Source: a phage
Assembly (NCBI GenBank): GCA_022143435.1
Contig: GCA_022143435.1_3941.1
Reading direction: 5' to 3' (one strand)
DNA: 64,000 nucleotides
In this document: in pieces, positions 1-64,000 of the stretch
Position numbering within the stretch: the first letter of the stretch is position 1
How the letters are laid out: each line of letters begins with the position of its first letter
The notes under the pieces: generated by a model
Seen by the model: only the letters and a program-made list of their open reading frames with translations
Told to the model about the DNA's origin: nothing
Database searches by the model: none
Translations under genes and position numbers: made by a program

Positions 1-10
1 CTATAAAAAC

Positions 11-193
11 CTACCTGCACAATTCTAAAATGATTTTTCTTGCCCGACCTGAGCGGGGTCTGCACGTTTTGAAAATGAAAAAGCTCTTTGGAGATTACCT
101 GCACAGTTTGAAAATGAATTTTCTCTTTGGAGTTCAAAATTCTCTCTACAGATTTCTCTACAGAACTCTACCTGCACAATTCTAAAATGAAAA
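11..193. repeat. Four direct copies of a ~23-bp motif (CTGCAC-N2-TT-N2-AAAATGA; at 11-33, 59-83, 95-119, 168-193) plus tandem TCTCTACAGA x2 (144-164); non-coding region at window start
   Basis: Read directly in sequence; no ORF in the ORF track covers this region. Confidence 0.6.
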
Positions 194-263
194 AGCCCTC
201 CTTACCTGAAAAATTTACCAGATAAGAAAGGCTTAGGCTATTGTGAATATACTACAGAGTTTC

Positions 264-1049
264 TTAGTTCTTTGCGTCTAAGAAGGTAACTTCTGGTGAA
301 GAGAAGATTGCCTCGATATCCTCATCAGTTCTTGCATAGATATAAGCTTCTGCATCACTACCAAATGTTACAGCAATTCTGTGATTGCTCTTTGACAGGT
401 GGGTAACTAGAGCGTTACTTAGAGACATCTTTTCAACCGGAGGGTTACTTTGATGTATCTTACCTTTTCTTCGTCTGAATAGGGTAACTGCGTTATCTGT
501 GAACACTGCTACACCTGCAAAGTATTCTGGTTCACAGTAGTTCTTCCAACCTGAGCGTAACTTGTGGTACATCTCGCCTTCATAGACATACAGATAAACA
601 TCTACACTCTTCATCACCTGATTGATGATAACTGTGATGGCTTGAGGGTCAAGTCCACCGATACCTGCACCAATCATAGGTAAACCAACTTTCTTCAACT
701 GATTAACTTCACAGTATCTGTTAAGCTGTTTCAAAGATGACTCTAAAGCACTGTATCGGGCATCTTTACCAGTCTTAAGCTGAGTGTAAAGGTTAGCTAT
801 ACGACCTTGTTTTAAGCGTGCTACAGAGAAATTACCTAGTAAATTCTCACAGGGTTTGTGACCTATACCACCTGCATAGAGATAAACTTCTGTATCGGTC
901 TCATATGCTTTTGGGTAAAGTTTAGAAATCTTGTCAGCGATACCTGCGCCCATTAGGTTCATGCAGTTACAACCATGACCAATGATGTCAAACTTACCTT
1001 TATCAAATGCAGCAAAGATATCACCATTGATGATTTTTACAATACCCAT
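264..1049 (-). CDS. Macro-domain protein (ADP-ribose binding/processing fold) with C-terminal extension
   Basis: N-terminal GDI...DIIGHGCNC...MGAGIA and later GLPMIGAGIGGLDP match the two glycine-rich macro-domain signature motifs. Confidence 0.6.
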   Translation of the reverse strand: MGIVKIINGDIFAAFDKGKFDIIGHGCNCMNLMGAGIADKISKLYPKAYETDTEVYLYAGGIGHKPCENLLGNFSVARLKQGRIANLYTQLKTGKDARYSALESSLKQLNRYCEVNQLKKVGLPMIGAGIGGLDPQAITVIINQVMKSVDVYLYVYEGEMYHKLRSGWKNYCEPEYFAGVAVFTDNAVTLFRRRKGKIHQSNPPVEKMSLSNALVTHLSKSNHRIAVTFGSDAEAYIYARTDEDIEAIFSSPEVTFLDAKN

Positions 1050-1328
1050 TTAGCATCTCTCCCAAGATTCTTTATCTTCTGAAGGTTTTACACGTTGCCC
1101 CTCATGGTCTACCCAGATGCACCCACAACCTTCACAGATTACTGGCATTGCATAACCAGCTTTAAAATCATCTTCAGTGATAAGACCTTTTAAGTCACCT
1201 GTATCACGTCCGAACATTTCGATAGAACAGTCTTTACAGAAGTCAGCCATGAATAATTGCCTCTTGAATGATGATACCTTTACCACAACGACTTTTAAAG
1301 TCTTCCAATGGTTCAGAGATGAAGCCAC
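1050..1328 (-). CDS. Small Cys-rich (zinc-ribbon-like) protein; likely true start at internal Met (MADFCKDC, ~1250)
   Basis: CxxC...CxGC pattern; overlaps next ORF so internal start is more plausible. Confidence 0.35.
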   Translation of the reverse strand: MASSLNHWKTLKVVVVKVSSFKRQLFMADFCKDCSIEMFGRDTGDLKGLITEDDFKAGYAMPVICEGCGCIWVDHEGQRVKPSEDKESWERC

Positions 1329-1470
1329 GTAAGCAGTCAGTGAATACTAAGTTCTTCCTGTAAGCTATCACATCATTTGCTGTAAATGGGATGACCTCAT
1401 TTCGTCCAATGAATACTGCTGACCTTATAAGTTTTCGTGTCTTTTTATCTCTGGCTAGTATTACTTTCAT
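1243..1470 (-). CDS. Hypothetical protein
   Basis: ORF in co-directional gene array; no recognised motif. Confidence 0.3.
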   Translation of the reverse strand: MKVILARDKKTRKLIRSAVFIGRNEVIPFTANDVIAYRKNLVFTDCLRGFISEPLEDFKSRCGKGIIIQEAIIHG

Positions 1471-1771
1471 AGTTTACCTTCTCAGTTAGTTCATATAAAT
1501 CAACATGCTCAATACTGTCAATGTTGATATCAATCTTTTTGAAACGCTCCATCACTTCGTTATCAGTCATCCATATCAGACACCAATGATTCTGGATGGA
1601 TTCTTCAAGAAGGTCAACACAATCTTTAAAGGTTTTTGTATCACTTCTTGTTCCTACTACTGCGATTGTTCCATATAGCCACTTACCATTGCCATAAGAT
1701 ACTTGTGCTACGCCAACTTCTTTACCTTTCTCATAGTAAACGGCTACAAAGTCTCTTCCATTAATCTGCAT
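1445..1771 (-). CDS. Hypothetical protein
   Basis: ORF tightly packed in minus-strand array. Confidence 0.4.
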   Translation of the reverse strand: MQINGRDFVAVYYEKGKEVGVAQVSYGNGKWLYGTIAVVGTRSDTKTFKDCVDLLEESIQNHWCLIWMTDNEVMERFKKIDINIDSIEHVDLYELTEKVNYESNTSQR

Positions 1772-1773
1772 AG

Positions 1774-2043
1774 TTACTTCCTCGTTTTAAGAACTGCTAA
1801 GATTTCTTTAGAATCTGGTAAGAACCATGTGTAGTGATTCTCTTTGATTTCTGGATGAGTGTCAACCTTTATTTTGCACTCTTTACCAACATGTTTAAGC
1901 TGTGCTGTGACACCTTGCATAAAGATATGGCACATCACATTATCCATAATGGTTGGTGAGAAATCAATTCGCATATAAGTCTCTTTTGGTCGTGGTAACA
2001 GTAAGTACCCTTCTACGTAAAAAGTATCTTGATTCTCTGTCAT
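1774..2043 (-). CDS. Hypothetical protein
   Basis: ORF tightly packed in minus-strand array. Confidence 0.4.
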   Translation of the reverse strand: MTENQDTFYVEGYLLLPRPKETYMRIDFSPTIMDNVMCHIFMQGVTAQLKHVGKECKIKVDTHPEIKENHYTWFLPDSKEILAVLKTRK

Positions 2044-2309
2044 TGCTGCTTATTCCCTAATAAAATCATGTCAATAAGGTTGTTAGCTTTGATTGTGCAC
2101 TGGTAAAAGCCGTCACGATAGAACTCAAGGGCTGCTGCTACATCGCTGCCTGTGTTGCCTTTGATGATATACCGTGATTCTTCTTGGGTGTACTTATCAC
2201 CCTCACTTACTTGGGAGTTTTTGAATGTACTGCTCACTTTGTTCGTTGAACACCCTGACATAGTTATCAGTAACACAAACATTATAAAACTCTGGCTTAG
2301 TTTTTTCAT
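2040..2309 (-). CDS. Putative lipoprotein, possible o-spanin
   Basis: Signal peptide with lipobox (LITMSGC); start lies inside 3' end of upstream membrane-protein gene in another frame (Rz/Rz1-like overlap). Confidence 0.35.
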   Translation of the reverse strand: MKKLSQSFIMFVLLITMSGCSTNKVSSTFKNSQVSEGDKYTQEESRYIIKGNTGSDVAAALEFYRDGFYQCTIKANNLIDMILLGNKQQ

Positions 2310-2550
2310 ATGTTAGTACCTCTTTTGTATGCTTATTCTTAGCAAGCACATCTTTCAAATCATTTTTGTAATTGGTGCTGAGTGTGGCTAAACCTTCCTG
2401 ATAAGCATCTTTAGCAACACTTATTAGTTTCTCATTATTTAGCTCAGTTTCAGCAACTTGATAGTCTCTGTAAGAGTATCCTCCCCAGACACCTGCACCA
2501 ACTAAGAAAACAATTATGAAAGTAGCTTGACAGAACTCTTTAAATGTCAT
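2203..2550 (-). CDS. N-terminal transmembrane protein, possible i-spanin
   Basis: Single N-terminal TM helix (FIIVFLVGAGVWGG) then charged, helix-prone region; overlaps lipoprotein gene. Confidence 0.35.
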   Translation of the reverse strand: MTFKEFCQATFIIVFLVGAGVWGGYSYRDYQVAETELNNEKLISVAKDAYQEGLATLSTNYKNDLKDVLAKNKHTKEVLTYEKTKPEFYNVCVTDNYVRVFNEQSEQYIQKLPSK

Positions 2551-2562
2551 TTAACAATCTCC

Positions 2563-2590
2563 TAAAATGAAAAAGGCTCCCGAAGGAGCC
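2563..2590 (-). terminator. Hairpin GGCTCC-CGAA-GGAGCC followed by T-run on minus strand
   Basis: Inverted repeat and T-tract read in sequence. Confidence 0.5.
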
Positions 2591-2602
2591 TGTATCTTAA
2601 CC

Positions 2603-3067
2603 TTAACCGAGGACTTTAGCAAGGATATTCGCAGCCATCGAAGAAGCTTTTGCAGCAGCAACTACGCCAGCTTTGACAGTGCTATCCTTAATAGCAGATA
2701 CCGTTGCAGCATCAGTAAAGAGATAAGTGATTGTTTTAGAACCACTTGTAAAGGAAAGCATAAGAGTAGTTTCCAGATTGAAAGAGCGATACGGAGCACC
2801 TTCTTTAACGATACCTTCAGCACCTAACTCTGAAGCCTTGCCCATATCATAGATAGTCATCAGGTTTTCTTTGTGTGCAGTAGTTGAACCAGCACCTTTT
2901 ACGTGTTTTTTAACATTCAATAATGCACGATATTCACGAATGCTGCCATCAGCTTTTACATTAACAGCACGAAAAATTTTACCTTCAAAGTTACCTTGAA
3001 TCATTTTACGAACTATTGCAGATTTGTTTACCGTATCGTCCAGTGCTACCGTAATGATATTGTTCAT
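2603..3067 (-). CDS. Hypothetical protein
   Basis: ORF; no recognised motif. Confidence 0.4.
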   Translation of the reverse strand: MNNIITVALDDTVNKSAIVRKMIQGNFEGKIFRAVNVKADGSIREYRALLNVKKHVKGAGSTTAHKENLMTIYDMGKASELGAEGIVKEGAPYRSFNLETTLMLSFTSGSKTITYLFTDAATVSAIKDSTVKAGVVAAAKASSMAANILAKVLG

Positions 3068-3077
3068 AAGTTTTCTC

Positions 3078-3773
3078 TCAATGTTTAACTAACATGGTTT
3101 TAATGTGTGGAAGGATTCTGTTCACCTTCTGCACATTCTTCTCTGTGTCTTCTATAAAACATACTATATTAAAGTAAGGCAGGATGCAAGACTGAATCAT
3201 CCTCACTTTCAAACTTTCTGCACTTATAGAGTTAGTTCCAAAACCACGCATAAAAAGCATGTAGTCATGCTCTATGTTGTGCCTTAAAAACATCTCAGTA
3301 GGTATTCTCTGAGATTCACCTCTCGCTGTCAAGAGTCCAATGGCAGCATGATTAGCAATTGCATCAATAATACTAAAGACATACGTTGGTTTTGCTCTTA
3401 CAGAGTCAAGAAGATTAGTGTACTGTGAGAATGACCCATCAGTCAATTCCGTTGAGCAATCTTCGTGATTAAAATTTGTAAGAACACCATCAATATCTGC
3501 TAAGATGAGGTTACCTTTTTCTACAAGGTCTTTATTGACTATGACTAAGCTATCACGACTTACACCTATAGTTTGTCCAGTCTCTTTATCTACAACATTC
3601 ACAATTGGCTCTGATGTGTGGAACTCTTCGAGTGAACATACAACTTCTCTTGCAGTGTCTTCAAAATCCCTACACTGTTCTGGAGTCCATACACAGGAAT
3701 CAAGACCTAACTCATGAGGATGTAAGTCGTAAGCATGACACAGTACTTCATCAGACTTTTTTAATTTTTTCAT
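3078..3773 (-). CDS. HAD-superfamily phosphatase (possible deoxynucleotide 5'-phosphatase)
   Basis: HAD motif I ADIDGVLT; phage nucleotide-metabolism context. Confidence 0.5.
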   Translation of the reverse strand: MKKLKKSDEVLCHAYDLHPHELGLDSCVWTPEQCRDFEDTAREVVCSLEEFHTSEPIVNVVDKETGQTIGVSRDSLVIVNKDLVEKGNLILADIDGVLTNFNHEDCSTELTDGSFSQYTNLLDSVRAKPTYVFSIIDAIANHAAIGLLTARGESQRIPTEMFLRHNIEHDYMLFMRGFGTNSISAESLKVRMIQSCILPYFNIVCFIEDTEKNVQKVNRILPHIKTMLVKH

Positions 3774-4299
3774 GGTTTACCTTAGAAATGTTTGTTGCAA
3801 ATTCACATTGAGCAATGACTTTCATGTTGTTATAGACATCTTGAGAATATTTCTTAGCTTTAGGGATTTTGTACGAATACCCAGCATTATATGATGCTAA
3901 AACTTTTTGTAAAGTCTTCTTTGACTTTGGCTGACCATGCACCTTTGTCCAAAACTCAAGCTCTTTGTGAGTTTCCTTCGCAGCATAGTTAAAGTCTTTT
4001 AAGAGTTTCTTTTTAGCCACATTAGGACTAATTTTGTTACGCTTTACAACAGTCTTCAAGTGATTCTGGAAAATACCATAATCATGTGTCTTTTTATTCT
4101 CTACCTTCAGACCTAACTCTGACTCTTGTAAGGCTATAGCAGCTAGAGTGATACCCCAACCTTTACCCATGTTGTTCTCACCATACTGGTAAGCTTTTAA
4201 CATGTTTACTTTTTGGCTAATTGATAGCTCTGGGCAGTCAACTGCATAAGATAAGTGTGCTGTAAACATTAAGCACAAACCTAGAATCAATTTCTTCAT
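3751..4299 (-). CDS. Secreted lytic transglycosylase-like protein (SLT domain); candidate endolysin or periplasmic murein hydrolase
   Basis: N-terminal signal peptide; QESELG...DYGIFQ resembles the SLT catalytic E-S...G(L/I)xQ motif. Confidence 0.45.
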   Translation of the reverse strand: MKKLILGLCLMFTAHLSYAVDCPELSISQKVNMLKAYQYGENNMGKGWGITLAAIALQESELGLKVENKKTHDYGIFQNHLKTVVKRNKISPNVAKKKLLKDFNYAAKETHKELEFWTKVHGQPKSKKTLQKVLASYNAGYSYKIPKAKKYSQDVYNNMKVIAQCEFATNISKVNHEKIKKV

Positions 4300-4359
4300 T
4301 GGTTCTCCTGTTTAGTTTATCGTGACAACAATTATACAGCACTCTGCACAAAATACAAA

Positions 4360-4386
4360 TAAAAAAGGCCGCCGAAGCAGCCTTTT
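4360..4386 (-). terminator. Rho-independent terminator hairpin (AAGGCCGC-CGAA-GCAGCCTT) with T-run on minus strand
   Basis: Inverted repeat plus TTTTTT on minus strand. Confidence 0.55.
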
Positions 4387-4399
4387 AAGAAATTACTTA

Positions 4400-5509
4400 T
4401 TAGATTTCACGTTTACGCTGAGAGATAAGTTCACCAGCAGTGCCAACGATGACATGCAAAGCTTCAGTCTTGCCATCCCATGATTTCAGTACTTTACGTT
4501 GATTATCAACGATTGCTGCAACTTCATAACGTGATGAACGCATCTTCATATCGTTGTAATCAGTTGGAACAGATACAACATCTCGTGGATGGACACGAAC
4601 CTTCAGAATTGTATCACCTGAGAAGCAACGAACATAATCCCAAGCACCAACGTGAAGACCTTGAGAGCAAGTCACGTTACGGTTATTATCAACCATCCAA
4701 CGTGGCATTTCTACAATGTTACCTAAATCATTAGGTACTCTGTAGGTGTGGGAGTCAACCAGCTTGCCTTCACGAGTAGAGACTTTCTTCCAACCAATGA
4801 TGTAGCCTTCTTCATCAATTTCAACATCAAGGTGAGATATGAATCCCCAAAGTTGTTCTACAGAATCTTTAGATGGGTTTTCCATCAGTTTTTCTAAGAA
4901 CATTACAAGTCGTTCAAAACCTTTATCACCAGTCTTCATCATGTGAAGTATACGGTCAACCAGAGTAGAACGCATCTCAACAGCACCGTAGAATAGCTTA
5001 TCACCTTTGATTGTGATAGCTCCCTGCGTGAAGTTTTCGATAGACTTACGAATGTTCATCAGTTCAAAGGCTTTCTTGAACTCACCTTTCACAACATGAA
5101 CTACAATCTCTTGATAGTTCGGATGAGTAGACTCAACAATTTCAGATTCTGAACCGTAAGTCATAATTACAGAGTCACCAGTAATCATGTACTCAATCTT
5201 GTCATCTTTCTGCATAGCTTCATGCAGTTTATTTACTGGAGCTTTCTGTACAGACTCTTTAACAACCTTTTCAACTGGTTTGTCAGCTTTCTTTTTAAAG
5301 GTCTTAGCAACTTGCTTCAAAGTCTTCGTAGCTGGTGTAGAAGTCACCTTCTTATTCCCTTTTAAGGTTGCTTCATGACGCTCTACAGCACGACCGACTG
5401 AACGGGTTGAGGTGTTAAATTTCTGTGCAATAGCGGTTTTAGTCAGCTTGCCCTCTTTAACCAGTTTGTAAATTTCTGCGTCAATCTGTGCTTTAGTTTT
5501 AGTAGTCAT
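4400..5509 (-). CDS. rIIB: rIIB-like protein (N-terminal HTH-like region)
   Basis: Lies immediately downstream of the rIIA-like gene; N-terminal HTH-like segment; assignment mainly by synteny. Confidence 0.4.
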   Translation of the reverse strand: MTTKTKAQIDAEIYKLVKEGKLTKTAIAQKFNTSTRSVGRAVERHEATLKGNKKVTSTPATKTLKQVAKTFKKKADKPVEKVVKESVQKAPVNKLHEAMQKDDKIEYMITGDSVIMTYGSESEIVESTHPNYQEIVVHVVKGEFKKAFELMNIRKSIENFTQGAITIKGDKLFYGAVEMRSTLVDRILHMMKTGDKGFERLVMFLEKLMENPSKDSVEQLWGFISHLDVEIDEEGYIIGWKKVSTREGKLVDSHTYRVPNDLGNIVEMPRWMVDNNRNVTCSQGLHVGAWDYVRCFSGDTILKVRVHPRDVVSVPTDYNDMKMRSSRYEVAAIVDNQRKVLKSWDGKTEALHVIVGTAGELISQRKREI

Positions 5510-5551
5510 CTTATTACTCTCTCTTGTTAGTTAATAAATCATTTTGTGATG

Positions 5552-5578
5552 CTATTTTAAGGGGCTTTGAAGCCCCTT
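5552..5578 (-). terminator. Hairpin AAGGGGCTT-TGA-AGCCCCTT
   Basis: Inverted repeat; flanking U-tract is weak. Confidence 0.4.
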
Positions 5579-5588
5579 ATCAAACACT

Positions 5589-7955
5589 TTAATCGTAAAT
5601 TGTAGTCCCTTCTGGAACACATTTTACATCAAAGCCTAAGAACTTACTCACTTCGATGGGTGACACTTTATTCCAATCTAAATGAGAAAGCAAGAAGTTT
5701 TCTTGTTTTCTTTTTGAAAGGTAGTTTGTCACCTTAATGACCATACGGTCACCAGCTTTCTTAATTTTCTTGTAAAGCTTTGTATCATTGTCAAGACAGT
5801 CTTTCAAAGTTTTCAATACACTAATAGTATAAGTGTATGCAAATGGTGCAGCAACGTATTGGATTTTACCGAACATTGCCTCTACAGCCTCTTCATTACC
5901 TTCTAAGAAGATAGTTTTGTTTGTGTCTCGTGAATAGCAATAGCCACGAGAAATATTCCTGTTATTGAACGTAAAGTTTCTGGCAATAATCCAACTGCTT
6001 GTAAGGTCAAGGACACCATTCATATAGATACGTGTCATATACCTGTTATGATTAATCCAATGAACATCAGTTAAGCTGTCGTTCAAGAGTTTCTCATCTA
6101 CTTCAATCCAGTCTTCTGGTATCTTTTTCCAATTTGCTTTTCGGAAAACATAGACTGTCTTCCCTGTAACATTAGCAACTGACTTGGCTACATCTTCTGG
6201 AGATGAGCAAAAACATTCGCCATCAACTGTGTCACCAACTGCCTTAATGTAAAGCTGAGGTTCTTCAATTGTATCAAAGTCCTCTAAAACCTCTTTATAG
6301 GAAGCTACACCTTCTGCTGGAACAGCTTTCCAGAGTTTTACAACACCCCTTACAGCTTCTTTGCGCTGGTAATGGTGCTCCTTATCAGACATTTTCACAA
6401 TCTTTAACAAGCTTTTATCAAGTTTGTGTAGATTTATTAAATCATCCAACTCTTTTTCAGTCGAGAATACAAACACAATACCATTGTATCTGTGGAACAG
6501 GCTTGACTCGTTGGCGTAGTCTCGACATGCACCACGCAAGATTTGATTGCGGCCTACAGTCTTTTCAGTACCGTTTTTATTGCGACGGTCATTAATCACG
6601 AACAAAAACTGTTCAATTTGGCTTTTACGCATTGCACCAAAAATATTGAACATGCTCGCCTCTTGAGTGTAGGAAAGTGCTGTTGCACGAATCTTACTCT
6701 CTAAAGAGTTAAACTTAACATAGGCAACTGGATTGTATAGGTAGTCAACTTTAGGGATATTGTTTCCTTTGCTGTCAACCTTAATATTACCTTTGCCGTC
6801 ACGTTCATAAATGACTGAGCCGTCTTCTGCGTAGATAATTCCACGACGAATGTTTAGTAATTCTTCTTCCAGAGAATCAAGCTTAACACCTCCCCACTCT
6901 AGCTTTGGACACACAACATTAAACATCTCTCGTGAGTTTAAGCGTAACTCAGCATAAGCCTGTGCAGCATCCATGAGTGTAGGTTGACTATTAACTTTCT
7001 TGATAACATCCTTTGTAATTGCTTCAGTTATCTTTTTAGTAGCCTCGATGATAACATTTTTTGTCGTGTCATTCATCTGCAATGCTTCACGAGAAGCTGC
7101 AATAGCAACTGAACCAATAGGCATGTAGATGTTTACAAGGTCTATGCTCCTGCGGAAAAATTCTGGTAATACTTTGAAGAAATCATCACCAAGTAATGCC
7201 TCCATATTAACTGGGTAGGCAATATTACCCATAACCACGTTAAACTCTGTTCTATTGCTGCTTGAACGCCAGCTATGCTTATGAGTCATGGCATCATAGA
7301 CACCTTCTTCACGAGCAATCACATCCATATCTGCTAATATATCATTATACTCCACATTACTCTCTGGTTTTACAGCAAAGTATGAGTATACATTACCAGC
7401 CTCTTCAAAGAACTTTGAAATACGGTGGTCAGCAACTGCCACACGTACAGCTAAACCATTAGGTTCTTTTGTTGGGTTAGTGGTCAGTTTAGTTACTTGA
7501 GGGATACCATTCTCAAGATAAACAGAGTACTTATTAACAACACCGTCAACATAGCTAGACACTGTGAATGACTGAGCAATTGCAAATGGTGACTTTGAGC
7601 CGATACCCATTGCACCAATGTAGTCATTGGAGTCATTCTTTGTAGAAGCCCCGTAGTTTAGGTACAAGCTCATAACTTTGTCATGAGTTAATCCAGTTCC
7701 AAAATCACGAACTTCAAAGTAAGGCTCAAAACGAGTAGGTAAATGCACATGGAATGGGATGTTCTCTTTTCCAGCTTCTTTCTGAGCATCTACTGCGTTA
7801 CATGACAGTTCACGAATAACTGCCCTTTCTTTAAATGTGTATACACCAGAACTCAAAAGGCTGAACATTTCAGGTGTCATTGTAATCTGTGCTTGAGACG
7901 TCTCTAAAGAAGTTGAACTCTTAATCACTTCTGCGTGGTCGTTTACCATGCGCAT
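5589..7955 (-). CDS. rIIA: rIIA-like protein with N-terminal GHKL (Bergerat-fold) ATPase domain
   Basis: GHKL N-box (ELSCNAVDA), G1 box (RDFGTGL) and G2-like GAMGIGSKS; size comparable to T4 rIIA. Confidence 0.55.
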   Translation of the reverse strand: MRMVNDHAEVIKSSTSLETSQAQITMTPEMFSLLSSGVYTFKERAVIRELSCNAVDAQKEAGKENIPFHVHLPTRFEPYFEVRDFGTGLTHDKVMSLYLNYGASTKNDSNDYIGAMGIGSKSPFAIAQSFTVSSYVDGVVNKYSVYLENGIPQVTKLTTNPTKEPNGLAVRVAVADHRISKFFEEAGNVYSYFAVKPESNVEYNDILADMDVIAREEGVYDAMTHKHSWRSSSNRTEFNVVMGNIAYPVNMEALLGDDFFKVLPEFFRRSIDLVNIYMPIGSVAIAASREALQMNDTTKNVIIEATKKITEAITKDVIKKVNSQPTLMDAAQAYAELRLNSREMFNVVCPKLEWGGVKLDSLEEELLNIRRGIIYAEDGSVIYERDGKGNIKVDSKGNNIPKVDYLYNPVAYVKFNSLESKIRATALSYTQEASMFNIFGAMRKSQIEQFLFVINDRRNKNGTEKTVGRNQILRGACRDYANESSLFHRYNGIVFVFSTEKELDDLINLHKLDKSLLKIVKMSDKEHHYQRKEAVRGVVKLWKAVPAEGVASYKEVLEDFDTIEEPQLYIKAVGDTVDGECFCSSPEDVAKSVANVTGKTVYVFRKANWKKIPEDWIEVDEKLLNDSLTDVHWINHNRYMTRIYMNGVLDLTSSWIIARNFTFNNRNISRGYCYSRDTNKTIFLEGNEEAVEAMFGKIQYVAAPFAYTYTISVLKTLKDCLDNDTKLYKKIKKAGDRMVIKVTNYLSKRKQENFLLSHLDWNKVSPIEVSKFLGFDVKCVPEGTTIYD

Positions 7956-8141
7956 AATACTTTCCTCTCAGTTTACTGTTAAATTACTTATTAAACATTT
8001 TACCAGAACCACCACACATAGGGCAACATCCTGCCCTTATGTACCCCTCTCCATTACAGTAGTCACATTTTTTGTGCTCTGCAAAGTACTTGCAAAGGAG
8101 GTAGACAAATACTGCTACACTACCAAGTGACAGTAAAATTT

Positions 8142-8477
8142 CTATCCAATATGCTTGCATGACTCACCTCTCATATTCTTGTAAAGGATAAAGCTTCTGT
8201 CATGGACGATACTTGTAGACACTGCAAAGTTACTTTCAAGCATCTGTTTGTTTGGATTGTAGAAGCTTTCTTTAAACTCGTCAAGTGCAAATTGGTGATT
8301 ATCTGGAAGACCTTTTACACAGACCTTTATTGTAATTGCTGCTGCGACCTTGCCAGTCAGTTCTTCTTTAGCTGCTACTAAAATTTTGTTAAGGAACTTA
8401 TGACCATCTTCAGGCTTCTTGATGTTCTCCCAACGTTCTTCTAAGACAATGTTGATGTTCATCTCTTTGATTTTCAT
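8142..8477 (-). CDS. Hypothetical protein
   Basis: ORF; no recognised motif. Confidence 0.4.
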   Translation of the reverse strand: MKIKEMNINIVLEERWENIKKPEDGHKFLNKILVAAKEELTGKVAAAITIKVCVKGLPDNHQFALDEFKESFYNPNKQMLESNFAVSTSIVHDRSFILYKNMRGESCKHIG

Positions 8478-8490
8478 AGTTTTCTCCAGA

Positions 8491-8516
8491 AATTAAAAAG
8501 GCTCCCGTAGGAGCCT
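8491..8516 (-). terminator. Rho-independent terminator (GGCTCC-CGTA-GGAGCC then TTTTTAATTT on minus strand)
   Basis: Inverted repeat plus T-run directly downstream of the NAMPT gene. Confidence 0.6.
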
Positions 8517-8530
8517 CTTATCATATACTT

Positions 8531-10312
8531 TTAAAGCTGCTTGTCAATATTATTTCGAATATCCCCAAGAGTTGTGTAACCGAACTGCTCAGAGTCACTA
8601 AAGACTAAACGTAAGGCACAAGCTGGGTGGTCAAGTACATCTGCAAAACTCTGGAATCCATAGCCATCTATAGCTTTCAGCTTGTCACCATCCCACATAG
8701 GTGCTACACCACCAAAGGCAGATTTCTTAACACCACTATCTGTTTTAGGGTCTTTTGCAAGCATAATCTCTTTACCACCAATGCTTGCAAGAGTTGCTTT
8801 GACAGCAAATGCAAAGGTGTCACGAGTCATGTACTGGTAAGTGTAAGAACCTACGCCAAACACTACGTTAGAGCTTGCAAAACCCATTTCATACAGACGC
8901 TTCAGGATTTCGTTTGCACGTTCCAGCGTGATAGAGTCACCATAGATAAGTCCGATATGCTCATCCAGTACCTTAAACCCTTTAGAGTTAATAGTTCCCC
9001 CAAAGATGTTGTACAGTGTCTTAATAGCTCCATCAATCTCAGCTACAGGACGTGTTACAACGTTTGCAGAACCAACCATATAAGCGTTTTTCAGCAGCAC
9101 TGTATCAGCAACTTCAAAGTCTTCTCTGTCAACAACCATTTCGTAGCCTTCTGACAGTAGCCATCCAGCAATACCATAATTGATGTTTTCAAGCTTCATG
9201 TTCAGAACAGCATTCAACATTGTGTCACTGGCTTCAAGCTTGCTTAAGTGTTCGTAATAAGCCTTTTTAGCACACTCTAAGTGGATTGCTTTATAACCTG
9301 TGACAATATGTACAGGGTCTCCAGAGTCAGGACGAATTACCAGTTTACCGTCACGTCCCATAATCTCTTTGCGAAGTGCTGGTAAGATTTCTGACACAGT
9401 TCTCCAGAAGTTATAAGTGTCTGAAACAACACTTGCAATACCAGTTGGGTAAGTTTCTGTTAAGAAACGACGGAAGGTTTGTAACTCACCTTTAAAGCGT
9501 CTTTCTTCTTCAATCAACTCATTACCACCTTCCCAAGCAATGTTTGCACACATTACAGAGTGTTCAGTGGCTGGTACAGAACTACCAATATCAGAGATTG
9601 GGTAAGACTGTCCATAGATGCGTTTAGCCGTGTATACAGCAGGGAAGCTATCGGTTCCTTTAAAGCTGGTTAAGTGACCTACAGCGTTAAATGCGTCATC
9701 AGTAAAGCCGGACATACCACGCATAGCAAAGTCGTGACACTGATAAGGTAAATGTAGGTCGTTGTCACAAGTAAGGTCAGCCCACTTCTTACATATACGT
9801 TTGTAGTGCAATGCAATAGTCGCAATGGTGCAAGCCTTCCAAATCTCAGCAGAGAAAGCATCTTCCAGATAACCTGCTACCCAATGGAAGCCTGAAACAG
9901 TGTTCTGGAAGACAATCATTGGGACACGCATCGGGACAACTGTACCTTCTTCTACAGCATATACTTCAACTGGTAGATAACCTAAATCGTGGAGTGCTTC
10001 CCAATGCTCTCGACCGATAGCATCTTTGCCCAGAACACCATTCATGACTTCTAAGATTTCGTCAATTGCTTCTTTTTTGTCACGTTCAAAGAACGTAGCA
10101 TTCCAGTGGTCTATCAAGTAATCTTTAACAAAACGTTGAATACCAAAAGCGACTACACCATCAATTGCTAATGGACTGTTAAACCATTTGTCGCTACGTG
10201 GTGTCAGGTTGAACATCAAATATTCTGTTGCACTAGGGTACTGGTAAACATGACCAGATTTGTAAGCATCTGCGTTTAAACCTGCTGGTACTGCATAAAG
10301 TGATTTAGTCAT
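8531..10312 (-). CDS. nadV: Nicotinamide phosphoribosyltransferase family protein (NadV/NAMPT-like; possibly a nicotinamide ADP-ribose transferase)
   Basis: NAMPT-type motifs (SDTYNFW, LIYGDSIT); adjacent to a PRPP-synthetase-like gene. Confidence 0.8.
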   Translation of the reverse strand: MTKSLYAVPAGLNADAYKSGHVYQYPSATEYLMFNLTPRSDKWFNSPLAIDGVVAFGIQRFVKDYLIDHWNATFFERDKKEAIDEILEVMNGVLGKDAIGREHWEALHDLGYLPVEVYAVEEGTVVPMRVPMIVFQNTVSGFHWVAGYLEDAFSAEIWKACTIATIALHYKRICKKWADLTCDNDLHLPYQCHDFAMRGMSGFTDDAFNAVGHLTSFKGTDSFPAVYTAKRIYGQSYPISDIGSSVPATEHSVMCANIAWEGGNELIEEERRFKGELQTFRRFLTETYPTGIASVVSDTYNFWRTVSEILPALRKEIMGRDGKLVIRPDSGDPVHIVTGYKAIHLECAKKAYYEHLSKLEASDTMLNAVLNMKLENINYGIAGWLLSEGYEMVVDREDFEVADTVLLKNAYMVGSANVVTRPVAEIDGAIKTLYNIFGGTINSKGFKVLDEHIGLIYGDSITLERANEILKRLYEMGFASSNVVFGVGSYTYQYMTRDTFAFAVKATLASIGGKEIMLAKDPKTDSGVKKSAFGGVAPMWDGDKLKAIDGYGFQSFADVLDHPACALRLVFSDSEQFGYTTLGDIRNNIDKQL

Positions 10313-10330
10313 CTTTTAATCTCTCTCAAA

Positions 10331-10348
10331 ATGGGGCTTTCAAGCCCC
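10331..10348 (-). terminator. Hairpin GGGGCTT-TCAA-GCCCC between prs-like and nadV-like genes (possible attenuator)
   Basis: Inverted repeat; weak U-tract. Confidence 0.4.
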
Positions 10349-10357
10349 TATAAACTT

Positions 10358-11254
10358 TCAATCAAGGTTTGCTACAGTAACTTGACCATAATGTGTTAAG
10401 CCACGGTCTTTAGCTTCGCCTAAAGAGTTTGTAGTGTAAATATGGTCGATACCATTGTCAAGAAGGTTTTCAACACCTTTAGAGAAGATACCATGTGTTA
10501 CATAAAGCTCAACACGTTTTGCACCTGCTTCACGAAGATGTTTCACTGCTTCTATGAAGGTTCGACCACCATCACAGATATCATCCAGAATCATGACGGT
10601 TTTATCTGTCAAATCAACATCATCAAGGATTCGCATACCAGTAATTTCACCAGTCTTAAGGTTACGCACTTTAGACATTGTGATGTATGGTTTATCCACC
10701 TCTTTAGCAGTCTCTGCAATCTTCTTAGCAGCACCTGCATCTGGGGCTACTAAGTAATCAATCAGTGGGTCATTTGCATAGTGGACTGCAATTTCCTTTT
10801 GAGAAATACTCTGGAAGCAGTTAAACAGGTTATCTGGTACATAGCTGTGAGGGTCAACTGCACAGACTGCATCAAAACCCATTGCATTAACCTGTTGTGC
10901 AAACACTTTCAAAGCTGCTGCATCACCTTTAAACATGTGACGGTCGTAACGTGCATTTGGCAAATAGTAAAAGATAGCAGTCTTCATAGCAAACTTATGA
11001 GGTACTAAATCATCAATTGCTTCTTTAGCAAGTGCCACAGCAAACAATGTGTCCTTATCATAACCTTTTACAATCATAATCACATTGTTGATAGATGATG
11101 CTGCATAAGCAGTAAAATCAACAAACTCTGGCGAAAAGTGTCCACCAATCTCACCAGAAGGGAATTGGACGATGTTAAACTCTTCTTCATGAGTCCCTTT
11201 AGTTGGTGAATGAACTGTAACACGGATAGATGTTTTCATAGTTTTCTCTCTCAA
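10358..11254 (-). CDS. prs: Ribose-phosphate pyrophosphokinase family protein (Prs-like; possibly ADPR-PP synthetase)
   Basis: PRTase/PRPP-binding motif ILDDICDGGRT and Prs-like VDPHS segment. Confidence 0.8.
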   Translation of the reverse strand: MREKTMKTSIRVTVHSPTKGTHEEEFNIVQFPSGEIGGHFSPEFVDFTAYAASSINNVIMIVKGYDKDTLFAVALAKEAIDDLVPHKFAMKTAIFYYLPNARYDRHMFKGDAAALKVFAQQVNAMGFDAVCAVDPHSYVPDNLFNCFQSISQKEIAVHYANDPLIDYLVAPDAGAAKKIAETAKEVDKPYITMSKVRNLKTGEITGMRILDDVDLTDKTVMILDDICDGGRTFIEAVKHLREAGAKRVELYVTHGIFSKGVENLLDNGIDHIYTTNSLGEAKDRGLTHYGQVTVANLD

Positions 11255-11529
11255 TCAAAAGTTACGTTTGTTACTGCCATTGCAGATTTGCATTTTGCAG
11301 GGTCTACAACGTGATAAAGTACACTACAGTTACCTGTGCTGTCTGGTACAGGCTTTACCCATTGCTGCTTTATAGTTGGCTCTCCTAAGTCTTTGTAAGA
11401 GCCATCTGTAAAGTTGTTTACCATCTCAAGTGCAATTGGTTCTGGAACATGACCACGTATCATGTACATCTCACAACCATTACCACCTTCACTGACTAAT
11501 GGTAAAATCTCCCACTTCTCTTTAGCCAT
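11251..11529 (-). CDS. Hypothetical protein
   Basis: ORF in array. Confidence 0.4.
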   Translation of the reverse strand: MAKEKWEILPLVSEGGNGCEMYMIRGHVPEPIALEMVNNFTDGSYKDLGEPTIKQQWVKPVPDSTGNCSVLYHVVDPAKCKSAMAVTNVTFD

Positions 11530-12037
11530 TATAAGTTGCCCTATAAACTGTCTCGAACTTCAACAGGAGAGATATTGCCAAATCTGTATAGTTGTTGTCA
11601 AGCACATCTGGCATATTGTTTTTGATATATTTCTCTTGCTCTTCATAGGTCATCTTAGGTGTGCTTAGAAGGTTATCTCCTTGCTTCTGGTTATCAAGTT
11701 TAGTCTGGATAAACCAGTTTGCACAGTGATGCTCACCACCCTTTGTAACAGGTTTGTGGTGGCCTAGTGTAAATGTTTGCTTACCCGTATACCTGCAAAG
11801 ATTGTTCAGTGTTGCAATGGTGTTCTTCACAACACACCATTCATACAGGTTATCTATTGTGTAGTGTGGGTAATAACGGACAAGTGCTCTTTCACGGAAG
11901 TTATCACGATTCCAAAGAACCATGTGATTAGAATTTGAAGGGTCATATTTGTGGGAGTCTATAAATTCTTGACGCTCATCAAAGCTGAGTCTTAGAACTG
12001 ACATTGCAACCGAACGTTTCAGGTTTGACAGATACAT
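11522..12037 (-). CDS. Hypothetical protein with possible HNH-like motif
   Basis: GHHKPVTKGGEHHCANW...N resembles an HNH core (HH...GG...N). Confidence 0.3.
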   Translation of the reverse strand: MYLSNLKRSVAMSVLRLSFDERQEFIDSHKYDPSNSNHMVLWNRDNFRERALVRYYPHYTIDNLYEWCVVKNTIATLNNLCRYTGKQTFTLGHHKPVTKGGEHHCANWFIQTKLDNQKQGDNLLSTPKMTYEEQEKYIKNNMPDVLDNNYTDLAISLLLKFETVYRATYNG

Positions 12038-12053
12038 TTTACCTCCAAAATAA

Positions 12054-12076
12054 AAAGGGAACCTTTACAGTTCCCC
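12054..12076 (-). terminator. Hairpin GGGAAC...GTTCCC with downstream T-run on minus strand
   Basis: Inverted repeat read in sequence. Confidence 0.4.
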
Positions 12077-12088
12077 TATAGTATCTGT

Positions 12089-12409
12089 TTACTGAGCTAC
12101 TTTCAAGAGGCTTGTGAATGGAATCTCACTCTCATCCATAAGCTCTTTTGCTTTTCCAGTAACTTTTACAAAGTTATCTAGGCAGATAATCTTCTTATCT
12201 TTCTTGCTGTAGGTCAGTTTCACCTTTTCAATATCTTTCTTAGAGCTTTCCTCTTCATTAAAGAGCTTCACAGCTTCTTTGAATGGAAGGTATGAGCCAT
12301 CATCATCACTAATAAAACCTGTGCCGCAATAGTAGAAGTTGTATTCTTTAGCCATAAACTGGCACAGTACGAAAATCTGTAATTTGCGAGTGTTATAAAC
12401 TTTGCTCAT
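12089..12409 (-). CDS. Hypothetical protein
   Basis: ORF in array. Confidence 0.4.
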   Translation of the reverse strand: MSKVYNTRKLQIFVLCQFMAKEYNFYYCGTGFISDDDGSYLPFKEAVKLFNEEESSKKDIEKVKLTYSKKDKKIICLDNFVKVTGKAKELMDESEIPFTSLLKVAQ

Positions 12410-12411
12410 GA

Positions 12412-12693
12412 TTATTTAGCCTTCTTATTACGTTTACGGTTACGAGCTTTCTTGGCTGCTCGTTTAATAGCTGCTGCACCAGACGGACGGTGGGCTTGTT
12501 TCTTACCACCTTTGCCACGGCCTACATAGATGTAAGGTTGCTGTTCAATTTGGCTTGTAAGAACTTGTGCAACTGCTGAAGCATCTACACCAACCTGCTT
12601 TCCAGTCATAGAAATGATTGCTGCTGCTTTTGCCAGTGCCTTCAAGAAGCCAGCTTTCATATTACCTAAAATTCCCATTTTAGCCTCTCTCAT
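12412..12693 (-). CDS. Small basic protein (Lys/Arg-rich C-terminus)
   Basis: Composition; possible nucleic-acid binding. Confidence 0.35.
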   Translation of the reverse strand: MREAKMGILGNMKAGFLKALAKAAAIISMTGKQVGVDASAVAQVLTSQIEQQPYIYVGRGKGGKKQAHRPSGAAAIKRAAKKARNRKRNKKAK

Positions 12694-12773
12694 TAAAGTT
12701 TAATACAGAACTTATGAAGTTCTTCTTCAGTGATACCAATTGGAGTTATACCTTAGTCCATTTGCCAGAATAA

Positions 12774-13259
12774 TCACTCTGCTCTCCACTGACAATCACC
12801 TTGCCATCCGTACTCTTTTCTCCAGAGGTTTTGGTTATCTGAACCACGATACGGTTTAACTGTTGGTTTAGATGAATCATACTTACCATCAATCACCACG
12901 TCAACATATTTCATCACATCAAGGTGAATTTTTTCATGTAACTGAAAACCTGTCCAGAGCCAGATAGATTTTTCTGGGTAAACGGTTTTAATACGTTTGC
13001 ATATGTTGGTAACCTCTTGAATGTTTCTATCATCCAGAGGTTCTCCACCAAGTATTGACAGCCCACTGATGGCATTATCATCCATTAACTTAATGATGCC
13101 ATAAAGGTTTGCATAAGTGAACTCTTTACCAGCATTAAACTTCCAAGATTCCTTATTAAAGCAACCTTCACAGTGATGCTTACAACCAGCTACGAAGAGG
13201 CTTACACGAACCCCTTCGCCATTAGCTGTGTCAAATGGTCGAATCTCCATGTAATTCAT
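12774..13259 (-). CDS. nrdG: Anaerobic ribonucleotide reductase activating protein (radical SAM)
   Basis: CKHHCEGC radical-SAM cysteine cluster near N-terminus; size ~160 aa; close to nrdD. Confidence 0.8.
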   Translation of the reverse strand: MNYMEIRPFDTANGEGVRVSLFVAGCKHHCEGCFNKESWKFNAGKEFTYANLYGIIKLMDDNAISGLSILGGEPLDDRNIQEVTNICKRIKTVYPEKSIWLWTGFQLHEKIHLDVMKYVDVVIDGKYDSSKPTVKPYRGSDNQNLWRKEYGWQGDCQWRAE

Positions 13260-13318
13260 CTAGTTACCTCACCAATAAATATAAACGTTCTTTAAACCTT
13301 TTCTTCGAATTGTTTTAC

Positions 13319-13714
13319 TCATTCAAACACCACCTGACAAGGAACCTGTTTAGTAATAAATTCTTCACAGTGCTCTTTAATGAAGTTTTGTAATGGTACA
13401 CAATCTTGTGCGCAAGTCATTAGCATAATGTACTCTGGATTCATGATGTTTTCAAGACTGTAGAAGACAACATCATCAGATAGTTCGTGACCATCTTCTT
13501 CAGACCAAGTTCCAGTGACTACAGCTAATTTGTCAAGCAATTCATTAGGCAATGCTACACCATCTTCTACAGAATCACTTAGAACATTGTCGCCGATATA
13601 CAATGTGAAGACCGTGTGGAATGTTGAGTATCTTACGTGATTCTTTTCACAAGAGCCACACTCTGAGGCATAATCTTTAATCCACTCTAACTGTTTTTGA
13701 CTCAACTTAATCAT
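13319..13714 (-). CDS. Hypothetical acidic protein
   Basis: ORF. Confidence 0.4.
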   Translation of the reverse strand: MIKLSQKQLEWIKDYASECGSCEKNHVRYSTFHTVFTLYIGDNVLSDSVEDGVALPNELLDKLAVVTGTWSEEDGHELSDDVVFYSLENIMNPEYIMLMTCAQDCVPLQNFIKEHCEEFITKQVPCQVVFE

Positions 13715-13911
13715 AATTTCACCTTAGTTGGTAATGCACTGAATGCTATGACTAACCCTAAAAATGGTTTGAAGCATGACCATAAATCCATCTGACCATG
13801 ATATGAGAAACTCCATTGTGGGTCTGAAAAACCCCATACCATAACACTAACCCCAAAGAAGAAGACTAGAATATGGAGTATGTATATCAACGCTTTTGAT
13901 ATCTTAAACAT
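13711..13911 (-). CDS. Small membrane protein
   Basis: Hydrophobic helices. Confidence 0.4.
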   Translation of the reverse strand: MFKISKALIYILHILVFFFGVSVMVWGFSDPQWSFSYHGQMDLWSCFKPFLGLVIAFSALPTKVKL

Positions 13912-14075
13912 TTTAACTTACCTTTCAATTCACAATAAGAGAGTCCTAAAAAGAACCCTAGTAAGACAGAACCTATGAACAACCCAATAGCACTCTCTGC
14001 CATATCTAACATCCAATAAAAAAGGTGATGTAAGCCTATCAAGACCCACATCACCTTGTCAAGTTTTACATAAGG

Positions 14076-14684
14076 TTATTTTTTCTTACAATTGTCAAAA
14101 TGATATCGAGTCATGTTACCAGCACCACCAGTCATACCACAATGAGGGCAAGTTTTCTTTTTCTTTGGCTTTTTTCCGGCTTCTGACATCTTCTTCCTTG
14201 TTTCTATAGACCTTTTACAACCTTTTGATTTTGTATTGCCTATTTGAGATTCTCCTAACCGTCTTCGATGTTCTTCAGTGAAAACCCTACCTTTATTCAC
14301 AATAGATAGAGCTTTCGAGTTCAAAGCCCTTACCTTTTCATAGTCTCTGGATGATATTTTCCTATCTAGGCCATCATGGGCTAACCTGTTCCATGCAAAC
14401 CATAACTTATGATTGTTTGGATACATCTTAACCAGTAATTTATGAGCTATATAATGCTCTCTAGGTGTAAGTAAAGCAATATTATCTCCACTAATTTTAT
14501 CGCCACCTAGACATACTGGTATGATATGGTGTCTTTCATAACCCTTACCTTGACATTTGTAGTATGTAAGAGGCACACCCCTTTCAGAATGTGCCTTCTT
14601 AATAATTGCATTATATATTAGTTCGTAATTCATTTGTATGCTACATAGAAACCCTATCCTTAATTTCTGCCATCTTAGCGTCAT
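14076..14684 (-). CDS. HNH homing endonuclease (free-standing, abutting 3' end of nrdD); likely start at internal Met ~14633
   Basis: HHIIPVCLGGDKISGDNIALLTPREH...H HNH motif. Confidence 0.65.
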   Translation of the reverse strand: MTLRWQKLRIGFLCSIQMNYELIYNAIIKKAHSERGVPLTYYKCQGKGYERHHIIPVCLGGDKISGDNIALLTPREHYIAHKLLVKMYPNNHKLWFAWNRLAHDGLDRKISSRDYEKVRALNSKALSIVNKGRVFTEEHRRRLGESQIGNTKSKGCKRSIETRKKMSEAGKKPKKKKTCPHCGMTGGAGNMTRYHFDNCKKK

Positions 14685-15609
14685 TCATTCGAGACTGACC
14701 TTTAATTTTTGTGAATGACAAGTACCCGCACACCCTGTTAATCACAGAGATGTCATGTGAATGGCAAACCTCACATTCTTCAACATCAGCCTTTGGTCTG
14801 TTACCACAATGTTCACAGATTGCTAAGTCAAAGTTAAGCCCCTGATAGAAACCTTTCAACATCCCTCTTGTGATACAACTTTTAAGTGCTGTTAAGTTTT
14901 CTGGATTAGCTACCCTGACATACTGGATTCTGCCACCTCTACAGATATGGAAGAATGGCTCTTCTAAGTCCTGCTTCTTAAATGGTGAGATGTCTGCTGC
15001 AACATTCATATGGAAACTGTTTGTAAAGTATTCCTTATCAGAAACACCTTTGATAACGCCAAACATATCTCTGAACTGTTTTAACTGAGTTCCGCAAAGT
15101 GATTCTGCTGGAGTACCATAGACGGCATATAAGAAGCCATCTTCATTTTTAAACTCTTCAGTTTTCATGTTGATGTATGCCAGAACATCGTATGCAAAAC
15201 TACAGCTTCCAACTTCATGAAGTCGTTTACCTTCAGCAAGAACAGATAGCTCATCAAGCGCAGTAACACCAAAAGAAGCTGTGAAGGACTTCACAATATC
15301 CCAACCAACCTTGTCAGTAGGCTTCTTAGTTCCTTTGTACAGACCACCTTGTGTAAATGCAAGAGGGTTAGAACTTGCTGGCATATTAGCAATCATTTCG
15401 TAACGTTTCTTGTGGAAACTACGAATCATCTCTAGGTACTTATCAAGCTCTTTCCAGAAATCTAAACCATTCTCTTTGGTGTACTGATAAATCATTGGTA
15501 AGTTCAAAGATACAGCACCAATGTTAGCACGACCTACATAAAACTCTTCACCATGTTCGTTATGGTATGGTGATAAAAATGCTCTACACTTGTTGTTCAA
15601 GTAAGTTCG
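14641..15609 (-). CDS. nrdD: Anaerobic ribonucleoside-triphosphate reductase, 3' exon (glycine-radical and Zn-ribbon part); 5' boundary approximate
   Basis: C-terminal CEHCG...CEVCH Zn site and RVCGYL glycine-radical motif; ORF track starts on a TTG, reading frame is open up to ~15609. Confidence 0.75.
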   Translation of the reverse strand, partial: RTYLNNKCRAFLSPYHNEHGEEFYVGRANIGAVSLNLPMIYQYTKENGLDFWKELDKYLEMIRSFHKKRYEMIANMPASSNPLAFTQGGLYKGTKKPTDKVGWDIVKSFTASFGVTALDELSVLAEGKRLHEVGSCSFAYDVLAYINMKTEEFKNEDGFLYAVYGTPAESLCGTQLKQFRDMFGVIKGVSDKEYFTNSFHMNVAADISPFKKQDLEEPFFHICRGGRIQYVRVANPENLTALKSCITRGMLKGFYQGLNFDLAICEHCGNRPKADVEECEVCHSHDISVINRVCGYLSFTKIKGQSRMNDAKMAEIKDRVSM

Positions 15610-16329
15610 CTAAGCTTACCCCGCTTTATTCAAGCTGCTTACTGTCGCCAGTAAGTCCAGACTATATCTTCTACTTATTTCTAAGTAGCGTACCATTTCG
15701 AGTCGCTTGACCCTACACCGCTACATTCATCACGGTTAGTCGTTCGGCATTTAGATGTATTCAAACTCATATTCGAAGTTATTATGCTCTTTTACACCCT
15801 TCAATATTGAAGAGATGGTCTTGCGATTGTGTCCAAGTATATTGGATAACTCTCGTATTGACTTAGTAACAATAACTTCCTTTGTCACTTTGTGTGTGGC
15901 TTTCACGGCATATGAACGTTTGTGGAACTTGTAGCATCCGTTCTCATAACCTTCTTTAGCATTCTCAGAATGAGTACCCCATTCTAAGTTAGATGCGTGG
16001 TTATTTAGTTTGTTATCGTCCTTATGTTTTACAATTGGAAGATTATTCGGGTTAGGTACATATTTCTCAGCAACTAACCTGTGGACATACATGTCACGAT
16101 TCTTCTTACCGTAAAACCTTACTTTCATATACCCAGTGTTGGATTTCCACTGCGTAAGCTCTACACCATTTTCCCTAAAGACTTTCCATCTTCAGTGACG
16201 TGATAGTTTGGCATGTAAGACTCCTATGTTGTATAGTTTCTTACATCGTACATCATTTAGCACAGGATTGTCTACATCTGTAGAGTTTCCCTGTTTAGGC
16301 ACGTTTTAGATGAGCTATAGAGCTTGTTA
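15610..16329 (-). mobile_element. Group I intron interrupting nrdD, carrying an HNH endonuclease ORF; boundaries approximate
   Basis: nrdD split into two in-frame halves separated by ~720 bp; segment ~16243-16303 (minus sense CTAAACAGGGAAACTCT...TAGACAATCCTGTGCTAAAT) resembles, from memory, the conserved core of the T4 td group I intron. Confidence 0.65.
15751..16128 (-). CDS. Intron-encoded HNH homing endonuclease
   Basis: HKDDNKLNNHASNLEWGTHSEN HNH motif; located inside the nrdD intervening sequence. Confidence 0.7.
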   Translation of the reverse strand: MKVRFYGKKNRDMYVHRLVAEKYVPNPNNLPIVKHKDDNKLNNHASNLEWGTHSENAKEGYENGCYKFHKRSYAVKATHKVTKEVIVTKSIRELSNILGHNRKTISSILKGVKEHNNFEYEFEYI

Positions 16330-17526
16330 ACCCATCGGTGAAATTACCTTGCCAGAACGCTCAAAAGCTTCTGCTACAGCACCATGACCAGATACACTTA
16401 AGAAATCTGGATACATCGCTTTAGAGCAACACTCTATAGCTTTACTGTACAGGTGTCCTTGACAGATATTCTCATCGTGTCTCTTCTGGTCATAAATATA
16501 AACCAGTTTAGGGAATACAACAGGCTTCTTGCTCTTACCTTGTCCATTCATACGAACATCTAGGAGAGTACTTGCAATCATGTATTGTAGTCGGTTGTCT
16601 TCATTAGACATATCTGAGTCGAGCAACCCAAATGTTAAAGTTGTGAATGCAAAATCCCCACGACTACAAGGTACAGTGTTCAGTTTCATTTCAAGTGACT
16701 GAAAACCTTGAGTTAATTCAATCTGTAGCTGCTCCATGACATAGTTATGGTAATGTTCTTTAGGAATACCATAAGATGCTGCTTTCTCAGCATGGTAACG
16801 TAGAGACTTCTTAGCATACGGTACAAGTACCTTATCAATCTCTGCTAAAGTAAAGCCGCCAAATTGCTGTGCAGTTGCTGAAAGAACTACATCACCAATA
16901 ACCTGTAAGGCTGACAGTACAGACTTCGGTTCACAGTATTCGATGCCAGACATTTCAAAGCCACCTTTCAGTACTTTACCAATGTCAAACAGGCAACAGT
17001 TGATACCACCAAAAATTAGGTCTCTTAAGTCATGGATGTAGATAAACCCTTCTTCAATGGCTTCGAGTTCCTCTGGTGTTAAATGGTACTGCTTAAAGAT
17101 TTCTTTAGTCAGATAACCACGAATAATTGAACCTTTTGTAGAAATTAAACTGCTGTCAAAGTTAGCATTTTCACGGTCACCTAAGAAGAGCGTATCTCTA
17201 GTCTTTTGGTAAAGCTCATCCCAATTTTGAGCAACCTCTTTACGGTAATTTCTATATGTTGAGTAAGACTCATAAATCTCGTGATTGACTTCTGCCAAAG
17301 CACCTTCAACAATACTGTGAATATCATTTACTGAAATGAGTAAATTATTCTGCTTAGTAGATTTTACCAGAATCCTCATAAATGCTGACTCAAGAGCTTG
17401 AGTAACATCTGGTGGGAGTTCTTTATAACCAACCCTATTAGCTGACTTTGTGACTGCTGCTAAAACTTTTTTGATATCAGGTTCTTCGAGTGAGCCATTC
17501 TTTTTAATAATCTGTACTTTGTTCAT
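16327..17526 (-). CDS. nrdD: Anaerobic ribonucleoside-triphosphate reductase, 5' exon (ATP-cone and N-terminal catalytic part); true exon end lies upstream of the ORF stop
   Basis: N-terminal ATP-cone-like segment; continuity with downstream glycine-radical half. Confidence 0.75.
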   Translation of the reverse strand: MNKVQIIKKNGSLEEPDIKKVLAAVTKSANRVGYKELPPDVTQALESAFMRILVKSTKQNNLLISVNDIHSIVEGALAEVNHEIYESYSTYRNYRKEVAQNWDELYQKTRDTLFLGDRENANFDSSLISTKGSIIRGYLTKEIFKQYHLTPEELEAIEEGFIYIHDLRDLIFGGINCCLFDIGKVLKGGFEMSGIEYCEPKSVLSALQVIGDVVLSATAQQFGGFTLAEIDKVLVPYAKKSLRYHAEKAASYGIPKEHYHNYVMEQLQIELTQGFQSLEMKLNTVPCSRGDFAFTTLTFGLLDSDMSNEDNRLQYMIASTLLDVRMNGQGKSKKPVVFPKLVYIYDQKRHDENICQGHLYSKAIECCSKAMYPDFLSVSGHGAVAEAFERSGKVISPMG

Positions 17527-17544
17527 TATTGCCCCTTTACATGC

Positions 17545-17568
17545 TAAAAAGGTCTCCGAAGAGACCCT
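17545..17568 (-). terminator. Hairpin GGTCTC-CGAA-GAGACC with flanking T-run
   Basis: Inverted repeat read in sequence. Confidence 0.45.
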
Positions 17569-17574
17569 TTCATT

Positions 17575-17781
17575 TTAAATCTTTTTAGAAAACTTCGCAA
17601 AGAGTTCTCTTAGTTTTTCAGTGATACCTAACTGTATCTCTAATATTTCGAAGATAACCCATAGTAACATGGCTCCAAACAATGAACCTTGTTCAAAATC
17701 AGTAAATAGGTTAACAACAAGCATACCAATCACAATGGCTGGTGCATCAACAACCAAACCTTCCCAAAGGCGTTTAAGCAT
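17575..17781 (-). CDS. Small membrane protein
   Basis: Two hydrophobic segments. Confidence 0.4.
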   Translation of the reverse strand: MLKRLWEGLVVDAPAIVIGMLVVNLFTDFEQGSLFGAMLLWVIFEILEIQLGITEKLRELFAKFSKKI

Positions 17782-18016
17782 TATTCACCTCTGCCATAAA
17801 ATTCTGTAGCGTCCCAACAGGTTTTAGATTTTGACCATCAGTCTTCATGATGAATGGCATCTGACGAACTGGCATCTGTGCAATATCCATCAGGTCTGAC
17901 AGTTCATAATCCTGCCCTAACATTCTCACAACATGGTCAATACCACGAGCTTTTGCAAAATTCTTTGCAGTCTCACACTGAGGGCATCCAGTTTTGGAGT
18001 AAATTACATAAGTCAT
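17774..18016 (-). CDS. nrdH: Glutaredoxin-like protein (NrdH-type redoxin)
   Basis: CPQC active-site motif near N-terminus, ~80 aa, adjacent to nrdB. Confidence 0.7.
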   Translation of the reverse strand: MTYVIYSKTGCPQCETAKNFAKARGIDHVVRMLGQDYELSDLMDIAQMPVRQMPFIMKTDGQNLKPVGTLQNFMAEVNNA

Positions 18017-19149
18017 TAAGGAACCTCTAAAAATCCACTATTCAAATCATCTACAACAGTATTCAATAAGTACGCACCGTTCTGTTGCTCCTGATTAGCA
18101 TTCTGCTCTTTATCAATTTCCATCTTCTTAATCATATACTTCAAAGGTGGTTCTTTAGGAGCTACAAAATCTCTGGGAATGCCAAACATGTCATACAGCG
18201 GGGCAGCATTATAGTAAACCCACTCATGAAGAAGCTTTGTATTTAAGCCAACTACAGCACGTCCTTCGGAGAAGATATAATACGACCATTTCTCTTCACT
18301 TTCAACTACTTCATCTAAGATTACTTTAATCTCTGGAAGAATTTGTTGAAAAGCTTTCTGCCACTCATCATCTCTTAAAGTTTCTTTTAAAACTTCAATA
18401 TCAATTTTAGTGTGAAGGATTTCGTCAAGCATAATTTTCTGTACCGCTTGAGCAATACCCTGAAATTTATCTTGAGCATCAAGTGCAAAAGTACATGCAA
18501 AGGATGCCATAAAAGATATACCTTCCAGTGCAGTCACTGCAAATAGACCTTTTAGAATCACTTTATGGAAGTGTAAAGGGTCTTTGTCTAGAAGTGAGTC
18601 ACGGACATAACTCAGCCGATAGTTTATACCTTCATCTAGTAATTCTTCGAGAACACGATTCACAGTTTTTAATCGGTCTTGTACAGCAATGTTCTGGTTA
18701 ATCTCATCTAAGATTGTTTCAGGATTTTTAATACATTGTCTTACAATCTCCGAGTAAGTAAGAGCATGTAGGTTTTCAATCTCAGACTGCTTCATAATTG
18801 CAGTTGCATAAATGTCATCAGAGATGAATGGTGCAAAGGCAAACGCTAAGCTCTTAGCAACTTGGGTATCTGCTTCCCACTGCCACTTAAGAATCTCAAG
18901 CATTACACCTGACATTGATGCTGGCACACTCTCAAAATCAAGACGTGATTGCTCAAAAGGGAACTCATCTTCTGACCAATCTTGTGCTTTTTGTTGTTTA
19001 TAGAGTTCAAAGATTTTTGGGTAGTGCTTGTTAAGTGAGTCAAATGTCTTTCTCTCACCACCTAAAAAGATTGGGTGTTGGTTAATCATAGCGTGATTTC
19101 TCCTTTCTCTATCATCTCTAAGGCTTGTTTTCTGTCTAAAACTTCCCAA
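18016..19149 (-). CDS. nrdB: Ribonucleotide reductase class I small (beta) subunit; likely start at internal Met ~19089
   Basis: Size, position next to nrdA; ferritin-like R2-type protein. Confidence 0.8.
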   Translation of the reverse strand: MGSFRQKTSLRDDRERRNHAMINQHPIFLGGERKTFDSLNKHYPKIFELYKQQKAQDWSEDEFPFEQSRLDFESVPASMSGVMLEILKWQWEADTQVAKSLAFAFAPFISDDIYATAIMKQSEIENLHALTYSEIVRQCIKNPETILDEINQNIAVQDRLKTVNRVLEELLDEGINYRLSYVRDSLLDKDPLHFHKVILKGLFAVTALEGISFMASFACTFALDAQDKFQGIAQAVQKIMLDEILHTKIDIEVLKETLRDDEWQKAFQQILPEIKVILDEVVESEEKWSYYIFSEGRAVVGLNTKLLHEWVYYNAAPLYDMFGIPRDFVAPKEPPLKYMIKKMEIDKEQNANQEQQNGAYLLNTVVDDLNSGFLEVP

Positions 19150-19427
19150 TTTTCTTTGTTGAACATCTCATAAGGTCTTGCGTAGATTTTACCATCTGCT
19201 GTAGAGATGTAAGAGATACCAGCAACCCATGAGTCATCCTTTTGTTTTATCATCATATCTGTGCTACTCACATAGTACATCGTTTTCCGAGGCTTGTGGA
19301 GCAAGTATATAGGTCGCTCATGTTTTTCTATTAAATCTTTCATGGTCTCTCCAAAGTTATTTTTAGAGGGTCTTTTACGACCCTCATAGTTATTAAAACT
19401 AAACACCACAACCCTCGCAATAGGCAT
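19086..19427 (-). CDS. Small hypothetical protein between nrdA and nrdB (likely start ~19343)
   Basis: ORF; overlaps neighbours at its ends. Confidence 0.3.
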   Translation of the reverse strand: MPIARVVVFSFNNYEGRKRPSKNNFGETMKDLIEKHERPIYLLHKPRKTMYYVSSTDMMIKQKDDSWVAGISYISTADGKIYARPYEMFNKENWEVLDRKQALEMIEKGEITL

Positions 19428-21633
19428 CTTGCAGTGCAGACTTACCTACACCGATGCGACTGTTAAGGTAGTACATGGTTTTCATACCTACCGAGTTAGC
19501 GTAAATCATGTATTTCAAAGCTTGAGCCAATGATACCTTCTTAGCTTTTGCGTAGTCAACATAGAAATCTGAAGAGATAGCTTGACCAGTGAACTTTTGA
19601 ACAATTGCATAACAATCAATCAGGTCAAAGGTGTCAATACCCCAAGCAATTTCATATACATACTTCAACTCTTCATAATCTGGAACAATAAACAGTACGT
19701 TACCAGTTGCAGACTTTTTAGTTAAAATAAAGTCACGAATTGGGTACAAGCCGTTTGTCGTATTAGTTGCTAGTGAAGAACTCTCATTAGGCATGTAAGC
19801 TTCTAATACAGAGTTTCGGATTCCACCATTTTCTTTGATACGTTGTGCTAAGTCATCCCAATCATATCTTAGTTTTGCATCATGCTTCTCATCAATCTTC
19901 TTGTTGGCTGTCTTTGGAGGAACCCAGCCTTCAGGATACTTAGTGAACTTCATGTACTCTGGAACTCCACGCTCTTTAGCAAGTCTCAGAGAGGCTTCAT
20001 GTAGATAGTAAGAGTGCATCTCTGCAAGTTCATGAAGCTTCGTTTTACCTGCTCGTGAAGAGTAGTTCACGTAGTTCTTCGCAAGGTAATGAGCCACATT
20101 TGTAAGGCCAATACCAACAGAACGACGCTTCTGAACATGGTTACGCATCGACGGATACGGATAATCCATAAGGTCAATAACGGAGTCAACCATTGCAAGA
20201 GCATAATAAGCAACGTCAGCGTATTCATCTTCTGAAATTCTCCCTGCAACCAAACTAGCTAGGAAGCAAAGAGCTACCTCACCATCCTCTTTCACAGCAT
20301 CATCTCTGTAAAGGTCTGTCTCTTTCTCAAAGCCGTACACTGGCAACACAATTTCCATACAAAGATTTGACATCTTCAAAGGCTCTTTAAATGGTGTATG
20401 TGTGTTTGTGTTGTTAGTGAAGAATGGATACACACGACCTGTAGCATAACGCTGTTGAATAAACAGCTTAGCAATTTCACGAGCCTTGACTCGTCTGTGC
20501 TTAACTCCTGAATGTACTGCGTGACCAACTGCCATAGCAAACTCATCAGCAGATGCTGTGTAGAACATGTCATAGAGTTTTGGTGCATCTTTGTAAGAGA
20601 ATAGCAACCAATCTGTATCATACTGAACACACTGCCAGAAATAATCGTTTGTGCCGAATGAGTAGTCCATCTCATTAATACGTTTAGAAGGAACCGTTGT
20701 AGGGTGCTTCAAACGCAGTAAATCTTCAATCTGCGGGTCTAGAGCAGTGTAGAAGTTATTAGCTGAACCACCACGACTCTTCTGTTTATTTGCCTCTACA
20801 GATGAACGTACAAGCTTGTAATAAGGTAGCTTACCCATGTGCTCAATAGTATTTTGACGGATACCATCACCAATAGTACGTGTCTCCATCAGCATACCAA
20901 TACCAGCTTGCTTTGTAGTCATATCATAAGCAACCTTTGCAGCAATACCAAGTGATTCAGCAGTATCGTTTGCCTTAATCAAGCAGCATGACGCATAACC
21001 TGATTTAGTTGCCCTCAAACCGTTTAAATAAGGCGTAGGAGCGTTAATCTTCAGGTCAGATAGGTAAGTGTACAGCTTGATAACATCTTGCAGTCTACGG
21101 TGCTTTGGTTGCTTCTCAAAGGCTTTCATAGCCATACCCATAAACATAAATTGTGGTGACTCAAAAAGTCTTCCCGTTTTAATATCACGGATACCATACT
21201 TGTCCCTAAACTGTTTCAATACTGCATAGCCGTAAGAGATATCTTTTGAGTGTACGATGTAACCTTGCAGATATTCAAGCTCTTCCTGTGAATAGTCCAT
21301 CTTCTCCCAAAGTCCTGCTCTCTCCATATTTTTAACGAAGGTAATCAGCGTAGGAACCTTAGTAAAGCCTCCAAAGGCTTCTTTGTAGATAATACCCAAA
21401 AGCAGTCGTCCAGCCATATCTGAGTACTCTTGAGTTTGTTTATCAACACAAACATCAATCATGGCTTGGTGCATCTCTTTTGTAGTGCAACCCTCATAGA
21501 CACGTTTCATAGCTTCCATAGTGACTTCTGACCAGATAATTCCACGTTTATCTGCCCATGATGCCCACTTATTCAGTCTTTCTGGGTCAAAGCTTACTAC
21601 TGTACCGTTTGATTTTTTAATTGTCTTAATCAT
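19399..21633 (-). CDS. nrdA: Ribonucleotide reductase class I large (alpha) subunit
   Basis: 744 aa; N-terminal ATP-cone; C-terminal CEGCGV-type tail. Confidence 0.9.
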   Translation of the reverse strand: MIKTIKKSNGTVVSFDPERLNKWASWADKRGIIWSEVTMEAMKRVYEGCTTKEMHQAMIDVCVDKQTQEYSDMAGRLLLGIIYKEAFGGFTKVPTLITFVKNMERAGLWEKMDYSQEELEYLQGYIVHSKDISYGYAVLKQFRDKYGIRDIKTGRLFESPQFMFMGMAMKAFEKQPKHRRLQDVIKLYTYLSDLKINAPTPYLNGLRATKSGYASCCLIKANDTAESLGIAAKVAYDMTTKQAGIGMLMETRTIGDGIRQNTIEHMGKLPYYKLVRSSVEANKQKSRGGSANNFYTALDPQIEDLLRLKHPTTVPSKRINEMDYSFGTNDYFWQCVQYDTDWLLFSYKDAPKLYDMFYTASADEFAMAVGHAVHSGVKHRRVKAREIAKLFIQQRYATGRVYPFFTNNTNTHTPFKEPLKMSNLCMEIVLPVYGFEKETDLYRDDAVKEDGEVALCFLASLVAGRISEDEYADVAYYALAMVDSVIDLMDYPYPSMRNHVQKRRSVGIGLTNVAHYLAKNYVNYSSRAGKTKLHELAEMHSYYLHEASLRLAKERGVPEYMKFTKYPEGWVPPKTANKKIDEKHDAKLRYDWDDLAQRIKENGGIRNSVLEAYMPNESSSLATNTTNGLYPIRDFILTKKSATGNVLFIVPDYEELKYVYEIAWGIDTFDLIDCYAIVQKFTGQAISSDFYVDYAKAKKVSLAQALKYMIYANSVGMKTMYYLNSRIGVGKSALQDAYCEGCGV

Positions 21634-21651
21634 TTTTGAATCCTACAGATG

Positions 21652-21676
21652 AAAAGAGCCTCCGAAGAGGCTCCCT
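21652..21676 (-). terminator. Hairpin AGAGCCTC-CGAA-GAGGCTC upstream of nrdA
   Basis: Inverted repeat read in sequence. Confidence 0.45.
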
Positions 21677-21679
21677 AGT

Positions 21680-22018
21680 TTAAATCTTGAAAATTTGCTC
21701 ATTCTGCCACATATCGTAAAACTTATCACTTACTTTTGTGACTGAAGAAGTGTGCATACAATTCAGGGAGAACCATGATGATGTATTATCATCCATAAGT
21801 GTTTCAAGTTTTTGTGTAACGTTCACATCCATGTCTGCAACAACGTAATTGCCTCGCATCTTGCAAACAATTCTTCCAAACAAGATTGCACTTCTACCTC
21901 TTCGGTCATCACAGTACATAACTGTGTCCCCGTGCTTAACATCTTGTCCGAGGCTGTCAACGCCTAACTTAGCACCTGAGACAATATCATCATAAGATAG
22001 CTTTTTTGCTTTAGACAC
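21680..22018 (-). CDS. Hypothetical protein
   Basis: ORF. Confidence 0.4.
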   Translation of the reverse strand: MSKAKKLSYDDIVSGAKLGVDSLGQDVKHGDTVMYCDDRRGRSAILFGRIVCKMRGNYVVADMDVNVTQKLETLMDDNTSSWFSLNCMHTSSVTKVSDKFYDMWQNEQIFKI

Positions 22019-22343
22019 GGTATTTCTCCAAGTTTCTTTTTAGATATAACCAACTATAGTCAGTCCTTTCTACACCCATAAAGAGTGGAGCCATCACAAC
22101 TTTACCGAAAGTATTCCTGTGTTGGCAGATTTCAAAGGAATATTCTTTCTCAATATCAATCCCATATTTGTACAGGACTGCTTTTAAAACTTGTTCATTG
22201 TCCAGAAGTGTATCTGGAGTCTCACCATATTTTTCTAGTAACGGGTCATTCATGAACACCGTCATAGAAATATTGTAGTTTGAGAAGTGGCTCTTCTGAG
22301 CCACACCCTCTTTATTAATGTTCTGTGAATCCATTATAACCAA
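22011..22343 (-). CDS. Hypothetical protein
   Basis: ORF. Confidence 0.4.
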   Translation of the reverse strand: MVIMDSQNINKEGVAQKSHFSNYNISMTVFMNDPLLEKYGETPDTLLDNEQVLKAVLYKYGIDIEKEYSFEICQHRNTFGKVVMAPLFMGVERTDYSWLYLKRNLEKYRV

Positions 22344-23070
22344 CCCCTTTTAACCAGCACTTCAGGTTATTAGCATCATAATTCAGTTTCGGGTATGAGG
22401 TTACATGGAACTGCTCACCATCATAATAGACAATATCTGCAATCCATAGTCCATTCTCTTTACAGAAGTCTTTATCTGCTTTAGAGGTAATTGGATTAAC
22501 TTCTACAAAACCATCTACACCCAAATCCTTTAAGCTACCTACAATACCTTTGCAGATAACGCATGTCTCAGATACTACCACAAAAAGTTCTTGGCTTTCA
22601 AGTTCTACAATGTATTCACCAAGCTGTACTTTAGGGAGATTTGATTGCTTCATAATCTTCCCATCGGCTGCACGGACAATCGCATACCACTCTTTACCAT
22701 CAACTACTGACATTCTGATAACACACTCTTGACCAGTACGCTTTTCAATGTCTGCAAGACGTTTTAAAGCTTCTTCATAGTCATCTGTGTACTTCAGGTC
22801 ATTATTATGGCAAACAGCTTCCATAGCACCGTTATGGTCATGTTGTGACAGGTAAATCAAACCGTCAAGAACATATTGTAAATCTGCCTGAGCATCCAGT
22901 GTCTCAATGGGGTCTTTCTCTTCAATTGCTTTTACAAGCTCTTTTGCTTCTTCAAGCATACACAGAGATTGAGATTTTAAAGATTCCCAATACTCATTAC
23001 TGTAAGGTTGCTTTTGAGTGTTTCCACAACGAAGGTTCCAGTTTTTTACTGATTCTCTTGAGTTAAACAT
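22315..23070 (-). CDS. Hypothetical protein; N-terminal region weakly MazG-like (all-alpha NTP pyrophosphohydrolase)
   Basis: EEAKELVKAIEE...DAQADLQYVLDGL resembles the MazG/HisE EExxE...D motif pattern. Confidence 0.3.
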   Translation of the reverse strand: MFNSRESVKNWNLRCGNTQKQPYSNEYWESLKSQSLCMLEEAKELVKAIEEKDPIETLDAQADLQYVLDGLIYLSQHDHNGAMEAVCHNNDLKYTDDYEEALKRLADIEKRTGQECVIRMSVVDGKEWYAIVRAADGKIMKQSNLPKVQLGEYIVELESQELFVVVSETCVICKGIVGSLKDLGVDGFVEVNPITSKADKDFCKENGLWIADIVYYDGEQFHVTSYPKLNYDANNLKCWLKGVGYNGFTEH

Positions 23071-23309
23071 TCGGACTCCTTAAAATATCTGTTAACTTTT
23101 AGCTCTCGTGTTTCAATATATTCTAGATGCTCACGTAGCTCTTGACGTTTAAGCATTAGGTGCTGCATTTGAGATTCAACAGCTTCAACTTCTTTGATTA
23201 TTGACTCTCTAGCATTTGCAAGGATGCGCTCAAGTTCTTCAATCTTGCTGTCAACTTTTGCTACATGACTCACAGCTTTACTTTTGTTAAACATTTTATT
23301 CTCTCTCAA
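23046..23309 (-). CDS. Hypothetical coiled-coil protein
   Basis: ORF, helix-prone charged sequence. Confidence 0.35.
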   Translation of the reverse strand: MRENKMFNKSKAVSHVAKVDSKIEELERILANARESIIKEVEAVESQMQHLMLKRQELREHLEYIETRELKVNRYFKESECLTQENQ

Positions 23310-23315
23310 TAGTTA

Positions 23316-23813
23316 TCAAGCACAAGTTGCTTTCATTACCTTATGGATTCTTTTTTCAGCATCTTCATAAGTTTCTTTAGTAATAAACTTAATTGCTGCA
23401 ATATTGGCATTGTAGAAGAGTCTGAGCTTCGAGTCAATCCTTTTTGTCATTACATCGAATTTATGTTGAAGGTTTGCTTCACCATAGACTAGGCCACCTT
23501 TTGTGTAGTAGGTTTGAATAATATAAAAGTCAAAAGACTCTTTTCCAAAGCTCTCAATATCTTTTTTAATATACTCAGAAGAGGTTTCGTAAGTCATCCA
23601 ATCACTTTCCTTAGTGACTACCTTCTTCCGAGTCTTCCCAGCAACTTTTCTTTTGGTCACACTGTTAAGCTGTTTCTTTCCGATATAATATTGCCCAGTC
23701 TTCTTACAGTGCACTAAATAGACAAAGCCAAAATGTTTAGTGGGGTCAACTTCCCCACATAAAGACACCCAATGACCATAGGTAGGGCAATTGCCAAATC
23801 CTTTAATCTTCAT
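23316..23813 (-). CDS. GIY-YIG homing endonuclease
   Basis: FGFVYLVHCKKTGQYYIGKK matches GIY...YIG motif spacing. Confidence 0.55.
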   Translation of the reverse strand: MKIKGFGNCPTYGHWVSLCGEVDPTKHFGFVYLVHCKKTGQYYIGKKQLNSVTKRKVAGKTRKKVVTKESDWMTYETSSEYIKKDIESFGKESFDFYIIQTYYTKGGLVYGEANLQHKFDVMTKRIDSKLRLFYNANIAAIKFITKETYEDAEKRIHKVMKATCA

Positions 23814-24334
23814 TCATAAGCTTCTCCGTGATTTGAAAACTCTTTATGTAGTTCTTCTCTTTTCTTTTTGACAACTGATTCAGCCTCAGTGATAGAGTCA
23901 AATAAACCTAGATGGTAGCATACTTTATTATGCTTGACTTGTGCAGCCCATCTACCTCTTTGCTTGTGGTAATATACACCCTTCACACCAGACTTATTAT
24001 CTTTTCTTTTGACTGCATTGTAGTTGTTGTCTGACCTGCTACACTCTCTCAAATTGTCGAACCAGTTGTCGTGCCTGATACCATTCTTGTGGTCAACAAA
24101 TTTTGGGAGGTAGCCTTTCATATACAAGAATGCCAGTCTGTGTGCTGCATATCTTTTTCCGAAGAGTTTTATATAGATATAACCACTATGGTGTTTAAGA
24201 CCTGCTACTGAGCCAGCTTTGGCCTTACCTCTTCTACCAACTAACCAAGTAAAGACCCCTGTTTCGGGGTCATAGTGCAGGTATTCTTTAAGAGTTTGTT
24301 GAGTTAACATTTGGTGTCCACCCATACTTATCAA
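23810..24334 (-). CDS. HNH homing endonuclease with AP2-type DNA-binding domain
   Basis: HNH core (FVDHKNGIRHDNWFDNLR) plus AP2-like SGVKGVYYHKQRGRWAAQV; paralog of 33873-34439. Confidence 0.6.
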   Translation of the reverse strand: MISMGGHQMLTQQTLKEYLHYDPETGVFTWLVGRRGKAKAGSVAGLKHHSGYIYIKLFGKRYAAHRLAFLYMKGYLPKFVDHKNGIRHDNWFDNLRECSRSDNNYNAVKRKDNKSGVKGVYYHKQRGRWAAQVKHNKVCYHLGLFDSITEAESVVKKKREELHKEFSNHGEAYE

Positions 24335-25334
24335 AAGTGAAATCGTCTTTCTTGTTTCTTTCCTGATAAGCTAAGAAAAAGTGTTGCTGCATTAACTCTA
24401 AAGGTGTTCTGGTAATTGTTTGACCATCCCATGATACATAAGTGTATGACTCTTTCTTAGCATAAAGTTCATAGATAGCATCAAGACACTCTTTATAAGT
24501 ATTTTTACCTTCAAGGGCTTTCATTACAGTAGCCTTACCAACACCCTTTAAACCAAAATAATTATCAGCATTGTCACCAGCCACAGCTTGATAACAAAGG
24601 AATTTAAAACCTACACCAACTGTCTTCTTAGCTTTTGGTGTTGATTTTATTGGGCAATCCCAAATTTCACCTACGTTGTTGTCAGCAATGAAAATCAAAG
24701 GCGACTTTTCATAGGTCATATCAATGCAGTAAGTCCCTTCAGCTTGGCGAAGGTCTTTATCAATACTCATCAAGGCAGCCTTTTTACCCATCTTTTCAGC
24801 TTTAGCAATAACGATAGAATCGGCTTCAAATCCATCAAGAATTAGTTTGAACTCTGGTCTTGACAGAAGGTATTCACGACAAGCAACTAAGTGTGTTGGT
24901 GTGACAGCATCTTTACGGTTACCTTGATATTGGTGCTCAAGACCTTTAATGTCTTTATGTTTATGCACACCTTTCTCTGTTAAATAGCCTACCCAAGTTC
25001 TCTCTTTACCAACAACCTTAAGCCATTCCTGAAGCACCTGTTGAGTAGCCATGATAGCTTCTTTTTCACTCTTAGCTTCTTTCCAAGTCTGTCTTTCCCA
25101 TTCATCTTCATCAAATGTCAGGCCAAGTTCTTCTACAAGGATTCTCTGGTCTGCTAACCATCTTGCAGCATCTTTCGCATTATCAAATGGCTCAGATTCT
25201 TCTGCGGTGAGTTTATTGACGTATTTATATTTTGATTTCTCAACTACACAAGCACCTTTATAGGCAATACTGTCAGAGTCAATAAAAACATGTGTAACTG
25301 AATCGGGAAGTTTTGTTAATGTGTACTTCTCCAT
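24288..25334 (-). CDS. 5'-3' exonuclease / flap endonuclease (FEN, RNase H-like)
   Basis: N-terminal acidic nuclease segment (VFIDSDSIAY) and helix-hairpin-helix-like GLKGVGKATVMKAL. Confidence 0.65.
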   Translation of the reverse strand: MEKYTLTKLPDSVTHVFIDSDSIAYKGACVVEKSKYKYVNKLTAEESEPFDNAKDAARWLADQRILVEELGLTFDEDEWERQTWKEAKSEKEAIMATQQVLQEWLKVVGKERTWVGYLTEKGVHKHKDIKGLEHQYQGNRKDAVTPTHLVACREYLLSRPEFKLILDGFEADSIVIAKAEKMGKKAALMSIDKDLRQAEGTYCIDMTYEKSPLIFIADNNVGEIWDCPIKSTPKAKKTVGVGFKFLCYQAVAGDNADNYFGLKGVGKATVMKALEGKNTYKECLDAIYELYAKKESYTYVSWDGQTITRTPLELMQQHFFLAYQERNKKDDFTFDKYGWTPNVNSTNS

Positions 25335-25354
25335 TATGGCTCTCCATATGAAAA

Positions 25355-25385
25355 AGCCCCATACGGAGTACAGGGCTTTAAAGTA
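25355..25385 (-). terminator. Hairpin AAAGCCC...GGGCTTT followed by T-run on minus strand
   Basis: Inverted repeat plus TTTTTCAT. Confidence 0.45.
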
Positions 25386-25395
25386 ACTTTAGAGA

Positions 25396-26253
25396 TTAAT
25401 CTTCTGTATCGAAGTCTTCATCCTCTTCGTCATCTGGGTCTGGCAAATCTTCATCATCACCATCATCAGAATCATTCGAAGATTTATGGTCTGTTGCGTC
25501 TTCTTCAGTGATTTCACCGTTATCTTCGACACCATCAAGACCAAGCATAGCCAGTTCATCTTCATCCAGTTCAGGTTCACCATTAGCACCGTTGCCACCA
25601 GTGTAAGGTACAAGAGTATCAATGATAAACTGTTCCTGAATAGGTTTAGTCAGAACATTGTTCTCAAAAGTGTAGAAGTGAGTAGAAAGAATCACACTAC
25701 CAAAAGAACCGTTACCAACTGCGATATCTGGATGAATTACATCATAGTTCTTATCATCTTCATGCTTATCAGATGCTTGAGCTTTGATTTTCTTCATCGG
25801 CTGCTTAACAGCTACACGCTTACCATTTACTTCTTCAATCAGCATTACAGGGAATGACTGTTTAGCTGTCCATACAGCACCATCTTTATAAGCTGCTGCA
25901 CGACTTACTTTCAAGATGTAGTAAGTGTCTGCTTCAAATGGTGGTTTGCAACCAAACTTCTCTTCGAAGTCATCTGCATCAACTGCTTCAGTGGTAACTT
26001 TATCCCAACCTTCTGGGTTTTTCTTAGACTTAGTAAACTCTTTAAAGAGTTTGTTACCGTCTTCTGCCAGAATTGATACGCTGTAGTTACAATCTTTTCC
26101 TGGGAATTTCTTGTCAATAGATTTACCTTTACCCGGACGTGGTGAAGTGTTCAGGTAATAAAACCAGACATCTTTCAGCAGGTAACGCAGAGTTTGACGT
26201 TCAGTACCGTTGTACTTCTCTACCGGAGCTTTCATTTTAACAACTTTAGACAT
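25396..26253 (-). CDS. Single-stranded DNA-binding protein with acidic C-terminal tail (T7 gp2.5-like)
   Basis: Extremely acidic C-terminus (DDGDDEDLPDPDDEEDEDFDTED); replication-module context. Confidence 0.55.
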   Translation of the reverse strand: MSKVVKMKAPVEKYNGTERQTLRYLLKDVWFYYLNTSPRPGKGKSIDKKFPGKDCNYSVSILAEDGNKLFKEFTKSKKNPEGWDKVTTEAVDADDFEEKFGCKPPFEADTYYILKVSRAAAYKDGAVWTAKQSFPVMLIEEVNGKRVAVKQPMKKIKAQASDKHEDDKNYDVIHPDIAVGNGSFGSVILSTHFYTFENNVLTKPIQEQFIIDTLVPYTGGNGANGEPELDEDELAMLGLDGVEDNGEITEEDATDHKSSNDSDDGDDEDLPDPDDEEDEDFDTED

Positions 26254-26289
26254 TATTTAAACCTCTATCTCAATTTATGAAGAGTACCA

Positions 26290-26318
26290 ATTCTAATTTG
26301 TTGATACTCTATTGTCAA
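26290..26318 (-). promoter_or_regulatory. Sigma70-like promoter (TTGACA-17 bp-TAGAAT on minus strand) upstream of the SSB gene
   Basis: Hexamers and spacing read in sequence. Confidence 0.5.
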
Positions 26319-26325
26319 ATACTAA

Positions 26326-26475
26326 TTACTGGAAGTTGTGCTTATCTTTAGAAGCTGCTTTACGTGCAGTTTTTCCAGTTCTTACACGTTTTTCTTCATA
26401 GTATTTTGCTGGTTTTCCAGCAGTGGCTTTTAAGGAATCCCCAAAAACTTTTTCAAATGCTTTAGAGTGTTTCAT
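26326..26475 (-). CDS. Unlisted 49-aa basic ORF (MKHSKAFEKVFGDS...), start overlapping the upstream stop (ATGA)
   Basis: Hand translation; below the ORF-track size cutoff; start/stop overlap suggests translational coupling. Confidence 0.35.
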   Translation of the reverse strand: MKHSKAFEKVFGDSLKATAGKPAKYYEEKRVRTGKTARKAASKDKHNFQ

Positions 26476-26765
26476 GATATTCTCCGATATACTTGATATT
26501 CAAACACATTTTCTTTCATTATAAACAGCCAACCAATATTATGCTGAGGCAGTGTAATGATGACTGTAATCATACTTTGATGGAACTGTTGTTCTATTTC
26601 AACTTCTCCATCGCATTTCATGTGGAGCATTCTATAGAACCTATCAATCTTTGTCAAACACTCTTCATGAAATTTATTTAAACTTTTTTCTTCAAAGAAG
26701 GGTGTGAACCCCTCTCTTTTATAGCTATCACTCAGTTTCGAACGGGCAGTCATCTGCATCCTCAC
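26472..26765 (-). CDS. Hypothetical protein
   Basis: ORF. Confidence 0.4.
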   Translation of the reverse strand: MRMQMTARSKLSDSYKREGFTPFFEEKSLNKFHEECLTKIDRFYRMLHMKCDGEVEIEQQFHQSMITVIITLPQHNIGWLFIMKENVFEYQVYRRIS

Positions 26766-28719
26766 TTAATACAGGTGGAATCGTTGAGCTTTGACGCTGC
26801 TCTTCAGTATAGACTTCACCAGTCTCACGGTCAAACACTTCGTCCTCATAATGTGGCAAAGAGTCATCGTAATGGTCTTCAGCTTCACCAATACCAAACT
26901 GCTGGCGAATATTTTCTGCTGCACCATCAATATCAACACCACATCCAGAAGCTTTGATAAGACGTCCTGTATCTGGATTGTACCAAGTATGACCAGCAAT
27001 ACCTGTTGACTTACCATGACGACGACACTTAGTTAACTTGATTTTTGTCAAGTTTTTCTTAACAGGGTCTGGGTCAACCTTGTTACGCATTAACAGAATG
27101 TTGTTCATAGAAATCTGGAAATACGCACCAGAACCTTTAATATCCTCTTCAGAGATATCTCCACCTTCGGAGTTAGCCTTCTGACCACCTGCACTCTTAC
27201 GAACGTGACATACGTTTACCTGCGCATACTGGTAGCGTTTGCAACGACGCAATAGCTCAGATAAAACTTCCTCTTCATCCGTATCTGAACGTGACAGAGC
27301 CAACGTAATAGGGTCAAGAATAATAATCTTACAGTCTAAGCTGTTAACAAGATAGTCAACAAACTCCAGCAAGTTATCTTGGTCAATTGCCCCTTGATGG
27401 TCAACGATGTGGATACGACGACCTTTAGACAGTTCTGCGTGTGCCTTCTTCAATTCATCCCAATCACGTTCGTCATAAGGAATCTCAGAAATCTGCTTGC
27501 TCAGGTGGATTGCACAGAGCATCTCCATCAACTCTTCATAGGTATCTTCTACAGGAATTACACCAATATTGTAATCGGTATCTTTCCAAGCAGTATAAAT
27601 CATTTCACGAGTGTATGCAGATTTACCCACTGAAGATGGTGCTGCCAGAGTTGTAATCTCACCTAAACCGTAACCACCATAAGTCAGTCTGTTCAAATCC
27701 CCGAAAGATTCTGGGAAAGGAATCAATGGAATCTGACCACGATTCTTCATTGCCTCAAAACCATCTGCAAAGTTCTTGATACCAGCAGGGCAATAACGAG
27801 GTGCGTTGTAGATACGCTGCTTAAATCCTTCCAGAACTGTGTCTTTCTCTTTATAGAACTTTGTCCACCATTCGTTAAGGTCTTTTACACCCTCTGGATA
27901 CTGGAATAAACGAACCTTCTCGATAGGTAAGATACCAGCAGCCTCTTTGGTAGCTTTAGCACCTGCTTCATCGTTATCAAAGCACAAGTAAATTTCATCA
28001 AATGATGTGATGTACTGATAGTTATCTTTGATAGACTTGATGTTTGCACCTGATGGAACAGATACGTGACAGTAATTCTTACGACGAGACTTATCTTTAA
28101 TCGCCAAAGAAGTCATGTAGATAGCTGTCGCACATTCCATCTCACCTTCCCAGATGAACAGTCGGTTCCCACCTTCTGGAGCAATCCATGAACCGAACAT
28201 TACCAGTTCACCTTTGATATCTCCAACACCACCTGAAAAGTCTTTTAACTTACCACGTAGGTGTTCTTTTGGATGGTCTTCTGGGTAACGGTGACGAACA
28301 CGGTAGCCAACATGTTCTAGCTTGCCATCTTCATTACGTTTATAAGTTGGATAGAAATGTGCATCAATTTCACCATCACTATCAATGTCAACCTTGATAC
28401 CTAAACGTTCAAGGACTTTTGCAGGGATTTTCCTGTCTTTCAAGTCCATTGCTTCAAGGTTTTCTTTCACATCGTCTAAATCCATTCCACGGAAAGTACG
28501 GTTTTTATTGTCTGAACCAGTAGAATAAGTGCTCACGATTTGTCCTTTATCAAAATCCCACTCTGGGAAACCTTTGTTACAGCTAAAGCAAGTCATCGAA
28601 TAAGAATCATCGTCATGATGATAGATTGAACCAGCATCTGATGAACCACAACGTGGACATGCACAATGACCAATAAACTGACCAGCCTCTTTCAATTTAC
28701 GACCTTTAGACATTAGCAC
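26728..28719 (-). CDS. Bifunctional DNA primase-helicase (T7 gp4-like)
   Basis: N-terminal Zn-ribbon (CPRCGSSD...CFSCN), DnaB-family helicase Walker A (AAPSSVGKSA). Confidence 0.85.
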   Translation of the reverse strand: MLMSKGRKLKEAGQFIGHCACPRCGSSDAGSIYHHDDDSYSMTCFSCNKGFPEWDFDKGQIVSTYSTGSDNKNRTFRGMDLDDVKENLEAMDLKDRKIPAKVLERLGIKVDIDSDGEIDAHFYPTYKRNEDGKLEHVGYRVRHRYPEDHPKEHLRGKLKDFSGGVGDIKGELVMFGSWIAPEGGNRLFIWEGEMECATAIYMTSLAIKDKSRRKNYCHVSVPSGANIKSIKDNYQYITSFDEIYLCFDNDEAGAKATKEAAGILPIEKVRLFQYPEGVKDLNEWWTKFYKEKDTVLEGFKQRIYNAPRYCPAGIKNFADGFEAMKNRGQIPLIPFPESFGDLNRLTYGGYGLGEITTLAAPSSVGKSAYTREMIYTAWKDTDYNIGVIPVEDTYEELMEMLCAIHLSKQISEIPYDERDWDELKKAHAELSKGRRIHIVDHQGAIDQDNLLEFVDYLVNSLDCKIIILDPITLALSRSDTDEEEVLSELLRRCKRYQYAQVNVCHVRKSAGGQKANSEGGDISEEDIKGSGAYFQISMNNILLMRNKVDPDPVKKNLTKIKLTKCRRHGKSTGIAGHTWYNPDTGRLIKASGCGVDIDGAAENIRQQFGIGEAEDHYDDSLPHYEDEVFDRETGEVYTEEQRQSSTIPPVLSEDADDCPFETE

Positions 28720-28906
28720 CTCTTCGTTGTAGTTCTGCTTTTAATCCATTTTCAATCTTGTCCAGCTCATGAATTTCATCTGCAATCTCTTTCCTTCGTG
28801 ATTCAACTCTCTTAAGACGTTCAATCATTACCTCATTGGAAAGAGATGAGAGTTCCACTAAACGGTGGTCAATAACTTTAAAATTGTCTTTTACTCTCAT
28901 CTTCAT
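28706..28906 (-). CDS. Small hypothetical protein
   Basis: ORF. Confidence 0.35.
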   Translation of the reverse strand: MKMRVKDNFKVIDHRLVELSSLSNEVMIERLKRVESRRKEIADEIHELDKIENGLKAELQRRGANV

Positions 28907-28914
28907 CCTCTCTT

Positions 28915-29658
28915 TTAAACTTTAATGATGGCTCTTAGCTTGTTCTCAAGGTCTGCAAGAGTACCATTATTATGAATAATGTCACGCTCATATTTTGTAG
29001 AAATGCCATTTTCTGAAACATGTGATGAAACTTTGTCCACATTGTCTCTTTTTACTTCAATAGTTTGGTGTGCAAATCTACTCAGCCATTCAGCTTCAGA
29101 GTCAAATCTTAAATCACTGATTAAGACAAAACCATATTGGTTTCTAAGTGAGCACATTTCATGGAATCTAACCATTCTTTTTTCAAGGTCTTTAGACCAG
29201 AACTTGTCGCCCATTACTTTACGGACAACTTCAGTACCCCAAACCTGTTGAATTTGTCTTGATGAGAATTTATACTTTTTACTAAACCCCAGACGTGTCA
29301 ATAGAGTCGGTTTAGCAACCTTCTTAAGCTCCATGATTAATCGTCCGGTTAACTCTGACATAAGCTTGAAGTCCATATGGTAACGTTCATCTCTGAAGGT
29401 GAACTCCATAGCTTCCGTAACTTTAAACATCAGTTCAGAGTATGATAAGTCAAAAACCTGTGGAGTCTCTTTAGTTTCACCGTACAGGTCATTCCAAGTC
29501 AAGTCAAATATCTTTGATGCAGATAGTTTAAGGTTGTCTGCAAAGGCCATTACAGCAACATTGTAGCCATACTCATCCTCTAAGATGTTCTTCACAATAG
29601 AACATGAGGTGTCTTTTCCAGAACGTGCCTTTCCAGTAAATGCGATAATATTACTCAT
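28915..29658 (-). CDS. Deoxynucleoside monophosphate kinase
   Basis: P-loop FTGKARSGKDT typical of phage dNMP kinases. Confidence 0.6.
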   Translation of the reverse strand: MSNIIAFTGKARSGKDTSCSIVKNILEDEYGYNVAVMAFADNLKLSASKIFDLTWNDLYGETKETPQVFDLSYSELMFKVTEAMEFTFRDERYHMDFKLMSELTGRLIMELKKVAKPTLLTRLGFSKKYKFSSRQIQQVWGTEVVRKVMGDKFWSKDLEKRMVRFHEMCSLRNQYGFVLISDLRFDSEAEWLSRFAHQTIEVKRDNVDKVSSHVSENGISTKYERDIIHNNGTLADLENKLRAIIKV

Positions 29659-29719
29659 TTTATCTCCCTTAATTACTAAAAAGCCCCCAACTAAGGAGGC
29701 TTGTAAGATTTATAAAGAC

Positions 29720-30520
29720 TTAGTGCAGTTGCTCAGCAGACTCTTTTTCAGCCATAGCTGAGATTTGCTTCACAAAATCATCACCGAAGTTAATGCGTAG
29801 TTTCTCTTCAATGATTGAAGCACCAATGTTCACCAAAACATCATTGATTGCTTGCATACTAACGCCACCAGTCATTTCCTCAATGAACTCAATACTCACA
29901 CCCATCATCTGTGACAGTTGGATTAGTGCAACGATATTCATCATCGTAGATATAGCTGGAATCATCAGTGCAACTTTCACCTGAAGTGGTTCAATGTCAG
30001 CTACAGAGTCATTTTCAACAGCTTCTTCCAAAGACTCTTTAGTTTGCTGGATAATCTCTTTGATTCGTGGGTTTAATTCTTCTACGCCCCAATCAAGTTT
30101 TTCATATCGTGAAAGTTTCTCTTCCATACGCTTCTCAAGAACAGCCATAACAGCACTCGTTGATGAGATAAGCGTATCAATAATGAAATCAGTGTCCTTA
30201 GTCAGCAACAGTTCCTTATCTTCGTCTGACATCCTGATATAGTCATTCTTTTGCATTTCATAAAAAATGAACTCAGCAAGTGCATCAACACCAACCGCAA
30301 TAGATGCCAGAGCAAGTGTAGTGTCTGTCAACATCATATTAACCTGTTCTGCAAAAGCACCGTTATCAGACTTGTCTTCAGGCAAGTTATAGCTTGCAGG
30401 CATAAACTGTTCTGTGTAGTTGTTGCCACGAAGAATCATAGCCATGCTTTCTACGGCATTGATTAAGAATGCTTCATCAACACCTTTCTCTTCAAGCATC
30501 TTTTCTACATCGATATTCAT
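29720..30520 (-). CDS. Acidic early protein of unknown function
   Basis: Hand count ~50 Asp+Glu versus ~21 Lys+Arg in 266 aa; second gene of leftward early operon. Confidence 0.4.
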   Translation of the reverse strand: MNIDVEKMLEEKGVDEAFLINAVESMAMILRGNNYTEQFMPASYNLPEDKSDNGAFAEQVNMMLTDTTLALASIAVGVDALAEFIFYEMQKNDYIRMSDEDKELLLTKDTDFIIDTLISSTSAVMAVLEKRMEEKLSRYEKLDWGVEELNPRIKEIIQQTKESLEEAVENDSVADIEPLQVKVALMIPAISTMMNIVALIQLSQMMGVSIEFIEEMTGGVSMQAINDVLVNIGASIIEEKLRINFGDDFVKQISAMAEKESAEQLH

Positions 30521-30521
30521 A

Positions 30522-30944
30522 TTATTTCTCTCTCAGTTGGTTAAGTTTCTTTCTAGAACATTTTAAGTTTTCGGATGAAGAAAAGTCAAGTGTCTTTTCA
30601 GAACGTGGATAATAGTTCCTATCCCAAGAAGTTTCAACATCGTTAATCAGTGATGCTAGATTACACAGGTCTGTACCACTTTGCAACCTCTTTTTAAGAG
30701 AATCTAGTAAAGCAACTGTGTCTTTAGCTTTACGTCTCGCTGTAGCAACATCTTTCATATGCTCAAATACAGAGCATTTTAAGTCATCTTCATAGTCTTC
30801 AGACAACTCTATTTCATGTTGTATATCAACCATTCTCCTGTGATGGTGAGCATATTCCCGTTGAGCAGCAATGTCAAGTTCTTCCAACTTCTGCAAAGCT
30901 CTAACAAAGTCAGCTATGTCTGGGTGAACAAACATTTTCTGCAT
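30522..30944 (-). CDS. Hypothetical early protein
   Basis: First gene of the leftward block. Confidence 0.4.
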   Translation of the reverse strand: MQKMFVHPDIADFVRALQKLEELDIAAQREYAHHHRRMVDIQHEIELSEDYEDDLKCSVFEHMKDVATARRKAKDTVALLDSLKKRLQSGTDLCNLASLINDVETSWDRNYYPRSEKTLDFSSSENLKCSRKKLNQLREK

Positions 30945-31201
30945 GTAAGCCTCTTTTAAGTAGCTATTAAGTTTTAATCTTTTATCTTAACGTATTCTAT
31001 ACGTTATACTTTAAAGCTTTTTAAAAGCTATTAAATAATCTTTTAAGAGTTTTAAAGTATCTGTATAGTTAAACTGTTAAGTAACCTTTTAAGTAAAAAC
31101 CCACTTCGCAAAGATTAACACCTTGTCAAGTGCATTGTCAACTTGCTTTTTATAATTTTTTGCAGTAATGTATGAGGTTAATGATTTTAGAGGGAGTAAA
31201 A
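30945..31201. promoter_or_regulatory. AT-rich divergent intergenic region between leftward and rightward gene blocks; contains TTGTCA/TTGACA hexamers and TATAAT
   Basis: 257-bp non-coding gap; hexamers present but spacing non-canonical. Confidence 0.4.
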
Positions 31202-33901
31202 ATGGAAAACGTAGATTTTAAAAACTTACATTTAGTTGGTGATACAGAAACTGATGGTTTACTCCTTGAGTTCACTAAAGTGCACGTAATGGCTTTCGCA
31301 GACTATAAATCTGACGATGAAGAGCCGCCTGTATGGGTCTTTACAGATGAGCCTATCCTCGGTCACAAGTATACCAAGTATATTAAGGGTGGCTTACGTG
31401 AAGGTATTGAGTTTGCGTTAAAGGCAAAACGTCTTTGCATCCATAACGGTCTCGGTTATGACTGGTGGGTTTTCAATCACATTGCACCTGATTTATGGAA
31501 CTTTGATAATCCAAAGTGTAAACCGTGGAGTAATTTCTTTCAGGATTCTCTTATCCAGTCTCGTGTTCAGTGGATGGATAGACCAACTCCAAAGGGTTAT
31601 AAAGGTGCTCATGGTTTGGCTGCATGGGGTGCTCGCGTTGGTGTTCGTAAGCCAGAGATTGAGCATTGGGGTGTGTGGAATGCAGAAATCTTCACTCGTG
31701 TTGTAGAAGATATCCGTATTAACGCCAAAACTAAACGGGCACTTGATAACGAGTATCTCAAGCTTAAGAAGTGTGGTATAGACACTTATGAGACTTACAT
31801 GCGAGCTAAAGAAACATCTTTCTGGATGAGTCAACAGGCTATTAATGGCTGGAAAGCTGATAAAGAGCTTATGGAGTTCCATGTGAAGGAACTTGACAAA
31901 TTGACTAATGAGCTTGCTTCAGAGGTTGAACCACATCTACCTCCAACTATTAAGACCAAAGGTAAAGTCACTGGAGAAGAGTTTGCAAAAGCTTGGAATG
32001 AGTATGTTGAAGCATTCGGTCATGCAGATGGACTGAAGAGAATTACCAAGTACCCTAAGACAAAGTACCGTCAGCAGGTACGTAACGGTGAGATGCAGAC
32101 ATACGAAATCAAGCCATTTGGTAAGCCAACTACAAAGATTTTTAACATTGAAAAGAGAAATTGCTATACACCAACCAACTCTGTAACTGGTGAAGAGTAC
32201 AAGGAAGGTTTTGTAGCAATGAAGGATGCTCGTGCAATTTGCAATGAGTTGAACGCAAAGATTGGTAAGAAATGCAAAGACTGGAAGCCAGTAAAAACAG
32301 TCAAAACTGTGAAGTACTATAACAGTCATGTTGTTAACCACTTTGAACTTGAGTCAAGTCGCTACACAGGTTTGATTGATGCACCATATACACCAATTGA
32401 GTTCGAAGTTTCTCGCATGACTCAGGTAGCAGTTGTTAAAGACTACTTGAAATCAGTTGGTTGGATTCCAGATGACTGGAATTACAAGAAAGACTCAGAT
32501 GGTCGCCCTGTCAAAGTTTGTCGTTTCAAAGACAATAAAAAGATGATTACAAAGCATCCTAAGTGGCAGGAAATGGTTGAGCGGTGTGGTTTGAATTATG
32601 TTGAACATGAAGGTGTACAGTACATCGAGCATAACTGGTCTGTGAAGAAATACACAGATTTGCTTGAGCCTTGCTTAATCCGTACTTCACCAAAACTTAC
32701 TGAATCATCTTATGATACGATTGAAGGTGAGCTTGGACAGAAGATTGCTAAGTACTATACTTTGATGCACAGACGCAGAACTATTGAGAACTCAAAGGAT
32801 GATGAAAAAGGTTGGTTGAACCAGATTCGTCCTGATGGTCGCCTTAGTGCTGGCGCAATGGTGTTTGGTACTTCAACTGGACGTATGACACAATATGGTA
32901 TTGTAAACGTACCGTCTGGTGCTGCTGTCTATGGGGAACCAATGAGGGCAGTGTGGATTTGTGAGGAAGGTACTAACGTTGTCTCTGTAGATATGAACTC
33001 AGCCCAGCTAGTTCTTCTTTGTAACTTTATGGGTGATAAAGAGTTCACCAAAGCGGTAACGCAAGGTAAAGAAGAGATTGAGTTTATTCGTCAAGAAGAT
33101 GGACGCTATTACTGCAAACATTTTGATGAGTACCTCAACCCAGAGATTGATAAGTACCTTCGCTATGACTCTGAGAATGACCTGTACGTTGTCTATTCAG
33201 GGACTGATGCACATACACTGAACAGTATCTACTTTAGCTTGAACGATGAGCAGGACATCTTGACTTGTCGAGCTACTCAGGATGAGAATCTTCTTCATGA
33301 GATTAGCAAAGGTCGTAAGAAAGCTAAGAATGGTATCTATGCACTACTGTTTGGTGCAGGTGATGAGAAGTTTGCTAAAACTATTAAGGCAGCCACTACT
33401 CAGGAAGGTGCATTAACTAAACAGACTTACTTTGTGCGTTTGCCAAAGATTAAGAAACTATTAGATAACTTGGAAGCTGACTACAAAGCAACTAAAAAGG
33501 CACTTGAAGAGGTGTTTGGTAAGACCGCTGCAATCTCTAAAGGGGGTTTTGTAAAGGTTGCTGGAGCTTGGTTGTGGTGTAAATCTCCACATAAGTTGTT
33601 GAATTATTTGCTCATGGGTTCGGAAAGTCAGATTCAGAACGAGGCAATTAACCTTGCTTGCCGTCGTATGATTGACGAAGGTTTGATGAAGTTGAACGGT
33701 CGCAAACCAGCTATAGGTGCTCGTTTATTGTGCTCCTATCACGACGAGACAAGTTGGGAATGTCCAGAAAGTATGACGGCAGAGGTGAAGGCTGTCACTG
33801 ATTGGTATTACGGGCAAGCCTCTAAGAACTTAGGACTAAAGAGTGAAACACTGGTAACTGGTACTGGTAAGGTTGGTAAGTCGTGGTTGGAAGTGCATTA
33901 A
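31172..33901 (+). CDS. DNA polymerase, family A with 3'-5' exonuclease domain; probable start at ATG 31202
   Basis: Exo I motif VGDTETDGL; ~900 aa; RBS AGGGAG upstream of 31202. Confidence 0.9.
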   Translation: MRLMILEGVKMENVDFKNLHLVGDTETDGLLLEFTKVHVMAFADYKSDDEEPPVWVFTDEPILGHKYTKYIKGGLREGIEFALKAKRLCIHNGLGYDWWVFNHIAPDLWNFDNPKCKPWSNFFQDSLIQSRVQWMDRPTPKGYKGAHGLAAWGARVGVRKPEIEHWGVWNAEIFTRVVEDIRINAKTKRALDNEYLKLKKCGIDTYETYMRAKETSFWMSQQAINGWKADKELMEFHVKELDKLTNELASEVEPHLPPTIKTKGKVTGEEFAKAWNEYVEAFGHADGLKRITKYPKTKYRQQVRNGEMQTYEIKPFGKPTTKIFNIEKRNCYTPTNSVTGEEYKEGFVAMKDARAICNELNAKIGKKCKDWKPVKTVKTVKYYNSHVVNHFELESSRYTGLIDAPYTPIEFEVSRMTQVAVVKDYLKSVGWIPDDWNYKKDSDGRPVKVCRFKDNKKMITKHPKWQEMVERCGLNYVEHEGVQYIEHNWSVKKYTDLLEPCLIRTSPKLTESSYDTIEGELGQKIAKYYTLMHRRRTIENSKDDEKGWLNQIRPDGRLSAGAMVFGTSTGRMTQYGIVNVPSGAAVYGEPMRAVWICEEGTNVVSVDMNSAQLVLLCNFMGDKEFTKAVTQGKEEIEFIRQEDGRYYCKHFDEYLNPEIDKYLRYDSENDLYVVYSGTDAHTLNSIYFSLNDEQDILTCRATQDENLLHEISKGRKKAKNGIYALLFGAGDEKFAKTIKAATTQEGALTKQTYFVRLPKIKKLLDNLEADYKATKKALEEVFGKTAAISKGGFVKVAGAWLWCKSPHKLLNYLLMGSESQIQNEAINLACRRMIDEGLMKLNGRKPAIGARLLCSYHDETSWECPESMTAEVKAVTDWYYGQASKNLGLKSETLVTGTGKVGKSWLEVH

Positions 33902-34439
33902 TGGTGACAAAATGATTACACAAGAACGTTTAAAGGAACTACTACACTATGACCCCGAAACAGGGGTCTTTACTTGGCTTCGTAGGGAGGGTGACTCAAG
34001 GGCTGTTAAAGTCTTTAATAGTCGGTACGCAGGACAGGTAGCGGGGAGCATCCAGATTGACTCAACTGGTCATAATCAGATTACTATCTATTTTGACAAG
34101 AAAGCACATAAAGCGCACAGACTCGCATGGCTGTACGTGTATGGTAGGCTGCCGAAAGGTGTTATTGACCATGTTAATGGGGACTCCCTTGATAACAGGA
34201 TTGTAAACTTAAGAGAAGCAGATGACTACCAAAGTGCTTGGAATAAAAGCAAACTATCCACCAATAAATCAGGCTATAAGGGTGTAAGCCTGAAGAAGAA
34301 GTCTGGTAGGTGGGTTGCGCAAATAAGCTATAAAGGTAAAAAGATGTCATTAGGCTACTATGACACACCAGAAGAGGCCCATAAAGCTTACTGTGAAGCT
34401 GCTGTAAAACTCCACGGAGAGTTTGCAAAACTAAGTTGA
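33873..34439 (+). CDS. HNH homing endonuclease with AP2 domain (paralog of 23810-24334)
   Basis: Shared LHYDPETGVFTWL N-terminus, HNH core (IDHVNGDSLDN) and AP2-like SGYKGVSLKKKSGRWVAQI. Confidence 0.6.
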   Translation: MVSRGWKCINGDKMITQERLKELLHYDPETGVFTWLRREGDSRAVKVFNSRYAGQVAGSIQIDSTGHNQITIYFDKKAHKAHRLAWLYVYGRLPKGVIDHVNGDSLDNRIVNLREADDYQSAWNKSKLSTNKSGYKGVSLKKKSGRWVAQISYKGKKMSLGYYDTPEEAHKAYCEAAVKLHGEFAKLS

Positions 34440-34490
34440 CAAGGTGCTCAGGGAAGAGTACCTTATACTATATCTTGTATAGGAGGGCTT

Positions 34491-34700
34491 ATGAGCCACC
34501 GTGGAAGAACCCATGCAGCGATGATGAAAGGTGCTTCAAAGGAGACTATCAAAAATCGTAAGCAGAAGTTGTTTGAGAGGATGAACAGGTTAATTGACAA
34601 TTCATCTCTTTCAGGTTCTGAGAAGGTTTTCTTGAAAGGTAATCTGAAAAGCATTGCACAAGAACTTATTGACATTGAGTATTGGAGACATCAAAAATGA
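34491..34700 (+). CDS. Small hypothetical protein
   Basis: ORF. Confidence 0.35.
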   Translation: MSHRGRTHAAMMKGASKETIKNRKQKLFERMNRLIDNSSLSGSEKVFLKGNLKSIAQELIDIEYWRHQK

Positions 34701-34909
34701 CACTTGCAGACGTTATTCAGCAACTTCATGATAACTGCTACACTCCAGAGTTAATTCAGGAGATGTCCATTGTAGTCATGCCTAGCAAGTTCGTAAAAAC
34801 CTTTAACAACGACGCTTTAAGGTCTACACACATCCTTATCGTTGACGGTAAGATTGCAAAAGACCGTACTGGAGTACTCAAAGGTGAACGTATTGACATT
34901 AACTTTTAA
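34682..34909 (+). CDS. Small hypothetical protein
   Basis: ORF. Confidence 0.35.
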   Translation: METSKMTLADVIQQLHDNCYTPELIQEMSIVVMPSKFVKTFNNDALRSTHILIVDGKIAKDRTGVLKGERIDINF

Positions 34910-34926
34910 GTATTGGAGAAATCAAA

Positions 34927-35139
34927 ATGACTTATGAAGAAGCTGTTGAAGCAATGAAGCAGGGTAAGAAAGTTCGTAACGAGAACTTCACACCTGATGA
35001 GTTCTTTGAAATGAAAGACGGAAAGATTGTCTGTGAAATGGGTTACCCAATGGCTAAATGGTATCGTGGACTTGATTGGCAGAAAACTGGATGGAGTGTT
35101 GTAAAGGACTCTCCAAAAGCTTCTGATTTATTCTTTTAA
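34927..35139 (+). CDS. Small hypothetical protein
   Basis: ORF. Confidence 0.35.
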   Translation: MTYEEAVEAMKQGKKVRNENFTPDEFFEMKDGKIVCEMGYPMAKWYRGLDWQKTGWSVVKDSPKASDLFF

Positions 35140-35148
35140 GGAAATACT

Positions 35149-35355
35149 ATGCAAGTTTTAGTAAACTATATCTACCGTTATGATGTTATCCACTCAACCA
35201 ATACAGTTGCTCAACGCAACCCTATTGTACCACGAGAAGGTGAGTGGGTTCGTATTGATGGTTGGATTTATACTGTAGAGAATGTTATCCACAAATTTGA
35301 TGTGGGTGATGATACTCAAGTGATTGATGTAGAGATTGGTGGGAAGAGAAAATGA
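35149..35355 (+). CDS. Small hypothetical protein
   Basis: ORF. Confidence 0.35.
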   Translation: MQVLVNYIYRYDVIHSTNTVAQRNPIVPREGEWVRIDGWIYTVENVIHKFDVGDDTQVIDVEIGGKRK

Positions 35356-36455
35356 CAATTCTGTACAAACAAAATAAAGATGGCTCTTTTAACGTCTGGT
35401 CATGCGTTGCTGTAGGTGACAAAGTGGTTACCACGTATGGCAAAGAAAATGGCAAGATGATGTTTGAAGAGTACACAGCAGAACCAAAAAACATCGGCAA
35501 AAAGAATGAGCGTAACGCTGAACAGCAAGCTCTCTTTGAAGTTGCTGCTAAATACAAGAAGCAGGTTGACCGTAAAGGCTATGCTTATTCAAAATCTGCT
35601 GCACAGGAAGTTGAGAAGGTTGGTGTACAGCTTGCACATGATGCTTCCAAGGTTAGTCATGCAAAGTATCTGAAATTCCCTGCTGATGCTCAACCAAAAC
35701 TTGACGGTGTTCGTTGCAGGATTTCTCGTCATCAAAGTCTTGGTGGAATGTTTACAGCTTATTCTCGTGAGAATACGGTTTACAACATCCCCGAAGAATT
35801 GATTCCAGATATAACTATGATGCTCAAACTTCATAAAGATGTGGATGAGTTTGACGGTGAGATTTATGCTCATGGTTGGGACTTGGAAGATATTGTATCC
35901 ATGATTAAGAATGCTGACAATCCAGACCGTCACCTACTTAAATTCTACTGGTATGATATCTGCGATAATTCTAAATCTTGGCCTGAGCGTCGTGAAATCA
36001 TTGATAACTCACCAATCGTTGAACTCGGTGATGCTTGCAGGGTTGTACCTGTTCAAACTATCCGTGTTAACTCTTGGGAAGAGTTCGACAAAGCCCATGA
36101 TAATTGGGTTAAGCTGAAGTTTGAAGGGGCTATGTACCGTTCAATCTCTGAAGAATCTTTCTACGAGTGTAGTCACCGTTCATACTTCTTAATCAAGCAT
36201 AAGAAGATGCACACTGAAGAGTTTAAAGTAACTGGTGTGAAAACTGATAAACGTGGTCATGGTAAGTTTGTTGTAGAGACTCTTCCTAACGTCTTTGTAG
36301 ATGTTTCATGGAAAACTACCCATGAGAAGAAGAAGTATCTTGCTGAACATCCTGAAGAGTTTATCGGGAAACCTTTGACGGTTCAGTTCCAGAAGATGAC
36401 TCGTAGGGGGTCTTTACAGTTCCCTGTTGGGTTAGTTATCAGAGATTATGAATAA
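35352..36455 (+). CDS. ATP-dependent DNA ligase
   Basis: Motif I KLDGVR (KxDG adenylation lysine). Confidence 0.8.
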   Translation: MTILYKQNKDGSFNVWSCVAVGDKVVTTYGKENGKMMFEEYTAEPKNIGKKNERNAEQQALFEVAAKYKKQVDRKGYAYSKSAAQEVEKVGVQLAHDASKVSHAKYLKFPADAQPKLDGVRCRISRHQSLGGMFTAYSRENTVYNIPEELIPDITMMLKLHKDVDEFDGEIYAHGWDLEDIVSMIKNADNPDRHLLKFYWYDICDNSKSWPERREIIDNSPIVELGDACRVVPVQTIRVNSWEEFDKAHDNWVKLKFEGAMYRSISEESFYECSHRSYFLIKHKKMHTEEFKVTGVKTDKRGHGKFVVETLPNVFVDVSWKTTHEKKKYLAEHPEEFIGKPLTVQFQKMTRRGSLQFPVGLVIRDYE

Positions 36456-36461
36456 AAGTTG

Positions 36462-36489
36462 TTGACATAGAAAATTTGGTGAGTATACT
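36462..36489 (+). promoter_or_regulatory. Sigma70-like promoter TTGACA-16 bp-TATACT
   Basis: Hexamers and spacing read in sequence. Confidence 0.5.
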
Positions 36490-36519
36490 GAGCAGCATAA
36501 ACCAACGGGTACTCACCAG

Positions 36520-36770
36520 CATCACTTAAGAGCCTTTCTAAGAGGGTTTTTAAGTGAGGTTCGGTATGGTACAGTAGGCTCTGGCTTGGTATGGTTTGGT
36601 GATGTTCGGTGTGGTACGGCGGTGTAAGGTATGGTATGGGTAGTTAGTCTCAGCTACATTAAAATGAGACTTACCTTTTTAAAAGGTCTTTAAAAGGGTC
36701 TTTTAATAAGGTATGGTGAGGTAGGGTTAGGCGAGGTCAGGTTTGGTAAGGTATGGGTGGATGGTAGCAG
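36520..36770 (+). repeat. Composite non-coding repeat, copy A: hairpin, (NGGTN)n pentamer tract, hairpin, 2x AAGGTCTTTTAA, (NGGTN)n tract
   Basis: Aligns with 38045-38255; see findings. Confidence 0.8.
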
Positions 36771-36846
36771 CCACGTTAAAAATCTACCAAGTTTCTAAAG
36801 AGTCTTCTGTTGAGGGTTCTTTACAAACAACTTAACAATCAACTAA

Positions 36847-37452
<606 letters not shown>

Positions 37453-37454
37453 TT

Positions 37455-37895
37455 ATGAATACAAAAGCATTAGCAGCAAAGTTTAGTTACGGTGACACTG
37501 TATCACATTCTGAGATGGACACCTTCTTAGGTATTGTGAAGCCAACTTATCAAGGTGACATTGTTAAGTACGAAGATGAAATGAAGGCTTATGCACTTAC
37601 ACGTCTAAACCGACTTGAGAAGTTTATTGAAAAGCTTCTTAAAGAAGAGAAGATTTATCTGGTTGCTTCAATGGGTGTTGGTTATCGTGTGGTTGAACCT
37701 AAGCATCAAGCAACTATTGCAAAACGTAAAATGTCTGGTAAGATTGGTCGTGCTTTAAAGCAAGCCACTCAAGCGATTGAGAATGTGAATACTATGGCAC
37801 TTAGTCATCAAGAACGTTCACGACTGATTGAACAGCAAAACCATTTAGCTGCTATGAAAGCTAACATTAACAAGCAACGTAGAAAACCTTTCTAA
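37455..37895 (+). CDS. Hypothetical protein
   Basis: ORF; no recognised motif. Confidence 0.45.
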   Translation: MNTKALAAKFSYGDTVSHSEMDTFLGIVKPTYQGDIVKYEDEMKAYALTRLNRLEKFIEKLLKEEKIYLVASMGVGYRVVEPKHQATIAKRKMSGKIGRALKQATQAIENVNTMALSHQERSRLIEQQNHLAAMKANINKQRRKPF

Positions 37896-37903
37896 GTTGA
37901 CTA

Positions 37904-37930
37904 GGAAGCCTCTTCGGAGGCTCCTTTTTA
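37904..37930 (+). terminator. Rho-independent terminator (GAAGCCTC-TTCG-GAGGCTCC then TTTTT)
   Basis: Inverted repeat plus T-run. Confidence 0.6.
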
Positions 37931-38255
37931 AAAGGTCTTTTAAGAAGGTCTTTTAATGAGGTAAGGTGCGGTCTGGTAAGGCATGGTATGGTTGGGTGAG
38001 GTGAGGTATGGGTAGTTAATCGGAGCTACATTAAAATTCGATTACATCACTTAAAAGTCTTCTAAGAGGATTTTTAAGTGATGTTCGGTAGGGTCTGGTA
38101 GGGTGAGGTATGGGTAGTTAGTCTCAGCTACATTAAAATGAGACTTACCTTTTTAAAATGTCTTTAAAAGGGTCTTTTAACAAGGTATTGTATGGTGTAG
38201 TTTGGTTAGGTATGGTTAGGTGTGGTAAGGTAGGGTATGGAAGGATGGCAGTAGC
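37930..38255 (+). repeat. Composite non-coding repeat, copy B (one partial plus one full unit)
   Basis: Same element order as copy A; see findings. Confidence 0.8.
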
Positions 38256-38291
38256 CTTATAAAAAATCTGCCAAATAAGCTATAAAATCTG

Positions 38292-38327
38292 TTGACAAGT
38301 CAGGTGTTATAGCTTATTTTTATACTC
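38292..38327 (+). promoter_or_regulatory. Promoter-like element TTGACA...TATACT with non-canonical 24-bp spacing
   Basis: Hexamers read in sequence; spacing atypical. Confidence 0.3.
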
Positions 38328-38364
38328 AATGTAATACAAAATTTAATATAACTTTGAGGTCATT

Positions 38365-38748
38365 ATGAAAAAGATTTTATTAGCTGCTGCAATGGTTATG
38401 GCAATGAATTTACCAGTCAATGCAACAGAACTTCCAAATGTGGACTTATCAGGTGTTCCAGAAGACACTTGCCAGATTGTAAAAGGTGTTGCTCTAGCTA
38501 ATGGTGAGCTACTTAAACCAATCTCTGAAGAGTCTTTGACAGAGATGACTGATAAAGTAACTGACTATCAGTATCGTGTTCTTGCAGAGTATTTCCTGCA
38601 ATCTGCAAACATTAAAGAGAAGCACCATGAAGATATTGATGTACAGGCTATGCTAAATCATCGTATCCAGTTTAAAGAAGATTTGATGCAAAAAGCTATG
38701 TATGGTGTTGAGTATTTCTTAGAAAACAGAAGCTGCACAGGTATTTGA
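38365..38748 (+). CDS. Secreted/periplasmic protein of unknown function
   Basis: N-terminal signal peptide. Confidence 0.45.
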   Translation: MKKILLAAAMVMAMNLPVNATELPNVDLSGVPEDTCQIVKGVALANGELLKPISEESLTEMTDKVTDYQYRVLAEYFLQSANIKEKHHEDIDVQAMLNHRIQFKEDLMQKAMYGVEYFLENRSCTGI

Positions 38749-38749
38749 T

Positions 38750-38962
38750 ATGGCTCTTAAAAAGTTACATCCCAGAAGTGGTTATGGTAAGATAGTCGAT
38801 GATACAGACGGCTTTACAGTATTTACAGTCATCTGTCAAGATGATTCACAGATTGAAAAGGCTCTTGATGATTATCTTAACGATGAACGTGAAAAGGTTA
38901 GGGCTACAAACATAGATTCATTAATTGACACTTCACGTAAACGGAAGAAGAAAGATGAATGA
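38750..38962 (+). CDS. Small hypothetical protein
   Basis: ORF. Confidence 0.35.
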   Translation: MALKKLHPRSGYGKIVDDTDGFTVFTVICQDDSQIEKALDDYLNDEREKVRATNIDSLIDTSRKRKKKDE

Positions 38963-39254
38963 AGTTTTTGACCCTTATGCTCCACAAGATGATTGGGAGG
39001 CTGACAGAGAGGCTGAAATGGAGAGTTATGTTTGTCCAATGGATGTAGACGAAATGAGAGATTTCGTTGCACACCGTTTTAAGAAAGAGATTAAATCCAG
39101 AGGTCTTTCTCAAGAGCAAGTTGCTAAAATTTGTGGTATCTCTCAGGCTCGCGTATCCAACATAATCCACCTCACTGGTAATGTCTCCCTTGAGTATATG
39201 TTGGAAGTATGTGAAAAATTTGGTGTTAATTTCAATTTAAGGCTGGCAGATTAA
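38925..39254 (+). CDS. XRE-family helix-turn-helix DNA-binding protein (likely start 38955)
   Basis: SQEQVAKICGISQARVSNI HTH segment. Confidence 0.5.
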   Translation: MTLHVNGRRKMNEVFDPYAPQDDWEADREAEMESYVCPMDVDEMRDFVAHRFKKEIKSRGLSQEQVAKICGISQARVSNIIHLTGNVSLEYMLEVCEKFGVNFNLRLAD

Positions 39255-39255
39255 T

Positions 39256-39615
39256 ATGAAACGTGAAAACATTATCCACTCTGAAAACTTCGCATTAGGC
39301 TTTTATGGTGTACCTACTCACCTTGAAAAGTATTATGGTGTGAAGATTCTCTCCAATCTCATTATGGCTTACAAAGATGGTAAGATTAAGCATACTGAGA
39401 AGAAACGTGTCATGGGCTATATGGCTGTAGGTTCAGCAATCTCGAACATTAAGCTGGAAACAACTAGCAGTCAGATTGTGAAAGACCACTTCATCAAAGA
39501 GCTTTACCAGAATCTTGATGGTGTAGATGTTCAGGCTGTTTGGCTGGATGTTGACGGTCATAACTACACGAGTTTTGTTTTCAAAAACGACGACATTAAG
39601 TGTCTGTTCCCATAA
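39256..39615 (+). CDS. Hypothetical protein
   Basis: ORF. Confidence 0.4.
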   Translation: MKRENIIHSENFALGFYGVPTHLEKYYGVKILSNLIMAYKDGKIKHTEKKRVMGYMAVGSAISNIKLETTSSQIVKDHFIKELYQNLDGVDVQAVWLDVDGHNYTSFVFKNDDIKCLFP

Positions 39616-39628
39616 TAGGTGATTAACT

Positions 39629-40144
39629 ATGATTGATATCTACTTACAAGATGCTCATGCAGATTTCCTTAAAACGATGCTTAAAAAGTTTATGGCTTCA
39701 CAGGGTGATAATGAAGCATCTTTTAAAATAGTCACATGTGGCGACGAAGCTGGTTTTGTTGAGATTGAACATGAAGATACTGGAAAGACTGTTTGTAAGT
39801 TACCTGATAGCATGTTCTCTAACACGTTCTTAACAAAGACTAGTATAAATGTTAAGCTTGTGCCTCAGATTGAAACATACTCTGGTACAGATTACCCTAA
39901 AGGTTTTAAGTCACTGATGAAGTACTTCTTAGATGACTTTGTGGGTAATCTTCTGAGGGAGGTAAAAGAAAGTCGTACAGTGTTGACTGTAGAGAACATG
40001 GGAGGAACTATCAAGGTCACTTCTGACTGTTTTGTTATGAGCCTCTTCGACTTCGTTCCTAAGAACTTTGATGGTATTCTGGATGAAGAAGATGACTGTG
40101 TAGACTTTATATTGGTTCTTGAGCCAGTTTTTGAGGTTAAATAG
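39629..40144 (+). CDS. Hypothetical protein
   Basis: ORF. Confidence 0.4.
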   Translation: MIDIYLQDAHADFLKTMLKKFMASQGDNEASFKIVTCGDEAGFVEIEHEDTGKTVCKLPDSMFSNTFLTKTSINVKLVPQIETYSGTDYPKGFKSLMKYFLDDFVGNLLREVKESRTVLTVENMGGTIKVTSDCFVMSLFDFVPKNFDGILDEEDDCVDFILVLEPVFEVK

Positions 40145-40405
40145 ATGAAAATTGAACACTGCTATGAGTCTGACGGAACACCTATACGTTGTCCACATTG
40201 TGGGTGTACAGACTTGCAAGGTGAAGTTCATGTGATTGTTAATGGTCATATAGCTGAAGAAAGTACTACATGTGTTGGTTGTGGTGAGCAACTATCATTC
40301 TGGGCTTATGGTTCATACCAACCCTCTCCACATTTTATCTACCATCGTAGTAAAGTTGTGAAGAGTGTCATCAACTGGTTCATTAAGAAAGGGTTTACAA
40401 AATGA
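40145..40405 (+). CDS. Small zinc-ribbon protein
   Basis: CPHCGC...CVGCG. Confidence 0.4.
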   Translation: MKIEHCYESDGTPIRCPHCGCTDLQGEVHVIVNGHIAEESTTCVGCGEQLSFWAYGSYQPSPHFIYHRSKVVKSVINWFIKKGFTK

Positions 40406-40947
40406 TTAAGCTAATATTTGCAAGTGGTGAAAACGGTGAATTTGGTACTCCAACTGGTATGCCGTGGCCTCGACATAAACAGGACATGCAAGAGTTTAAG
40501 AGACTCACTAAAAACAACTTAGTAGTGATGGGGAATGAGACTTTCAAGACTCTGGGTAGTAAACCTTTACCAGAACGTGCAAACCTCATCTTAACAAACT
40601 CTGTACCATACTTAGGCATAGACTTTGGCAAAGATGAGGTAATGTATGCTAAGGCCAGCAAAGAATCCTTTGGAGCATTTTTGAAGTATCTCGATAGCTC
40701 TATTGATGAAGATATCTTTGTAATTGGTGGTGCAGGTGTCCTTGTCAATGCTTTACCATATGCTGGTGTAGTTTTCCATACAGTTTTCCATAAAGTTACT
40801 GAAGAGGCCACTGTGTATTTACCTTTTGAAAACTTCTTTGAGAAGCTGTATGATAACCGTGTATTTACAAAGGTACAGTCAAAACCCTCAGATGATGGTA
40901 AAGCAACCTTTGAGATTTATGTTCCACAAGTAAAAGGACACTTTTGA
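40402..40947 (+). CDS. Dihydrofolate reductase
   Basis: N-terminal MIKLIFASGENGEFGTPTGMPW DHFR motif; adjacent to thymidylate synthase. Confidence 0.8.
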   Translation: MIKLIFASGENGEFGTPTGMPWPRHKQDMQEFKRLTKNNLVVMGNETFKTLGSKPLPERANLILTNSVPYLGIDFGKDEVMYAKASKESFGAFLKYLDSSIDEDIFVIGGAGVLVNALPYAGVVFHTVFHKVTEEATVYLPFENFFEKLYDNRVFTKVQSKPSDDGKATFEIYVPQVKGHF

Positions 40948-40948
40948 T

Positions 40949-41848
40949 ATGTCACAAGCTGATTTGAGTTACAAAAATATCCTGAACCATGTTTTATCCG
41001 TTGGTGAACTGCGTACTACACGAACTGGGGATGTTATCTCTGCATTTGCTCCACCACAGTTTCGTTTTGATATGAGAACTGGTTTCCCACTCTTAACATC
41101 TAAACAGGTGTTTACACGGCAAGTTATTGGGGAAGCTTTATGGTTCCTGAATGGTGAGAATAAACTTGGTGAACTCCGTTATCGCACTTGGGGTGAAAAT
41201 GATGGAGAACGTTGGACTATCTGGTCAGATGATTTTAAACGTTGGTTAAGCTCTAACTATTCTTCTGAGCAAGACTGGTTAGAAGATGCAGGTGGGAGAA
41301 TCTACGGGGTTCAGTGGAGAAACTTTGAAGGTCATAATGGTTGTGTTGTAGACCAGTTAGAAACCTTAGTAACGAAGATGAAAGGTGATATCACAGACCG
41401 CTACATGCTTGTTAATGCTTGGAATGCAGCAGATATTGCAGCAAACTCGATGGCTTTAGCACCTTGTCATGTTCTGTTTCAGATTTATATCACCAACGAA
41501 GGTGAAGTAGATTTGCAATGGTATCAGCGTTCTGTAGACACATTTTTAGGACTTCCGTTTAACATTGCATCTTATGGTTTTATTCTGGAAGTTCTTTGTA
41601 AGATGACTGGATACACCCCACGGTACTTGATAGGTGTCTTTGGGGATACTCAGATTTATCAGAACCATATGAAGCAGGTTTATGAACTGATAAACAATGA
41701 AGAGTTCCATGCACCTACTTTTGAGATTGGTGTGCAGCTTAACACTTTAAGTGACTTAAAACATCTTACTGCAAGTGATTTTATTGGTGGCATTAACAAC
41801 TACCAACATGCAGGGAAGATTGAAGCACCTCTGTCAGTAGGCAAGTAA
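40949..41848 (+). CDS. thyA: Thymidylate synthase (ThyA type)
   Basis: Assigned from overall ThyA-like N-terminal sequence pattern, ~300 aa length, and DHFR immediately upstream. Confidence 0.85.
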   Translation: MSQADLSYKNILNHVLSVGELRTTRTGDVISAFAPPQFRFDMRTGFPLLTSKQVFTRQVIGEALWFLNGENKLGELRYRTWGENDGERWTIWSDDFKRWLSSNYSSEQDWLEDAGGRIYGVQWRNFEGHNGCVVDQLETLVTKMKGDITDRYMLVNAWNAADIAANSMALAPCHVLFQIYITNEGEVDLQWYQRSVDTFLGLPFNIASYGFILEVLCKMTGYTPRYLIGVFGDTQIYQNHMKQVYELINNEEFHAPTFEIGVQLNTLSDLKHLTASDFIGGINNYQHAGKIEAPLSVGK

Positions 41849-41851
41849 AAC

Positions 41852-41880
41852 AAAAAAGGCTCCCGTAAAAAGGAGCCTTA
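41852..41880. terminator. Bidirectional rho-independent terminator (AAGGCTCC-loop-GGAGCCTT) between convergent thyA and structural block
   Basis: Inverted repeat flanked by T-runs on both strands. Confidence 0.6.
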
Positions 41881-41884
41881 AACT

Positions 41885-42256
41885 TTATTTTTCAGTATTC
41901 TTTGTGTTCTTTTCAGTAATAGCTTGGAGGGCTGATACTGATTGAGCCAGATTGTTCACACTGTCAGAGAATTTATCAAGAGTTTTGGTAAGTTTTGCGT
42001 TTTCACCCTTAACATTCTCTAACTGAACTTTCTGGTTCTCCATCCCTAGCTGAATCAGTCTCATGTCAGACTGTAAATCACGAATAGCTGAATAGTTACT
42101 TTTGGAATAATTATCTAGCTGCTGTAACTTTGTTGTGACAGACACTTCTTGTTTACCACTTGAAACTTGCATAGTGGTATACATCCCAATAACACTAAAA
42201 ATACCAACTACAATTGCACCAATATTATTTTTAAAAGCTTCCTCTAGCCACTTCAT
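41885..42256 (-). CDS. Membrane-anchored coiled-coil protein
   Basis: N-terminal TM helix then helical region. Confidence 0.35.
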   Translation of the reverse strand: MKWLEEAFKNNIGAIVVGIFSVIGMYTTMQVSSGKQEVSVTTKLQQLDNYSKSNYSAIRDLQSDMRLIQLGMENQKVQLENVKGENAKLTKTLDKFSDSVNNLAQSVSALQAITEKNTKNTEK

Positions 42257-42451
42257 TTATTTCTCCCCCTTAAAAGCTTTTTCTAAGTTATCTACGAACT
42301 CATCATCAATAGGTGTGTCTGTTTTACTCGCAAGGTATCTTGCAAGCTTAAAGAACACTTTCTCAATCATGTATTCACTTAGAAGGGATAAAATGAGTTT
42401 CCAGAAGAAGCTACCTAGATTTTTTAGAAGAATTGCTAGGATTGTAGGCAT
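42257..42451 (-). CDS. Small membrane protein (possible holin-like)
   Basis: Hydrophobic N-terminus, charged C-terminus. Confidence 0.3.
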   Translation of the reverse strand: MPTILAILLKNLGSFFWKLILSLLSEYMIEKVFFKLARYLASKTDTPIDDEFVDNLEKAFKGEK

Positions 42452-42530
42452 TTAATCACCTCATCAGCCAAGATGGTGAGAATACCCATAAAGAATATTA
42501 ACACCATCTTAACAATCAGTCAACAAGGGA

Positions 42531-44921
42531 TTAAGCAGTTCTTACCCAAGCCATTAACTTGTAGAACTGGTTAGTAACACTAAATGCTGAACCAGAACCT
42601 GTACCACCAGTGTTACCACTAACTGTATGGGTGTGAGCACCAATACCTACAGAGTGGGTGTGAGCACCAGTGTTACTTGTAGTACCAGACCATGTGTGTG
42701 TATGGTTACCAGTTGTGTTAGTGTTAGGGAACTTGTTATCAGTTCTGTCAAGCCAGTCAAGAGTTCTCGTCTTGTTATTGCTAACAGTTGTATAACCGTA
42801 CTGAGCATCACCACCATTAACCAATAGTAGACCTAAGTGGTGAGCGTGGTTACCAGCAGCACTTGTTGTACCACTTACAGAGTGAGTATGACCACCAGTG
42901 CTATTAGTGCTCTTCGTACCATAATCAAAAGATGAAGTGGTAGCAGAGAAACTATGGGTGTGTGATGGTAAGTTACCAACAGCTAACGTCACAGAATCTG
43001 AACCGCCAGTTGTAGCAACATCTGAACCGTTTGCTGCTGCAATCCTGATAGTTCTACCAACACCATTGTTAAGGTACGTCCAAGTTAGACCAGGAAGTGC
43101 CGTATTAGGGTCAACATTACTGTTAAACCACGTTACAATGCCTACTGGATAGATTTTGTTAAGGTCTGTAGAGTCACTGATTGCTTCTGCAATCTTCTGG
43201 TCAGTTTCTGCTTTAGTATATGCACCGATATCTGAGGGTGCTGGTTTATCTTGGTCTGTATAGATTTTAGCCCATGTATTCTCAAAACCATACCCATCTC
43301 GTGCTGTCCTGTACCAAATACCACCATTCCTGTAGCTAAACTTCAACTGTGCAGTTGGTGTTGAGCCACCACCGATATACATCTGATAAACCAGATGTGT
43401 TGAACCACCAGATTCCCTTGTAACATTATACAAACCAGTTCTAGCATTCCAAGCAATACCATCCCCACCACCAGCCTCTGTACCATTGCCAGTAGAGATA
43501 GCATACATGTACCTATAGTCTGCGGTAGATTGCGTGTAATATCTAGCATCTAAGTTAGCCCAATCAGAAGGTTGAACTTGACCAGTAATGGCTAAATTCT
43601 TATTCGCAACAATTGCTGATGGTTCAAGGGCAATTTGAGTACCAGAGTAACTATTGTTTAAGGTTACCACATTAGAGTTTGGGCCACCTACACCTAACCA
43701 CCACCTCGATACGTTCGCGGTATCCACACCACGGATATATAGTGGTTGCCCCTGTGTCAAGTTTCTTAATACTAAACCTTCGTTATTTGCTACGATAGTC
43801 TGCACATTCACAAATGTGTTAGCAACATTAAGTTTAGGCAGGTTACTCAAAGTTGCGGCTGGGATATATCTAGAGTCAATGTTAGTCCAATCAGAGGGTT
43901 GAACTTGACCAGTGATTTTTACACTCTTATTAAATGTAGCACCAGACGAGTTTAAGACAATTGAGGTGTTGCCCTTGTAATCGTAAAATGTGATATTGTC
44001 ATTTGCATCACCTTTACCGATATACCACAGATTATTGTTTTCAACATCTTTTGCTAGGATGAACAAAGACTCATTAACAGCTTTATTTTTTAGCATGATA
44101 GCAGCAGCATTAGAGCTGACACTAACATAGTTGCTGAAGGTGTTTAAACCACTAAAAGTGTTATTAGCAGTTAACTGTGCAAACCTCTGATTAGCTGCTG
44201 TCTGAGTAAAATATCTAGCATCTAAGTTAGAGAAGTCAGATGGTTGAACTTGACCAGTGATTCTTAGGGTTTTACTAATAGCAGCAACACTAGACAGATT
44301 AACTTCACAACCTGTCTTGTAGTTGTGGATAATAACATTGTCATTCACTGAACCATTACCTACATACCACCTATTAGCACCAGTGCTATCCTGACCTCTA
44401 ATATACAACGGTGAGTTCTCAGAAGAGTTTTTTAGTCTAATAGCTTCACCATTTGCTTGAATAACCTGTTGGAAGGTAAAGATGTTATTTGCAGCTAATC
44501 TTGAGTATCTTGCATCATTCTCTTCATTAGTTCTCATCCCAAGTTCATTAGGACTTGGCTTATTCAGAGTATGATAAACAGTTGCCGACCTTGAAGCATC
44601 TGCAATAGTTAGTTTAAGGCCATTTGCATTGATTTTAAAAGTCTTTAAAACATCCCCAATAGTAATCTCAGAAGAGCCTGTTGGGTTAAAGACTACCTTA
44701 CCACCATAAAGTAACTTAACAATCCCTAAATCACCCGTCATAGTACTACCAGCAATCTGAACAAATCTTTCAAGTTTAAAAGATGCTAAGAAATCTTGAT
44801 AGGTCATTCGACGGTCTTCATCGCCAAGCATTTCAGGTCTCTTTTTAACTCTGACATGAAGAAGGTCATCTGAACGGATTGTATCGATTGAGTTTAATTC
44901 ACTCAACTTGTAATCTGCCAT
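42531..44921 (-). CDS. Tail fibre protein with three internal ~110-aa repeats and C-terminal His-X-His box domain
   Basis: Triplicated [16 protein letters not shown] segments; C-terminal HTHS/HAHH/HTHT repeats. Confidence 0.7.
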
Positions 44922-44933
44922 TATAAATTTTCC

Positions 44934-44960
44934 TCTTAAAAGGGGCTATCAAGCCCCTGT
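44934..44960 (-). terminator. Hairpin AGGGGCT-ATCA-AGCCCCT downstream of tail fibre gene
   Basis: Inverted repeat with T-run on minus strand. Confidence 0.5.
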
Positions 44961-44967
44961 AAAGAAA

Positions 44968-46155
44968 TTAAGCTGTTCTCTGCCATACATACAGTACGAA
45001 GGATGGCTGCTCAATGTTGAAAGCTTGTCCACCACCAACACTGTTAGTATTCCCGCTATGTGTATGCTCAGAAGAAGAAACTGTCACAGTACCATTGTGC
45101 GTATGTGAACCAATACCAACCGTATGACTGTGAGCACCGATACCTACAGAGTGAGAATGGTCACCAGTTGTGTTAGTAGTAACACTGAAAGAGTGAGTGT
45201 GTGCACCAGCTACTTCACAGACAGCATCTGCTGAGTACCATGATTGGTCATTTCTTGTAGACCAAACCATTGCAGGTCTTTCCGATAGGCCACCACCTGC
45301 TTCATATGTCAATCTGTGGTTGTGAGCACCAGCAGAACTTGTTGACCCACTACCAACATGGTTATGGTTACCAGTCGTGTTAGTGGTTTTAGTTCCATAG
45401 TCAAAAGAGTTAGTAGTCTTAGTTCCATAATCAAAAGCTGAAATTGACACCGTTGCATTATGAGTATGACCACCACCACTAAGAGACACAGAGTGAGAGT
45501 GTTGAGGCATGTTATTAACTGACAAAGTGACAGTTGAAGCACCAAATACAGAACCTGCTGGTCTTGTGTCAGAGTCATAACCAACCAATGCTCTACCCTT
45601 TGAAACTAACTCCCAAGTACCTCCACAAATTAAATATGTAGAAGGGTTTGCAGAGTTCATGGAAAGATGGATAGTACCTACTGGATAGGAAGCCTGAACA
45701 GCCTTGTACAAGTTATTTACTGCTCTTGCTGTAGCATACTTATCTGCATCTTCGTTATAAAGGTTAGATGTTGTCCAGTTCTGAACATTACTCAATCCTA
45801 CCTGTGCCTTAGTTGTATTATGTGGGTTGCTCTTGTCCTGAATATGCTGTTGAACAAGATTATTAACCTCTTCTGAAGACATAATCTGTAGATTTGCTCT
45901 TGCCTGAGCTACATTAGTAACGTCTGATAAGTTATTTGCAGCAACTAACTGAAGAGCATTGATAACGTTATCTAAACCAATTTGTGTTTTAGTAACACCA
46001 TGAGGGTTATTTCTTAGGCTTGAGTGTGGAGCAAGTAATTGCTCAAGAGTACATCTCTTATCCTCAATACCCTGCTTAAGATGGAAGATATCACTAAGGT
46101 CAATTGGTAAGGCTGCTTGAGGCAAGGCACTAATTTGAATTTCACCTACCGCCAT
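44968..46155 (-). CDS. Tail fibre protein (second, paralogous C-terminal His-box domain)
   Basis: NPHGVTKTQIGLDNV / NPHNTTKAQVGLSNV fibre repeats; C-terminal HSHS/HTHN/HNHV repeats. Confidence 0.7.
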   Translation of the reverse strand: MAVGEIQISALPQAALPIDLSDIFHLKQGIEDKRCTLEQLLAPHSSLRNNPHGVTKTQIGLDNVINALQLVAANNLSDVTNVAQARANLQIMSSEEVNNLVQQHIQDKSNPHNTTKAQVGLSNVQNWTTSNLYNEDADKYATARAVNNLYKAVQASYPVGTIHLSMNSANPSTYLICGGTWELVSKGRALVGYDSDTRPAGSVFGASTVTLSVNNMPQHSHSVSLSGGGHTHNATVSISAFDYGTKTTNSFDYGTKTTNTTGNHNHVGSGSTSSAGAHNHRLTYEAGGGLSERPAMVWSTRNDQSWYSADAVCEVAGAHTHSFSVTTNTTGDHSHSVGIGAHSHTVGIGSHTHNGTVTVSSSEHTHSGNTNSVGGGQAFNIEQPSFVLYVWQRTA

Positions 46156-46157
46156 TA

Positions 46158-54155
<7,998 letters not shown>

Positions 54156-54156
<1 letters not shown>

Positions 54157-54395
54157 TACATTTTTCCTGCTCTTCTAAGTTCGTTGTAAGCAATTTCCTC
54201 TTTATACGACCTCTGAATCTCAAGAAATTGTCTCAATGATAATAAATCAGAGAATGTCATAGCAAAGAGTTGGTCAAGTGTTTCTTTACACCCTTCCATA
54301 CCATAAATAGCAAGCACAAATTTCATCTCGTCTGCTTCTTCATAGGTTGCCTCTACAGCAGCATCAGTTAGTGGTGTCTGTAGAGTGTTACCCAT
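54156..54395 (-). CDS. Tail assembly chaperone (small)
   Basis: Position between tube and tape measure. Confidence 0.4.
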
Positions 54396-54397
54396 GT

Positions 54398-54796
54398 TTA
54401 CTGAGAAGTTAGGCTTTTGAAAATGCTTGCTTCGAAAAAACTTCCGAAGTTTGCCTCCAGCGCAAATGCTAAGTAATCAATAAACTCACCGTAGTTTGCT
54501 TGGAAGTACGTATCAATATTAAGTGGGAAGTCGTCAACAGTTGCCCCTTGAAATAATAAGGTAGCCATCTCTTCAAGGTTAATTTCTTCAATTCTGTCAA
54601 AACAAGCTTCAACAAGTTCTTTAAATGGAACCATTGGAGCTTCTTTCTTACCCTTGTCAGTCAGACTTGATAGCATCTGTGCAAAGGTTGGAACAACAAT
54701 TTTACCCAACTTCATAGACATCTTAATACCATCTCTTGCCCCAAGCAGAACGATATTTACTTTCTTACCATTAATTACTCTAGATTCTGTTTTCAT
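54398..54796 (-). CDS. Tail assembly chaperone
   Basis: Position between tube and tape measure. Confidence 0.4.
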   Translation of the reverse strand: MKTESRVINGKKVNIVLLGARDGIKMSMKLGKIVVPTFAQMLSSLTDKGKKEAPMVPFKELVEACFDRIEEINLEEMATLLFQGATVDDFPLNIDTYFQANYGEFIDYLAFALEANFGSFFEASIFKSLTSQ

Positions 54797-54811
54797 TGTG
54801 ATTCCTTAATA

Positions 54812-54850
54812 CTTTTAAAAGAAACAAAAAAGGGGAAGACCTTTTAAAGT
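54812..54850 (-). terminator. Hairpin AAGGGGAAGAC...GTCTCCCCTT with T-run on minus strand, downstream of tube gene
   Basis: Inverted repeat plus TTTTTTGTTTCTTTT. Confidence 0.5.
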
Positions 54851-54869
54851 CTCCCCCTTATAGGATTTA

Positions 54870-55316
54870 TTAAACACTTGACGCTGGAATTGTAGAAGTG
54901 TAGTCTAGCTTCTCACAACCAAAAATCCAAGTTTTAGAGTTCTGGTCACGACCAAGTTCAATCTGTGGTAATTCCTGCAACCAAGCATTAATACCAGTTG
55001 CCAGAACAGAGCCTGATGGGTCGTAGATTACGAAGTTAGAAGAGATATCTTCTTCAAGTTCCATATTGTCTTGTTTAGCTTGAATTGCAGAAAGCATCTG
55101 GTTAGAGAGAGAAGTCTGCATTAACTCAATCTCAATAGTACCTGTCTTGTCTGCATTTCTTGTCAGAGCAACTTGACCACCTGCACCAACAACTGGTGTC
55201 ACAAGTGGTGATGTTCTCTGTAGACGCAAGAATGAATCTGGGGCAAAGCCTTCAATGGCAATACCATTCCAGCTACATACAACGTCTTTAGGGGAATATT
55301 GCTGATACATAGCCAT
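54870..55316 (-). CDS. Tail tube protein
   Basis: ~150 aa directly downstream of sheath-sized gene. Confidence 0.55.
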   Translation of the reverse strand: MAMYQQYSPKDVVCSWNGIAIEGFAPDSFLRLQRTSPLVTPVVGAGGQVALTRNADKTGTIEIELMQTSLSNQMLSAIQAKQDNMELEEDISSNFVIYDPSGSVLATGINAWLQELPQIELGRDQNSKTWIFGCEKLDYTSTIPASSV

Positions 55317-55331
55317 TCCAATTTACCTCTA

Positions 55332-56684
55332 TTATTCGTAAGCCACTGTACCTTTCAAGTCAACATCCAAGATAGCCCCTGCTAAGACACCTGCGAAGGT
55401 AACATCTTTCAGGATACGTGCTTTCTTGTCTGCTAAAGCAACTTGAGAGGCTTTAGGAACATTAACTGTGTAAGATGACAGGAAGTTTCTGTTGACTGCT
55501 CTTTGCAGAGAGGTTTCAATGACTTGACGAATACGGGTAATACCAGTATCATCATAAGTAATCTTACCACCCTTCTGGTTAATTAGCAAGTCTCTCAGAG
55601 AAGTTTTCAGGTCTGATTCTAACCAGTCAACACCACGGATGATATCAATCCATTCCCCACCAGAAGTAATCCCTCTACGAACCACTGGAACACCACCATC
55701 AAGGTCAATAAAGTTACAGTGACGTGCATCTAAAGCAGACTTCTGAATACTTGTCAGAGGTCTCTGATTAGATGGTTGTAGAGAAGCTGCTACGCCAGTT
55801 AGCTGAGCATTACCCCAAGCAATTGACCCTGCATCATATGGAGCACCATAAGCAATGTATGCCATCTCTGGATAATCTTCTGTTGCTGCGTGATGCCACA
55901 AGCAAACTGTGCGAGTATACATACCCTTAGCAAGCTGTGCTGGAACATCGTTTGCACTGGCTAACTCTGTACCTTGCAGTGCTGTTACATCGGAGTTAGC
56001 TGTAAAGAAGATTTTCTTACGAGCCTGAATCTCAGAAGCCATTGCTAAGACAAACTGTTGAGTTCTGTCTTCTGCTGCAATGAAATACCAGTCAGTAGAA
56101 TAAGCTTCAATAGCTGCCAGAGCAGTTGATGCTGTATCGGCAGTTGTACTTGCAATATACACAGTCTGTGCTGTGGTTGTTACTTTCACAAAGTCATTAT
56201 CACCAGCTTTGGTAATAATCATTGTGGCAGAGCCATTGCTACCAGTTACATTCACAGAAACCTTATCTTTGATTGTTGGGTCAGCTTCAATCTGTGTTTT
56301 AAACTGTTGCAACACTACCTCAGCAGTGTCTGAATCTTGTGCTGTGTACTGGTATGGTTGAGAAATTCCACCGCCAGCAGCTACAGTAATTGAGTAGTCT
56401 GTACTTTCGGTAACGGCATCAGGAATTGATACAGTGTACTGCATAGCACGTCTACCAATATAAAGCTGAGTTACTTTAGGAGTTTGACTCCAAAGTTGTT
56501 TAGCAGCCTTATATGCAGCAGTAGTCTCATCGAAATCTTCAGCAACTTCAGTTAAGGAAGTGTAGCCACGTACTCTTTCTTCAAAGTTATCTGTTGAAGC
56601 TAAGAATAGTGGTAAACCAAAACCTTCTCTTGTAGTTCCTGCGGTGTTCAATGTAATATCTACATTAACAATTGGATTCCACAT
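55332..56684 (-). CDS. Tail sheath protein
   Basis: 450 aa upstream of tube gene; contractile-tail gene order. Confidence 0.55.
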   Translation of the reverse strand: MWNPIVNVDITLNTAGTTREGFGLPLFLASTDNFEERVRGYTSLTEVAEDFDETTAAYKAAKQLWSQTPKVTQLYIGRRAMQYTVSIPDAVTESTDYSITVAAGGGISQPYQYTAQDSDTAEVVLQQFKTQIEADPTIKDKVSVNVTGSNGSATMIITKAGDNDFVKVTTTAQTVYIASTTADTASTALAAIEAYSTDWYFIAAEDRTQQFVLAMASEIQARKKIFFTANSDVTALQGTELASANDVPAQLAKGMYTRTVCLWHHAATEDYPEMAYIAYGAPYDAGSIAWGNAQLTGVAASLQPSNQRPLTSIQKSALDARHCNFIDLDGGVPVVRRGITSGGEWIDIIRGVDWLESDLKTSLRDLLINQKGGKITYDDTGITRIRQVIETSLQRAVNRNFLSSYTVNVPKASQVALADKKARILKDVTFAGVLAGAILDVDLKGTVAYE

Positions 56685-57284
56685 TTATTTTACCCCTTTG
56701 GAGTCTACATCTAGATGGATAGTATATTCTGGTGGCTCTTGTCCTTCTTCATAAACCAACTCACCATCAACAATGACACGCTCAATAATACTTCCACGTT
56801 CATCTTTCAGGACTGAATTTTTTACAAGAGTTACAACAAGAGGCGCAGAATTTTCGAAATCTGTATTGAGATAAGTGTAATCATTTGGGATTGCTCCAGT
56901 ATCTAAAACTGTTGCCCCTGTTTCTTCAAGGATTAAATCTCTGATTGAACTCATCTCTAATCGTTGTTTAAGCTCAAGCATAATACTGTGAGCACCTTTA
57001 CCATTCACCGTAATTAATACTGGAATCTGAAAAGCAATTCTGTAGCAAACTACATCATCCTCAACAAACTTATCAAGAACCCAACCATAAGGTGTTGCAG
57101 CATCTTGACAATATACGGTAATAAATGGCTGGTCAGGTTTTAAACCTTTGTCATTTGAGTTATCAGAAGGGTAAGCTCTAATTACATTTGGTCTATTATT
57201 CTTATCACGAGCTAGTCTGTGACCAATAACATCCACTAAGGTTCTAACTAGACCTTTTTCAAGTTCTGCTGTTTCTAACTGCAT
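56685..57284 (-). CDS. Head-tail joining / tail completion protein
   Basis: Position between capsid and sheath. Confidence 0.3.
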   Translation of the reverse strand: MQLETAELEKGLVRTLVDVIGHRLARDKNNRPNVIRAYPSDNSNDKGLKPDQPFITVYCQDAATPYGWVLDKFVEDDVVCYRIAFQIPVLITVNGKGAHSIMLELKQRLEMSSIRDLILEETGATVLDTGAIPNDYTYLNTDFENSAPLVVTLVKNSVLKDERGSIIERVIVDGELVYEEGQEPPEYTIHLDVDSKGVK

Positions 57285-57660
57285 TCATTTTATCCCTTCT
57301 AATAATGATATATTCATAATGGGATGTATGGGCTAATTGCTGTGACCAATCCATAGTCATAAATACTTCATACTCATGACCATCAATCATAACAATGTCA
57401 GACTCATTCCACTCTACATCGTCTGAAGTTCTAAGTTTATATGTAGTGTACAGGATTCTTGTATCGGTCAGTCTAATACCTTCCGGTAAAGCAATCTGTG
57501 TACCGTTCTTTACAGAACCTTTGATATATGGCTGGATATTACCTTTACAGTTAACTTCTACAATATCTTGTGAAGCTACCCAATCACCATCATCATTATA
57601 ATAACCGTCTTCAGAGACTTTACGCTTTACTACAAAGCTGTGTCTGTTTAAGAGCCTCAT
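57259..57660 (-). CDS. Head-tail connector protein
   Basis: Position. Confidence 0.3.
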   Translation of the reverse strand: MRLLNRHSFVVKRKVSEDGYYNDDGDWVASQDIVEVNCKGNIQPYIKGSVKNGTQIALPEGIRLTDTRILYTTYKLRTSDDVEWNESDIVMIDGHEYEVFMTMDWSQQLAHTSHYEYIIIRRDKMNAVRNSRT

Positions 57661-58139
57661 TTTTTAATACCCTTCTTAGTAGAAATTTTATAAGCAAGGT
57701 TATCCCTTAAGTCACCTGTCTCAACAAGAGGTGCATTAAAGCCTTTTTTCTTGACTGTGGAAGGTGCGTTAGGAGGGAGAATAGCAGAATTACCAAAACC
57801 TCTTTTAATTGCCTTTTGAGCATTCTTTGCAAATGCTTCTAAGGTATCTGAAGGGTCTGTGTTGAGACTGCTAAGTTGCTTATATAGATTCTTCTTAGCC
57901 TGCTCTAACAAGGTCTGTCTGTTTAGCATCATAGTGATTTCAAACAACCTACGATATACTTTACCAGAAGCTGAAGGAACCCCAATAACTTCTTGTAAAT
58001 ACATTAAAGCAGGATAAGAAAAACCAGAGCTATGTTGACCTTGTTCTTGAAAATACCCAACTTGAGCATTAGCCGTCTGCAAGTTCTTCATAGCCCCGAC
58101 TAATTTTGCTCTAGCGGGGTGAATAACCCTTTTAACCAT
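57657..58139 (-). CDS. Head-tail connector protein
   Basis: Position. Confidence 0.3.
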   Translation of the reverse strand: MVKRVIHPARAKLVGAMKNLQTANAQVGYFQEQGQHSSGFSYPALMYLQEVIGVPSASGKVYRRLFEITMMLNRQTLLEQAKKNLYKQLSSLNTDPSDTLEAFAKNAQKAIKRGFGNSAILPPNAPSTVKKKGFNAPLVETGDLRDNLAYKISTKKGIKK

Positions 58140-58588
58140 TATTCATCTCGCTCGATAATAAATACGCCATTAACACGGTTGCAGTAATCTCTGCCTTCGT
58201 ATCTGGCAGCATCACCATATTCTGTGTATTTCTTGACAGAGCAAGGATTTTGACGACGCATGTCAATATCACACTGATTAATACCACCTGCATAGGGTAG
58301 TCCTGAAACAGAGCTTTTAACAAGGTCGTCATAAACAGCTTTCAGAGACTTGAATCTGGAAGAGTTACGTAAATAAACACCACCAACCTTCTCATCTCCC
58401 ATCTTGGCTACTTGAAAGAGTAAATATTTAAGAGCTTTGATGGCTGCTTTCTTTTCATCCTTTCCAGATTCTAGATAGAACCACTCTAGCACAGACTGTT
58501 CAATAAGAATTTCATCGTTATTGGTGTCTGTGCAGAGGATTCTTACTCTATCAAGAGGGTTATTGGCTGGGTCGCCTGTATAACACAT
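58139..58588 (-). CDS. Head completion protein
   Basis: Position immediately after major capsid gene. Confidence 0.3.
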   Translation of the reverse strand: MCYTGDPANNPLDRVRILCTDTNNDEILIEQSVLEWFYLESGKDEKKAAIKALKYLLFQVAKMGDEKVGGVYLRNSSRFKSLKAVYDDLVKSSVSGLPYAGGINQCDIDMRRQNPCSVKKYTEYGDAARYEGRDYCNRVNGVFIIERDE

Positions 58589-58609
58589 TCATAACCCTCC
58601 TTAAGAATA

Positions 58610-59713
58610 TTAGCCTTGAGCGTCAGCGCGAACATCTACCAGCAACTGAGGACGAGTACAGTATGGCAGCATGTAAGAGTGAGCTTCAAAGTCAATACCT
58701 TCGTCACGGTCTTTTTCGTATTCGAATACGTACAGTTCCTGACCAAGTGTATTTGCGTAACCCATCTTAGGACATGGACCATAAGCCACTTCGAAGATGT
58801 TGTTTGCTTCACCAAGCATAGAAACGTTAGGGAAAGCGTGTCCTACACCAACCTCTGCACCAGCACCATCAATGCTCACCAGAGTATGAACCTTACCACG
58901 CTTGTCTTTGAACTTACCGTTGTACTGGACAAACTTAACACCACCGTAGTAGAAGGTGTTCATGTGAGCCTGAACTCCATCAGTACCACCAGTTCTCAGA
59001 GAACCAGTAATCTGTTGCCAAGCCAGTGGGGTCTGCTGTGCAAGATAAGCGTCACGAATCTTAGGATGCTTAACCAGTTTGCTGAAGAATACACGGTCAA
59101 CAACTACGTGAATTTCTTCACCGTTGATTACAGTGCCAGTCTTAGCTTCGTCTTCCATGTGCATACGCAGTTCTTCAATAGAAGCGTCGATGTCAGCATT
59201 AGGGTTGTCAAGGTCGAAGTAAACAGTTTTCTTCTCAACGTCGAACTGCTTGTACAGGTCAGCATACAGAGTACCACGAGCATCAACAACTTTACCCTTC
59301 AGAGCTTGCATAAACAGGAACTCACGAGTAATATCGAACTTGGTACGAATCTTCATCAGCTTCTTGGCACGTACTACAGCTTCAGTAGTCAGTTCGTTTG
59401 CAGTGCCTGGCTGACGTACACCCTGAATCTCATCAGGAGTAATGCTTTCAACTTCTTTGAAGTACATCATTGGGAAGCTGATTTGACGAACACGCTCAGG
59501 TGCGCTAGTCTCTGCTTTACGGCTATCACGGTCTACCGCATCAAGCAAGCTAACATCCCAATCAGTCAAGTCCATAAGGAAAGTAGTTTGGGTGATTGGT
59601 GCTGAACGGAATAGACCTAAGTTGGAAATATACCCATAAGTATTTGGGATAGACTGGACTTCACCAGTCAGGTCAGCAAGGAAAAATCTGCTTTTTTCAG
59701 AATTAGTCAACAT
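58610..59713 (-). CDS. Major capsid protein
   Basis: 367 aa following protease and decoration genes in lambda-like head order. Confidence 0.7.
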   Translation of the reverse strand: MLTNSEKSRFFLADLTGEVQSIPNTYGYISNLGLFRSAPITQTTFLMDLTDWDVSLLDAVDRDSRKAETSAPERVRQISFPMMYFKEVESITPDEIQGVRQPGTANELTTEAVVRAKKLMKIRTKFDITREFLFMQALKGKVVDARGTLYADLYKQFDVEKKTVYFDLDNPNADIDASIEELRMHMEDEAKTGTVINGEEIHVVVDRVFFSKLVKHPKIRDAYLAQQTPLAWQQITGSLRTGGTDGVQAHMNTFYYGGVKFVQYNGKFKDKRGKVHTLVSIDGAGAEVGVGHAFPNVSMLGEANNIFEVAYGPCPKMGYANTLGQELYVFEYEKDRDEGIDFEAHSYMLPYCTRPQLLVDVRADAQG

Positions 59714-59746
59714 TGTAAAATTCTCCAGAATGTCTTATTATTGTTA

Positions 59747-60124
59747 TTACAGGCCAGTTGGTACGAAATCAATACCTTTAGCAGCCAGAGCTGTCTTGAC
59801 TGCATCAGCATCAACACCTGATTCAAGAGTAAGCAGGTCTTTTAGTTCTGCGTCACGGTAAATACCAACAACTTTCAACTGACCGTGGTAAGACAGTTGT
59901 AGGTCTGCGTAAAAGTTAACGATACATACAGAATCAGCCTGAGCTTCTTCCCCTGCTGCAACTTTAGTACCATCTGCTTTCAGGACTTCACCTACACGGT
60001 ATTCTGTTGAAGCAACTGGGGTGTACTCTTTACGAGAGTGGCCTGTTGGGGTAACCTGTTCCCAAAGAATGATATCATTCAGAGGTTCTCTTTTACCTAA
60101 CTTAGTAAAACCTTGATATGCCAT
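59747..60124 (-). CDS. Head decoration protein
   Basis: ~125 aa between protease/scaffold and capsid genes. Confidence 0.5.
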   Translation of the reverse strand: MAYQGFTKLGKREPLNDIILWEQVTPTGHSRKEYTPVASTEYRVGEVLKADGTKVAAGEEAQADSVCIVNFYADLQLSYHGQLKVVGIYRDAELKDLLTLESGVDADAVKTALAAKGIDFVPTGL

Positions 60125-60135
60125 TATTGTGTTCC

Positions 60136-61482
60136 TTATTTGATAAGAGATTTTAGAGCATTCTGGAGAGCCAGTTTGCGTTGTTCAGCGGTGTCTTCGG
60201 AAGCATTCTTAGCTGGTTCTTTTTCTTCTTCAACCAAATCAGCTTCGCCGTCATTACCCATTTCTTCCATAGCGTTGGAGTGTTCAAGAACAGCACCAGC
60301 AGTTTCTTTCAGCTTGGTAATTTCTGATTCTTTTTCTTCCATTGCGGAAGCATGGGACGCGATAGTTTCATTAAGTTTCTGGTTAGCACCTTCCATAGCA
60401 TTCATAAACAGAACACTCAGAGGGTTATCAAGACCAGCACCTAAAATAGTCGTTGCAGCTTCTTTTGCATCAAATCCAAAAGCTTCAGCAGAAGCAGAAA
60501 TCTTATTAGTCAAATCTGACAAAGCAGCTTCCTGTTCTTTAGCTTTCATTTGAGCAACCTGAAGACGCAAAGCTTCTAGTTCTTGCTTTTCTTGTTCAGT
60601 CATTTCTTCACCTGAATTGTTAACGTTTAAACTTACAGGAGCCTCTTCAGAACCTTGTAAGTAATTTAAGAAATCATCTTGAGACATGATTGAGTTAATT
60701 AAACCAAGTTCAAGAGCTTCCTGAGCAGAATAAACATTCGCCTCAGTATTCTTTACAGCTTCTTCAGAGAGATTACGAGATTCGGCTACAAAACCTGTAA
60801 AGGTTGCGTAGGTATCATTAATTCTCTTTTGAAGTCTTTCTTTGCTTTCTTCTGAGAGTGCTTGGAATGGTGAACCCATACCTTTAAACTCACCAGCTTT
60901 GATGACGTTAATTGTTACGCCATTCTTTTCAAATGCCTTAGTTAATTCCTGATGAACCATGATTACACCAATAGAACCAACATCTGCATCTGGTGATGCA
61001 ATAATTTCTTCAGCAGAAGATGCAAGAGCGTATGCAGCGGAACAAGCGAACTCATCTACATAAGCAATAATTTTCTTTTGGCCTCTTGAAGCCATAATGT
61101 GACGTGCTAATTCAAAGCAACCTGAAGCTTCACCACCACCAGAATCGATGTGCAGAACAATAGTCTTGATTGACTCATCTGCTAAAGCTTCGTCAAAGCC
61201 TCTACGCAAACCTTCATAAGAACTTAATCCACCTGTACACATTGCATCAATGAATGTCATACGATGGGTTAAACCACCCATAATAGGAATAATAGCAATG
61301 TCATCTTTCACTTTTAAAAGACTTCTTGCTTCACCTTTGGGTTTATCAAAGTTTACTGCTGCTTGGACATCACCCAGCAATCTGTTATTCACATAAGTTG
61401 CTGCTGAGTGAGCTAATGATTCAGTGGCTAGTAAAGGTTGGTTGAATAATCTATCAGCAAGTCTGAAGATATTCGAACTCAT
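60136..61482 (-). CDS. Prohead protease (S49/ClpP-like) fused to scaffold-like coiled-coil C-terminus
   Basis: S49-like segment LHIDSGGGEASGCFELARHI; C-terminal coiled coil. Confidence 0.7.
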   Translation of the reverse strand: MSSNIFRLADRLFNQPLLATESLAHSAATYVNNRLLGDVQAAVNFDKPKGEARSLLKVKDDIAIIPIMGGLTHRMTFIDAMCTGGLSSYEGLRRGFDEALADESIKTIVLHIDSGGGEASGCFELARHIMASRGQKKIIAYVDEFACSAAYALASSAEEIIASPDADVGSIGVIMVHQELTKAFEKNGVTINVIKAGEFKGMGSPFQALSEESKERLQKRINDTYATFTGFVAESRNLSEEAVKNTEANVYSAQEALELGLINSIMSQDDFLNYLQGSEEAPVSLNVNNSGEEMTEQEKQELEALRLQVAQMKAKEQEAALSDLTNKISASAEAFGFDAKEAATTILGAGLDNPLSVLFMNAMEGANQKLNETIASHASAMEEKESEITKLKETAGAVLEHSNAMEEMGNDGEADLVEEEKEPAKNASEDTAEQRKLALQNALKSLIK

Positions 61483-61493
61483 TTTTACTCACC

Positions 61494-61826
61494 CTATTTG
61501 TTTAAATCTACAGAGACTGAAGAGATAACATAGATACCTTCTTCAGCAAAGAATTGAGGTTTGCTAAGAGCACCAGTTGCCACGCATTTATCGTTAGCAT
61601 CCCACAAGCTATAGTGTGAGACCGTTGCAGAAGCTGGAACAGTAATGTTAACTGTGTCTTCTGAGGCAATTAAGCCATTATCCGGTTCAGAAAAATAAAT
61701 AGCCACTGGCTGAGTAACCTTATTTGCTGTAGGGTCTGCCGTTGGGTCTACATTGTGTAAAATAATAGTCGTTGGGGTTAGCGTGGCGAGGATTTTATTC
61801 TTACCATCAATAGTTAATGTTCCCAT
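61494..61826 (-). CDS. Hypothetical head-module protein
   Basis: ORF. Confidence 0.35.
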   Translation of the reverse strand: MGTLTIDGKNKILATLTPTTIILHNVDPTADPTANKVTQPVAIYFSEPDNGLIASEDTVNITVPASATVSHYSLWDANDKCVATGALSKPQFFAEEGIYVISSVSVDLNK

Positions 61827-62326
61827 TAATTAAACCTTACTTTTTGTTTAAGGACTGTTGAATGGTTACCAGATTCATCTACCACATTTACAATCATATC
61901 ATATACTTTGCCTTTGACAAGTACTTTGTAATCATTTTGTGAAAAAATGTATTCAAGTCTGTTTGTTTCTTTATTAACTGTCATTGGAGATTGAAATGCA
62001 GTGTCGAGGGTAATGAAAGCGGCTTCAATGCTATTAACATTGATACGTTTATTCTCGCAGTTATATAACTTTACACCCAAAAGGCATGAACTGTCAAATG
62101 GAATTTTAACAATTTCACTACAATTTCCTAAAATAAACGGTTTTCCACTCATTGGTGCATCAAGTAACCTGCAAATAGTGAAAACGTCAGAGGTTCCACC
62201 ATCACTTACATAACCTGAAAGGCTGACCCTTGAGCCAGCCTCTACAGATAATTTGTCAGTGATAATAAGAACACCTCTATACGAATGCACTCGTGTAGCA
62301 TTTGAAATAGAGATAACTTCAGCCAT
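61826..62326 (-). CDS. Hypothetical head-module protein
   Basis: ORF. Confidence 0.35.
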   Translation of the reverse strand: MAEVISISNATRVHSYRGVLIITDKLSVEAGSRVSLSGYVSDGGTSDVFTICRLLDAPMSGKPFILGNCSEIVKIPFDSSCLLGVKLYNCENKRINVNSIEAAFITLDTAFQSPMTVNKETNRLEYIFSQNDYKVLVKGKVYDMIVNVVDESGNHSTVLKQKVRFN

Positions 62327-63801
62327 TATTTATTTGCCTTATTTGCTGTGCTTGGGTCTTTCGCTGAAGGTGTCTTTGCAGTACCTTCTCCAGCGGTCTT
62401 ATAACCATCTCCTGAACGGCTTTGACTATTTGGAGAAAGCTTTTCAGATACTGGCTGAGACTCATCAGCAGGAGGAAGACCAATATGCTCTCTAAGCTTG
62501 TTAGATAGCTCTTTGTCAACTTCCAAAGCACCTACTGCAACAGTCTTCTGGATATAAGAACCAATTGCTTCAAGGTCTGGAGTTTCGATATCATCATATG
62601 TGATTTGTACATGTTCTTCATCATCCCACATATTAAGAGCATAAGTCTGTGCAACTAAATCACGGTTAATTACGTTCTTAATTTGCTTCAGCAGAATATC
62701 CACTGACATTGCTAGTAAGCTTGTCTTAGAATCTGCAAGAGAGAATGAACCATATTTTGACTGACCCATAGCAAGAACATCTGACATAAATGCCATCATA
62801 ATCTGCTTGGAATATCTGTCAATAATAGAACCTGTATCGTATGCTTTAGCACCCTGTCTAGATACTAATGAGAACTCGAAAATATCCTCTTTAGTATCTG
62901 GGTCGATATATCTAGGCCAGATTAAACCTGCTCTATCATTAGCAATCATATCGTTAACAACAGTTTTGCAGTATTGTACGAAAGCTTTCTTTTCAGGTTC
63001 TGCATTTTCATCCAGATAATCTGGTGGTAAACCAATCTTTGGCATACCTACCAAGTCTCTTGAAACACCAACGGCTTCGTACTCTTCAATCTGAACTTTA
63101 TACTTCCACGGTACATAGGCATTAAGTAATGGTGAACGACCTTCTGGGTTTCCATATTCATCATCATACTTAAACAGCATGAATTTAGCTCGTGGAAGTT
63201 TTCTTGTTAGTGGCCTTTCTCCGAGATTAATTGCCCCAGCAATATGTGAAACATTTCTCAGATTCTGTCTAACACCAGTAACTTTTCTAAAGTCTTCGTC
63301 AAAATACCACTTATCAAGTGTTGATTGGTTTCTGATTGGTAATTTAGCCCATCCAATCAGACCATCATCAAATTTTGACTGGTACTTTCCTTTTTTACCC
63401 TGTCGCTTCTTATAAACTTTCTCGTTAACACAGAACCCATAAGTGCAGAATGACATTACAGAATTAATAAAATCTGCCCAATCATGCTCCATGTCATCCA
63501 TTAAAGAATTAAAGAAGTCTGCTCTTTCAAGCATTTTAGGGTCTTGCTCTTTTCCCTTTGGAGGTACGAATCTCCAGTTGACTTTTCTGACAAACATCTT
63601 AATAATATTTACAGATGCTGCTACAGCAGGGTCACGCATCATTAATTGGAAAGTTTTAATACTTTCAGGGAACCTTAGTGCCTGACGAGGTTCTTCATAG
63701 ATTCTTCCATTCTTAACCTTCAGACCCAAAGAACCTACTTCACCCATTCTAAATGGTGGTAAGCTTTCTTGTGTTTCTGTAATATCTGCCATTCTTCTCA
63801 C
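62326..63801 (-). CDS. Portal protein
   Basis: ~490 aa immediately downstream of terminase large-subunit C-terminus. Confidence 0.65.
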   Translation of the reverse strand: MRRMADITETQESLPPFRMGEVGSLGLKVKNGRIYEEPRQALRFPESIKTFQLMMRDPAVAASVNIIKMFVRKVNWRFVPPKGKEQDPKMLERADFFNSLMDDMEHDWADFINSVMSFCTYGFCVNEKVYKKRQGKKGKYQSKFDDGLIGWAKLPIRNQSTLDKWYFDEDFRKVTGVRQNLRNVSHIAGAINLGERPLTRKLPRAKFMLFKYDDEYGNPEGRSPLLNAYVPWKYKVQIEEYEAVGVSRDLVGMPKIGLPPDYLDENAEPEKKAFVQYCKTVVNDMIANDRAGLIWPRYIDPDTKEDIFEFSLVSRQGAKAYDTGSIIDRYSKQIMMAFMSDVLAMGQSKYGSFSLADSKTSLLAMSVDILLKQIKNVINRDLVAQTYALNMWDDEEHVQITYDDIETPDLEAIGSYIQKTVAVGALEVDKELSNKLREHIGLPPADESQPVSEKLSPNSQSRSGDGYKTAGEGTAKTPSAKDPSTANKANK

Positions 63802-63808
63802 CTAGCTA

Positions 63809-64000
63809 TCAACGTCTAAGCCCCTCATATGGGTTTCCTCTCACTAAATCTGTGTGAGCACCCATTGATGGTGGCTTGAATAATTTAACTTCGTTAAGAC
63901 TGTTGAAAGCATCACTGGTAGCATCCACTTGGTCATCTTTAGTTTTACCGTCACCACAAAAGCCTTCAAGTTCTTGAAAGTAAGCTTCATTCCAACTACC
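63809..64000 (-). CDS. Terminase large subunit, C-terminal fragment (truncated by window edge)
   Basis: Hand translation gives ...CGDGKTKDDQVDATSDAFNSL..., the terminase nuclease-domain Asp motif; stop at 63809-63811. Confidence 0.6.
   Translation of the reverse strand, partial: GSWNEAYFQELEGFCGDGKTKDDQVDATSDAFNSLNEVKLFKPPSMGAHTDLVRGNPYEGLRR

Follow-up and report, generated by a model that had tools for sequence, protein, structure and literature searches.

A probable group I intron with a broken HNH endonuclease gene and a MobE-like cassette in nrdD of a Felix O1-like phage

Selfish DNA is well known in the nucleotide metabolism genes of phages. In phage T4, the thymidylate synthase gene td carries a subgroup IA2 group I intron with a P2 helix, the ORF for the GIY-YIG endonuclease I-TevI being looped out of P6, and nrdD (sunY) carries an IA2 intron without P2 after about codon 179, with the gene for I-TevII, a GIY-YIG endonuclease (PMC2988022), in the P9 region. 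Homing is promoted by intron-encoded HNH enzymes of the I-HmuI type (PMC2988022), I-HmuI itself originating from the DNA polymerase intron of the Bacillus phage SPO1 (PDB 1U3E). T4 MobE, a free-standing protein of 141 amino acids which targets the 5' end of nrdB, is a nicking HNH enzyme which spreads with co-conversion (PMC2790892). In Aeromonas phage Aeh1, nrdA is interrupted by the HNH gene mobE in the absence of a ribozyme, resulting in two polypeptides (PMC3653736).

The DNA analysed here, hereafter called the window, is a stretch of 64,000 nucleotides from a Felix O1-like phage (Felixounavirus), with Salmonella phage Sl26 as its closest match (96.8 %). In addition to the class III ribonucleotide reductase (RNR) gene nrdD, it encodes the aerobic nrdA and nrdB. 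The split of nrdD has already been noted in papers and GenBank records. The gene carries two independent selfish DNA elements, and a group I intron containing a broken HNH gene, together with a MobE-like cassette, very probably explains the whole arrangement; the finding is correct and an ordinary one. The nrdD features are as follows.

17526..16327, minus strand, N-terminal nrdD ORF, ATP-cone and NRDD (ORF and Pfam)
15600..14641, minus strand, C-terminal nrdD ORF, NRDD and Gly_radical (ORF and Pfam)
16330..17526, minus strand, nrdD exon 1, 399 codons, ATP-cone and N-terminal half of class III RNR (ORF, Pfam)
15589..16329, minus strand, group I intron, subgroup IA2, 741 nt (absent in intron-less relatives, RF00028, covariation)
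14641..15588, minus strand, nrdD exon 2, 315 codons and stop codon TAG at 14643-14641 (Pfam NRDD, Gly_radical)

The original prediction divided nrdD into an ATP-cone half, which is the ORF 17526..16327, and a glycyl-radical half, which is also present and starts at 15600 rather than at 15609. The distance between the halves, given as about 720 bp, is in fact an insert of 741 nt. This was established by the alignment with intron-less nrdD that had been proposed as a check, which set exon 1 at 17526..16330 and exon 2 at 15588..14641. The phages FO1a (Felix O1a) and DaR-2019b lack exactly 16329..15589, and their nrdD reads CCGATGGGT directly followed by TGCAGAGC. Exon 1, as defined by this alignment, ends in CCG ATG GGT (Pro-Met-Gly399) and the first codon of exon 2 is UGU (Cys400), the counterpart of the catalytic Cys290 in T4 NrdD (T4 numbering). 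The intron is inserted between these two codons, breaking the gene within the finger-loop motif PMG/CR (slash, junction). It begins with UAACAAGC, containing an in-frame stop, TAA (16329-16327), which forms the first three nucleotides of the intron, and ends with CAACAAG, including the terminal G. Its presence varies within the genus, and the PMG/CR site also holds an intron in a Vequintavirus, a Phapecoctavirus and a Vibrio phage.

Removal of the intron gives an NrdD of 714 amino acids, 695 of which are identical to those of FO1a NrdD, with no gaps. Its PMGCR aligns to a solved class III RNR, and exon 2 encodes RVCGY, in which Gly687 corresponds to T4 Gly580. The interrupted gene is under purifying selection, since 114 of the 133 codons differing from FO1a are synonymous and 19 are non-synonymous.

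Judged by its sequence and modelled fold, the insert is a complete subgroup IA2 group I intron of the self-splicing type, with the following elements (from the helix model unless otherwise stated).

16309..16336, minus strand, P1 hairpin (direct sequence reading; 87 % paired across 10 introns)
16249..16303, minus strand, 5' ribozyme half, P3 5' strand to P6 5' strand (RF00028 partial match, covariation)
16303-16298, minus strand, P3 5' strand
16294-16290 / 16266-16262, minus strand, P4
16284-16279 / 16276-16271, minus strand, P5
16254-16249, minus strand, P6 5' strand
16212..16246, minus strand, P6a hairpin (perfect 8-bp complement; also in the minimum-free-energy fold)
15600..15759, minus strand, 3' ribozyme half, P6 3' strand to P9.2 (RF00028 33.1 bits, td identity, covariation)
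15759-15754, minus strand, P6 3' strand
15741-15737 / 15664-15660, minus strand, P7
15736-15733 / 15720-15717, minus strand, P7.1
15713-15709 / 15704-15700, minus strand, P7.2
15694-15689, minus strand, P3 3' strand
15688-15682 / 15677-15671, minus strand, P8
15655-15649 / 15644-15638, minus strand, P9
15635-15632 / 15626-15623, minus strand, P9.1
15620-15615 / 15605-15600, minus strand, P9.2

In P1 the exon sequence GAUGGGU (16336-16330) pairs with the guide GCUCAUC (16315-16309), with a U·G wobble at the 5' splice site, and CUCUAUA in the P1 loop (16322-16316) pairs with UGUAGAG of the 3' exon (15588-15582) as P10. P2 is absent from the model, and the helix set P3-P9.2 contains the P3/P7 pseudoknot. 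The P6a strands are AUGUAAGA (16246-16239) and UCUUACAU (16220-16213). The segment 16243-16303, which had been likened to the td intron core, corresponds to P3-P4-P5-P6, and the likeness holds because the 3' half of the intron shares 70.7 % identity with the T4 td intron. Over a 42-nt stretch of P7/P7.1, identity to the T4-type nrdD intron reaches 97.6 %.

The Rfam search of the window gave no RF00028 match at the gathering score, because the 425-nt ORF splits the model match. Partial matches were obtained at 16294..16211 (15.6 bits) and, in the 3' core, at 15818..15638 (33.1 bits, E = 2e-6), the latter including GAAGAUAUAGUCU. The covariance-model check suggested with the original prediction was passed by the natural ORF-less intron copies of BPSELC-1 and REP7, which scored 56.1 and 53.6 bits, respectively, against a gathering score of 50, and which differ from the ORF-deleted intron of the window at 4 and 2 of 316 nt. 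A group I intron in nrdD, as originally proposed, is thus supported by the precise optional insertion, by RF00028 on the ORF-less copies and by an IA2 structure backed by covariation.

The P1-P10 model was compared across 10 related introns from six phage lineages. Paired cells amounted to 93.0 %, compared with 32-40 % with slid partners, the model being favoured over these controls by having been built from the window sequence. Compensatory (double) changes occurred in 41 of the 75 pairs, and for every measure the covariation counts exceeded those of all 500 shuffles (0/500 reaching the observed value), so the features do not reflect chance. P3, P4 and P6 were 97-100 % paired, with compensatory changes, as were the helices of the 3' half, with many double changes, except for the inner two pairs of P7.2 (70 %). 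Support across lineages was weaker for P10 and for the outer pairs of P5 and P7.2 (58-82 % paired), partly because helices of differing length were aligned.

The HNH endonuclease gene expected within the intron is present and I-HmuI-like, but in the window it is frameshifted.

15751..16214, minus strand, I-HmuI-like HNH homing endonuclease gene, frameshifted, in the P6 loop (HNH_3, 1U3E, phrog_59)
16183..16185, minus strand, frameshift site, A-run one A short (alignment with relatives)

The gene has 464 nt, compared with 465 nt (154 amino acids) in relatives, whose ORF begins at the ATG equivalent to 16214-16212. Frame A (16214..16161) encodes 17 amino acids before a stop. The ORF at 15751-16128 in the original prediction is the 3' remnant of the 154-amino-acid ORF; its 125 amino acids (16128..15751) bear the HNH_3 motif (PF13392, 41.7 bits) and lack the first 29 residues in frame. 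The intact protein of Si3 matches I-HmuI (1U3E) over its full length (E = 4e-9) and the intron ORF matches phrog_59 (E = 3e-42). The A-run reads AAA in the window and AAAA in Si3, Meda and Sl26, and addition of one A restores a 154-amino-acid protein differing from that of Si3 by one amino acid. None of the 37 matching database records was identical to the 76-nt frameshift stretch, all showing 76/77 with one gap. The 1-nt deletion is private to the window, in which the endonuclease gene is either truncated or mis-sequenced. Loss of the A leaves only a 17-amino-acid peptide or an N-terminally truncated protein without a ribosome binding site, and the intron has therefore probably lost its autonomous mobility. 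A Shine-Dalgarno sequence, AGGAG (16225-16221), lies in the P6a loop and the AUG (16214-16212) is partly inside the stem; P6a may regulate the endonuclease gene by sequestering its start codon, in analogy to T4 td/I-TevI.

It is conceivable, though we lean against it, that the missing A reflects an error of sequencing or assembly in a homopolymer and that the gene is intact and the intron still autonomously mobile. The position within an A-run, the intact frame in 37/37 comparable database copies and the single further amino acid difference from Si3 would fit such an error, but homopolymer errors typically arise in longer runs than the three or four bases present here. Furthermore, endonuclease decay is common in this nrdD intron, the ORF-less deletion form occurring in about half of the intron-plus genomes sampled, and a real inactivating mutation is therefore plausible. 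The ORF-less introns retain ATGCCA and the last 33 nt of the ORF, and are therefore in-frame deletion derivatives.

That the insert is a group I intron by descent only, which no longer splices and leaves nrdD inactive, is very unlikely. The ribozyme core is only 2-4 of 316 nt off other Felix-like copies, one of the changes being G-C to G·U in P9.2, and both exons are open, with the predominance of synonymous codon differences from FO1a described above. In favour of a dead intron, the decayed endonuclease gene suggests an element past its invasive phase, and loss of nrdD function could be tolerated given the presence of nrdA and nrdB.

Translation of nrdD as two separate, co-assembling polypeptides without splicing, for which Aeh1 nrdA/mobE is the precedent (cited in PMC3653736), is highly improbable. 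Two separate nrdD CDSs are annotated in most GenBank records, and in principle the TTG at 15600, which is in frame, could serve as the start of a product containing Cys400; however, no Shine-Dalgarno-like sequence was seen just upstream of this TTG, the downstream ATG starts annotated in relatives drop the catalytic cysteine, and the break lies inside the finger-loop motif. A non-splicing insertion would have no reason to keep a complete, covariation-supported ribozyme with P1, P10 and the terminal G exactly at the junction defined by intron-less relatives, which argues against this explanation. Phage RNR genes often contain inteins and other elements as well (PMC3653736), but an intein, group II intron or other insertion element has a negligible probability here and is already excluded by the sequence, since the insert opens with TAA in frame and does not form an in-frame protein insertion, matches RF00028 as the sole significant Rfam family, has no terminal inverted repeats or transposase, and has a core 71 % identical to the T4 td intron.

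Besides the group I intron, nrdD carries a second element at its 3' end, where a free-standing endonuclease had been predicted.

14073..14647, minus strand, free-standing endonuclease cassette, 575 nt, at the nrdD stop codon (absent in FO1a, REP7, Meda)
14076..14633, minus strand, MobE-like HNH/NUMOD3 endonuclease CDS, 185 amino acids, MNYELIY... (T4 MobE homology, motifs)
14022..14057, minus strand, intrinsic terminator, 16-bp stem then T-run (downstream of the cassette)

The cassette is flanked by the direct repeat TATGTA (14647-14642 and 14072-14067), is exactly missing from FO1a, REP7 and Meda in the alignment, and was found in about 49 Felix-like records, every time at the nrdD 3' end. 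Its protein is a homologue of T4 MobE (36 % identity, E = 1e-22) with NUMOD3 and colicin-type HNH motifs and matches phrog_655 (E = 4e-57); the identical protein in phage Barry is annotated as MobE-like. The CDS starts at ATG 14633, in agreement with the Si3 annotation, 7 nt past the nrdD stop, and ends with TAA (14078-14076). The ORF 14076-14684, thought to overlap nrdD, does exist, but the overlap arises only from an upstream in-frame ATG, and the longer ORF from ATG 14684 is probably unused. In cassette-less phages the terminator directly follows nrdD, and the annotations of Meda and XTG1 include terminators at the corresponding position. Located between the nrdD stop codon and the terminator, the cassette would therefore be co-transcribed with nrdD.

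Both the intron and the cassette appear to carry co-conversion-like footprints.

15535..15586, minus strand, exon-2 tract linked to intron presence (allele comparison)
14648..14727, minus strand, cassette-linked nrdD 3'-terminal haplotype tract, just past the RVCGY codons to the stop (allele comparison)

In the exon-2 tract, 7 fixed differences, mostly synonymous, distinguish intron-plus from intron-minus alleles between +3 and +54. Their divergence over +1..+60 of exon 2 is 20.6 %, compared with a background of 4-5 %; the final 60 nt of exon 1 show 4.4 %. The last 30 nt of nrdD are 25 % divergent between cassette-plus and cassette-minus alleles and 0 % among cassette-plus alleles; the linkage is not absolute, since REP7 and Meda lack the cassette and yet carry the haplotype linked to it. 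The tracts are based on 13 phylogenetically non-independent genomes, and could also result from selection for P10 pairing or from ordinary recombination mosaicism.

In the proposed mechanism, the transcript would fold into P1-P9.2, the last U of exon 1 pairing with the guide G and the guide bases next to that G with the first 7 nt of exon 2 (P10). Splicing would begin with the attack of exogenous guanosine on the 5' splice site; the 3'-OH thereby freed on exon 1 would then attack behind the terminal G, so that ...CCGAUGGGU is joined to UGUAGAGCA... and the 714-amino-acid NrdD is restored. In intact relatives, the HNH enzyme would introduce a nick or cut close to the insertion site in intron-less nrdD, and in mixed infection recombinational repair from the intron-plus genome would copy the intron along with some 55 nt of the exon downstream of it. 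On the model of T4 MobE, the cassette enzyme probably nicks cassette-less nrdD near the glycyl-radical codons and spreads by repair, and the divergent 80-nt nrdD tail linked to the cassette may protect its own genome from the enzyme.

The nrdD introns of Vequintavirus (241Ecol014PP, A147), Phapecoctavirus nieznany and Vibrio phage 1.084.O have the identical insertion point, 5' of the catalytic cysteine codon, and share the IA2 architecture without P2, a near-identical P7/P7.1 core and a homologous I-HmuI-like HNH ORF in the P6 loop (44-49 % identity). Their P3, P6, P8, P9 and P9.2 sequences differ in a compensating manner, and their ORFs extend across P6' into P7 and give a Pfam match to the I-HmuI NUMOD-like domain, which the Felix-type ORF does not; the host phages belong to unrelated genera, and the Vequintavirus has an extra upstream intron. 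These same-site introns were identified in the present analysis. The T4 nrdD intron shares the host gene, the lack of P2, a very similar P4-P5 and the 42 nt of P7/P7.1, but the intron in the window lies before the Cys290 equivalent and has its ORF in P6, encoding an HNH rather than a GIY-YIG endonuclease. The T4 td intron resembles it in the position of the ORF, in the 3' ribozyme half (70.7 %) and in parallel P7.2, P9, P9.1 and P9.2, and differs in host gene, P2 and type of endonuclease. I-HmuI is the closest solved relative of the intact intron ORF (residues 3-151 against 12-168, E = 4e-9, HNH_3 motif), although sequence identity is low, the target gene and host phages are different, and the window copy of this predicted endonuclease lacks the first 29 residues in frame.

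The cassette resembles T4 mobE in being free-standing, in needing upstream transcription, in its location beside an RNR gene and in its polymorphic flanks, and the two proteins share 36 % identity in the N-terminal HNH region. About 0.9 kb separates the cassette from an intron whose own endonuclease gene is defunct, a layout which permits trans homing in T4 (PMC2790892). In contrast to T4 MobE, it would target the nrdD 3' end and encodes 185 amino acids, with a NUMOD3 motif and a Cys-rich C-terminus, and its nicking activity and mobility are predicted. As in Aeh1 nrdA/mobE, which many Felix-like annotations resemble, an RNR gene is interrupted by an HNH gene, but in the window a complete group I ribozyme flanks the ORF.

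The 3.6-kb region containing nrdD matched about 300 genomes of Felix O1-like phages (Felixounavirus), with Salmonella phage Sl26 as the best match (96.8 %). The genes of the locus, all on the minus strand, are in the order nrdA, a small ORF, nrdB, a glutaredoxin gene, an ORF for a small membrane protein, nrdD in two pieces, an HNH gene, three small ORFs and nrdG. The ORF of 113 amino acids between nrdA and nrdB (19086-19427, minus strand) overlaps both neighbours, and no HNH-like motif was seen in it on reading; T4 has mobE and nrdB.1 at this position. The two pieces of nrdD and the two inserts associated with them are the following:

17526..16330, minus strand: upstream piece of nrdD (exon 1), ATP-cone and NRDD domains (Pfam)
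16329..15589, minus strand: intron of 741 nt, with an ORF between the nrdD pieces carrying HNH_3 (Pfam)
15588..14641, minus strand: downstream piece of nrdD (exon 2), NRDD and Gly_radical domains (Pfam)
14647..14073, minus strand: cassette of 575 nt, with an ORF after nrdD carrying NUMOD3 and a colicin-type HNH motif (Pfam)

The boundaries of the inserts were obtained from a multiple alignment of the window with relatives differing in the intron, its ORF and the cassette. All combinations of the intron and cassette inserts occur within Felixounavirus, as the following genomes illustrate.

Inserts in and after nrdD in the window and related Felix-like phages
FO1a: nrdD intron absent; cassette after nrdD absent
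DaR-2019b: nrdD intron absent; cassette present
REP7: nrdD intron present, intron ORF deleted; cassette absent
BPSELC-1: nrdD intron present, intron ORF deleted; cassette present
Meda: nrdD intron present, intron ORF present; cassette absent
Si3, Sl26 and the window: nrdD intron present, intron ORF present; cassette present

The exon boundaries, which the original prediction had left open, were placed exactly by the alignment with intron-less relatives. The segment 16329..15589 is precisely absent from the intron-less genomes, in which CCGATGGGT is followed directly by TGCAGAGC, and removal of the 741 nt from the window joins CCGATGGGT to TGTAGAGCA. In the same alignment 16208..15784 is missing from ORF-less introns and 14647..14073 from cassette-less genomes. 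Joining 17526..16330 to 15588..14641 gives a protein of 714 amino acids which aligns without gaps with the NrdD of FO1a (695 of 714 residues identical), and since 114 of the 133 differing codons are synonymous, nrdD is still under purifying selection despite its interruption.

A search of the whole window with the Rfam group I intron model RF00028, proposed as a check of the intron, gave no match at the gathering threshold (50 bits), but in E-value mode two partial matches were obtained on the correct strand, flanking the 425-nt ORF: 15818..15638 (33.1 bits, E = 2e-6), which contains the hallmark GAAGAUAUAGUCU, and 16294..16211 (15.6 bits), which spans P4-P6. The natural ORF-less copies of BPSELC-1 (56.1 bits) and REP7 (53.6 bits) exceeded the threshold, and a T4-type nrdD intron scored 72. 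The window intron without its 425 nt has only 4 and 2 differences in 316 nt from the BPSELC-1 and REP7 copies, respectively; the window copy falls below the gathering threshold because the ORF insertion splits the model match. The elements of the intron structure are the following:

P1: exon GAUGGGU paired with guide GCUCAUC, U·G at the splice site
P10: guide CUCUAUA paired with exon-2 UGUAGAG
Core helices: P3, P4, P5, P6, P7 (pseudoknotted with P3), P7.1, P7.2, P8, P9, P9.1 and P9.2

P2 is absent from the model and the terminal nucleotide of the intron is G (...CAAG). The structure was evaluated on 10 intron cores without their ORFs, representing six lineages: three from Felix-like phages, two from Vequintavirus and one each from Phapecoctavirus nieznany, Vibrio phage 1.084.O and Aeromonas phage TS9, together with the T4 td intron and a T4-type sunY intron. 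Standard pairs were found in 93.0 % of cells, compared with 32-40 % when the 3' partners were slid by 1-3 columns, a comparison which favours the model in that the structure was derived from the window sequence itself. Changes on both sides occurred in 41 of 75 pairs, and none of 500 shuffles reached the observed value on any of five measures. Covariation was strongest in P3 (5 of 6 pairs), P6 (6/6), P8 (5/7) and P9.2 (5/6), and P7 was invariant. The difference is so large, and the compensatory pairs are so numerous, that little doubt is left about the model structure. An alternative P3 (GCCUA/UAGGGU) was rejected, as both the Rfam alignment and the covariation led to CGUGCC/GGUACG as P3, with the GGGUC stretch in P7.2.

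P7.1, P7.2, P9.1 and P9.2 were 97-100 % paired across the lineages, apart from the inner two pairs of P7.2 (70 %), and the 3' half of the intron is 70.7 % identical to the T4 td intron, in agreement with the td-like core recognized earlier from the sequence; together these features place the intron in subgroup IA2. The precise insert, the RF00028 matches of the ORF-less copies, the covariation and the similarity of the ORF product to I-HmuI support the original prediction of a group I intron with an HNH gene in nrdD, the insert being best described as a phage IA2 group I intron with an I-HmuI-like endonuclease gene which is frameshifted in the window. A reductase encoded by genes in pieces, as in nrdA of Aeh1, would not account for the complete ribozyme, and no Shine-Dalgarno-like sequence was seen just upstream of TTG 15600, the only in-frame start which retains Cys400. 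An intein was rejected because the insert opens with an in-frame TAA and its internal ORF is in a frame of its own with its own ribosome-binding site, and group II intron and transposon readings were rejected on sequence grounds.

Gly399 and Cys400 flank the splice junction within the motif PMG/CRAFL, which aligns with PMGCRSFL of solved class III reductases. In T4-type NrdD numbering the junction cysteine is residue 290 and the glycine of RVCGY is residue 580, which are the thiyl-radical cysteine and the glycyl-radical glycine of T4 NrdD, respectively. The T4 nrdD (sunY) intron has a different insertion point, after about codon 179, whereas the nrdD introns of Vequintavirus, Phapecoctavirus and a Vibrio phage are inserted exactly at the PMG/CR site, have the same architecture as the window intron and carry in P6 an ORF homologous to the Felix-type ORF (44-49 % protein identity). 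The shared site, architecture and homologous ORF indicate that the intron/endonuclease pair has spread among unrelated phage groups. With the same pair found in four unrelated phage groups at one site, just before the catalytic cysteine codon, the intron is an example of horizontal spread to a target that is highly conserved.

Several of these other genomes showed further peculiarities. The nrdD of Escherichia phage 241Ecol014PP (Vequintavirus, locus L009:1339-1660) is in three pieces, with an upstream ORF-less interruption of about 300 nt matching RF00028 below gathering (28.4 bits, E = 2e-5) and located near the T4 sunY site, about 10 codons downstream of it; this nrdD probably contains two group I introns. 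In Aeromonas phage vB_AdhM_TS9 (locus L013:1380-2700) a complete IA2-like core closely related to the window intron lies among genes annotated as hypothetical, and a second P7-like motif (AACGACTAT) is found about 1 kb downstream of the first core, so the region may contain two introns. The record MG065644.1 (locus L012, 'Campylobacter phage A147', UNVERIFIED) and comparable 'Campylobacter phage' entries of about 140 kb are assigned to Vequintavirus and have an nrdD intron nearly identical to that of E. coli Vequintavirus copies; their 'Campylobacter' host label may be wrong.

The intact intron ORF of the relatives corresponds to 154 amino acids with an HNH_3 motif, and among solved structures it is closest to I-HmuI (1U3E, E = 4e-9, matching along nearly its full length), the HNH nicking enzyme from the DNA-polymerase intron of SPO1. 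The ORF also matches phrog_59. It starts at AUG 16214-16212, 6 nt after an AGGAG which is located in the loop of the 8-bp hairpin P6a, the 3' strand of which contains the AU of the start codon. This enclosure of both signals suggests translational control of the endonuclease through P6a, by analogy with the T4 intron endonucleases. In the window one A is missing from the run 16185-16183 compared with every relative having an intact intron ORF, and the resulting frameshift leads to a stop after 17 codons. The HNH ORF predicted earlier at 15751-16128 does contain HNH_3 (PF13392, 41.7 bits), but its 125 amino acids are only the out-of-frame remainder of the 154-residue ORF, lacking the N-terminal 29 residues and preceded by no evident ribosome-binding site. 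The deletion was present in none of 37 database copies of this 76-nt stretch found with megablast, a number of copies which is an underestimate because divergent copies without a 28-nt exact word are missed. The missing A is either a recent inactivating mutation or a sequencing error in the homopolymer, the latter being considered rather unlikely.

In the ORF-less introns ATGCCA and the final 33 nt of the ORF are preserved in frame, indicating that these introns are deletion derivatives rather than ancestors. The end-points, compared base by base in the BPSELC-1 and REP7 introns, are identical (ATGCCA/AATAAC, window 15784-16208) and leave an in-frame mini-ORF of 12 codons. The ORF-less form made up approximately half of the sampled genomes with the intron and without the cassette, and occurred in phages of Salmonella as well as of E. 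coli. If all ORF-less copies share these end-points, a single deletion allele has become widespread although the endonuclease is absent.

Exon sequences were compared between 6 intron-plus and 7 intron-minus alleles from 13 related genomes. The first 60 nt of exon 2 differed by 20.6 % between the groups and by 2.3 % within the intron-plus group; seven mostly synonymous differences are fixed between +3 and +54, and one of them (UGC to UGU) additionally improves the P10 pairing. The last 60 nt of exon 1 were 4.4 % divergent and the remaining exon bins 3.5-6.6 %, except for the 3'-terminal bin (10.5 %), which contains a tract linked to the cassette. A one-sided tract beside the insertion site is expected from co-conversion in endonuclease-initiated repair (PMC2988022), and the exon-2 tract is suggestive of such a footprint. 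Homing of the intron by means of its endonuclease receives indirect support from the presence/absence polymorphism and from this intron-linked 55-nt tract.

A second, free-standing HNH gene had also been predicted at the 3' end of nrdD, and its product was found to be 36 % identical to T4 MobE over 133 amino acids (E = 1e-22). Its HNH motif resembles those of colicin E9 and pyocin AP41, it matches phrog_655 (E = 4e-57), and an identical protein in phage Barry is annotated as MobE-like. A scan of both endonucleases against NCBIfam gave no matches. The predicted overlap of this gene with nrdD results from an upstream in-frame ATG; the probable start is ATG 14633 (MNYELIY), 7 nt past the nrdD stop, which is the start annotated in Si3. 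The 575-nt cassette has a TATGTA repeat at its boundaries, and its insertion at the nrdD stop codon has converted TAA to TAG. It is followed by a strong intrinsic terminator (14057-14022), which in cassette-less phages comes directly after nrdD; because the cassette gene is placed between the nrdD stop and the terminator, it is likely to be transcribed together with nrdD. In the window, three small ORFs (13887-14054, 13711-13911 and 13319-13714) separate the cassette from nrdG; they are absent from Si3, in which nrdG follows the cassette almost directly, making 13700-14020 another indel-prone spot of the locus. A DNA homolog of the cassette with 72 % identity, annotated as a putative homing endonuclease, is present in Escherichia phage phiSUSP1 (KT454805.2:50056-50612).

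The cassette was found in about 49 Felix-like records, always at the 3' end of nrdD; FO1a, REP7 and Meda lack it. In all cassette-plus genomes the last approximately 80 nt of nrdD, from just behind the RVCGY codons onwards, have one distinct haplotype in common; the final 30 nt show 25 % divergence from the cassette-minus haplotype and 0 % among cassette-plus genomes. REP7 and Meda have the cassette-linked haplotype without the cassette. As is typical of Mob-type endonucleases, the HNH domain is N-terminal and conserved, and the gene is intergenic, optional and located beside a conserved target gene with polymorphic flanks. T4 MobE nicks nrdB in phages that lack MobE; its spread is accompanied by co-conversion, and polymorphisms at the nick site are considered to shield the genome that encodes it (PMC2790892). 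By analogy, the cassette endonuclease probably follows the same logic, with a target near the glycyl-radical codons.

The frequencies of the configurations were assessed with a synthetic query composed of the ORF-less intron, the nrdD tail and the cassette, adopted after counts solved from separate searches had proved inconsistent. The intron and the cassette occurred jointly in 31 records, and approximately 18 cassette-only, 64 intron-only and 97 records with neither were extrapolated from evenly spaced rows of the ranking, one row representing about 4.6 records, so that these counts are approximate and include RefSeq/GenBank duplicates and close relatives.

Sampled rows by configuration of the nrdD locus
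Intron and cassette: 7
Cassette only: 4
Intron only: 14 (7 with ORF, 7 ORF-less)
Neither: 21

It is conceivable, though improbable, that the intron and the cassette cooperate, the MobE-like endonuclease driving homing of the intron in trans. In cassette-less nrdD the enzyme would introduce a nick close to the glycyl-radical codons, some 0.9 kb downstream from the intron site, and the intron would enter naive genomes with the repair tracts. Such trans homing would explain the persistence and spread in Felixounavirus of introns with a frameshifted (window) or deleted ORF, and the cooperating elements would repeat in nrdD the trans-homing pathway of mobE and the nrdB intron of T4, for which the limit is roughly 2 kb (PMC2790892), consistent with the layout and distance in the window. 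Co-occurrence was somewhat above that expected from independence, but the records are non-independent and the elements are only 0.9 kb apart, and it is not treated as evidence of cooperation. The non-independence of the records and the distribution of the sampled ORF-less introns, most of which lack the cassette (7 of 14 intron-only rows compared with 1 of 7 rows with both), argue against cooperation.

The Felix O1 genome paper reported no introns (PMC3185647), which is correct for that strain. Insertions of homing endonucleases into genes of Felix-like phages have been noted since (PMC3728262), and in UAB_Phi87, HB-2014 and JH2 nrdD in particular has been described as split by a homing endonuclease (PMC4837284). 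In at least one GenBank record, that of Meda, both parts of nrdD are joined into one CDS annotated as intron-joined; most Felix-like records contain two ribonucleotide reductase fragments and spurious small ORFs. No description of the ribozyme, the splice sites, the insertion at the catalytic cysteine codon or splicing experiments in Felix-like phages was found in the literature searched.

The main gain is in annotation: in the window and in dozens of deposited Felix-like genomes nrdD should be annotated as a single joined CDS, with its intron and precise splice sites marked. In addition, Felixounavirus offers within one genus a clean natural series of the life cycle of a homing element, from the empty site through the intron with an intact endonuclease gene and the frameshifted gene of the window to the ORF deleted in frame, accompanied by sharp co-conversion-like footprints and, about 0.9 kb away, by the independent MobE-like element. 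The usefulness of the finding lies mainly in this correct annotation and tidy example. It is ordinary for phage ribonucleotide reductase genes and leaves current understanding unchanged, group I introns and free-standing HNH endonucleases in such genes being textbook cases from T4.

Follow-up and report, generated by a model that had tools for sequence, protein, structure and literature searches.

The five pentanucleotide repeat tracts of a Felix O1-like phage (Felixounavirus), found within a stretch of DNA 64,000 nucleotides in length (hereafter 'the window'), very probably supply the variable part of each of five vrRNA genes in a SUSP1-clade locus of type II VIPR. The name stands for 'Viral Interference Programmable Repeat', and the system was described in two bioRxiv preprints of April-June 2026 as the combination of a gene (vipr) for an early-branching RAMP protein, an accessory gene (vap), and vrRNAs in which 9-16 YNNGG repeats are followed by a conserved tail, which in the SUSP1 clade takes the form of a pseudoknot (10.64898/2026.04.26.720920; 10.64898/2026.04.26.720927). 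The vrRNAs of SUSP1 were observed by small-RNA sequencing as discrete RNAs of approximately 100 nt that co-purify with Vipr, and the target of the system was reported to be double-stranded DNA, read with one base skipped per repeat (that is, as xNN) and silenced transcriptionally as a result; the natural targets of the clade reside mostly in a satellite phage of E. coli genomes (10.64898/2026.04.26.720920; 10.64898/2026.04.26.720927). Cryo-EM analyses further indicated that one Vipr protomer is bound per repeat, that GGY is sequestered and flipped out while NN is presented for pairing, and that G1, G2 and Y3 are held by H17, D177, R138, W178, R179 and additional residues (10.64898/2026.04.26.720927). 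This mechanistic account derives from two preprints of one group (10.64898/2026.04.26.720920; 10.64898/2026.04.26.720927) and from a single PDB entry, 36pp. Because the locus in the window belongs to the same clade that served for the description of VIPR, it is already known, and we regard the element, with high confidence, as a rediscovery of VIPR whose residual novelty is low. The statement in the initial annotation that no phage element with this signature was known is superseded by the GGY/NN vrRNAs of the same preprints.

The repeats themselves are sharply delimited. A search of both strands for GGT recurring at a 5-nt step, over at least four units and with one miss permitted, returned exactly five places in the 64 kb, all of them on the plus strand (36588-36615, 36710-36752, 37960-38007, 38087-38109 and 38184-38236) and none on the minus strand. 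At period 5, the G indicator reached a Fourier power of 3.2-4.6 in four of these tracts, a level attained by none of 2000 shuffles (mean 0.25, maximum 1.7-2.4), and 1.65 in the short fourth tract, where two of 2000 shuffles scored as high; the highest period-5 G scores among 60-nt windows across the whole 64 kb all fell within 36500-38250, and Tandem Repeats Finder called parts of the tracts as periods of 5, 10, 15 and 20. The phase-locked GGT period that had been read from the letters is therefore real, and the tracts, given a period of 5 nt, are indeed non-coding. Their places had also been given correctly, but the unit counts originally offered (18, 12, 12, 7 and 14) overran slightly into the 3' tails. 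When extents are drawn in an NNGGY register, with the final NNGG that runs into the tail counted, the tracts comprise 17 units at 36556-36640 (vrRNA1, in which GGY is degenerate in units 4-6, 10, 13 and 14), 10 units at 36708-36757 (vrRNA2), 11 units at 37958-38012 (vrRNA3), 7 units at 38080-38114 (vrRNA4), and 12 units at 38182-38241 (vrRNA5). The tracts are multi-copy and poor in C.

Each tract forms the center of a composite unit, in which it is preceded by a conserved leader and followed by a tail of approximately 40 nt. Two leader designs are present. The first (type i) is a hairpin, TCACTTAAGAG...TTTTTAAGTGA, located directly 5' of tract 1 at 36519-36560, with a predicted RNA fold of -19.6 kcal/mol (z -5.3; none of 200 shuffles as stable); the same design recurs 5' of tract 4, as inverted repeat I3 at 38044-38084, and is conserved in all related loci; it may serve as a processing site, a terminator or a promoter. 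The second (type ii), read from the sequence as TTTTTAAAAGGTCTTTAAAAGGGTCTTTTAAT at 36676-36707, recurs at 37926-37957 and 38150-38181 and is kept in the relatives; in the composite units, the motif TTTTTAAAAGGTCTTTAAnAGGGTCTTTTAAT stands as an alternative leader to the strong hairpin. Type ii leaders include TTAAAA-N17-TTTAAT, a possible weak promoter-like arrangement, and just upstream of the first vrRNA unit, at 36462-36489, is a sigma-70-like promoter (TTGACA-N16-TATACT), recognized from its 11/12 consensus match only. An intrinsic terminator (AGCCTCTTCGGAGGCT followed by a T-run) is found after vap1, at 37907-37930. The order of the locus is thus promoter, vrRNA1, vrRNA2, vipr, vap1, terminator, vrRNA3, vrRNA4 and vrRNA5, all on the plus strand, although the assignment of promoters to individual vrRNA units should be considered putative.

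The 3' tails fall into four sequence families, and are predicted to adopt a common H-type pseudoknot. The tail of vrRNA1 (family A, 36638-36680) pairs GTAG with CTAC in stem S1 and AGTCTC with GAGACT in stem S2, and contains an A-rich loop L3 and a T-run. The tail of vrRNA2 (family B, 36755-36791) pairs GTGG/CCAC and TGGTAG/CTACCA in the corresponding stems, that of vrRNA3 (family D, 38010-38045) pairs GTAG/CTAC and TAATCG/CGATTA, and that of vrRNA5 (family C, 38239-38275) pairs AAGG/CCTT and TGGCAG/CTGCCA, with vrRNA4 (38112-38154) again displaying a family A tail with a T-run. S1 (4 bp) and S2 (6-7 bp) are maintained in all four families despite their differing sequences. In an alignment of 23 distinct tails drawn from the four families (A2), 92.5% of pseudoknot cells were paired, and compensatory changes on both sides were found in 9 of 11 pairs; pairing dropped to 28-48% when, as a control, the 3' partners were slid by one to three columns. 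The alignment thereby establishes for this locus the conserved, pseudoknot-forming 3' tail that is expected of a VIPR guide RNA.

The two small open reading frames that the tracts flank correspond to genes of the described system. The first, at 36865-37452 on the plus strand, encodes a protein of 195 amino acids that matches SUSP1 Vipr: a profile search of PDB sequences returned entry 36pp ('SUSP1 Vipr protein') at an E value of 2.3e-81, and 190 of 195 residues are identical to that entry. A model of the product displays a Cas7/Csm3/Cmr4-like RAMP fold. The residues that hold G1, G2 and Y3 and those that contact DNA are all present at the same positions in the protein of the window (H17, D177, R138, W178, R179, E71, M72, C173, K33, K82, K88, G87 and R39 were checked); position 175 is V in both the window protein and the PDB sequence, where the text of the preprint names T175. 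The second open reading frame (vap1, 37455-37895 on the plus strand, 146 amino acids) matches the ORF beside SUSP1 vipr, being 99.3% identical to the vipr-adjacent ORF of phiSUSP1 (KT454805.2, 28034-28471), and was found in 118 phage records, in every one at an identity of at least 95%. The locus therefore contains both a RAMP-fold vipr gene beside the repeats and an adjacent vap gene. A single-sequence model of Vap1 (pLDDT 68) displays an N-terminal helix-helix-helix-beta-hairpin; a Foldseek comparison of this low-confidence model against the PDB gave, at best, weak hits to winged-helix regulators (E 0.23 or worse), a word-based homologue search found only close relatives of Vap, and BLASTP of Vap against its positional partner ORF in one distant locus (L028) was not significant (E 3.3). 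Searches of Pfam and PADLOC assigned neither Vipr nor Vap to a family, and in PHROGs the two match only families 4652 and 5926, of 'unknown function'. The initial annotation located the repeats and overlooked the RAMP-fold gene that they flank; it is this gene that reveals the nature of the element.

The tracts occupy two intergenic regions downstream of the DNA ligase gene, in a phage whose replication-gene block is approximately 95% identical to those of phages dune, LF82P5 and Mushroom. The region from 36400 to 38400 is matched by 236 phage records, with a best identity of 94%, and the repeat regions have been labelled in GenBank records of relatives: as 'DR_4' repeats in wV8, as 'repeat_region' in dune, as 'terminator' in ASO1B, and as 'possible binding site of StbAB' in KhF3. 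The genome papers of Felix O1 and UAB_Phi87 mention other repeats, and the NNGGY tracts are absent from both. An Rfam scan of positions 30000-45000 at E values up to 1 returned no match except an unrelated and weak STnc100, a scan of six distant loci returned nothing relevant, and Rfam contains no family for vrRNAs; ARAGORN found no tRNA, and PADLOC no defence system, in the window.

A search of IMG/VR with the ORF at 36865-37452 identified 18 close loci, in addition to 6 distant loci at 36-39% identity, and the behavior of the repeat code was established from the close set. The window and the 18 related loci together yielded 82 vrRNA instances, representing 67 unique tracts; over these unique tracts the two N positions carry 0.05 and 0.10 bits of information, and the successive G, G and Y positions carry 1.30, 1.88 and 1.50 bits. 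Across 738 units the Y position is T in 89% and C in 11%, and is never a purine. The proposal that the GGT core is under selection is borne out by these values, although the core is more properly GG followed by a pyrimidine. Vipr and Vap remain 96-100% identical across the related loci while NN turns over, and the dinucleotides are hypervariable even between loci that are otherwise 97-99% identical. The YNNGG repeats, conserved GGY and hypervariable NN of VIPR are accordingly all present, with two of the five tracts in the window falling outside the range of 9-16 units: the 17-unit vr1, which includes several degenerate GGY positions, lies beyond the length quoted for the clade, and vr4 contains 7. 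The latter corresponds to a guide found elsewhere (L011:2197) minus four internal units and is probably a slippage-truncated, decayed copy of that 10-unit guide; vr3 is represented by nearly identical guides in L007 and L013-L015. Tracts are present in every close locus, always on the same strand as vipr.

This association extends far beyond the clade. In unrelated contigs that encode the distant homologues of Vipr at 36-39% identity (L023-L028), period-5 tracts adjoin the gene, invariably on its sense strand. These loci have G+C-richer backbones, and display GG-pyrimidine tracts (GGT in L028, GGC in L025 and L027) that directly adjoin the homologue and its partner ORF on both sides and also occupy the space between the two; the tracts end in T-runs just before the ribosome-binding site of the next gene. 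A Rhodococcus homologue (L029, 41-42% identity) is followed by five GGC tracts, which are located after the gene pair and again on the sense strand. The linkage of tracts and vipr across phyla indicates that the tracts and the gene constitute one module.

The content of the hypervariable positions was examined by comparison with the satellite phage. A BLAST search of 5426 complete E. coli genomes with tract 2 and its tail located that element through 153 matches, all chromosomal and unannotated. A representative island (L033, 10485-22071) is inserted in a DUF72 gene next to yecD and encodes a serine recombinase, a phage baseplate protein, a tape-measure protein and small hypothetical proteins; the same features are given for the satellite in the VIPR preprint (10.64898/2026.04.26.720920 / 10.64898/2026.04.26.720927). 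Sequence related to this island, of approximately 11 kb, is present in 482 of the 5426 genomes (about 9%); strain JML285 (NZ_AP024114) is one example of a satellite carrier. The guides of the window were scanned against 12 island variants (135 kb in total), which occupy two integration sites, with each GGY replaced by zero to three wildcards, and were compared with 200 permuted guides. With a single wildcard, vr1 matched at 29 of 34 positions, vr3 at 19 of 22 and vr5 at 23 of 24, and in all three cases none of the 200 permuted guides did as well; with zero, two or three wildcards the corresponding values were 21 of 34, 17 of 22 and 18 of 24, that is, 77% at most. For vr2 (16/20 with one wildcard, 15/20 otherwise, 36 of 200 permuted guides as good) and vr4 (11/14 with one wildcard, 12/14 otherwise, all 200 permuted guides as good), no significant target was found among the 12 sampled islands. 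The full 10-unit guide of L011, the probable parent of vr4, matched the satellite tape-measure gene at 20 of 20 positions (L037, 5354).

The matches to vr1 lie at L037 8447-8496 (29/34) and at L033 16820-16869 (28/34), the latter inside a small ORF in which the skipped bases correspond to codon position 3; those to vr3 lie at L038 7004-7035 (19/22) and L034 7355 (18/22); and those to vr5 lie at L039 9195-9229 (23/24), and at L033 18432-18466 and L036 9417-9451 (22/24 each). The satellite has a leftward operon, and the vr5 site precedes its first gene by approximately 30 nt, a position that would be consistent with transcriptional silencing as reported for SUSP1 VIPR. Across the clade, 23 of 57 unique guides matched the first five islands at 85% or more of their NN positions with a skip of one base, and none did so with skips of zero, two or three; the skipped base fell on codon position 3 (the wobble position) in 10 of 11 intragenic hits. 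No self-targets of the window guides were found within the window. What is expected of VIPR guides, namely NN matches of at least 80% under a 1-nt skip, mostly in the satellite and with no self-targets, is therefore observed here through vr1, vr3 and vr5. The original description of the two flanking bases as drifting does not survive this comparison, since their order matches satellite DNA under a 1-nt skip and permuted orders fail. The satellite encodes a vrRNA of its own, which carries a family B tail, and whose guide displayed no convincing target in the window or the first five islands (best 18/22, outside the island).

Each vrRNA of the window consists of a short leader, 7-17 NNGGY units, and a pseudoknot tail of approximately 40 nt. 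By extension from the described system, Vipr, a minimal Cas7-like RAMP protein, would polymerize along it with one protomer per repeat, each protomer flipping out and holding a G-G-Y triplet and thereby exposing the NN dinucleotides, as has been reported in the literature; these would then pair with a DNA strand, with every third base skipped, to form an R-loop that blocks transcription. The guides in this phage are aimed at the satellite-phage island of approximately 11 kb, and the locus is therefore very probably a weapon of a helper phage against its parasite. The expression of these five RNAs as species of approximately 100 nt, the formation of a Vipr filament, and silencing are presumed here by analogy, being carried over from SUSP1; the signs of expression visible in the window itself are the sigma-70-like promoter at 36462-36489, the terminator-like tails, and the T-runs.

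Four other explanations of the tracts were weighed against this one. According to the first, which the initial annotation had offered as an RNA-level reading, a (GGUNN)n RNA would act as a sponge or decoy that titrates an RNA-binding protein, as CsrB and RsmZ do with CsrA, and NN would carry no information. Part of that reading stands: a protein does bind at every spaced GGU (as demonstrated by cryo-EM; 10.64898/2026.04.26.720927), and the multi-copy, C-poor character of the tracts is in keeping with it. The RNA appears nonetheless to be a guide rather than a sponge, because the order of NN is informative and matches the satellite under one spacing rule where permuted orders do not, because a sponge has no need of NN hypervariability between loci that are 97-99% identical, because reprogramming of NN alters target specificity according to the VIPR preprint, and because GGA-in-hairpin-loop motifs and a CsrA-type partner are lacking, the partner being a RAMP protein; we consider titration very improbable. 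A similarly slight probability attaches to the possibility that the tracts act as duplex DNA, that is, as a protein-binding array such as a set of iterons, an origin or a partition site (compare the StbAB label in GenBank), for which it may be said that A/T-rich leader motifs of 11-13 bp (TTTTAAAAGGTC) are repeated, that near-palindromes adjoin the tracts, and that the region is marked as direct repeats in the records of KhF3 and wV8. The DNA-binding array that had been proposed at the outset is contradicted by the restriction of the tracts to one strand (the sense strand of vipr in every locus) and by the compensatory changes in the tails, which are of an RNA type and indicate a folded single strand; in addition, successive GGT motifs spaced at 5 bp would point to opposite sides of a B-DNA helix, the genes next to the tracts are vipr and vap rather than a partition gene, and small-RNA sequencing in SUSP1 shows the equivalent regions as discrete RNAs.

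The G2N3 spacing of the tracts would also fit two-tetrad quadruplexes (GG-N3-GG-N3), formed in either nucleic acid, at which polymerases would pause or transcription would end, and both the scarcity of C and the T-runs that end distant-locus tracts just before the ribosome-binding site of the next gene agree with that picture. A quadruplex, however, needs no pyrimidine after GG, and a purine is found there in none of 738 units; it also leaves the NN-target matches and the obligate linkage to a RAMP gene unexplained, and the solved structures show side chains of the protein gripping the guanines. We judge this the least probable of the four. It is scarcely more credible that the regions are only terminators or inter-operon spacers (as annotated in ASO1B), with the repeats representing junk generated by slippage. 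Family A tails do end in a stem and a T-run, a terminator predictor calls them, and hairpin energy is above background (z -2.5), but this accounts at most for the tails and not for the tracts; junk would not retain 1.3-1.9 bits at GGY amid a turnover of NN, nor would it accompany vipr homologues across phyla or match a satellite. Of four observations, namely the pyrimidine requirement, the informative order of NN, the obligate linkage to a RAMP gene, and the covariation of the tails, each of the alternatives leaves two or more unaccounted for. Several candidates, among them the G-quadruplexes just discussed as well as a TRAP-like ring binder, an ssDNA-annealing protein, Shine-Dalgarno-like standby sites, antisense rut sites and the RNA of a type III toxin-antitoxin system, were dropped on the grounds that the neighbouring ORF is Vipr and that the NN code matches the satellite.

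Set beside the type II VIPR of SUSP1, the locus of the window shares Vipr at 97% and Vap1 at 99% identity, the YNNGG code, the pseudoknot tail, the placement of vrRNAs on either side of the gene pair, the same satellite-phage target family, and the 1-nt-skip rule. It differs in that two vrRNAs lie upstream and three downstream, whereas SUSP1 (L020) has one and three, and in that its guides are not those of SUSP1, with one cut to 7 units and one extending to 17. The backbones of Class 1 CRISPR effectors, in which Cas7, Csm3 or Cmr4 form filaments on crRNA, display a period of 6 nt with five bases pairing; a VIPR repeat spans 5 nt, of which three are sequestered and two pair, such that the guide is interrupted by protein-bound GGY, and the sequence identity of those backbones to Vipr is only 9-18%. 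At the locus itself there is no repeat-spacer array, cas1/cas2 or spacer acquisition, and the only neighbours are vipr and vap. The TRAP protein that acts on the Bacillus trp leader also binds one subunit per (G/U)AG repeat, with spacers of 2-3 nt and thus an RNA period of approximately 5 nt; TRAP forms a closed 11-mer ring of a fold other than that of Vipr, controls attenuation, and has spacers that are devoid of information. The phage of the window contains no TRAP homologue. CsrB and RsmZ are likewise non-coding RNAs with many short, G-rich, protein-bound motifs, but their GGA motifs are displayed in hairpin loops at irregular spacing and serve titration, whereas the vrRNAs of the window exhibit an exact 5-nt spacing and intervening bases that encode a DNA target; the GGA hairpin loops, Rfam match and CsrA/RsmA partner that would mark a member of that class were not found, and the partner is instead a RAMP protein. 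Nor is there a partition or initiator gene adjacent to the tracts, as a partition site or iteron would lead one to expect (compare the StbAB/ParR note in GenBank KT184315).

Four features, taken jointly, might extend beyond the content of both preprints, although we think this rather unlikely: the shuffling of cassettes, the slippage of units, the borrowing of a helper's Vipr by the satellite, and a tRNA-like mode of processing in Rhodococcus. A given guide can be joined to one tail in one phage and to another tail elsewhere, and its place in the array also varies from phage to phage; vr4 looks like a 10-unit guide shortened by four units. An orphan vrRNA with the family B tail of the helper is present in the satellite islands, which lack vipr and vap, and this implies that the satellite borrows the Vipr of its helper. 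Between the tracts of the Rhodococcus prophage stands an element that resembles a T-arm and acceptor stem, and this could constitute a tRNA-like processing architecture, unlike the hammerhead-separated arrays of the preprint.

VIPR represents a minimal form of RNA-guided DNA recognition, in which a 20-kDa protein and a guide of less than 100 nt employ a non-contiguous code, and it has been proposed to be older than CRISPR; its signature was recognizable, in the initial annotation, from raw sequence alone. For the Felix O1-like phages, which serve in typing, biocontrol and therapy, the identification allows five 'repeat regions' or 'terminators' and two 'hypothetical proteins' to be named in more than 100 deposited genomes, and from the guides it can be predicted in which E. 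coli strains the opposed satellite resides, related sequence having been detected in 482 of the 5426 complete genomes.

An island of approximately 11.6 kb that corresponds to a satellite phage is present in Escherichia coli JML285 (NZ_AP024114.1; positions 10485-22071 of locus L033), with variants at eleven further loci (L034-L044). Of the 5426 complete E. coli genomes searched, 482 contain related sequence. The element occupies either of two integration sites, a DUF72 gene beside yecD or the tonB-yciI interval. Its genes code for a serine recombinase, for a baseplate and a tape-measure protein and for small hypothetical proteins, and in some variants also for an HNH endonuclease or a Dam-like methylase. 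The island also carries its own VIPR guide RNA (vrRNA; L033, approximately 19975-20090, and near 11049 at the equivalent position in L034-L037), which consists of 11 NNGGY units followed by a tail identical to the pseudoknot tail of family B in the phage. Searches of the satellite islands with tblastn found neither vipr, the gene for the RAMP-fold protein, nor its accessory neighbor vap, and the satellite vrRNA presumably uses the Vipr of a helper phage. When pairing of guide dinucleotides with one base skipped per repeat was sampled across the window and the first five islands, the best match of the satellite guide reached only 18/22, and lay outside the island.

The full 10-unit guide of an 88,403-bp Felixounavirus contig (L011, 2197-2241) matches the satellite tape-measure gene at 20/20 positions; the vr4 guide of the window (38080-38114) corresponds to that guide less four internal units, deleted between two CTGGY-AGGGT repeats, and, unlike its full-length counterpart, gives no match. 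The vr4 guide thus looks like one that has decayed through slippage.

Other guides are nearly identical from one phage to another: that of vr3 (window 37958-38012) recurs at position 3594 of L007 and 3870 of L013-L015, and that of vr5 (window 38182-38241) at 3745 of L009 and 3736 of L018. Because these guides sit at differing array positions and with differing tail families in different phages (that of vr3, for example, bears a family D tail in the window and a family C tail in L013), their distribution suggests that guide cassettes are swapped by recombination inside the conserved leaders and tails.

At three distant VIPR loci from IMG/VR contigs (L025, L027 and L028), tracts built on GGC or GGT lie 5' of, between and 3' of vipr and its partner reading frame, and end in GG followed by five or six T residues directly 5' of the next gene's ribosome-binding site; no pseudoknot of the SUSP1 type is visible at these tracts. 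In Rhodococcus globerulus (GCA_037145555.1; L029, 5137-5650), five (NNGGC)n tracts follow a vipr-like gene pair, and between them recurs an element of approximately 60 nucleotides in which a T-arm-like hairpin (GGCGG-TTCGATT-CCGCC) is enclosed by an acceptor-like stem (GTCCGG/CCGGAC), and a similar element is found in L027 (3130-3190). ARAGORN returned two odd 'tRNA-???' predictions in the Rhodococcus tract region, Rfam gave no match for the inter-tract element, and its fold energy was no better than that of shuffled sequences; the element may be a tRNA-like processing signal.

Elsewhere in the window, a 19-nt inverted repeat with 89% complementarity (AAATAAGCTATAAAATCTG / CAGGTGTTATAGCTTATTT; 38273-38319) flanks the -35 hexamer of a promoter (38292-38320) upstream of the next gene (38365-38748), an arrangement that resembles an operator. 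A weak Rfam match to the STnc100 sRNA on the minus strand (41847-41931), with 23.4 bits where the gathering score is 47 and an E value of 0.14, is probably due to chance.

In the GenBank records of four relatives, vipr and vap are described as hypothetical proteins, and the vrRNA regions carry a different label in each: 'DR_4' repeats in EU877232 (wV8), 'possible binding site of StbAB' in KT184315 (KhF3), 'repeat_region' in MN850636 (dune) and 'terminator' in MZ726792 (ASO1B). Annotations of vrRNA, vipr and vap could be updated in more than 100 deposited genomes.

Follow-up and report, generated by a model that had tools for sequence, protein, structure and literature searches.

For phage VpaE1, both fibre proteins were reported in 2015 to be homologous to the T4 gp37 adhesin (PMC4690856). 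In 2025, two fibres combining domains of the T7 gp17, Mu and T4 gp37 types were described for phage Sf14, which is devoid of Mu-type chaperones, and the hypothesis was published that the two fibres may bind different receptors (PMC11821841). In the cryo-EM study of phage Bas63 from the same year, a collar, an H-x-H needle and a head were identified in both fibres, with 6 and 7 motifs counted, and AlphaFold models fitted into the density revealed a reversal of the chain at the head (PMC12609058). The motif counts of 6 and 7 were reproduced here on the Bas63 sequence. For the genus Felixounavirus, the receptor is of the LPS type (PMC8594841). The fibre pair, its gp37-like tips and the two-receptor hypothesis are thus already known. 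The pair has been textbook knowledge for the genus since 2025, and its observation in a further phage adds nothing on the adsorption of Felixounavirus. The variability of the shaft domains was flagged by the Bas63 authors as unexpected and unexplained (PMC12609058).

The fibre module of the window

The stretch of DNA analysed here, referred to as the window, comprises 64 kb of a genome of ~88 kb. It is 95.9% identical in nucleotides to Felixounavirus LF82P1, and 246 phage records match it, chiefly Escherichia and Salmonella phages of Felixounavirus. Judged by these matches, the window belongs to a Felixounavirus, a Felix O1-like myophage.

The order of the genes, coding for proteins of 489, 285, 100, 395, 796, 64 and 123 aa, is that of bas63_0023 to 0029. 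Synteny with the Bas63 genes 0023-0030 was found gene for gene, with 97-99% identity for the neighbouring proteins and 74% and 69% for the fibres. As in the Felixounavirus pair, the fibre genes follow those of wedge 2, wedge 1 and the 100-aa platform, precede two small open reading frames and are convergent with thymidylate synthase. For the Bas63 orthologue of the 100-aa protein, gp25, a role as a T4 gp9-like platform of the long fibre was described (PMC12609058). A scan for promoters and terminators inside the fibre module gave none above the shuffled expectation, the sole terminator-like hairpin being found at 41856-41879.

The first-pass annotation, made from the sequence alone, had located both fibre genes exactly and had rightly named them as such. 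The 796-aa protein matches the PHROG tail fibre family phrog_4277 over its full length (E 0) and is 68.8% identical to bas63_0027 over 796 aa, while the 395-aa protein matches the tail fibre family phrog_2097 (E 6.5e-136) and is 74% identical to bas63_0026 over 395 aa; synteny supports the orthology to Bas63 gp27 and gp26. At least 80% of the protein is covered by 169 phage records for the short and by 299 for the long fibre. Very probably, the two genes are best explained as a whole as the standard Felixounavirus fibre module of one short and one long tail fibre (Table 1). In public records, the names given to the two genes vary widely, with 'hypothetical protein' at one extreme and 'long tail fiber', applied to the short fibre, at the other; the assignment is of practical use for annotation.

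Table 1. Fibre genes, their parts and the adjacent platform gene (residue numbers refer to the respective protein).
Feature	Position in the window	Strand	Basis
100-aa protein, Bas63 gp25 orthologue	46158..46460	(-)	99% identical to bas63_0025, same position
Short tail fibre gene, 395 aa, orthologue of Bas63 gp26, Sf14 gp52, VpaE1 gp74	44968..46155	(-)	ORF, phrog_2097, synteny
Short fibre N-terminal part, aa 1-150	45706..46155	(-)	91-99% conserved in 23 relatives
Short fibre collar domain, aa 151-215	45511..45705	(-)	Pfam Gp10_C, E 3.1e-18
Short fibre needle, descending strand, aa 216-280	45316..45510	(-)	H-x-H at 219, 230, 264, 278
Short fibre head segment, aa 281-316, predicted distal receptor-contacting tip	45208..45315	(-)	Low conservation; position equivalent to T4 gp37 head
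Short fibre needle, ascending strand and C-terminus, aa 317-395	44971..45207	(-)	H-x-H at 319, 333, 342, 351, 364
Long tail fibre gene, 796 aa, orthologue of Bas63 gp27, Sf14 gp53, VpaE1 gp75	42531..44921	(-)	ORF, phrog_4277, synteny
Long fibre conserved N-terminal region, aa 1-125	44547..44921	(-)	91-98% conserved in 21 relatives
Shaft repeat 1, aa 126-220; body aa 141-220 is the variable cassette	44262..44546	(-)	Sequence homology
Shaft repeat 2, aa 221-335, with opening linker of 17 residues	43917..44261	(-)	Sequence homology
Shaft repeat 3, aa 336-445, with opening linker of 17 residues	43587..43916	(-)	Sequence homology
Third linker copy and Mu S/P2 H/P1 S-like domain, aa 446-590	43152..43586	(-)	PF12604, 8ju3
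Long fibre collar domain, aa 591-650	42972..43151	(-)	Weak Pfam Gp10_C, below curated cut-off
Long fibre needle, descending strand, aa 651-695	42837..42971	(-)	H-x-H at 654, 678, 692 (HAHH)
Long fibre head segment, aa 696-736, predicted distal receptor-contacting tip	42714..42836	(-)	Mean conservation 19-26%
Long fibre needle, ascending strand and C-terminus, aa 737-796	42534..42713	(-)	H-x-H at 740, 754, 763

The tips of the two fibres and their use

Both fibres end in the Gly/Ser/Thr-rich domain with many H-x-H motifs that had been noticed at first sight: Gly, Ser and Thr together make up 0.36-0.50 of the tips, and the motifs HTHS, HSHS, HNHV and HAHH are all present. Six H-x-H motifs were identified in the 796-aa protein and nine in the 395-aa protein, whereas shuffles of the same sequences contained 0.35-1.4 on average, and 0 of 20,000 reached the observed counts. 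The two C-termini are homologous, with 34% identity between aa 591-796 of the long and aa 157-395 of the short fibre (BLASTP, E 4e-22).

The proposed kinship to the tips of T4-type long tail fibres was borne out for both proteins. In a phmmer search of the PDB, the crystal structure of the T4 gp37 tip (2XGF) was matched by aa 146-367 of the short fibre (E 1.5e-27) and by aa 649-775 of the long fibre (E 6.9e-20). In a three-way alignment, for which the H-x-H positions of T4 were taken from the T4 genome sequence, six of the seven T4 motifs (883, 915, 929, 966, 980 and 989) have an H-x-H counterpart in both fibres; for motif 998, one is present in the short fibre only, which also contains two extra motifs. 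Conserved residues at the C-terminus can be matched to the end of T4 gp37, ...VWQRTA of the short fibre being placed on ...IVRLA, as would be compatible with a chain reversal at the head. The collar of the short fibre matches the structures of the T4 gp10 C-terminal domain (2fkk, 5hx2) and the collar of 2XGF. The collar of the long fibre is 33% identical to that of the short fibre and is conserved to 91-98% in 20 of 21 relatives, and to 61% in the divergent L017. The tips had also been called paralogous. Their homology holds, but a recent duplication does not, since with 34% identity they are as far from each other as from T4 gp37 (37-39%).

In the remainder of the short fibre, the motif NPHxxTKxQ[IV]GLxNV occurs twice in the N-terminal part, at aa 50 and 110, and FDYGTKTTN is tandemly duplicated in the descending strand of the needle. 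The N-terminal part would be the baseplate-binding domain by analogy to the assignment from the Bas63 cryo-EM (PMC12609058).

The head segments stand apart from this conserved frame. In the short fibre, the head is the counterpart of the T4 gp37 head in the alignment, between T4 motifs 929 and 966; its mean conservation is 27-36% compared to 78-99% in the rest of the protein, and its identity to relatives is bimodal, either 8-19% or 94-100%. For the long fibre, nine allele classes of the head were identified in 22 fibres. The heads of the two fibres share only 12% identity and are unrelated; both are hypervariable across the genus and assort independently. Because of this low identity, hypervariability and independent assortment, the dual receptor specificity that had been suggested is plausible.

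On the basis of homology and of the published relatives, each of the two fibres is predicted to be a homotrimer, which would be anchored to the baseplate by its conserved N-terminus; by sequence homology, each ends in a tip of the T4 gp37 type. In this tip, the chain would pass from the collar into a descending needle strand, turn at the small head and ascend again. The H-x-H motifs on both strands would point inward, with the three chains coordinating a column of metal ions, which is iron in T4; trimer formation, chain reversal and metal binding are thus all predicted. The number of metal sites is uncertain, given the nine motifs in the short fibre of the window versus seven in Bas63 and T4. 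A single-sequence AlphaFold2 prediction of the short fibre gave no usable fold (mean pLDDT 30.7); a monomer would in any event be a poor test of an intertwined trimer. The H-x-H motifs would serve as structural rivets rather than as the receptor site, and the two unrelated heads would contact different surface structures, most likely epitopes of the LPS core.

It is proposed that the long fibre scans first and that the short fibre binds second, as has been suggested for Bas63 and Sf14 by analogy to T4. Alternatively, the two fibres might broaden the host range in parallel, either one being sufficient on different hosts. The hypervariable heads, assorting independently across the genus, would suit such a role, as would the same type of tip on both fibres, the T4 short fibre gp12 being built differently; moreover, both fibres are named 'long tail fibers' by the Sf14 authors (PMC11821841). 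However, the fibres of Bas63 are attached to different baseplate proteins with different occupancy, and a T4-like sequential use was proposed for them (PMC12609058); parallel use is considered rather unlikely.

The shaft of the long fibre and the exchange of cassettes

Between anchor and tip, the long fibre contains three shaft domains that resemble the pyramid domain of T7 gp17, together with a single domain of the Mu S type. The triplication of an internal domain in the larger fibre, already recognised in the first-pass annotation, was found by BLASTP of segments, by hhalign and by PF20744. When the undivided 796-aa protein was compared with itself by BLASTP, only the trivial match was obtained, and the repeats emerged after it was split into segments. 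Any two of the three bodies share 33-36% identity (E 5e-16 to 1e-18), with hhalign probabilities of 99.8-99.9%, and PF20744 matched three stretches with an E value of 1.9e-67 and 223.8 bits compared to a cut-off of 21.7. A profile of the three repeats matches residues 368-432 of T7 gp17 (E 5e-6; structures 4a0t and 7boz), and repeat 2 matches the pyramid domain (4a0t) with E 4e-5. The conserved N-terminal region of the long fibre showed no homology to the repeats by hhalign. The segments aa 55-125 and 470-590 were considered as degenerate shaft repeats, five such domains being given in the Bas63 paper, and were rejected at the sequence level (hhalign probability <4%).

While the number of repeats was correct, their register has to be revised. 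Each repeat had been taken to start at the motif ITGQVQPSD[FW]xN[LI]D[AS]RY, which is present at aa 221, 336 and 445. The first repeat body, however, precedes the first motif and starts with a degenerate linker of 14 residues, and the third copy of the motif opens not a repeat but the PF12604 domain of the Mu S/P2 H type; the first residue of this copy, Ile445, is encoded by the last codon of repeat 3. PF12604 was identified at aa 477-585 (E 7.4e-22, 77.7 bits, cut-off 22.5), and the domain matches the Mu tail fibre S structure 8ju3 (E 1.9e-22) and, in tblastn, P2-like gpH, P1 S and Mu S. In relatives with a long fibre of 840-871 aa, the Mu-like domain is swapped for a longer, unrelated module.

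In the DNA, the repeat is weak and spans 43587-44546 instead of the region of about 43400-44300 given before. It is recognisable only over a 79-nt linker core, at 43539, 43866 and 44211, with 71-76% identity. The first-pass annotation had seen in these repeats a likely site of recombination altering the fibre, and unequal crossing-over between them could in principle change the repeat number or produce hybrids, and hence shift the host range. The threefold linker core offers some substrate for this: exact matches between units extend to 9-21 nt, with the ones that reach 17-21 nt lying inside the linker motif, and the presence of cassettes in different slots in different phages implies that ectopic exchange has happened at least a few times. 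Whole units, however, are just 56-64% identical in nucleotides, and the repeat number is constant. Neither loss nor gain of a repeat was found in the 21 complete genes of 24 IMG/VR loci or in Bas63, LF110P1 and vB_CECAV_041; the complete relatives keep three repeats at a length of 777-812 aa, or of 840-871 aa with the extra length in another module, and none of 18 species showed variation (PMC12609058). Unequal crossing-over as the source of host-range variation is considered very unlikely.

Variation was instead found in the bodies. Among the relatives, the identities of the modules are bimodal, about 30% versus 75-100%, and 8-10 allele classes exist per module. Similarities differ from module to module: in L002, body 1 is 98% and body 2 is 32% identical to the window, while the respective values in L014 are 36% and 88%. 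Four-gamete violations were identified among the modules, and nucleotide identity falls from 95-98% to 43-60% within 60 nt, with the breakpoints at the linkers. In addition, near-identical cassettes (93-100% in nucleotides) occur in different slots of different phages. The slot-1 body of the window has its counterpart in slot 3 of phage LF110P1 (87% identity), and its slot-3 body has one in slot 1 of Bas63 (~70% identity).

A relaxed constraint with fast neutral divergence, without any exchange of cassettes, is among the three possibilities raised for the shaft variability in PMC12609058, and variable bodies between linkers conserved to 73-96% in 20 of 21 relatives would be expected from it. 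It fails to account for the bimodal identities, the incongruent module similarities, the four-gamete violations, the abrupt jump in nucleotide identity and the near-identical cassettes in different slots, and is hardly tenable. Comparison among the relatives shows that heads, shaft-repeat bodies and the Mu-like domain are discrete cassettes which assort independently between conserved linkers. That the linkers are junctions of recombination between phages, and that cassettes have moved between repeat slots 1 and 3, is well supported. In a search of the literature, no specific account of such shuffling was found for the fibres of Ounavirinae.

Short-homology recombination at the ITGQVQPSD...RY linkers and at the conserved N-T-F codons would give rise to new combinations in the shaft, with cassettes passing from phage to phage as well as between slots 1 and 3 of the repeats. 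The shaft domains might represent a second, combinatorial determinant of specificity, by lateral contacts to surface glycans or by evasion of a defence system; this functional meaning is speculation, and we regard it as doubtful. In practical terms, the module map may help in host-range engineering of Felix O1-type therapeutic or diagnostic phages: linkers as natural junctions, swappable heads and shaft bodies, and the moves between slots indicate where chimeras are likely to fold.

Comparison with known fibre systems

The long fibre of T4 is a chain of proteins ending in gp37, whereas each fibre here is a single protein. The T4 gp37 tip (2XGF) has the same order of collar, needle and head, with H-x-H motifs on either side of the head, and a stretch of 14 residues is near-identical. 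However, the overall identity is just the 37-39% given above, the heads are unrelated, and the number of H-x-H motifs is seven in T4 compared to six in the long and nine in the short fibre. A homologue of T4 gp38 was not found by tblastn in the 64-kb window (best E 0.19), nor did the two small genes downstream of the fibres match a chaperone family. The missing gp38 in the window is a difference in assembly from T4 and not a ground for exclusion from this class of tips. The T4 gp37 head binds OmpC or LPS, whereas the receptor for the genus described here is of the LPS type (PMC8594841).

The pyramid domain of T7 gp17 (4A0T) is matched by the shaft repeats. In the window, it is present in three tandem copies with conserved linkers between them, and unlike in T7 gp17, no T7-type tip domain follows.

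The same combination of T7 gp17-like, Mu-like and T4 gp37-like parts, in fibres of ~391 and ~792 aa and without a Mu-type chaperone, is present in Sf14 (gp52/gp53; Ounavirinae, Mooglevirus; PMC11821841) and in VpaE1 (gp74/gp75; PMC4690856). The relatives of Sf14 (Sf13, Sf15-17) are more distant, with ~54% identity for the long and ~69% for the short fibre.

Bas63 (Escherichia phage JohannRWettstein) shares the genus and the gene order with the window, in addition to flanking proteins of 97-99% identity. In both its gp26 and its gp27, a baseplate-binding domain at the N-terminus is combined with a collar, needle and head of the gp37 type, and its long fibre likewise contains six H-x-H motifs with an extra His beside the third. 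In contrast, the short fibre of Bas63 comprises 382 aa with seven motifs, compared to 395 aa with nine motifs here, and the heads of Bas63 are alleles different from those of the window. Five beta-helix shaft domains were defined for Bas63 by structure (PMC12609058), whereas three homologous domains were identified here by sequence.

The fibre genes and their surroundings

The two fibre proteins are encoded by consecutive genes separated by 46 nt, at the end of a baseplate gene row in which they follow the genes for three proteins of 489 aa (Baseplate_J), 285 aa (DUF2612) and 100 aa. The DNA of the fibre region is 95.9% identical to that of Felixounavirus LF82P1 and matches 246 phage records, mostly from Escherichia and Salmonella phages of Felixounavirus. 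Gene order and protein sizes are the same as for genes 0023-0030 of Bas63, the neighbouring proteins being 97-99% identical, but the short fibre only 74% and the long fibre only 69%. On the basis of the identity to LF82P1 and of the order, sizes and neighbour identity shared with Bas63, the window belongs to a Felix O1-like myophage, and the gene pair codes for its short and long tail fibres. The annotation of this pair is inconsistent across public records (KT184314, LC739530, OR498728, MZ501086). Several records have the short fibre as 'hypothetical protein', the Bas63 record has it as 'long tail fiber protein', and in the KhF2 record a 'cos site' and a terminator are annotated inside or between the fibre genes.

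Positions of features in the fibre region and in related loci
Feature	Position	Strand or protein	Remarks
Short fibre gene	44968-46155	minus	ORF, 395 aa
Long fibre gene	42531-44921	minus	ORF, 796 aa
Two small ORFs	41885-42451	minus	64 and 123 aa; directly after long fibre gene
Terminator-like hairpin	41856-41879		9 bp, GC-rich, T-runs on both sides; between convergent genes
207-aa protein	49208-49831	minus	upstream in baseplate row; PF18352 N-terminal domain, E 6e-20
Three homologous shaft domains	aa 126-220, 221-335, 336-445	long fibre	from pairwise comparison
Cross-slot cassette, slot 1	44262-44501		window
Cross-slot cassette, slot 3	43602-43841		window
Cross-slot cassette, L011/L014	L011:4150-4450; L014:4850-5150		IMG/VR loci
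Tandem 10-aa duplication	45380-45442 (aa 241-260)	minus, short fibre	DNA spacing 30 nt
Single FDYGTKTTN unit	42904-42936	long fibre

The two small ORFs are 97-98% identical to bas63_0028 and 0029, and neither matched any chaperone or lysis family. The 123-aa product has a hydrophobic stretch at the N-terminus, with the rest being coiled-coil-like. In phage Sf14, gp55, two gene numbers past the long fibre gp53, is listed as a virion-associated 'holin or lysozyme' (PMC11821841). The hairpin faces the convergent thymidylate synthase gene (plus strand, ending at 41848), while the last ORF of the fibre operon (minus strand) ends at 41885; it looks like a bidirectional terminator. Within 30000-42000, the sign of the GC skew flips twice, near 30-31 kb and near 42 kb, coinciding with a plus-strand block (dihydrofolate reductase, thymidylate synthase and others) between minus-strand structural modules. 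The 207-aa protein, the third protein of the module with a His-X-His (H-x-H) motif, contains a single one, H188/H190 (FNEHTHHYY). It corresponds to the central puncturing needle of Bas63, for which the same motif was described and iron binding was proposed.

Related His-box tips

The H-x-H motifs, six in the long fibre and nine in the short fibre, all lie within the C-terminal Gly/Ser/Thr-rich part; shuffled sequences contained a mean of 0.35-1.4, and 0 of 20,000 shuffles reached the observed counts. The two C-termini, aligned as a check, are 34% identical (E 4e-22). Both observations bear out the first-pass annotation, which had described related domains of this kind at the ends of both fibres. 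The crystal structure of the T4 gp37 tip (2XGF) was matched by the short fibre with E 1.5e-27 and by the long fibre with E 7e-20. In a three-way alignment with T4 gp37 residues 785-1026, both fibres have H-x-H at the T4 motifs 883, 915, 929, 966, 980 and 989, while T4 motif 998 is retained in the short fibre alone, which has two further motifs beyond those of T4. For the collar, the match is to the C-terminal domain family of T4 gp10. The C-terminal residues of the fibres align with the gp37 C-terminus, consistent with the known topology, where the chain turns at the head and goes back to the collar. By these alignments, both tips are homologues of the T4 gp37 receptor-binding tip, with its collar, needle and head.

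Identity between the fibres is 33% in the collar, 42% in the needle strands and 12% in the head segments, and the 34% between the two tips is no higher than the 37-39% of the tips to T4 gp37. The head segments are thus unrelated, and the two tips are old members of one family, with no recent duplication.

The short fibre needle contains a tandem duplication, FDYGTKTTNS/FDYGTKTTNT, of which the long fibre has one copy, and T4 gp37 contains a comparable pair ([19 protein letters not shown]). This suggests that the needle grows through short internal duplications.

The long fibre shaft and exchange of its modules

The three shaft domains are pairwise 33-36% identical (E 5e-16 to 1e-18, hhalign probability 99.8-99.9%), and Pfam PF20744 matches the long fibre three times. 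Three copies of the linker motif [13 protein letters not shown] are present, at aa 221, 336 and 445. Since the copy at aa 445 opens into a different domain, the triplication described in the first-pass annotation holds, but its register is shifted by one unit. On the DNA level the repeat is visible only as a 79-nt linker core of 71-76% identity; exact matches between units are no longer than 9-21 nt, and the ones of 17-21 nt fall in the linker motif. With the shaft-repeat profile, the pyramid domain of T7 gp17 was hit at residues 368-432 (E 5e-6), and for aa 477-585 the match is to the fibre domain of Mu S/P2 H/P1 S (PF12604, E 7e-22; PDB 8ju3, E 2e-22). By these matches and the one to T4 gp37, the long fibre is a chimera in which a conserved anchor is followed by three shaft domains of T7 type, a Mu-like domain and a tip of T4 type.

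For comparison, 24 IMG/VR loci (complete long fibre gene in 21) were used together with Bas63, LF110P1 and vB_CECAV_041. The short fibre is conserved save for the head (aa 281-320) and adjoining needle, with nine H-x-H in most relatives and seven in the alleles of 382 aa, one of which is that of Bas63. Conserved parts of the long fibre are the anchor (aa 1-140), linkers, collar and C-terminus. Its variable parts are the three repeat bodies between the linkers, the Mu-like domain and the head. Complete long fibres have 777-812 or 840-871 aa, a different module replacing aa ~478-547 in the latter. Long fibres with two or four repeats were not found among the complete genes, in agreement with the constant repeat number in the Bas63 paper (PMC12609058). 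In two loci (L013:3818-6188 and L019:3750-6093), two ORFs take the place of the single frame (541+259 aa and 453+311 aa), owing perhaps to a frameshift or a sequencing error, or because the gene is truly split; apparently truncated long fibres were noted in EC6 and Si3 (PMC12609058).

The analysis of cassettes rests on about 25 genes and BLAST tables. Identity of the modules to those of the window has a bimodal distribution (roughly 30% or 75-100%) and is incongruent between modules: for bodies 1 to 3, the Mu-like domain and the head, it is 98, 32, 81, 17 and 93% in L002 and 36, 88, 38, 22 and 0% in L014. In 22 fibres, 8-10 allele classes per module were identified, in 13-17 pairwise combinations with four-gamete violations. 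At the linkers, nucleotide identity jumps between 95-98% and 43-60% inside one 60-nt step. The shaft bodies thus appear to be exchanged as units. The heads of the two fibres assort independently as well; in L020, they are 100% (short) and 10% (long) identical to those of the window.

Bodies were also found in other slots, the slots being the positions of the three repeats. Slot 1 of L011 and slot 3 of L014 hold bodies with 85% identity on the protein level and 93-100% on the DNA level over ~290 nt, a stretch that includes the downstream linker; the flanks are at 33-57%. For the slot-1 body of the window (aa ~147-238), DNA identity to the slot-3 body of LF110P1 is 87-100% (flanks 30-40%) and protein identity to that of Salmonella phage vB_CECAV_041 is 72%. 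The slot-3 body of the window matches the slot-1 body of Bas63 (~70% protein identity). Slot-2 bodies were found in slot 2 only, among the best 40 records. The exchanges end at conserved N-T-F codons upstream and an ITGQV.PSD...RY linker downstream. The repeats are therefore recombination substrates via cassette replacement, not copy-number change. The proposed role of the DNA-level repeats in recombinational variation is supported in this other form; whole units are only 56-64% identical in DNA, and repeat number is unchanged in the complete genes compared. Slot-to-slot shuffling, of which no description was found in the searchable literature, is a modest side observation absent from the first-pass annotation.

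Predicted function and comparison to known systems

By homology, each fibre ends in a gp37-type needle, with the H-x-H motifs as counterparts of the T4 metal sites. From T4 and the structures of Bas63 and Sf14, both fibres would be trimeric, the histidines of three chains would bind a column of metal ions stiffening the needle, and the head at the far end would contact the receptor. The unrelated, hypervariable and independently assorting heads suggest that the two fibres recognise different structures; the receptor class for Felixounavirus is LPS (PMC8594841, PMC4690856). Only analogy suggests that the long fibre would bind first and the short fibre second. The variability of the shaft bodies may reflect mere tolerance of change or a role in recognition or defence evasion, the three options given in PMC12609058.

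The observation of a His-box fibre pair was confirmed and its interpretation supported in part, but the finding is already known from three phages. For VpaE1 (2015, PMC4690856), both fibre proteins were described as homologous to the T4 gp37 adhesin, with conserved N-termini and a variable middle of the long fibre. Sf14 (2025, PMC11821841) has two fibres, one of 430 Å and one of 630 Å, whose parts resemble T7 gp17, Mu and T4 gp37 and which 'may bind different receptors'. For Bas63 (2025, PMC12609058), the description covers a tip of collar, needle and head bearing H-x-H motifs on both fibres, a gp9-like platform and an unexpected variability of the shaft domains. Compared to these systems, the peculiarities of the window are allelic: nine short-fibre motifs rather than the seven of Bas63, and a set of head alleles and a cassette combination of its own.
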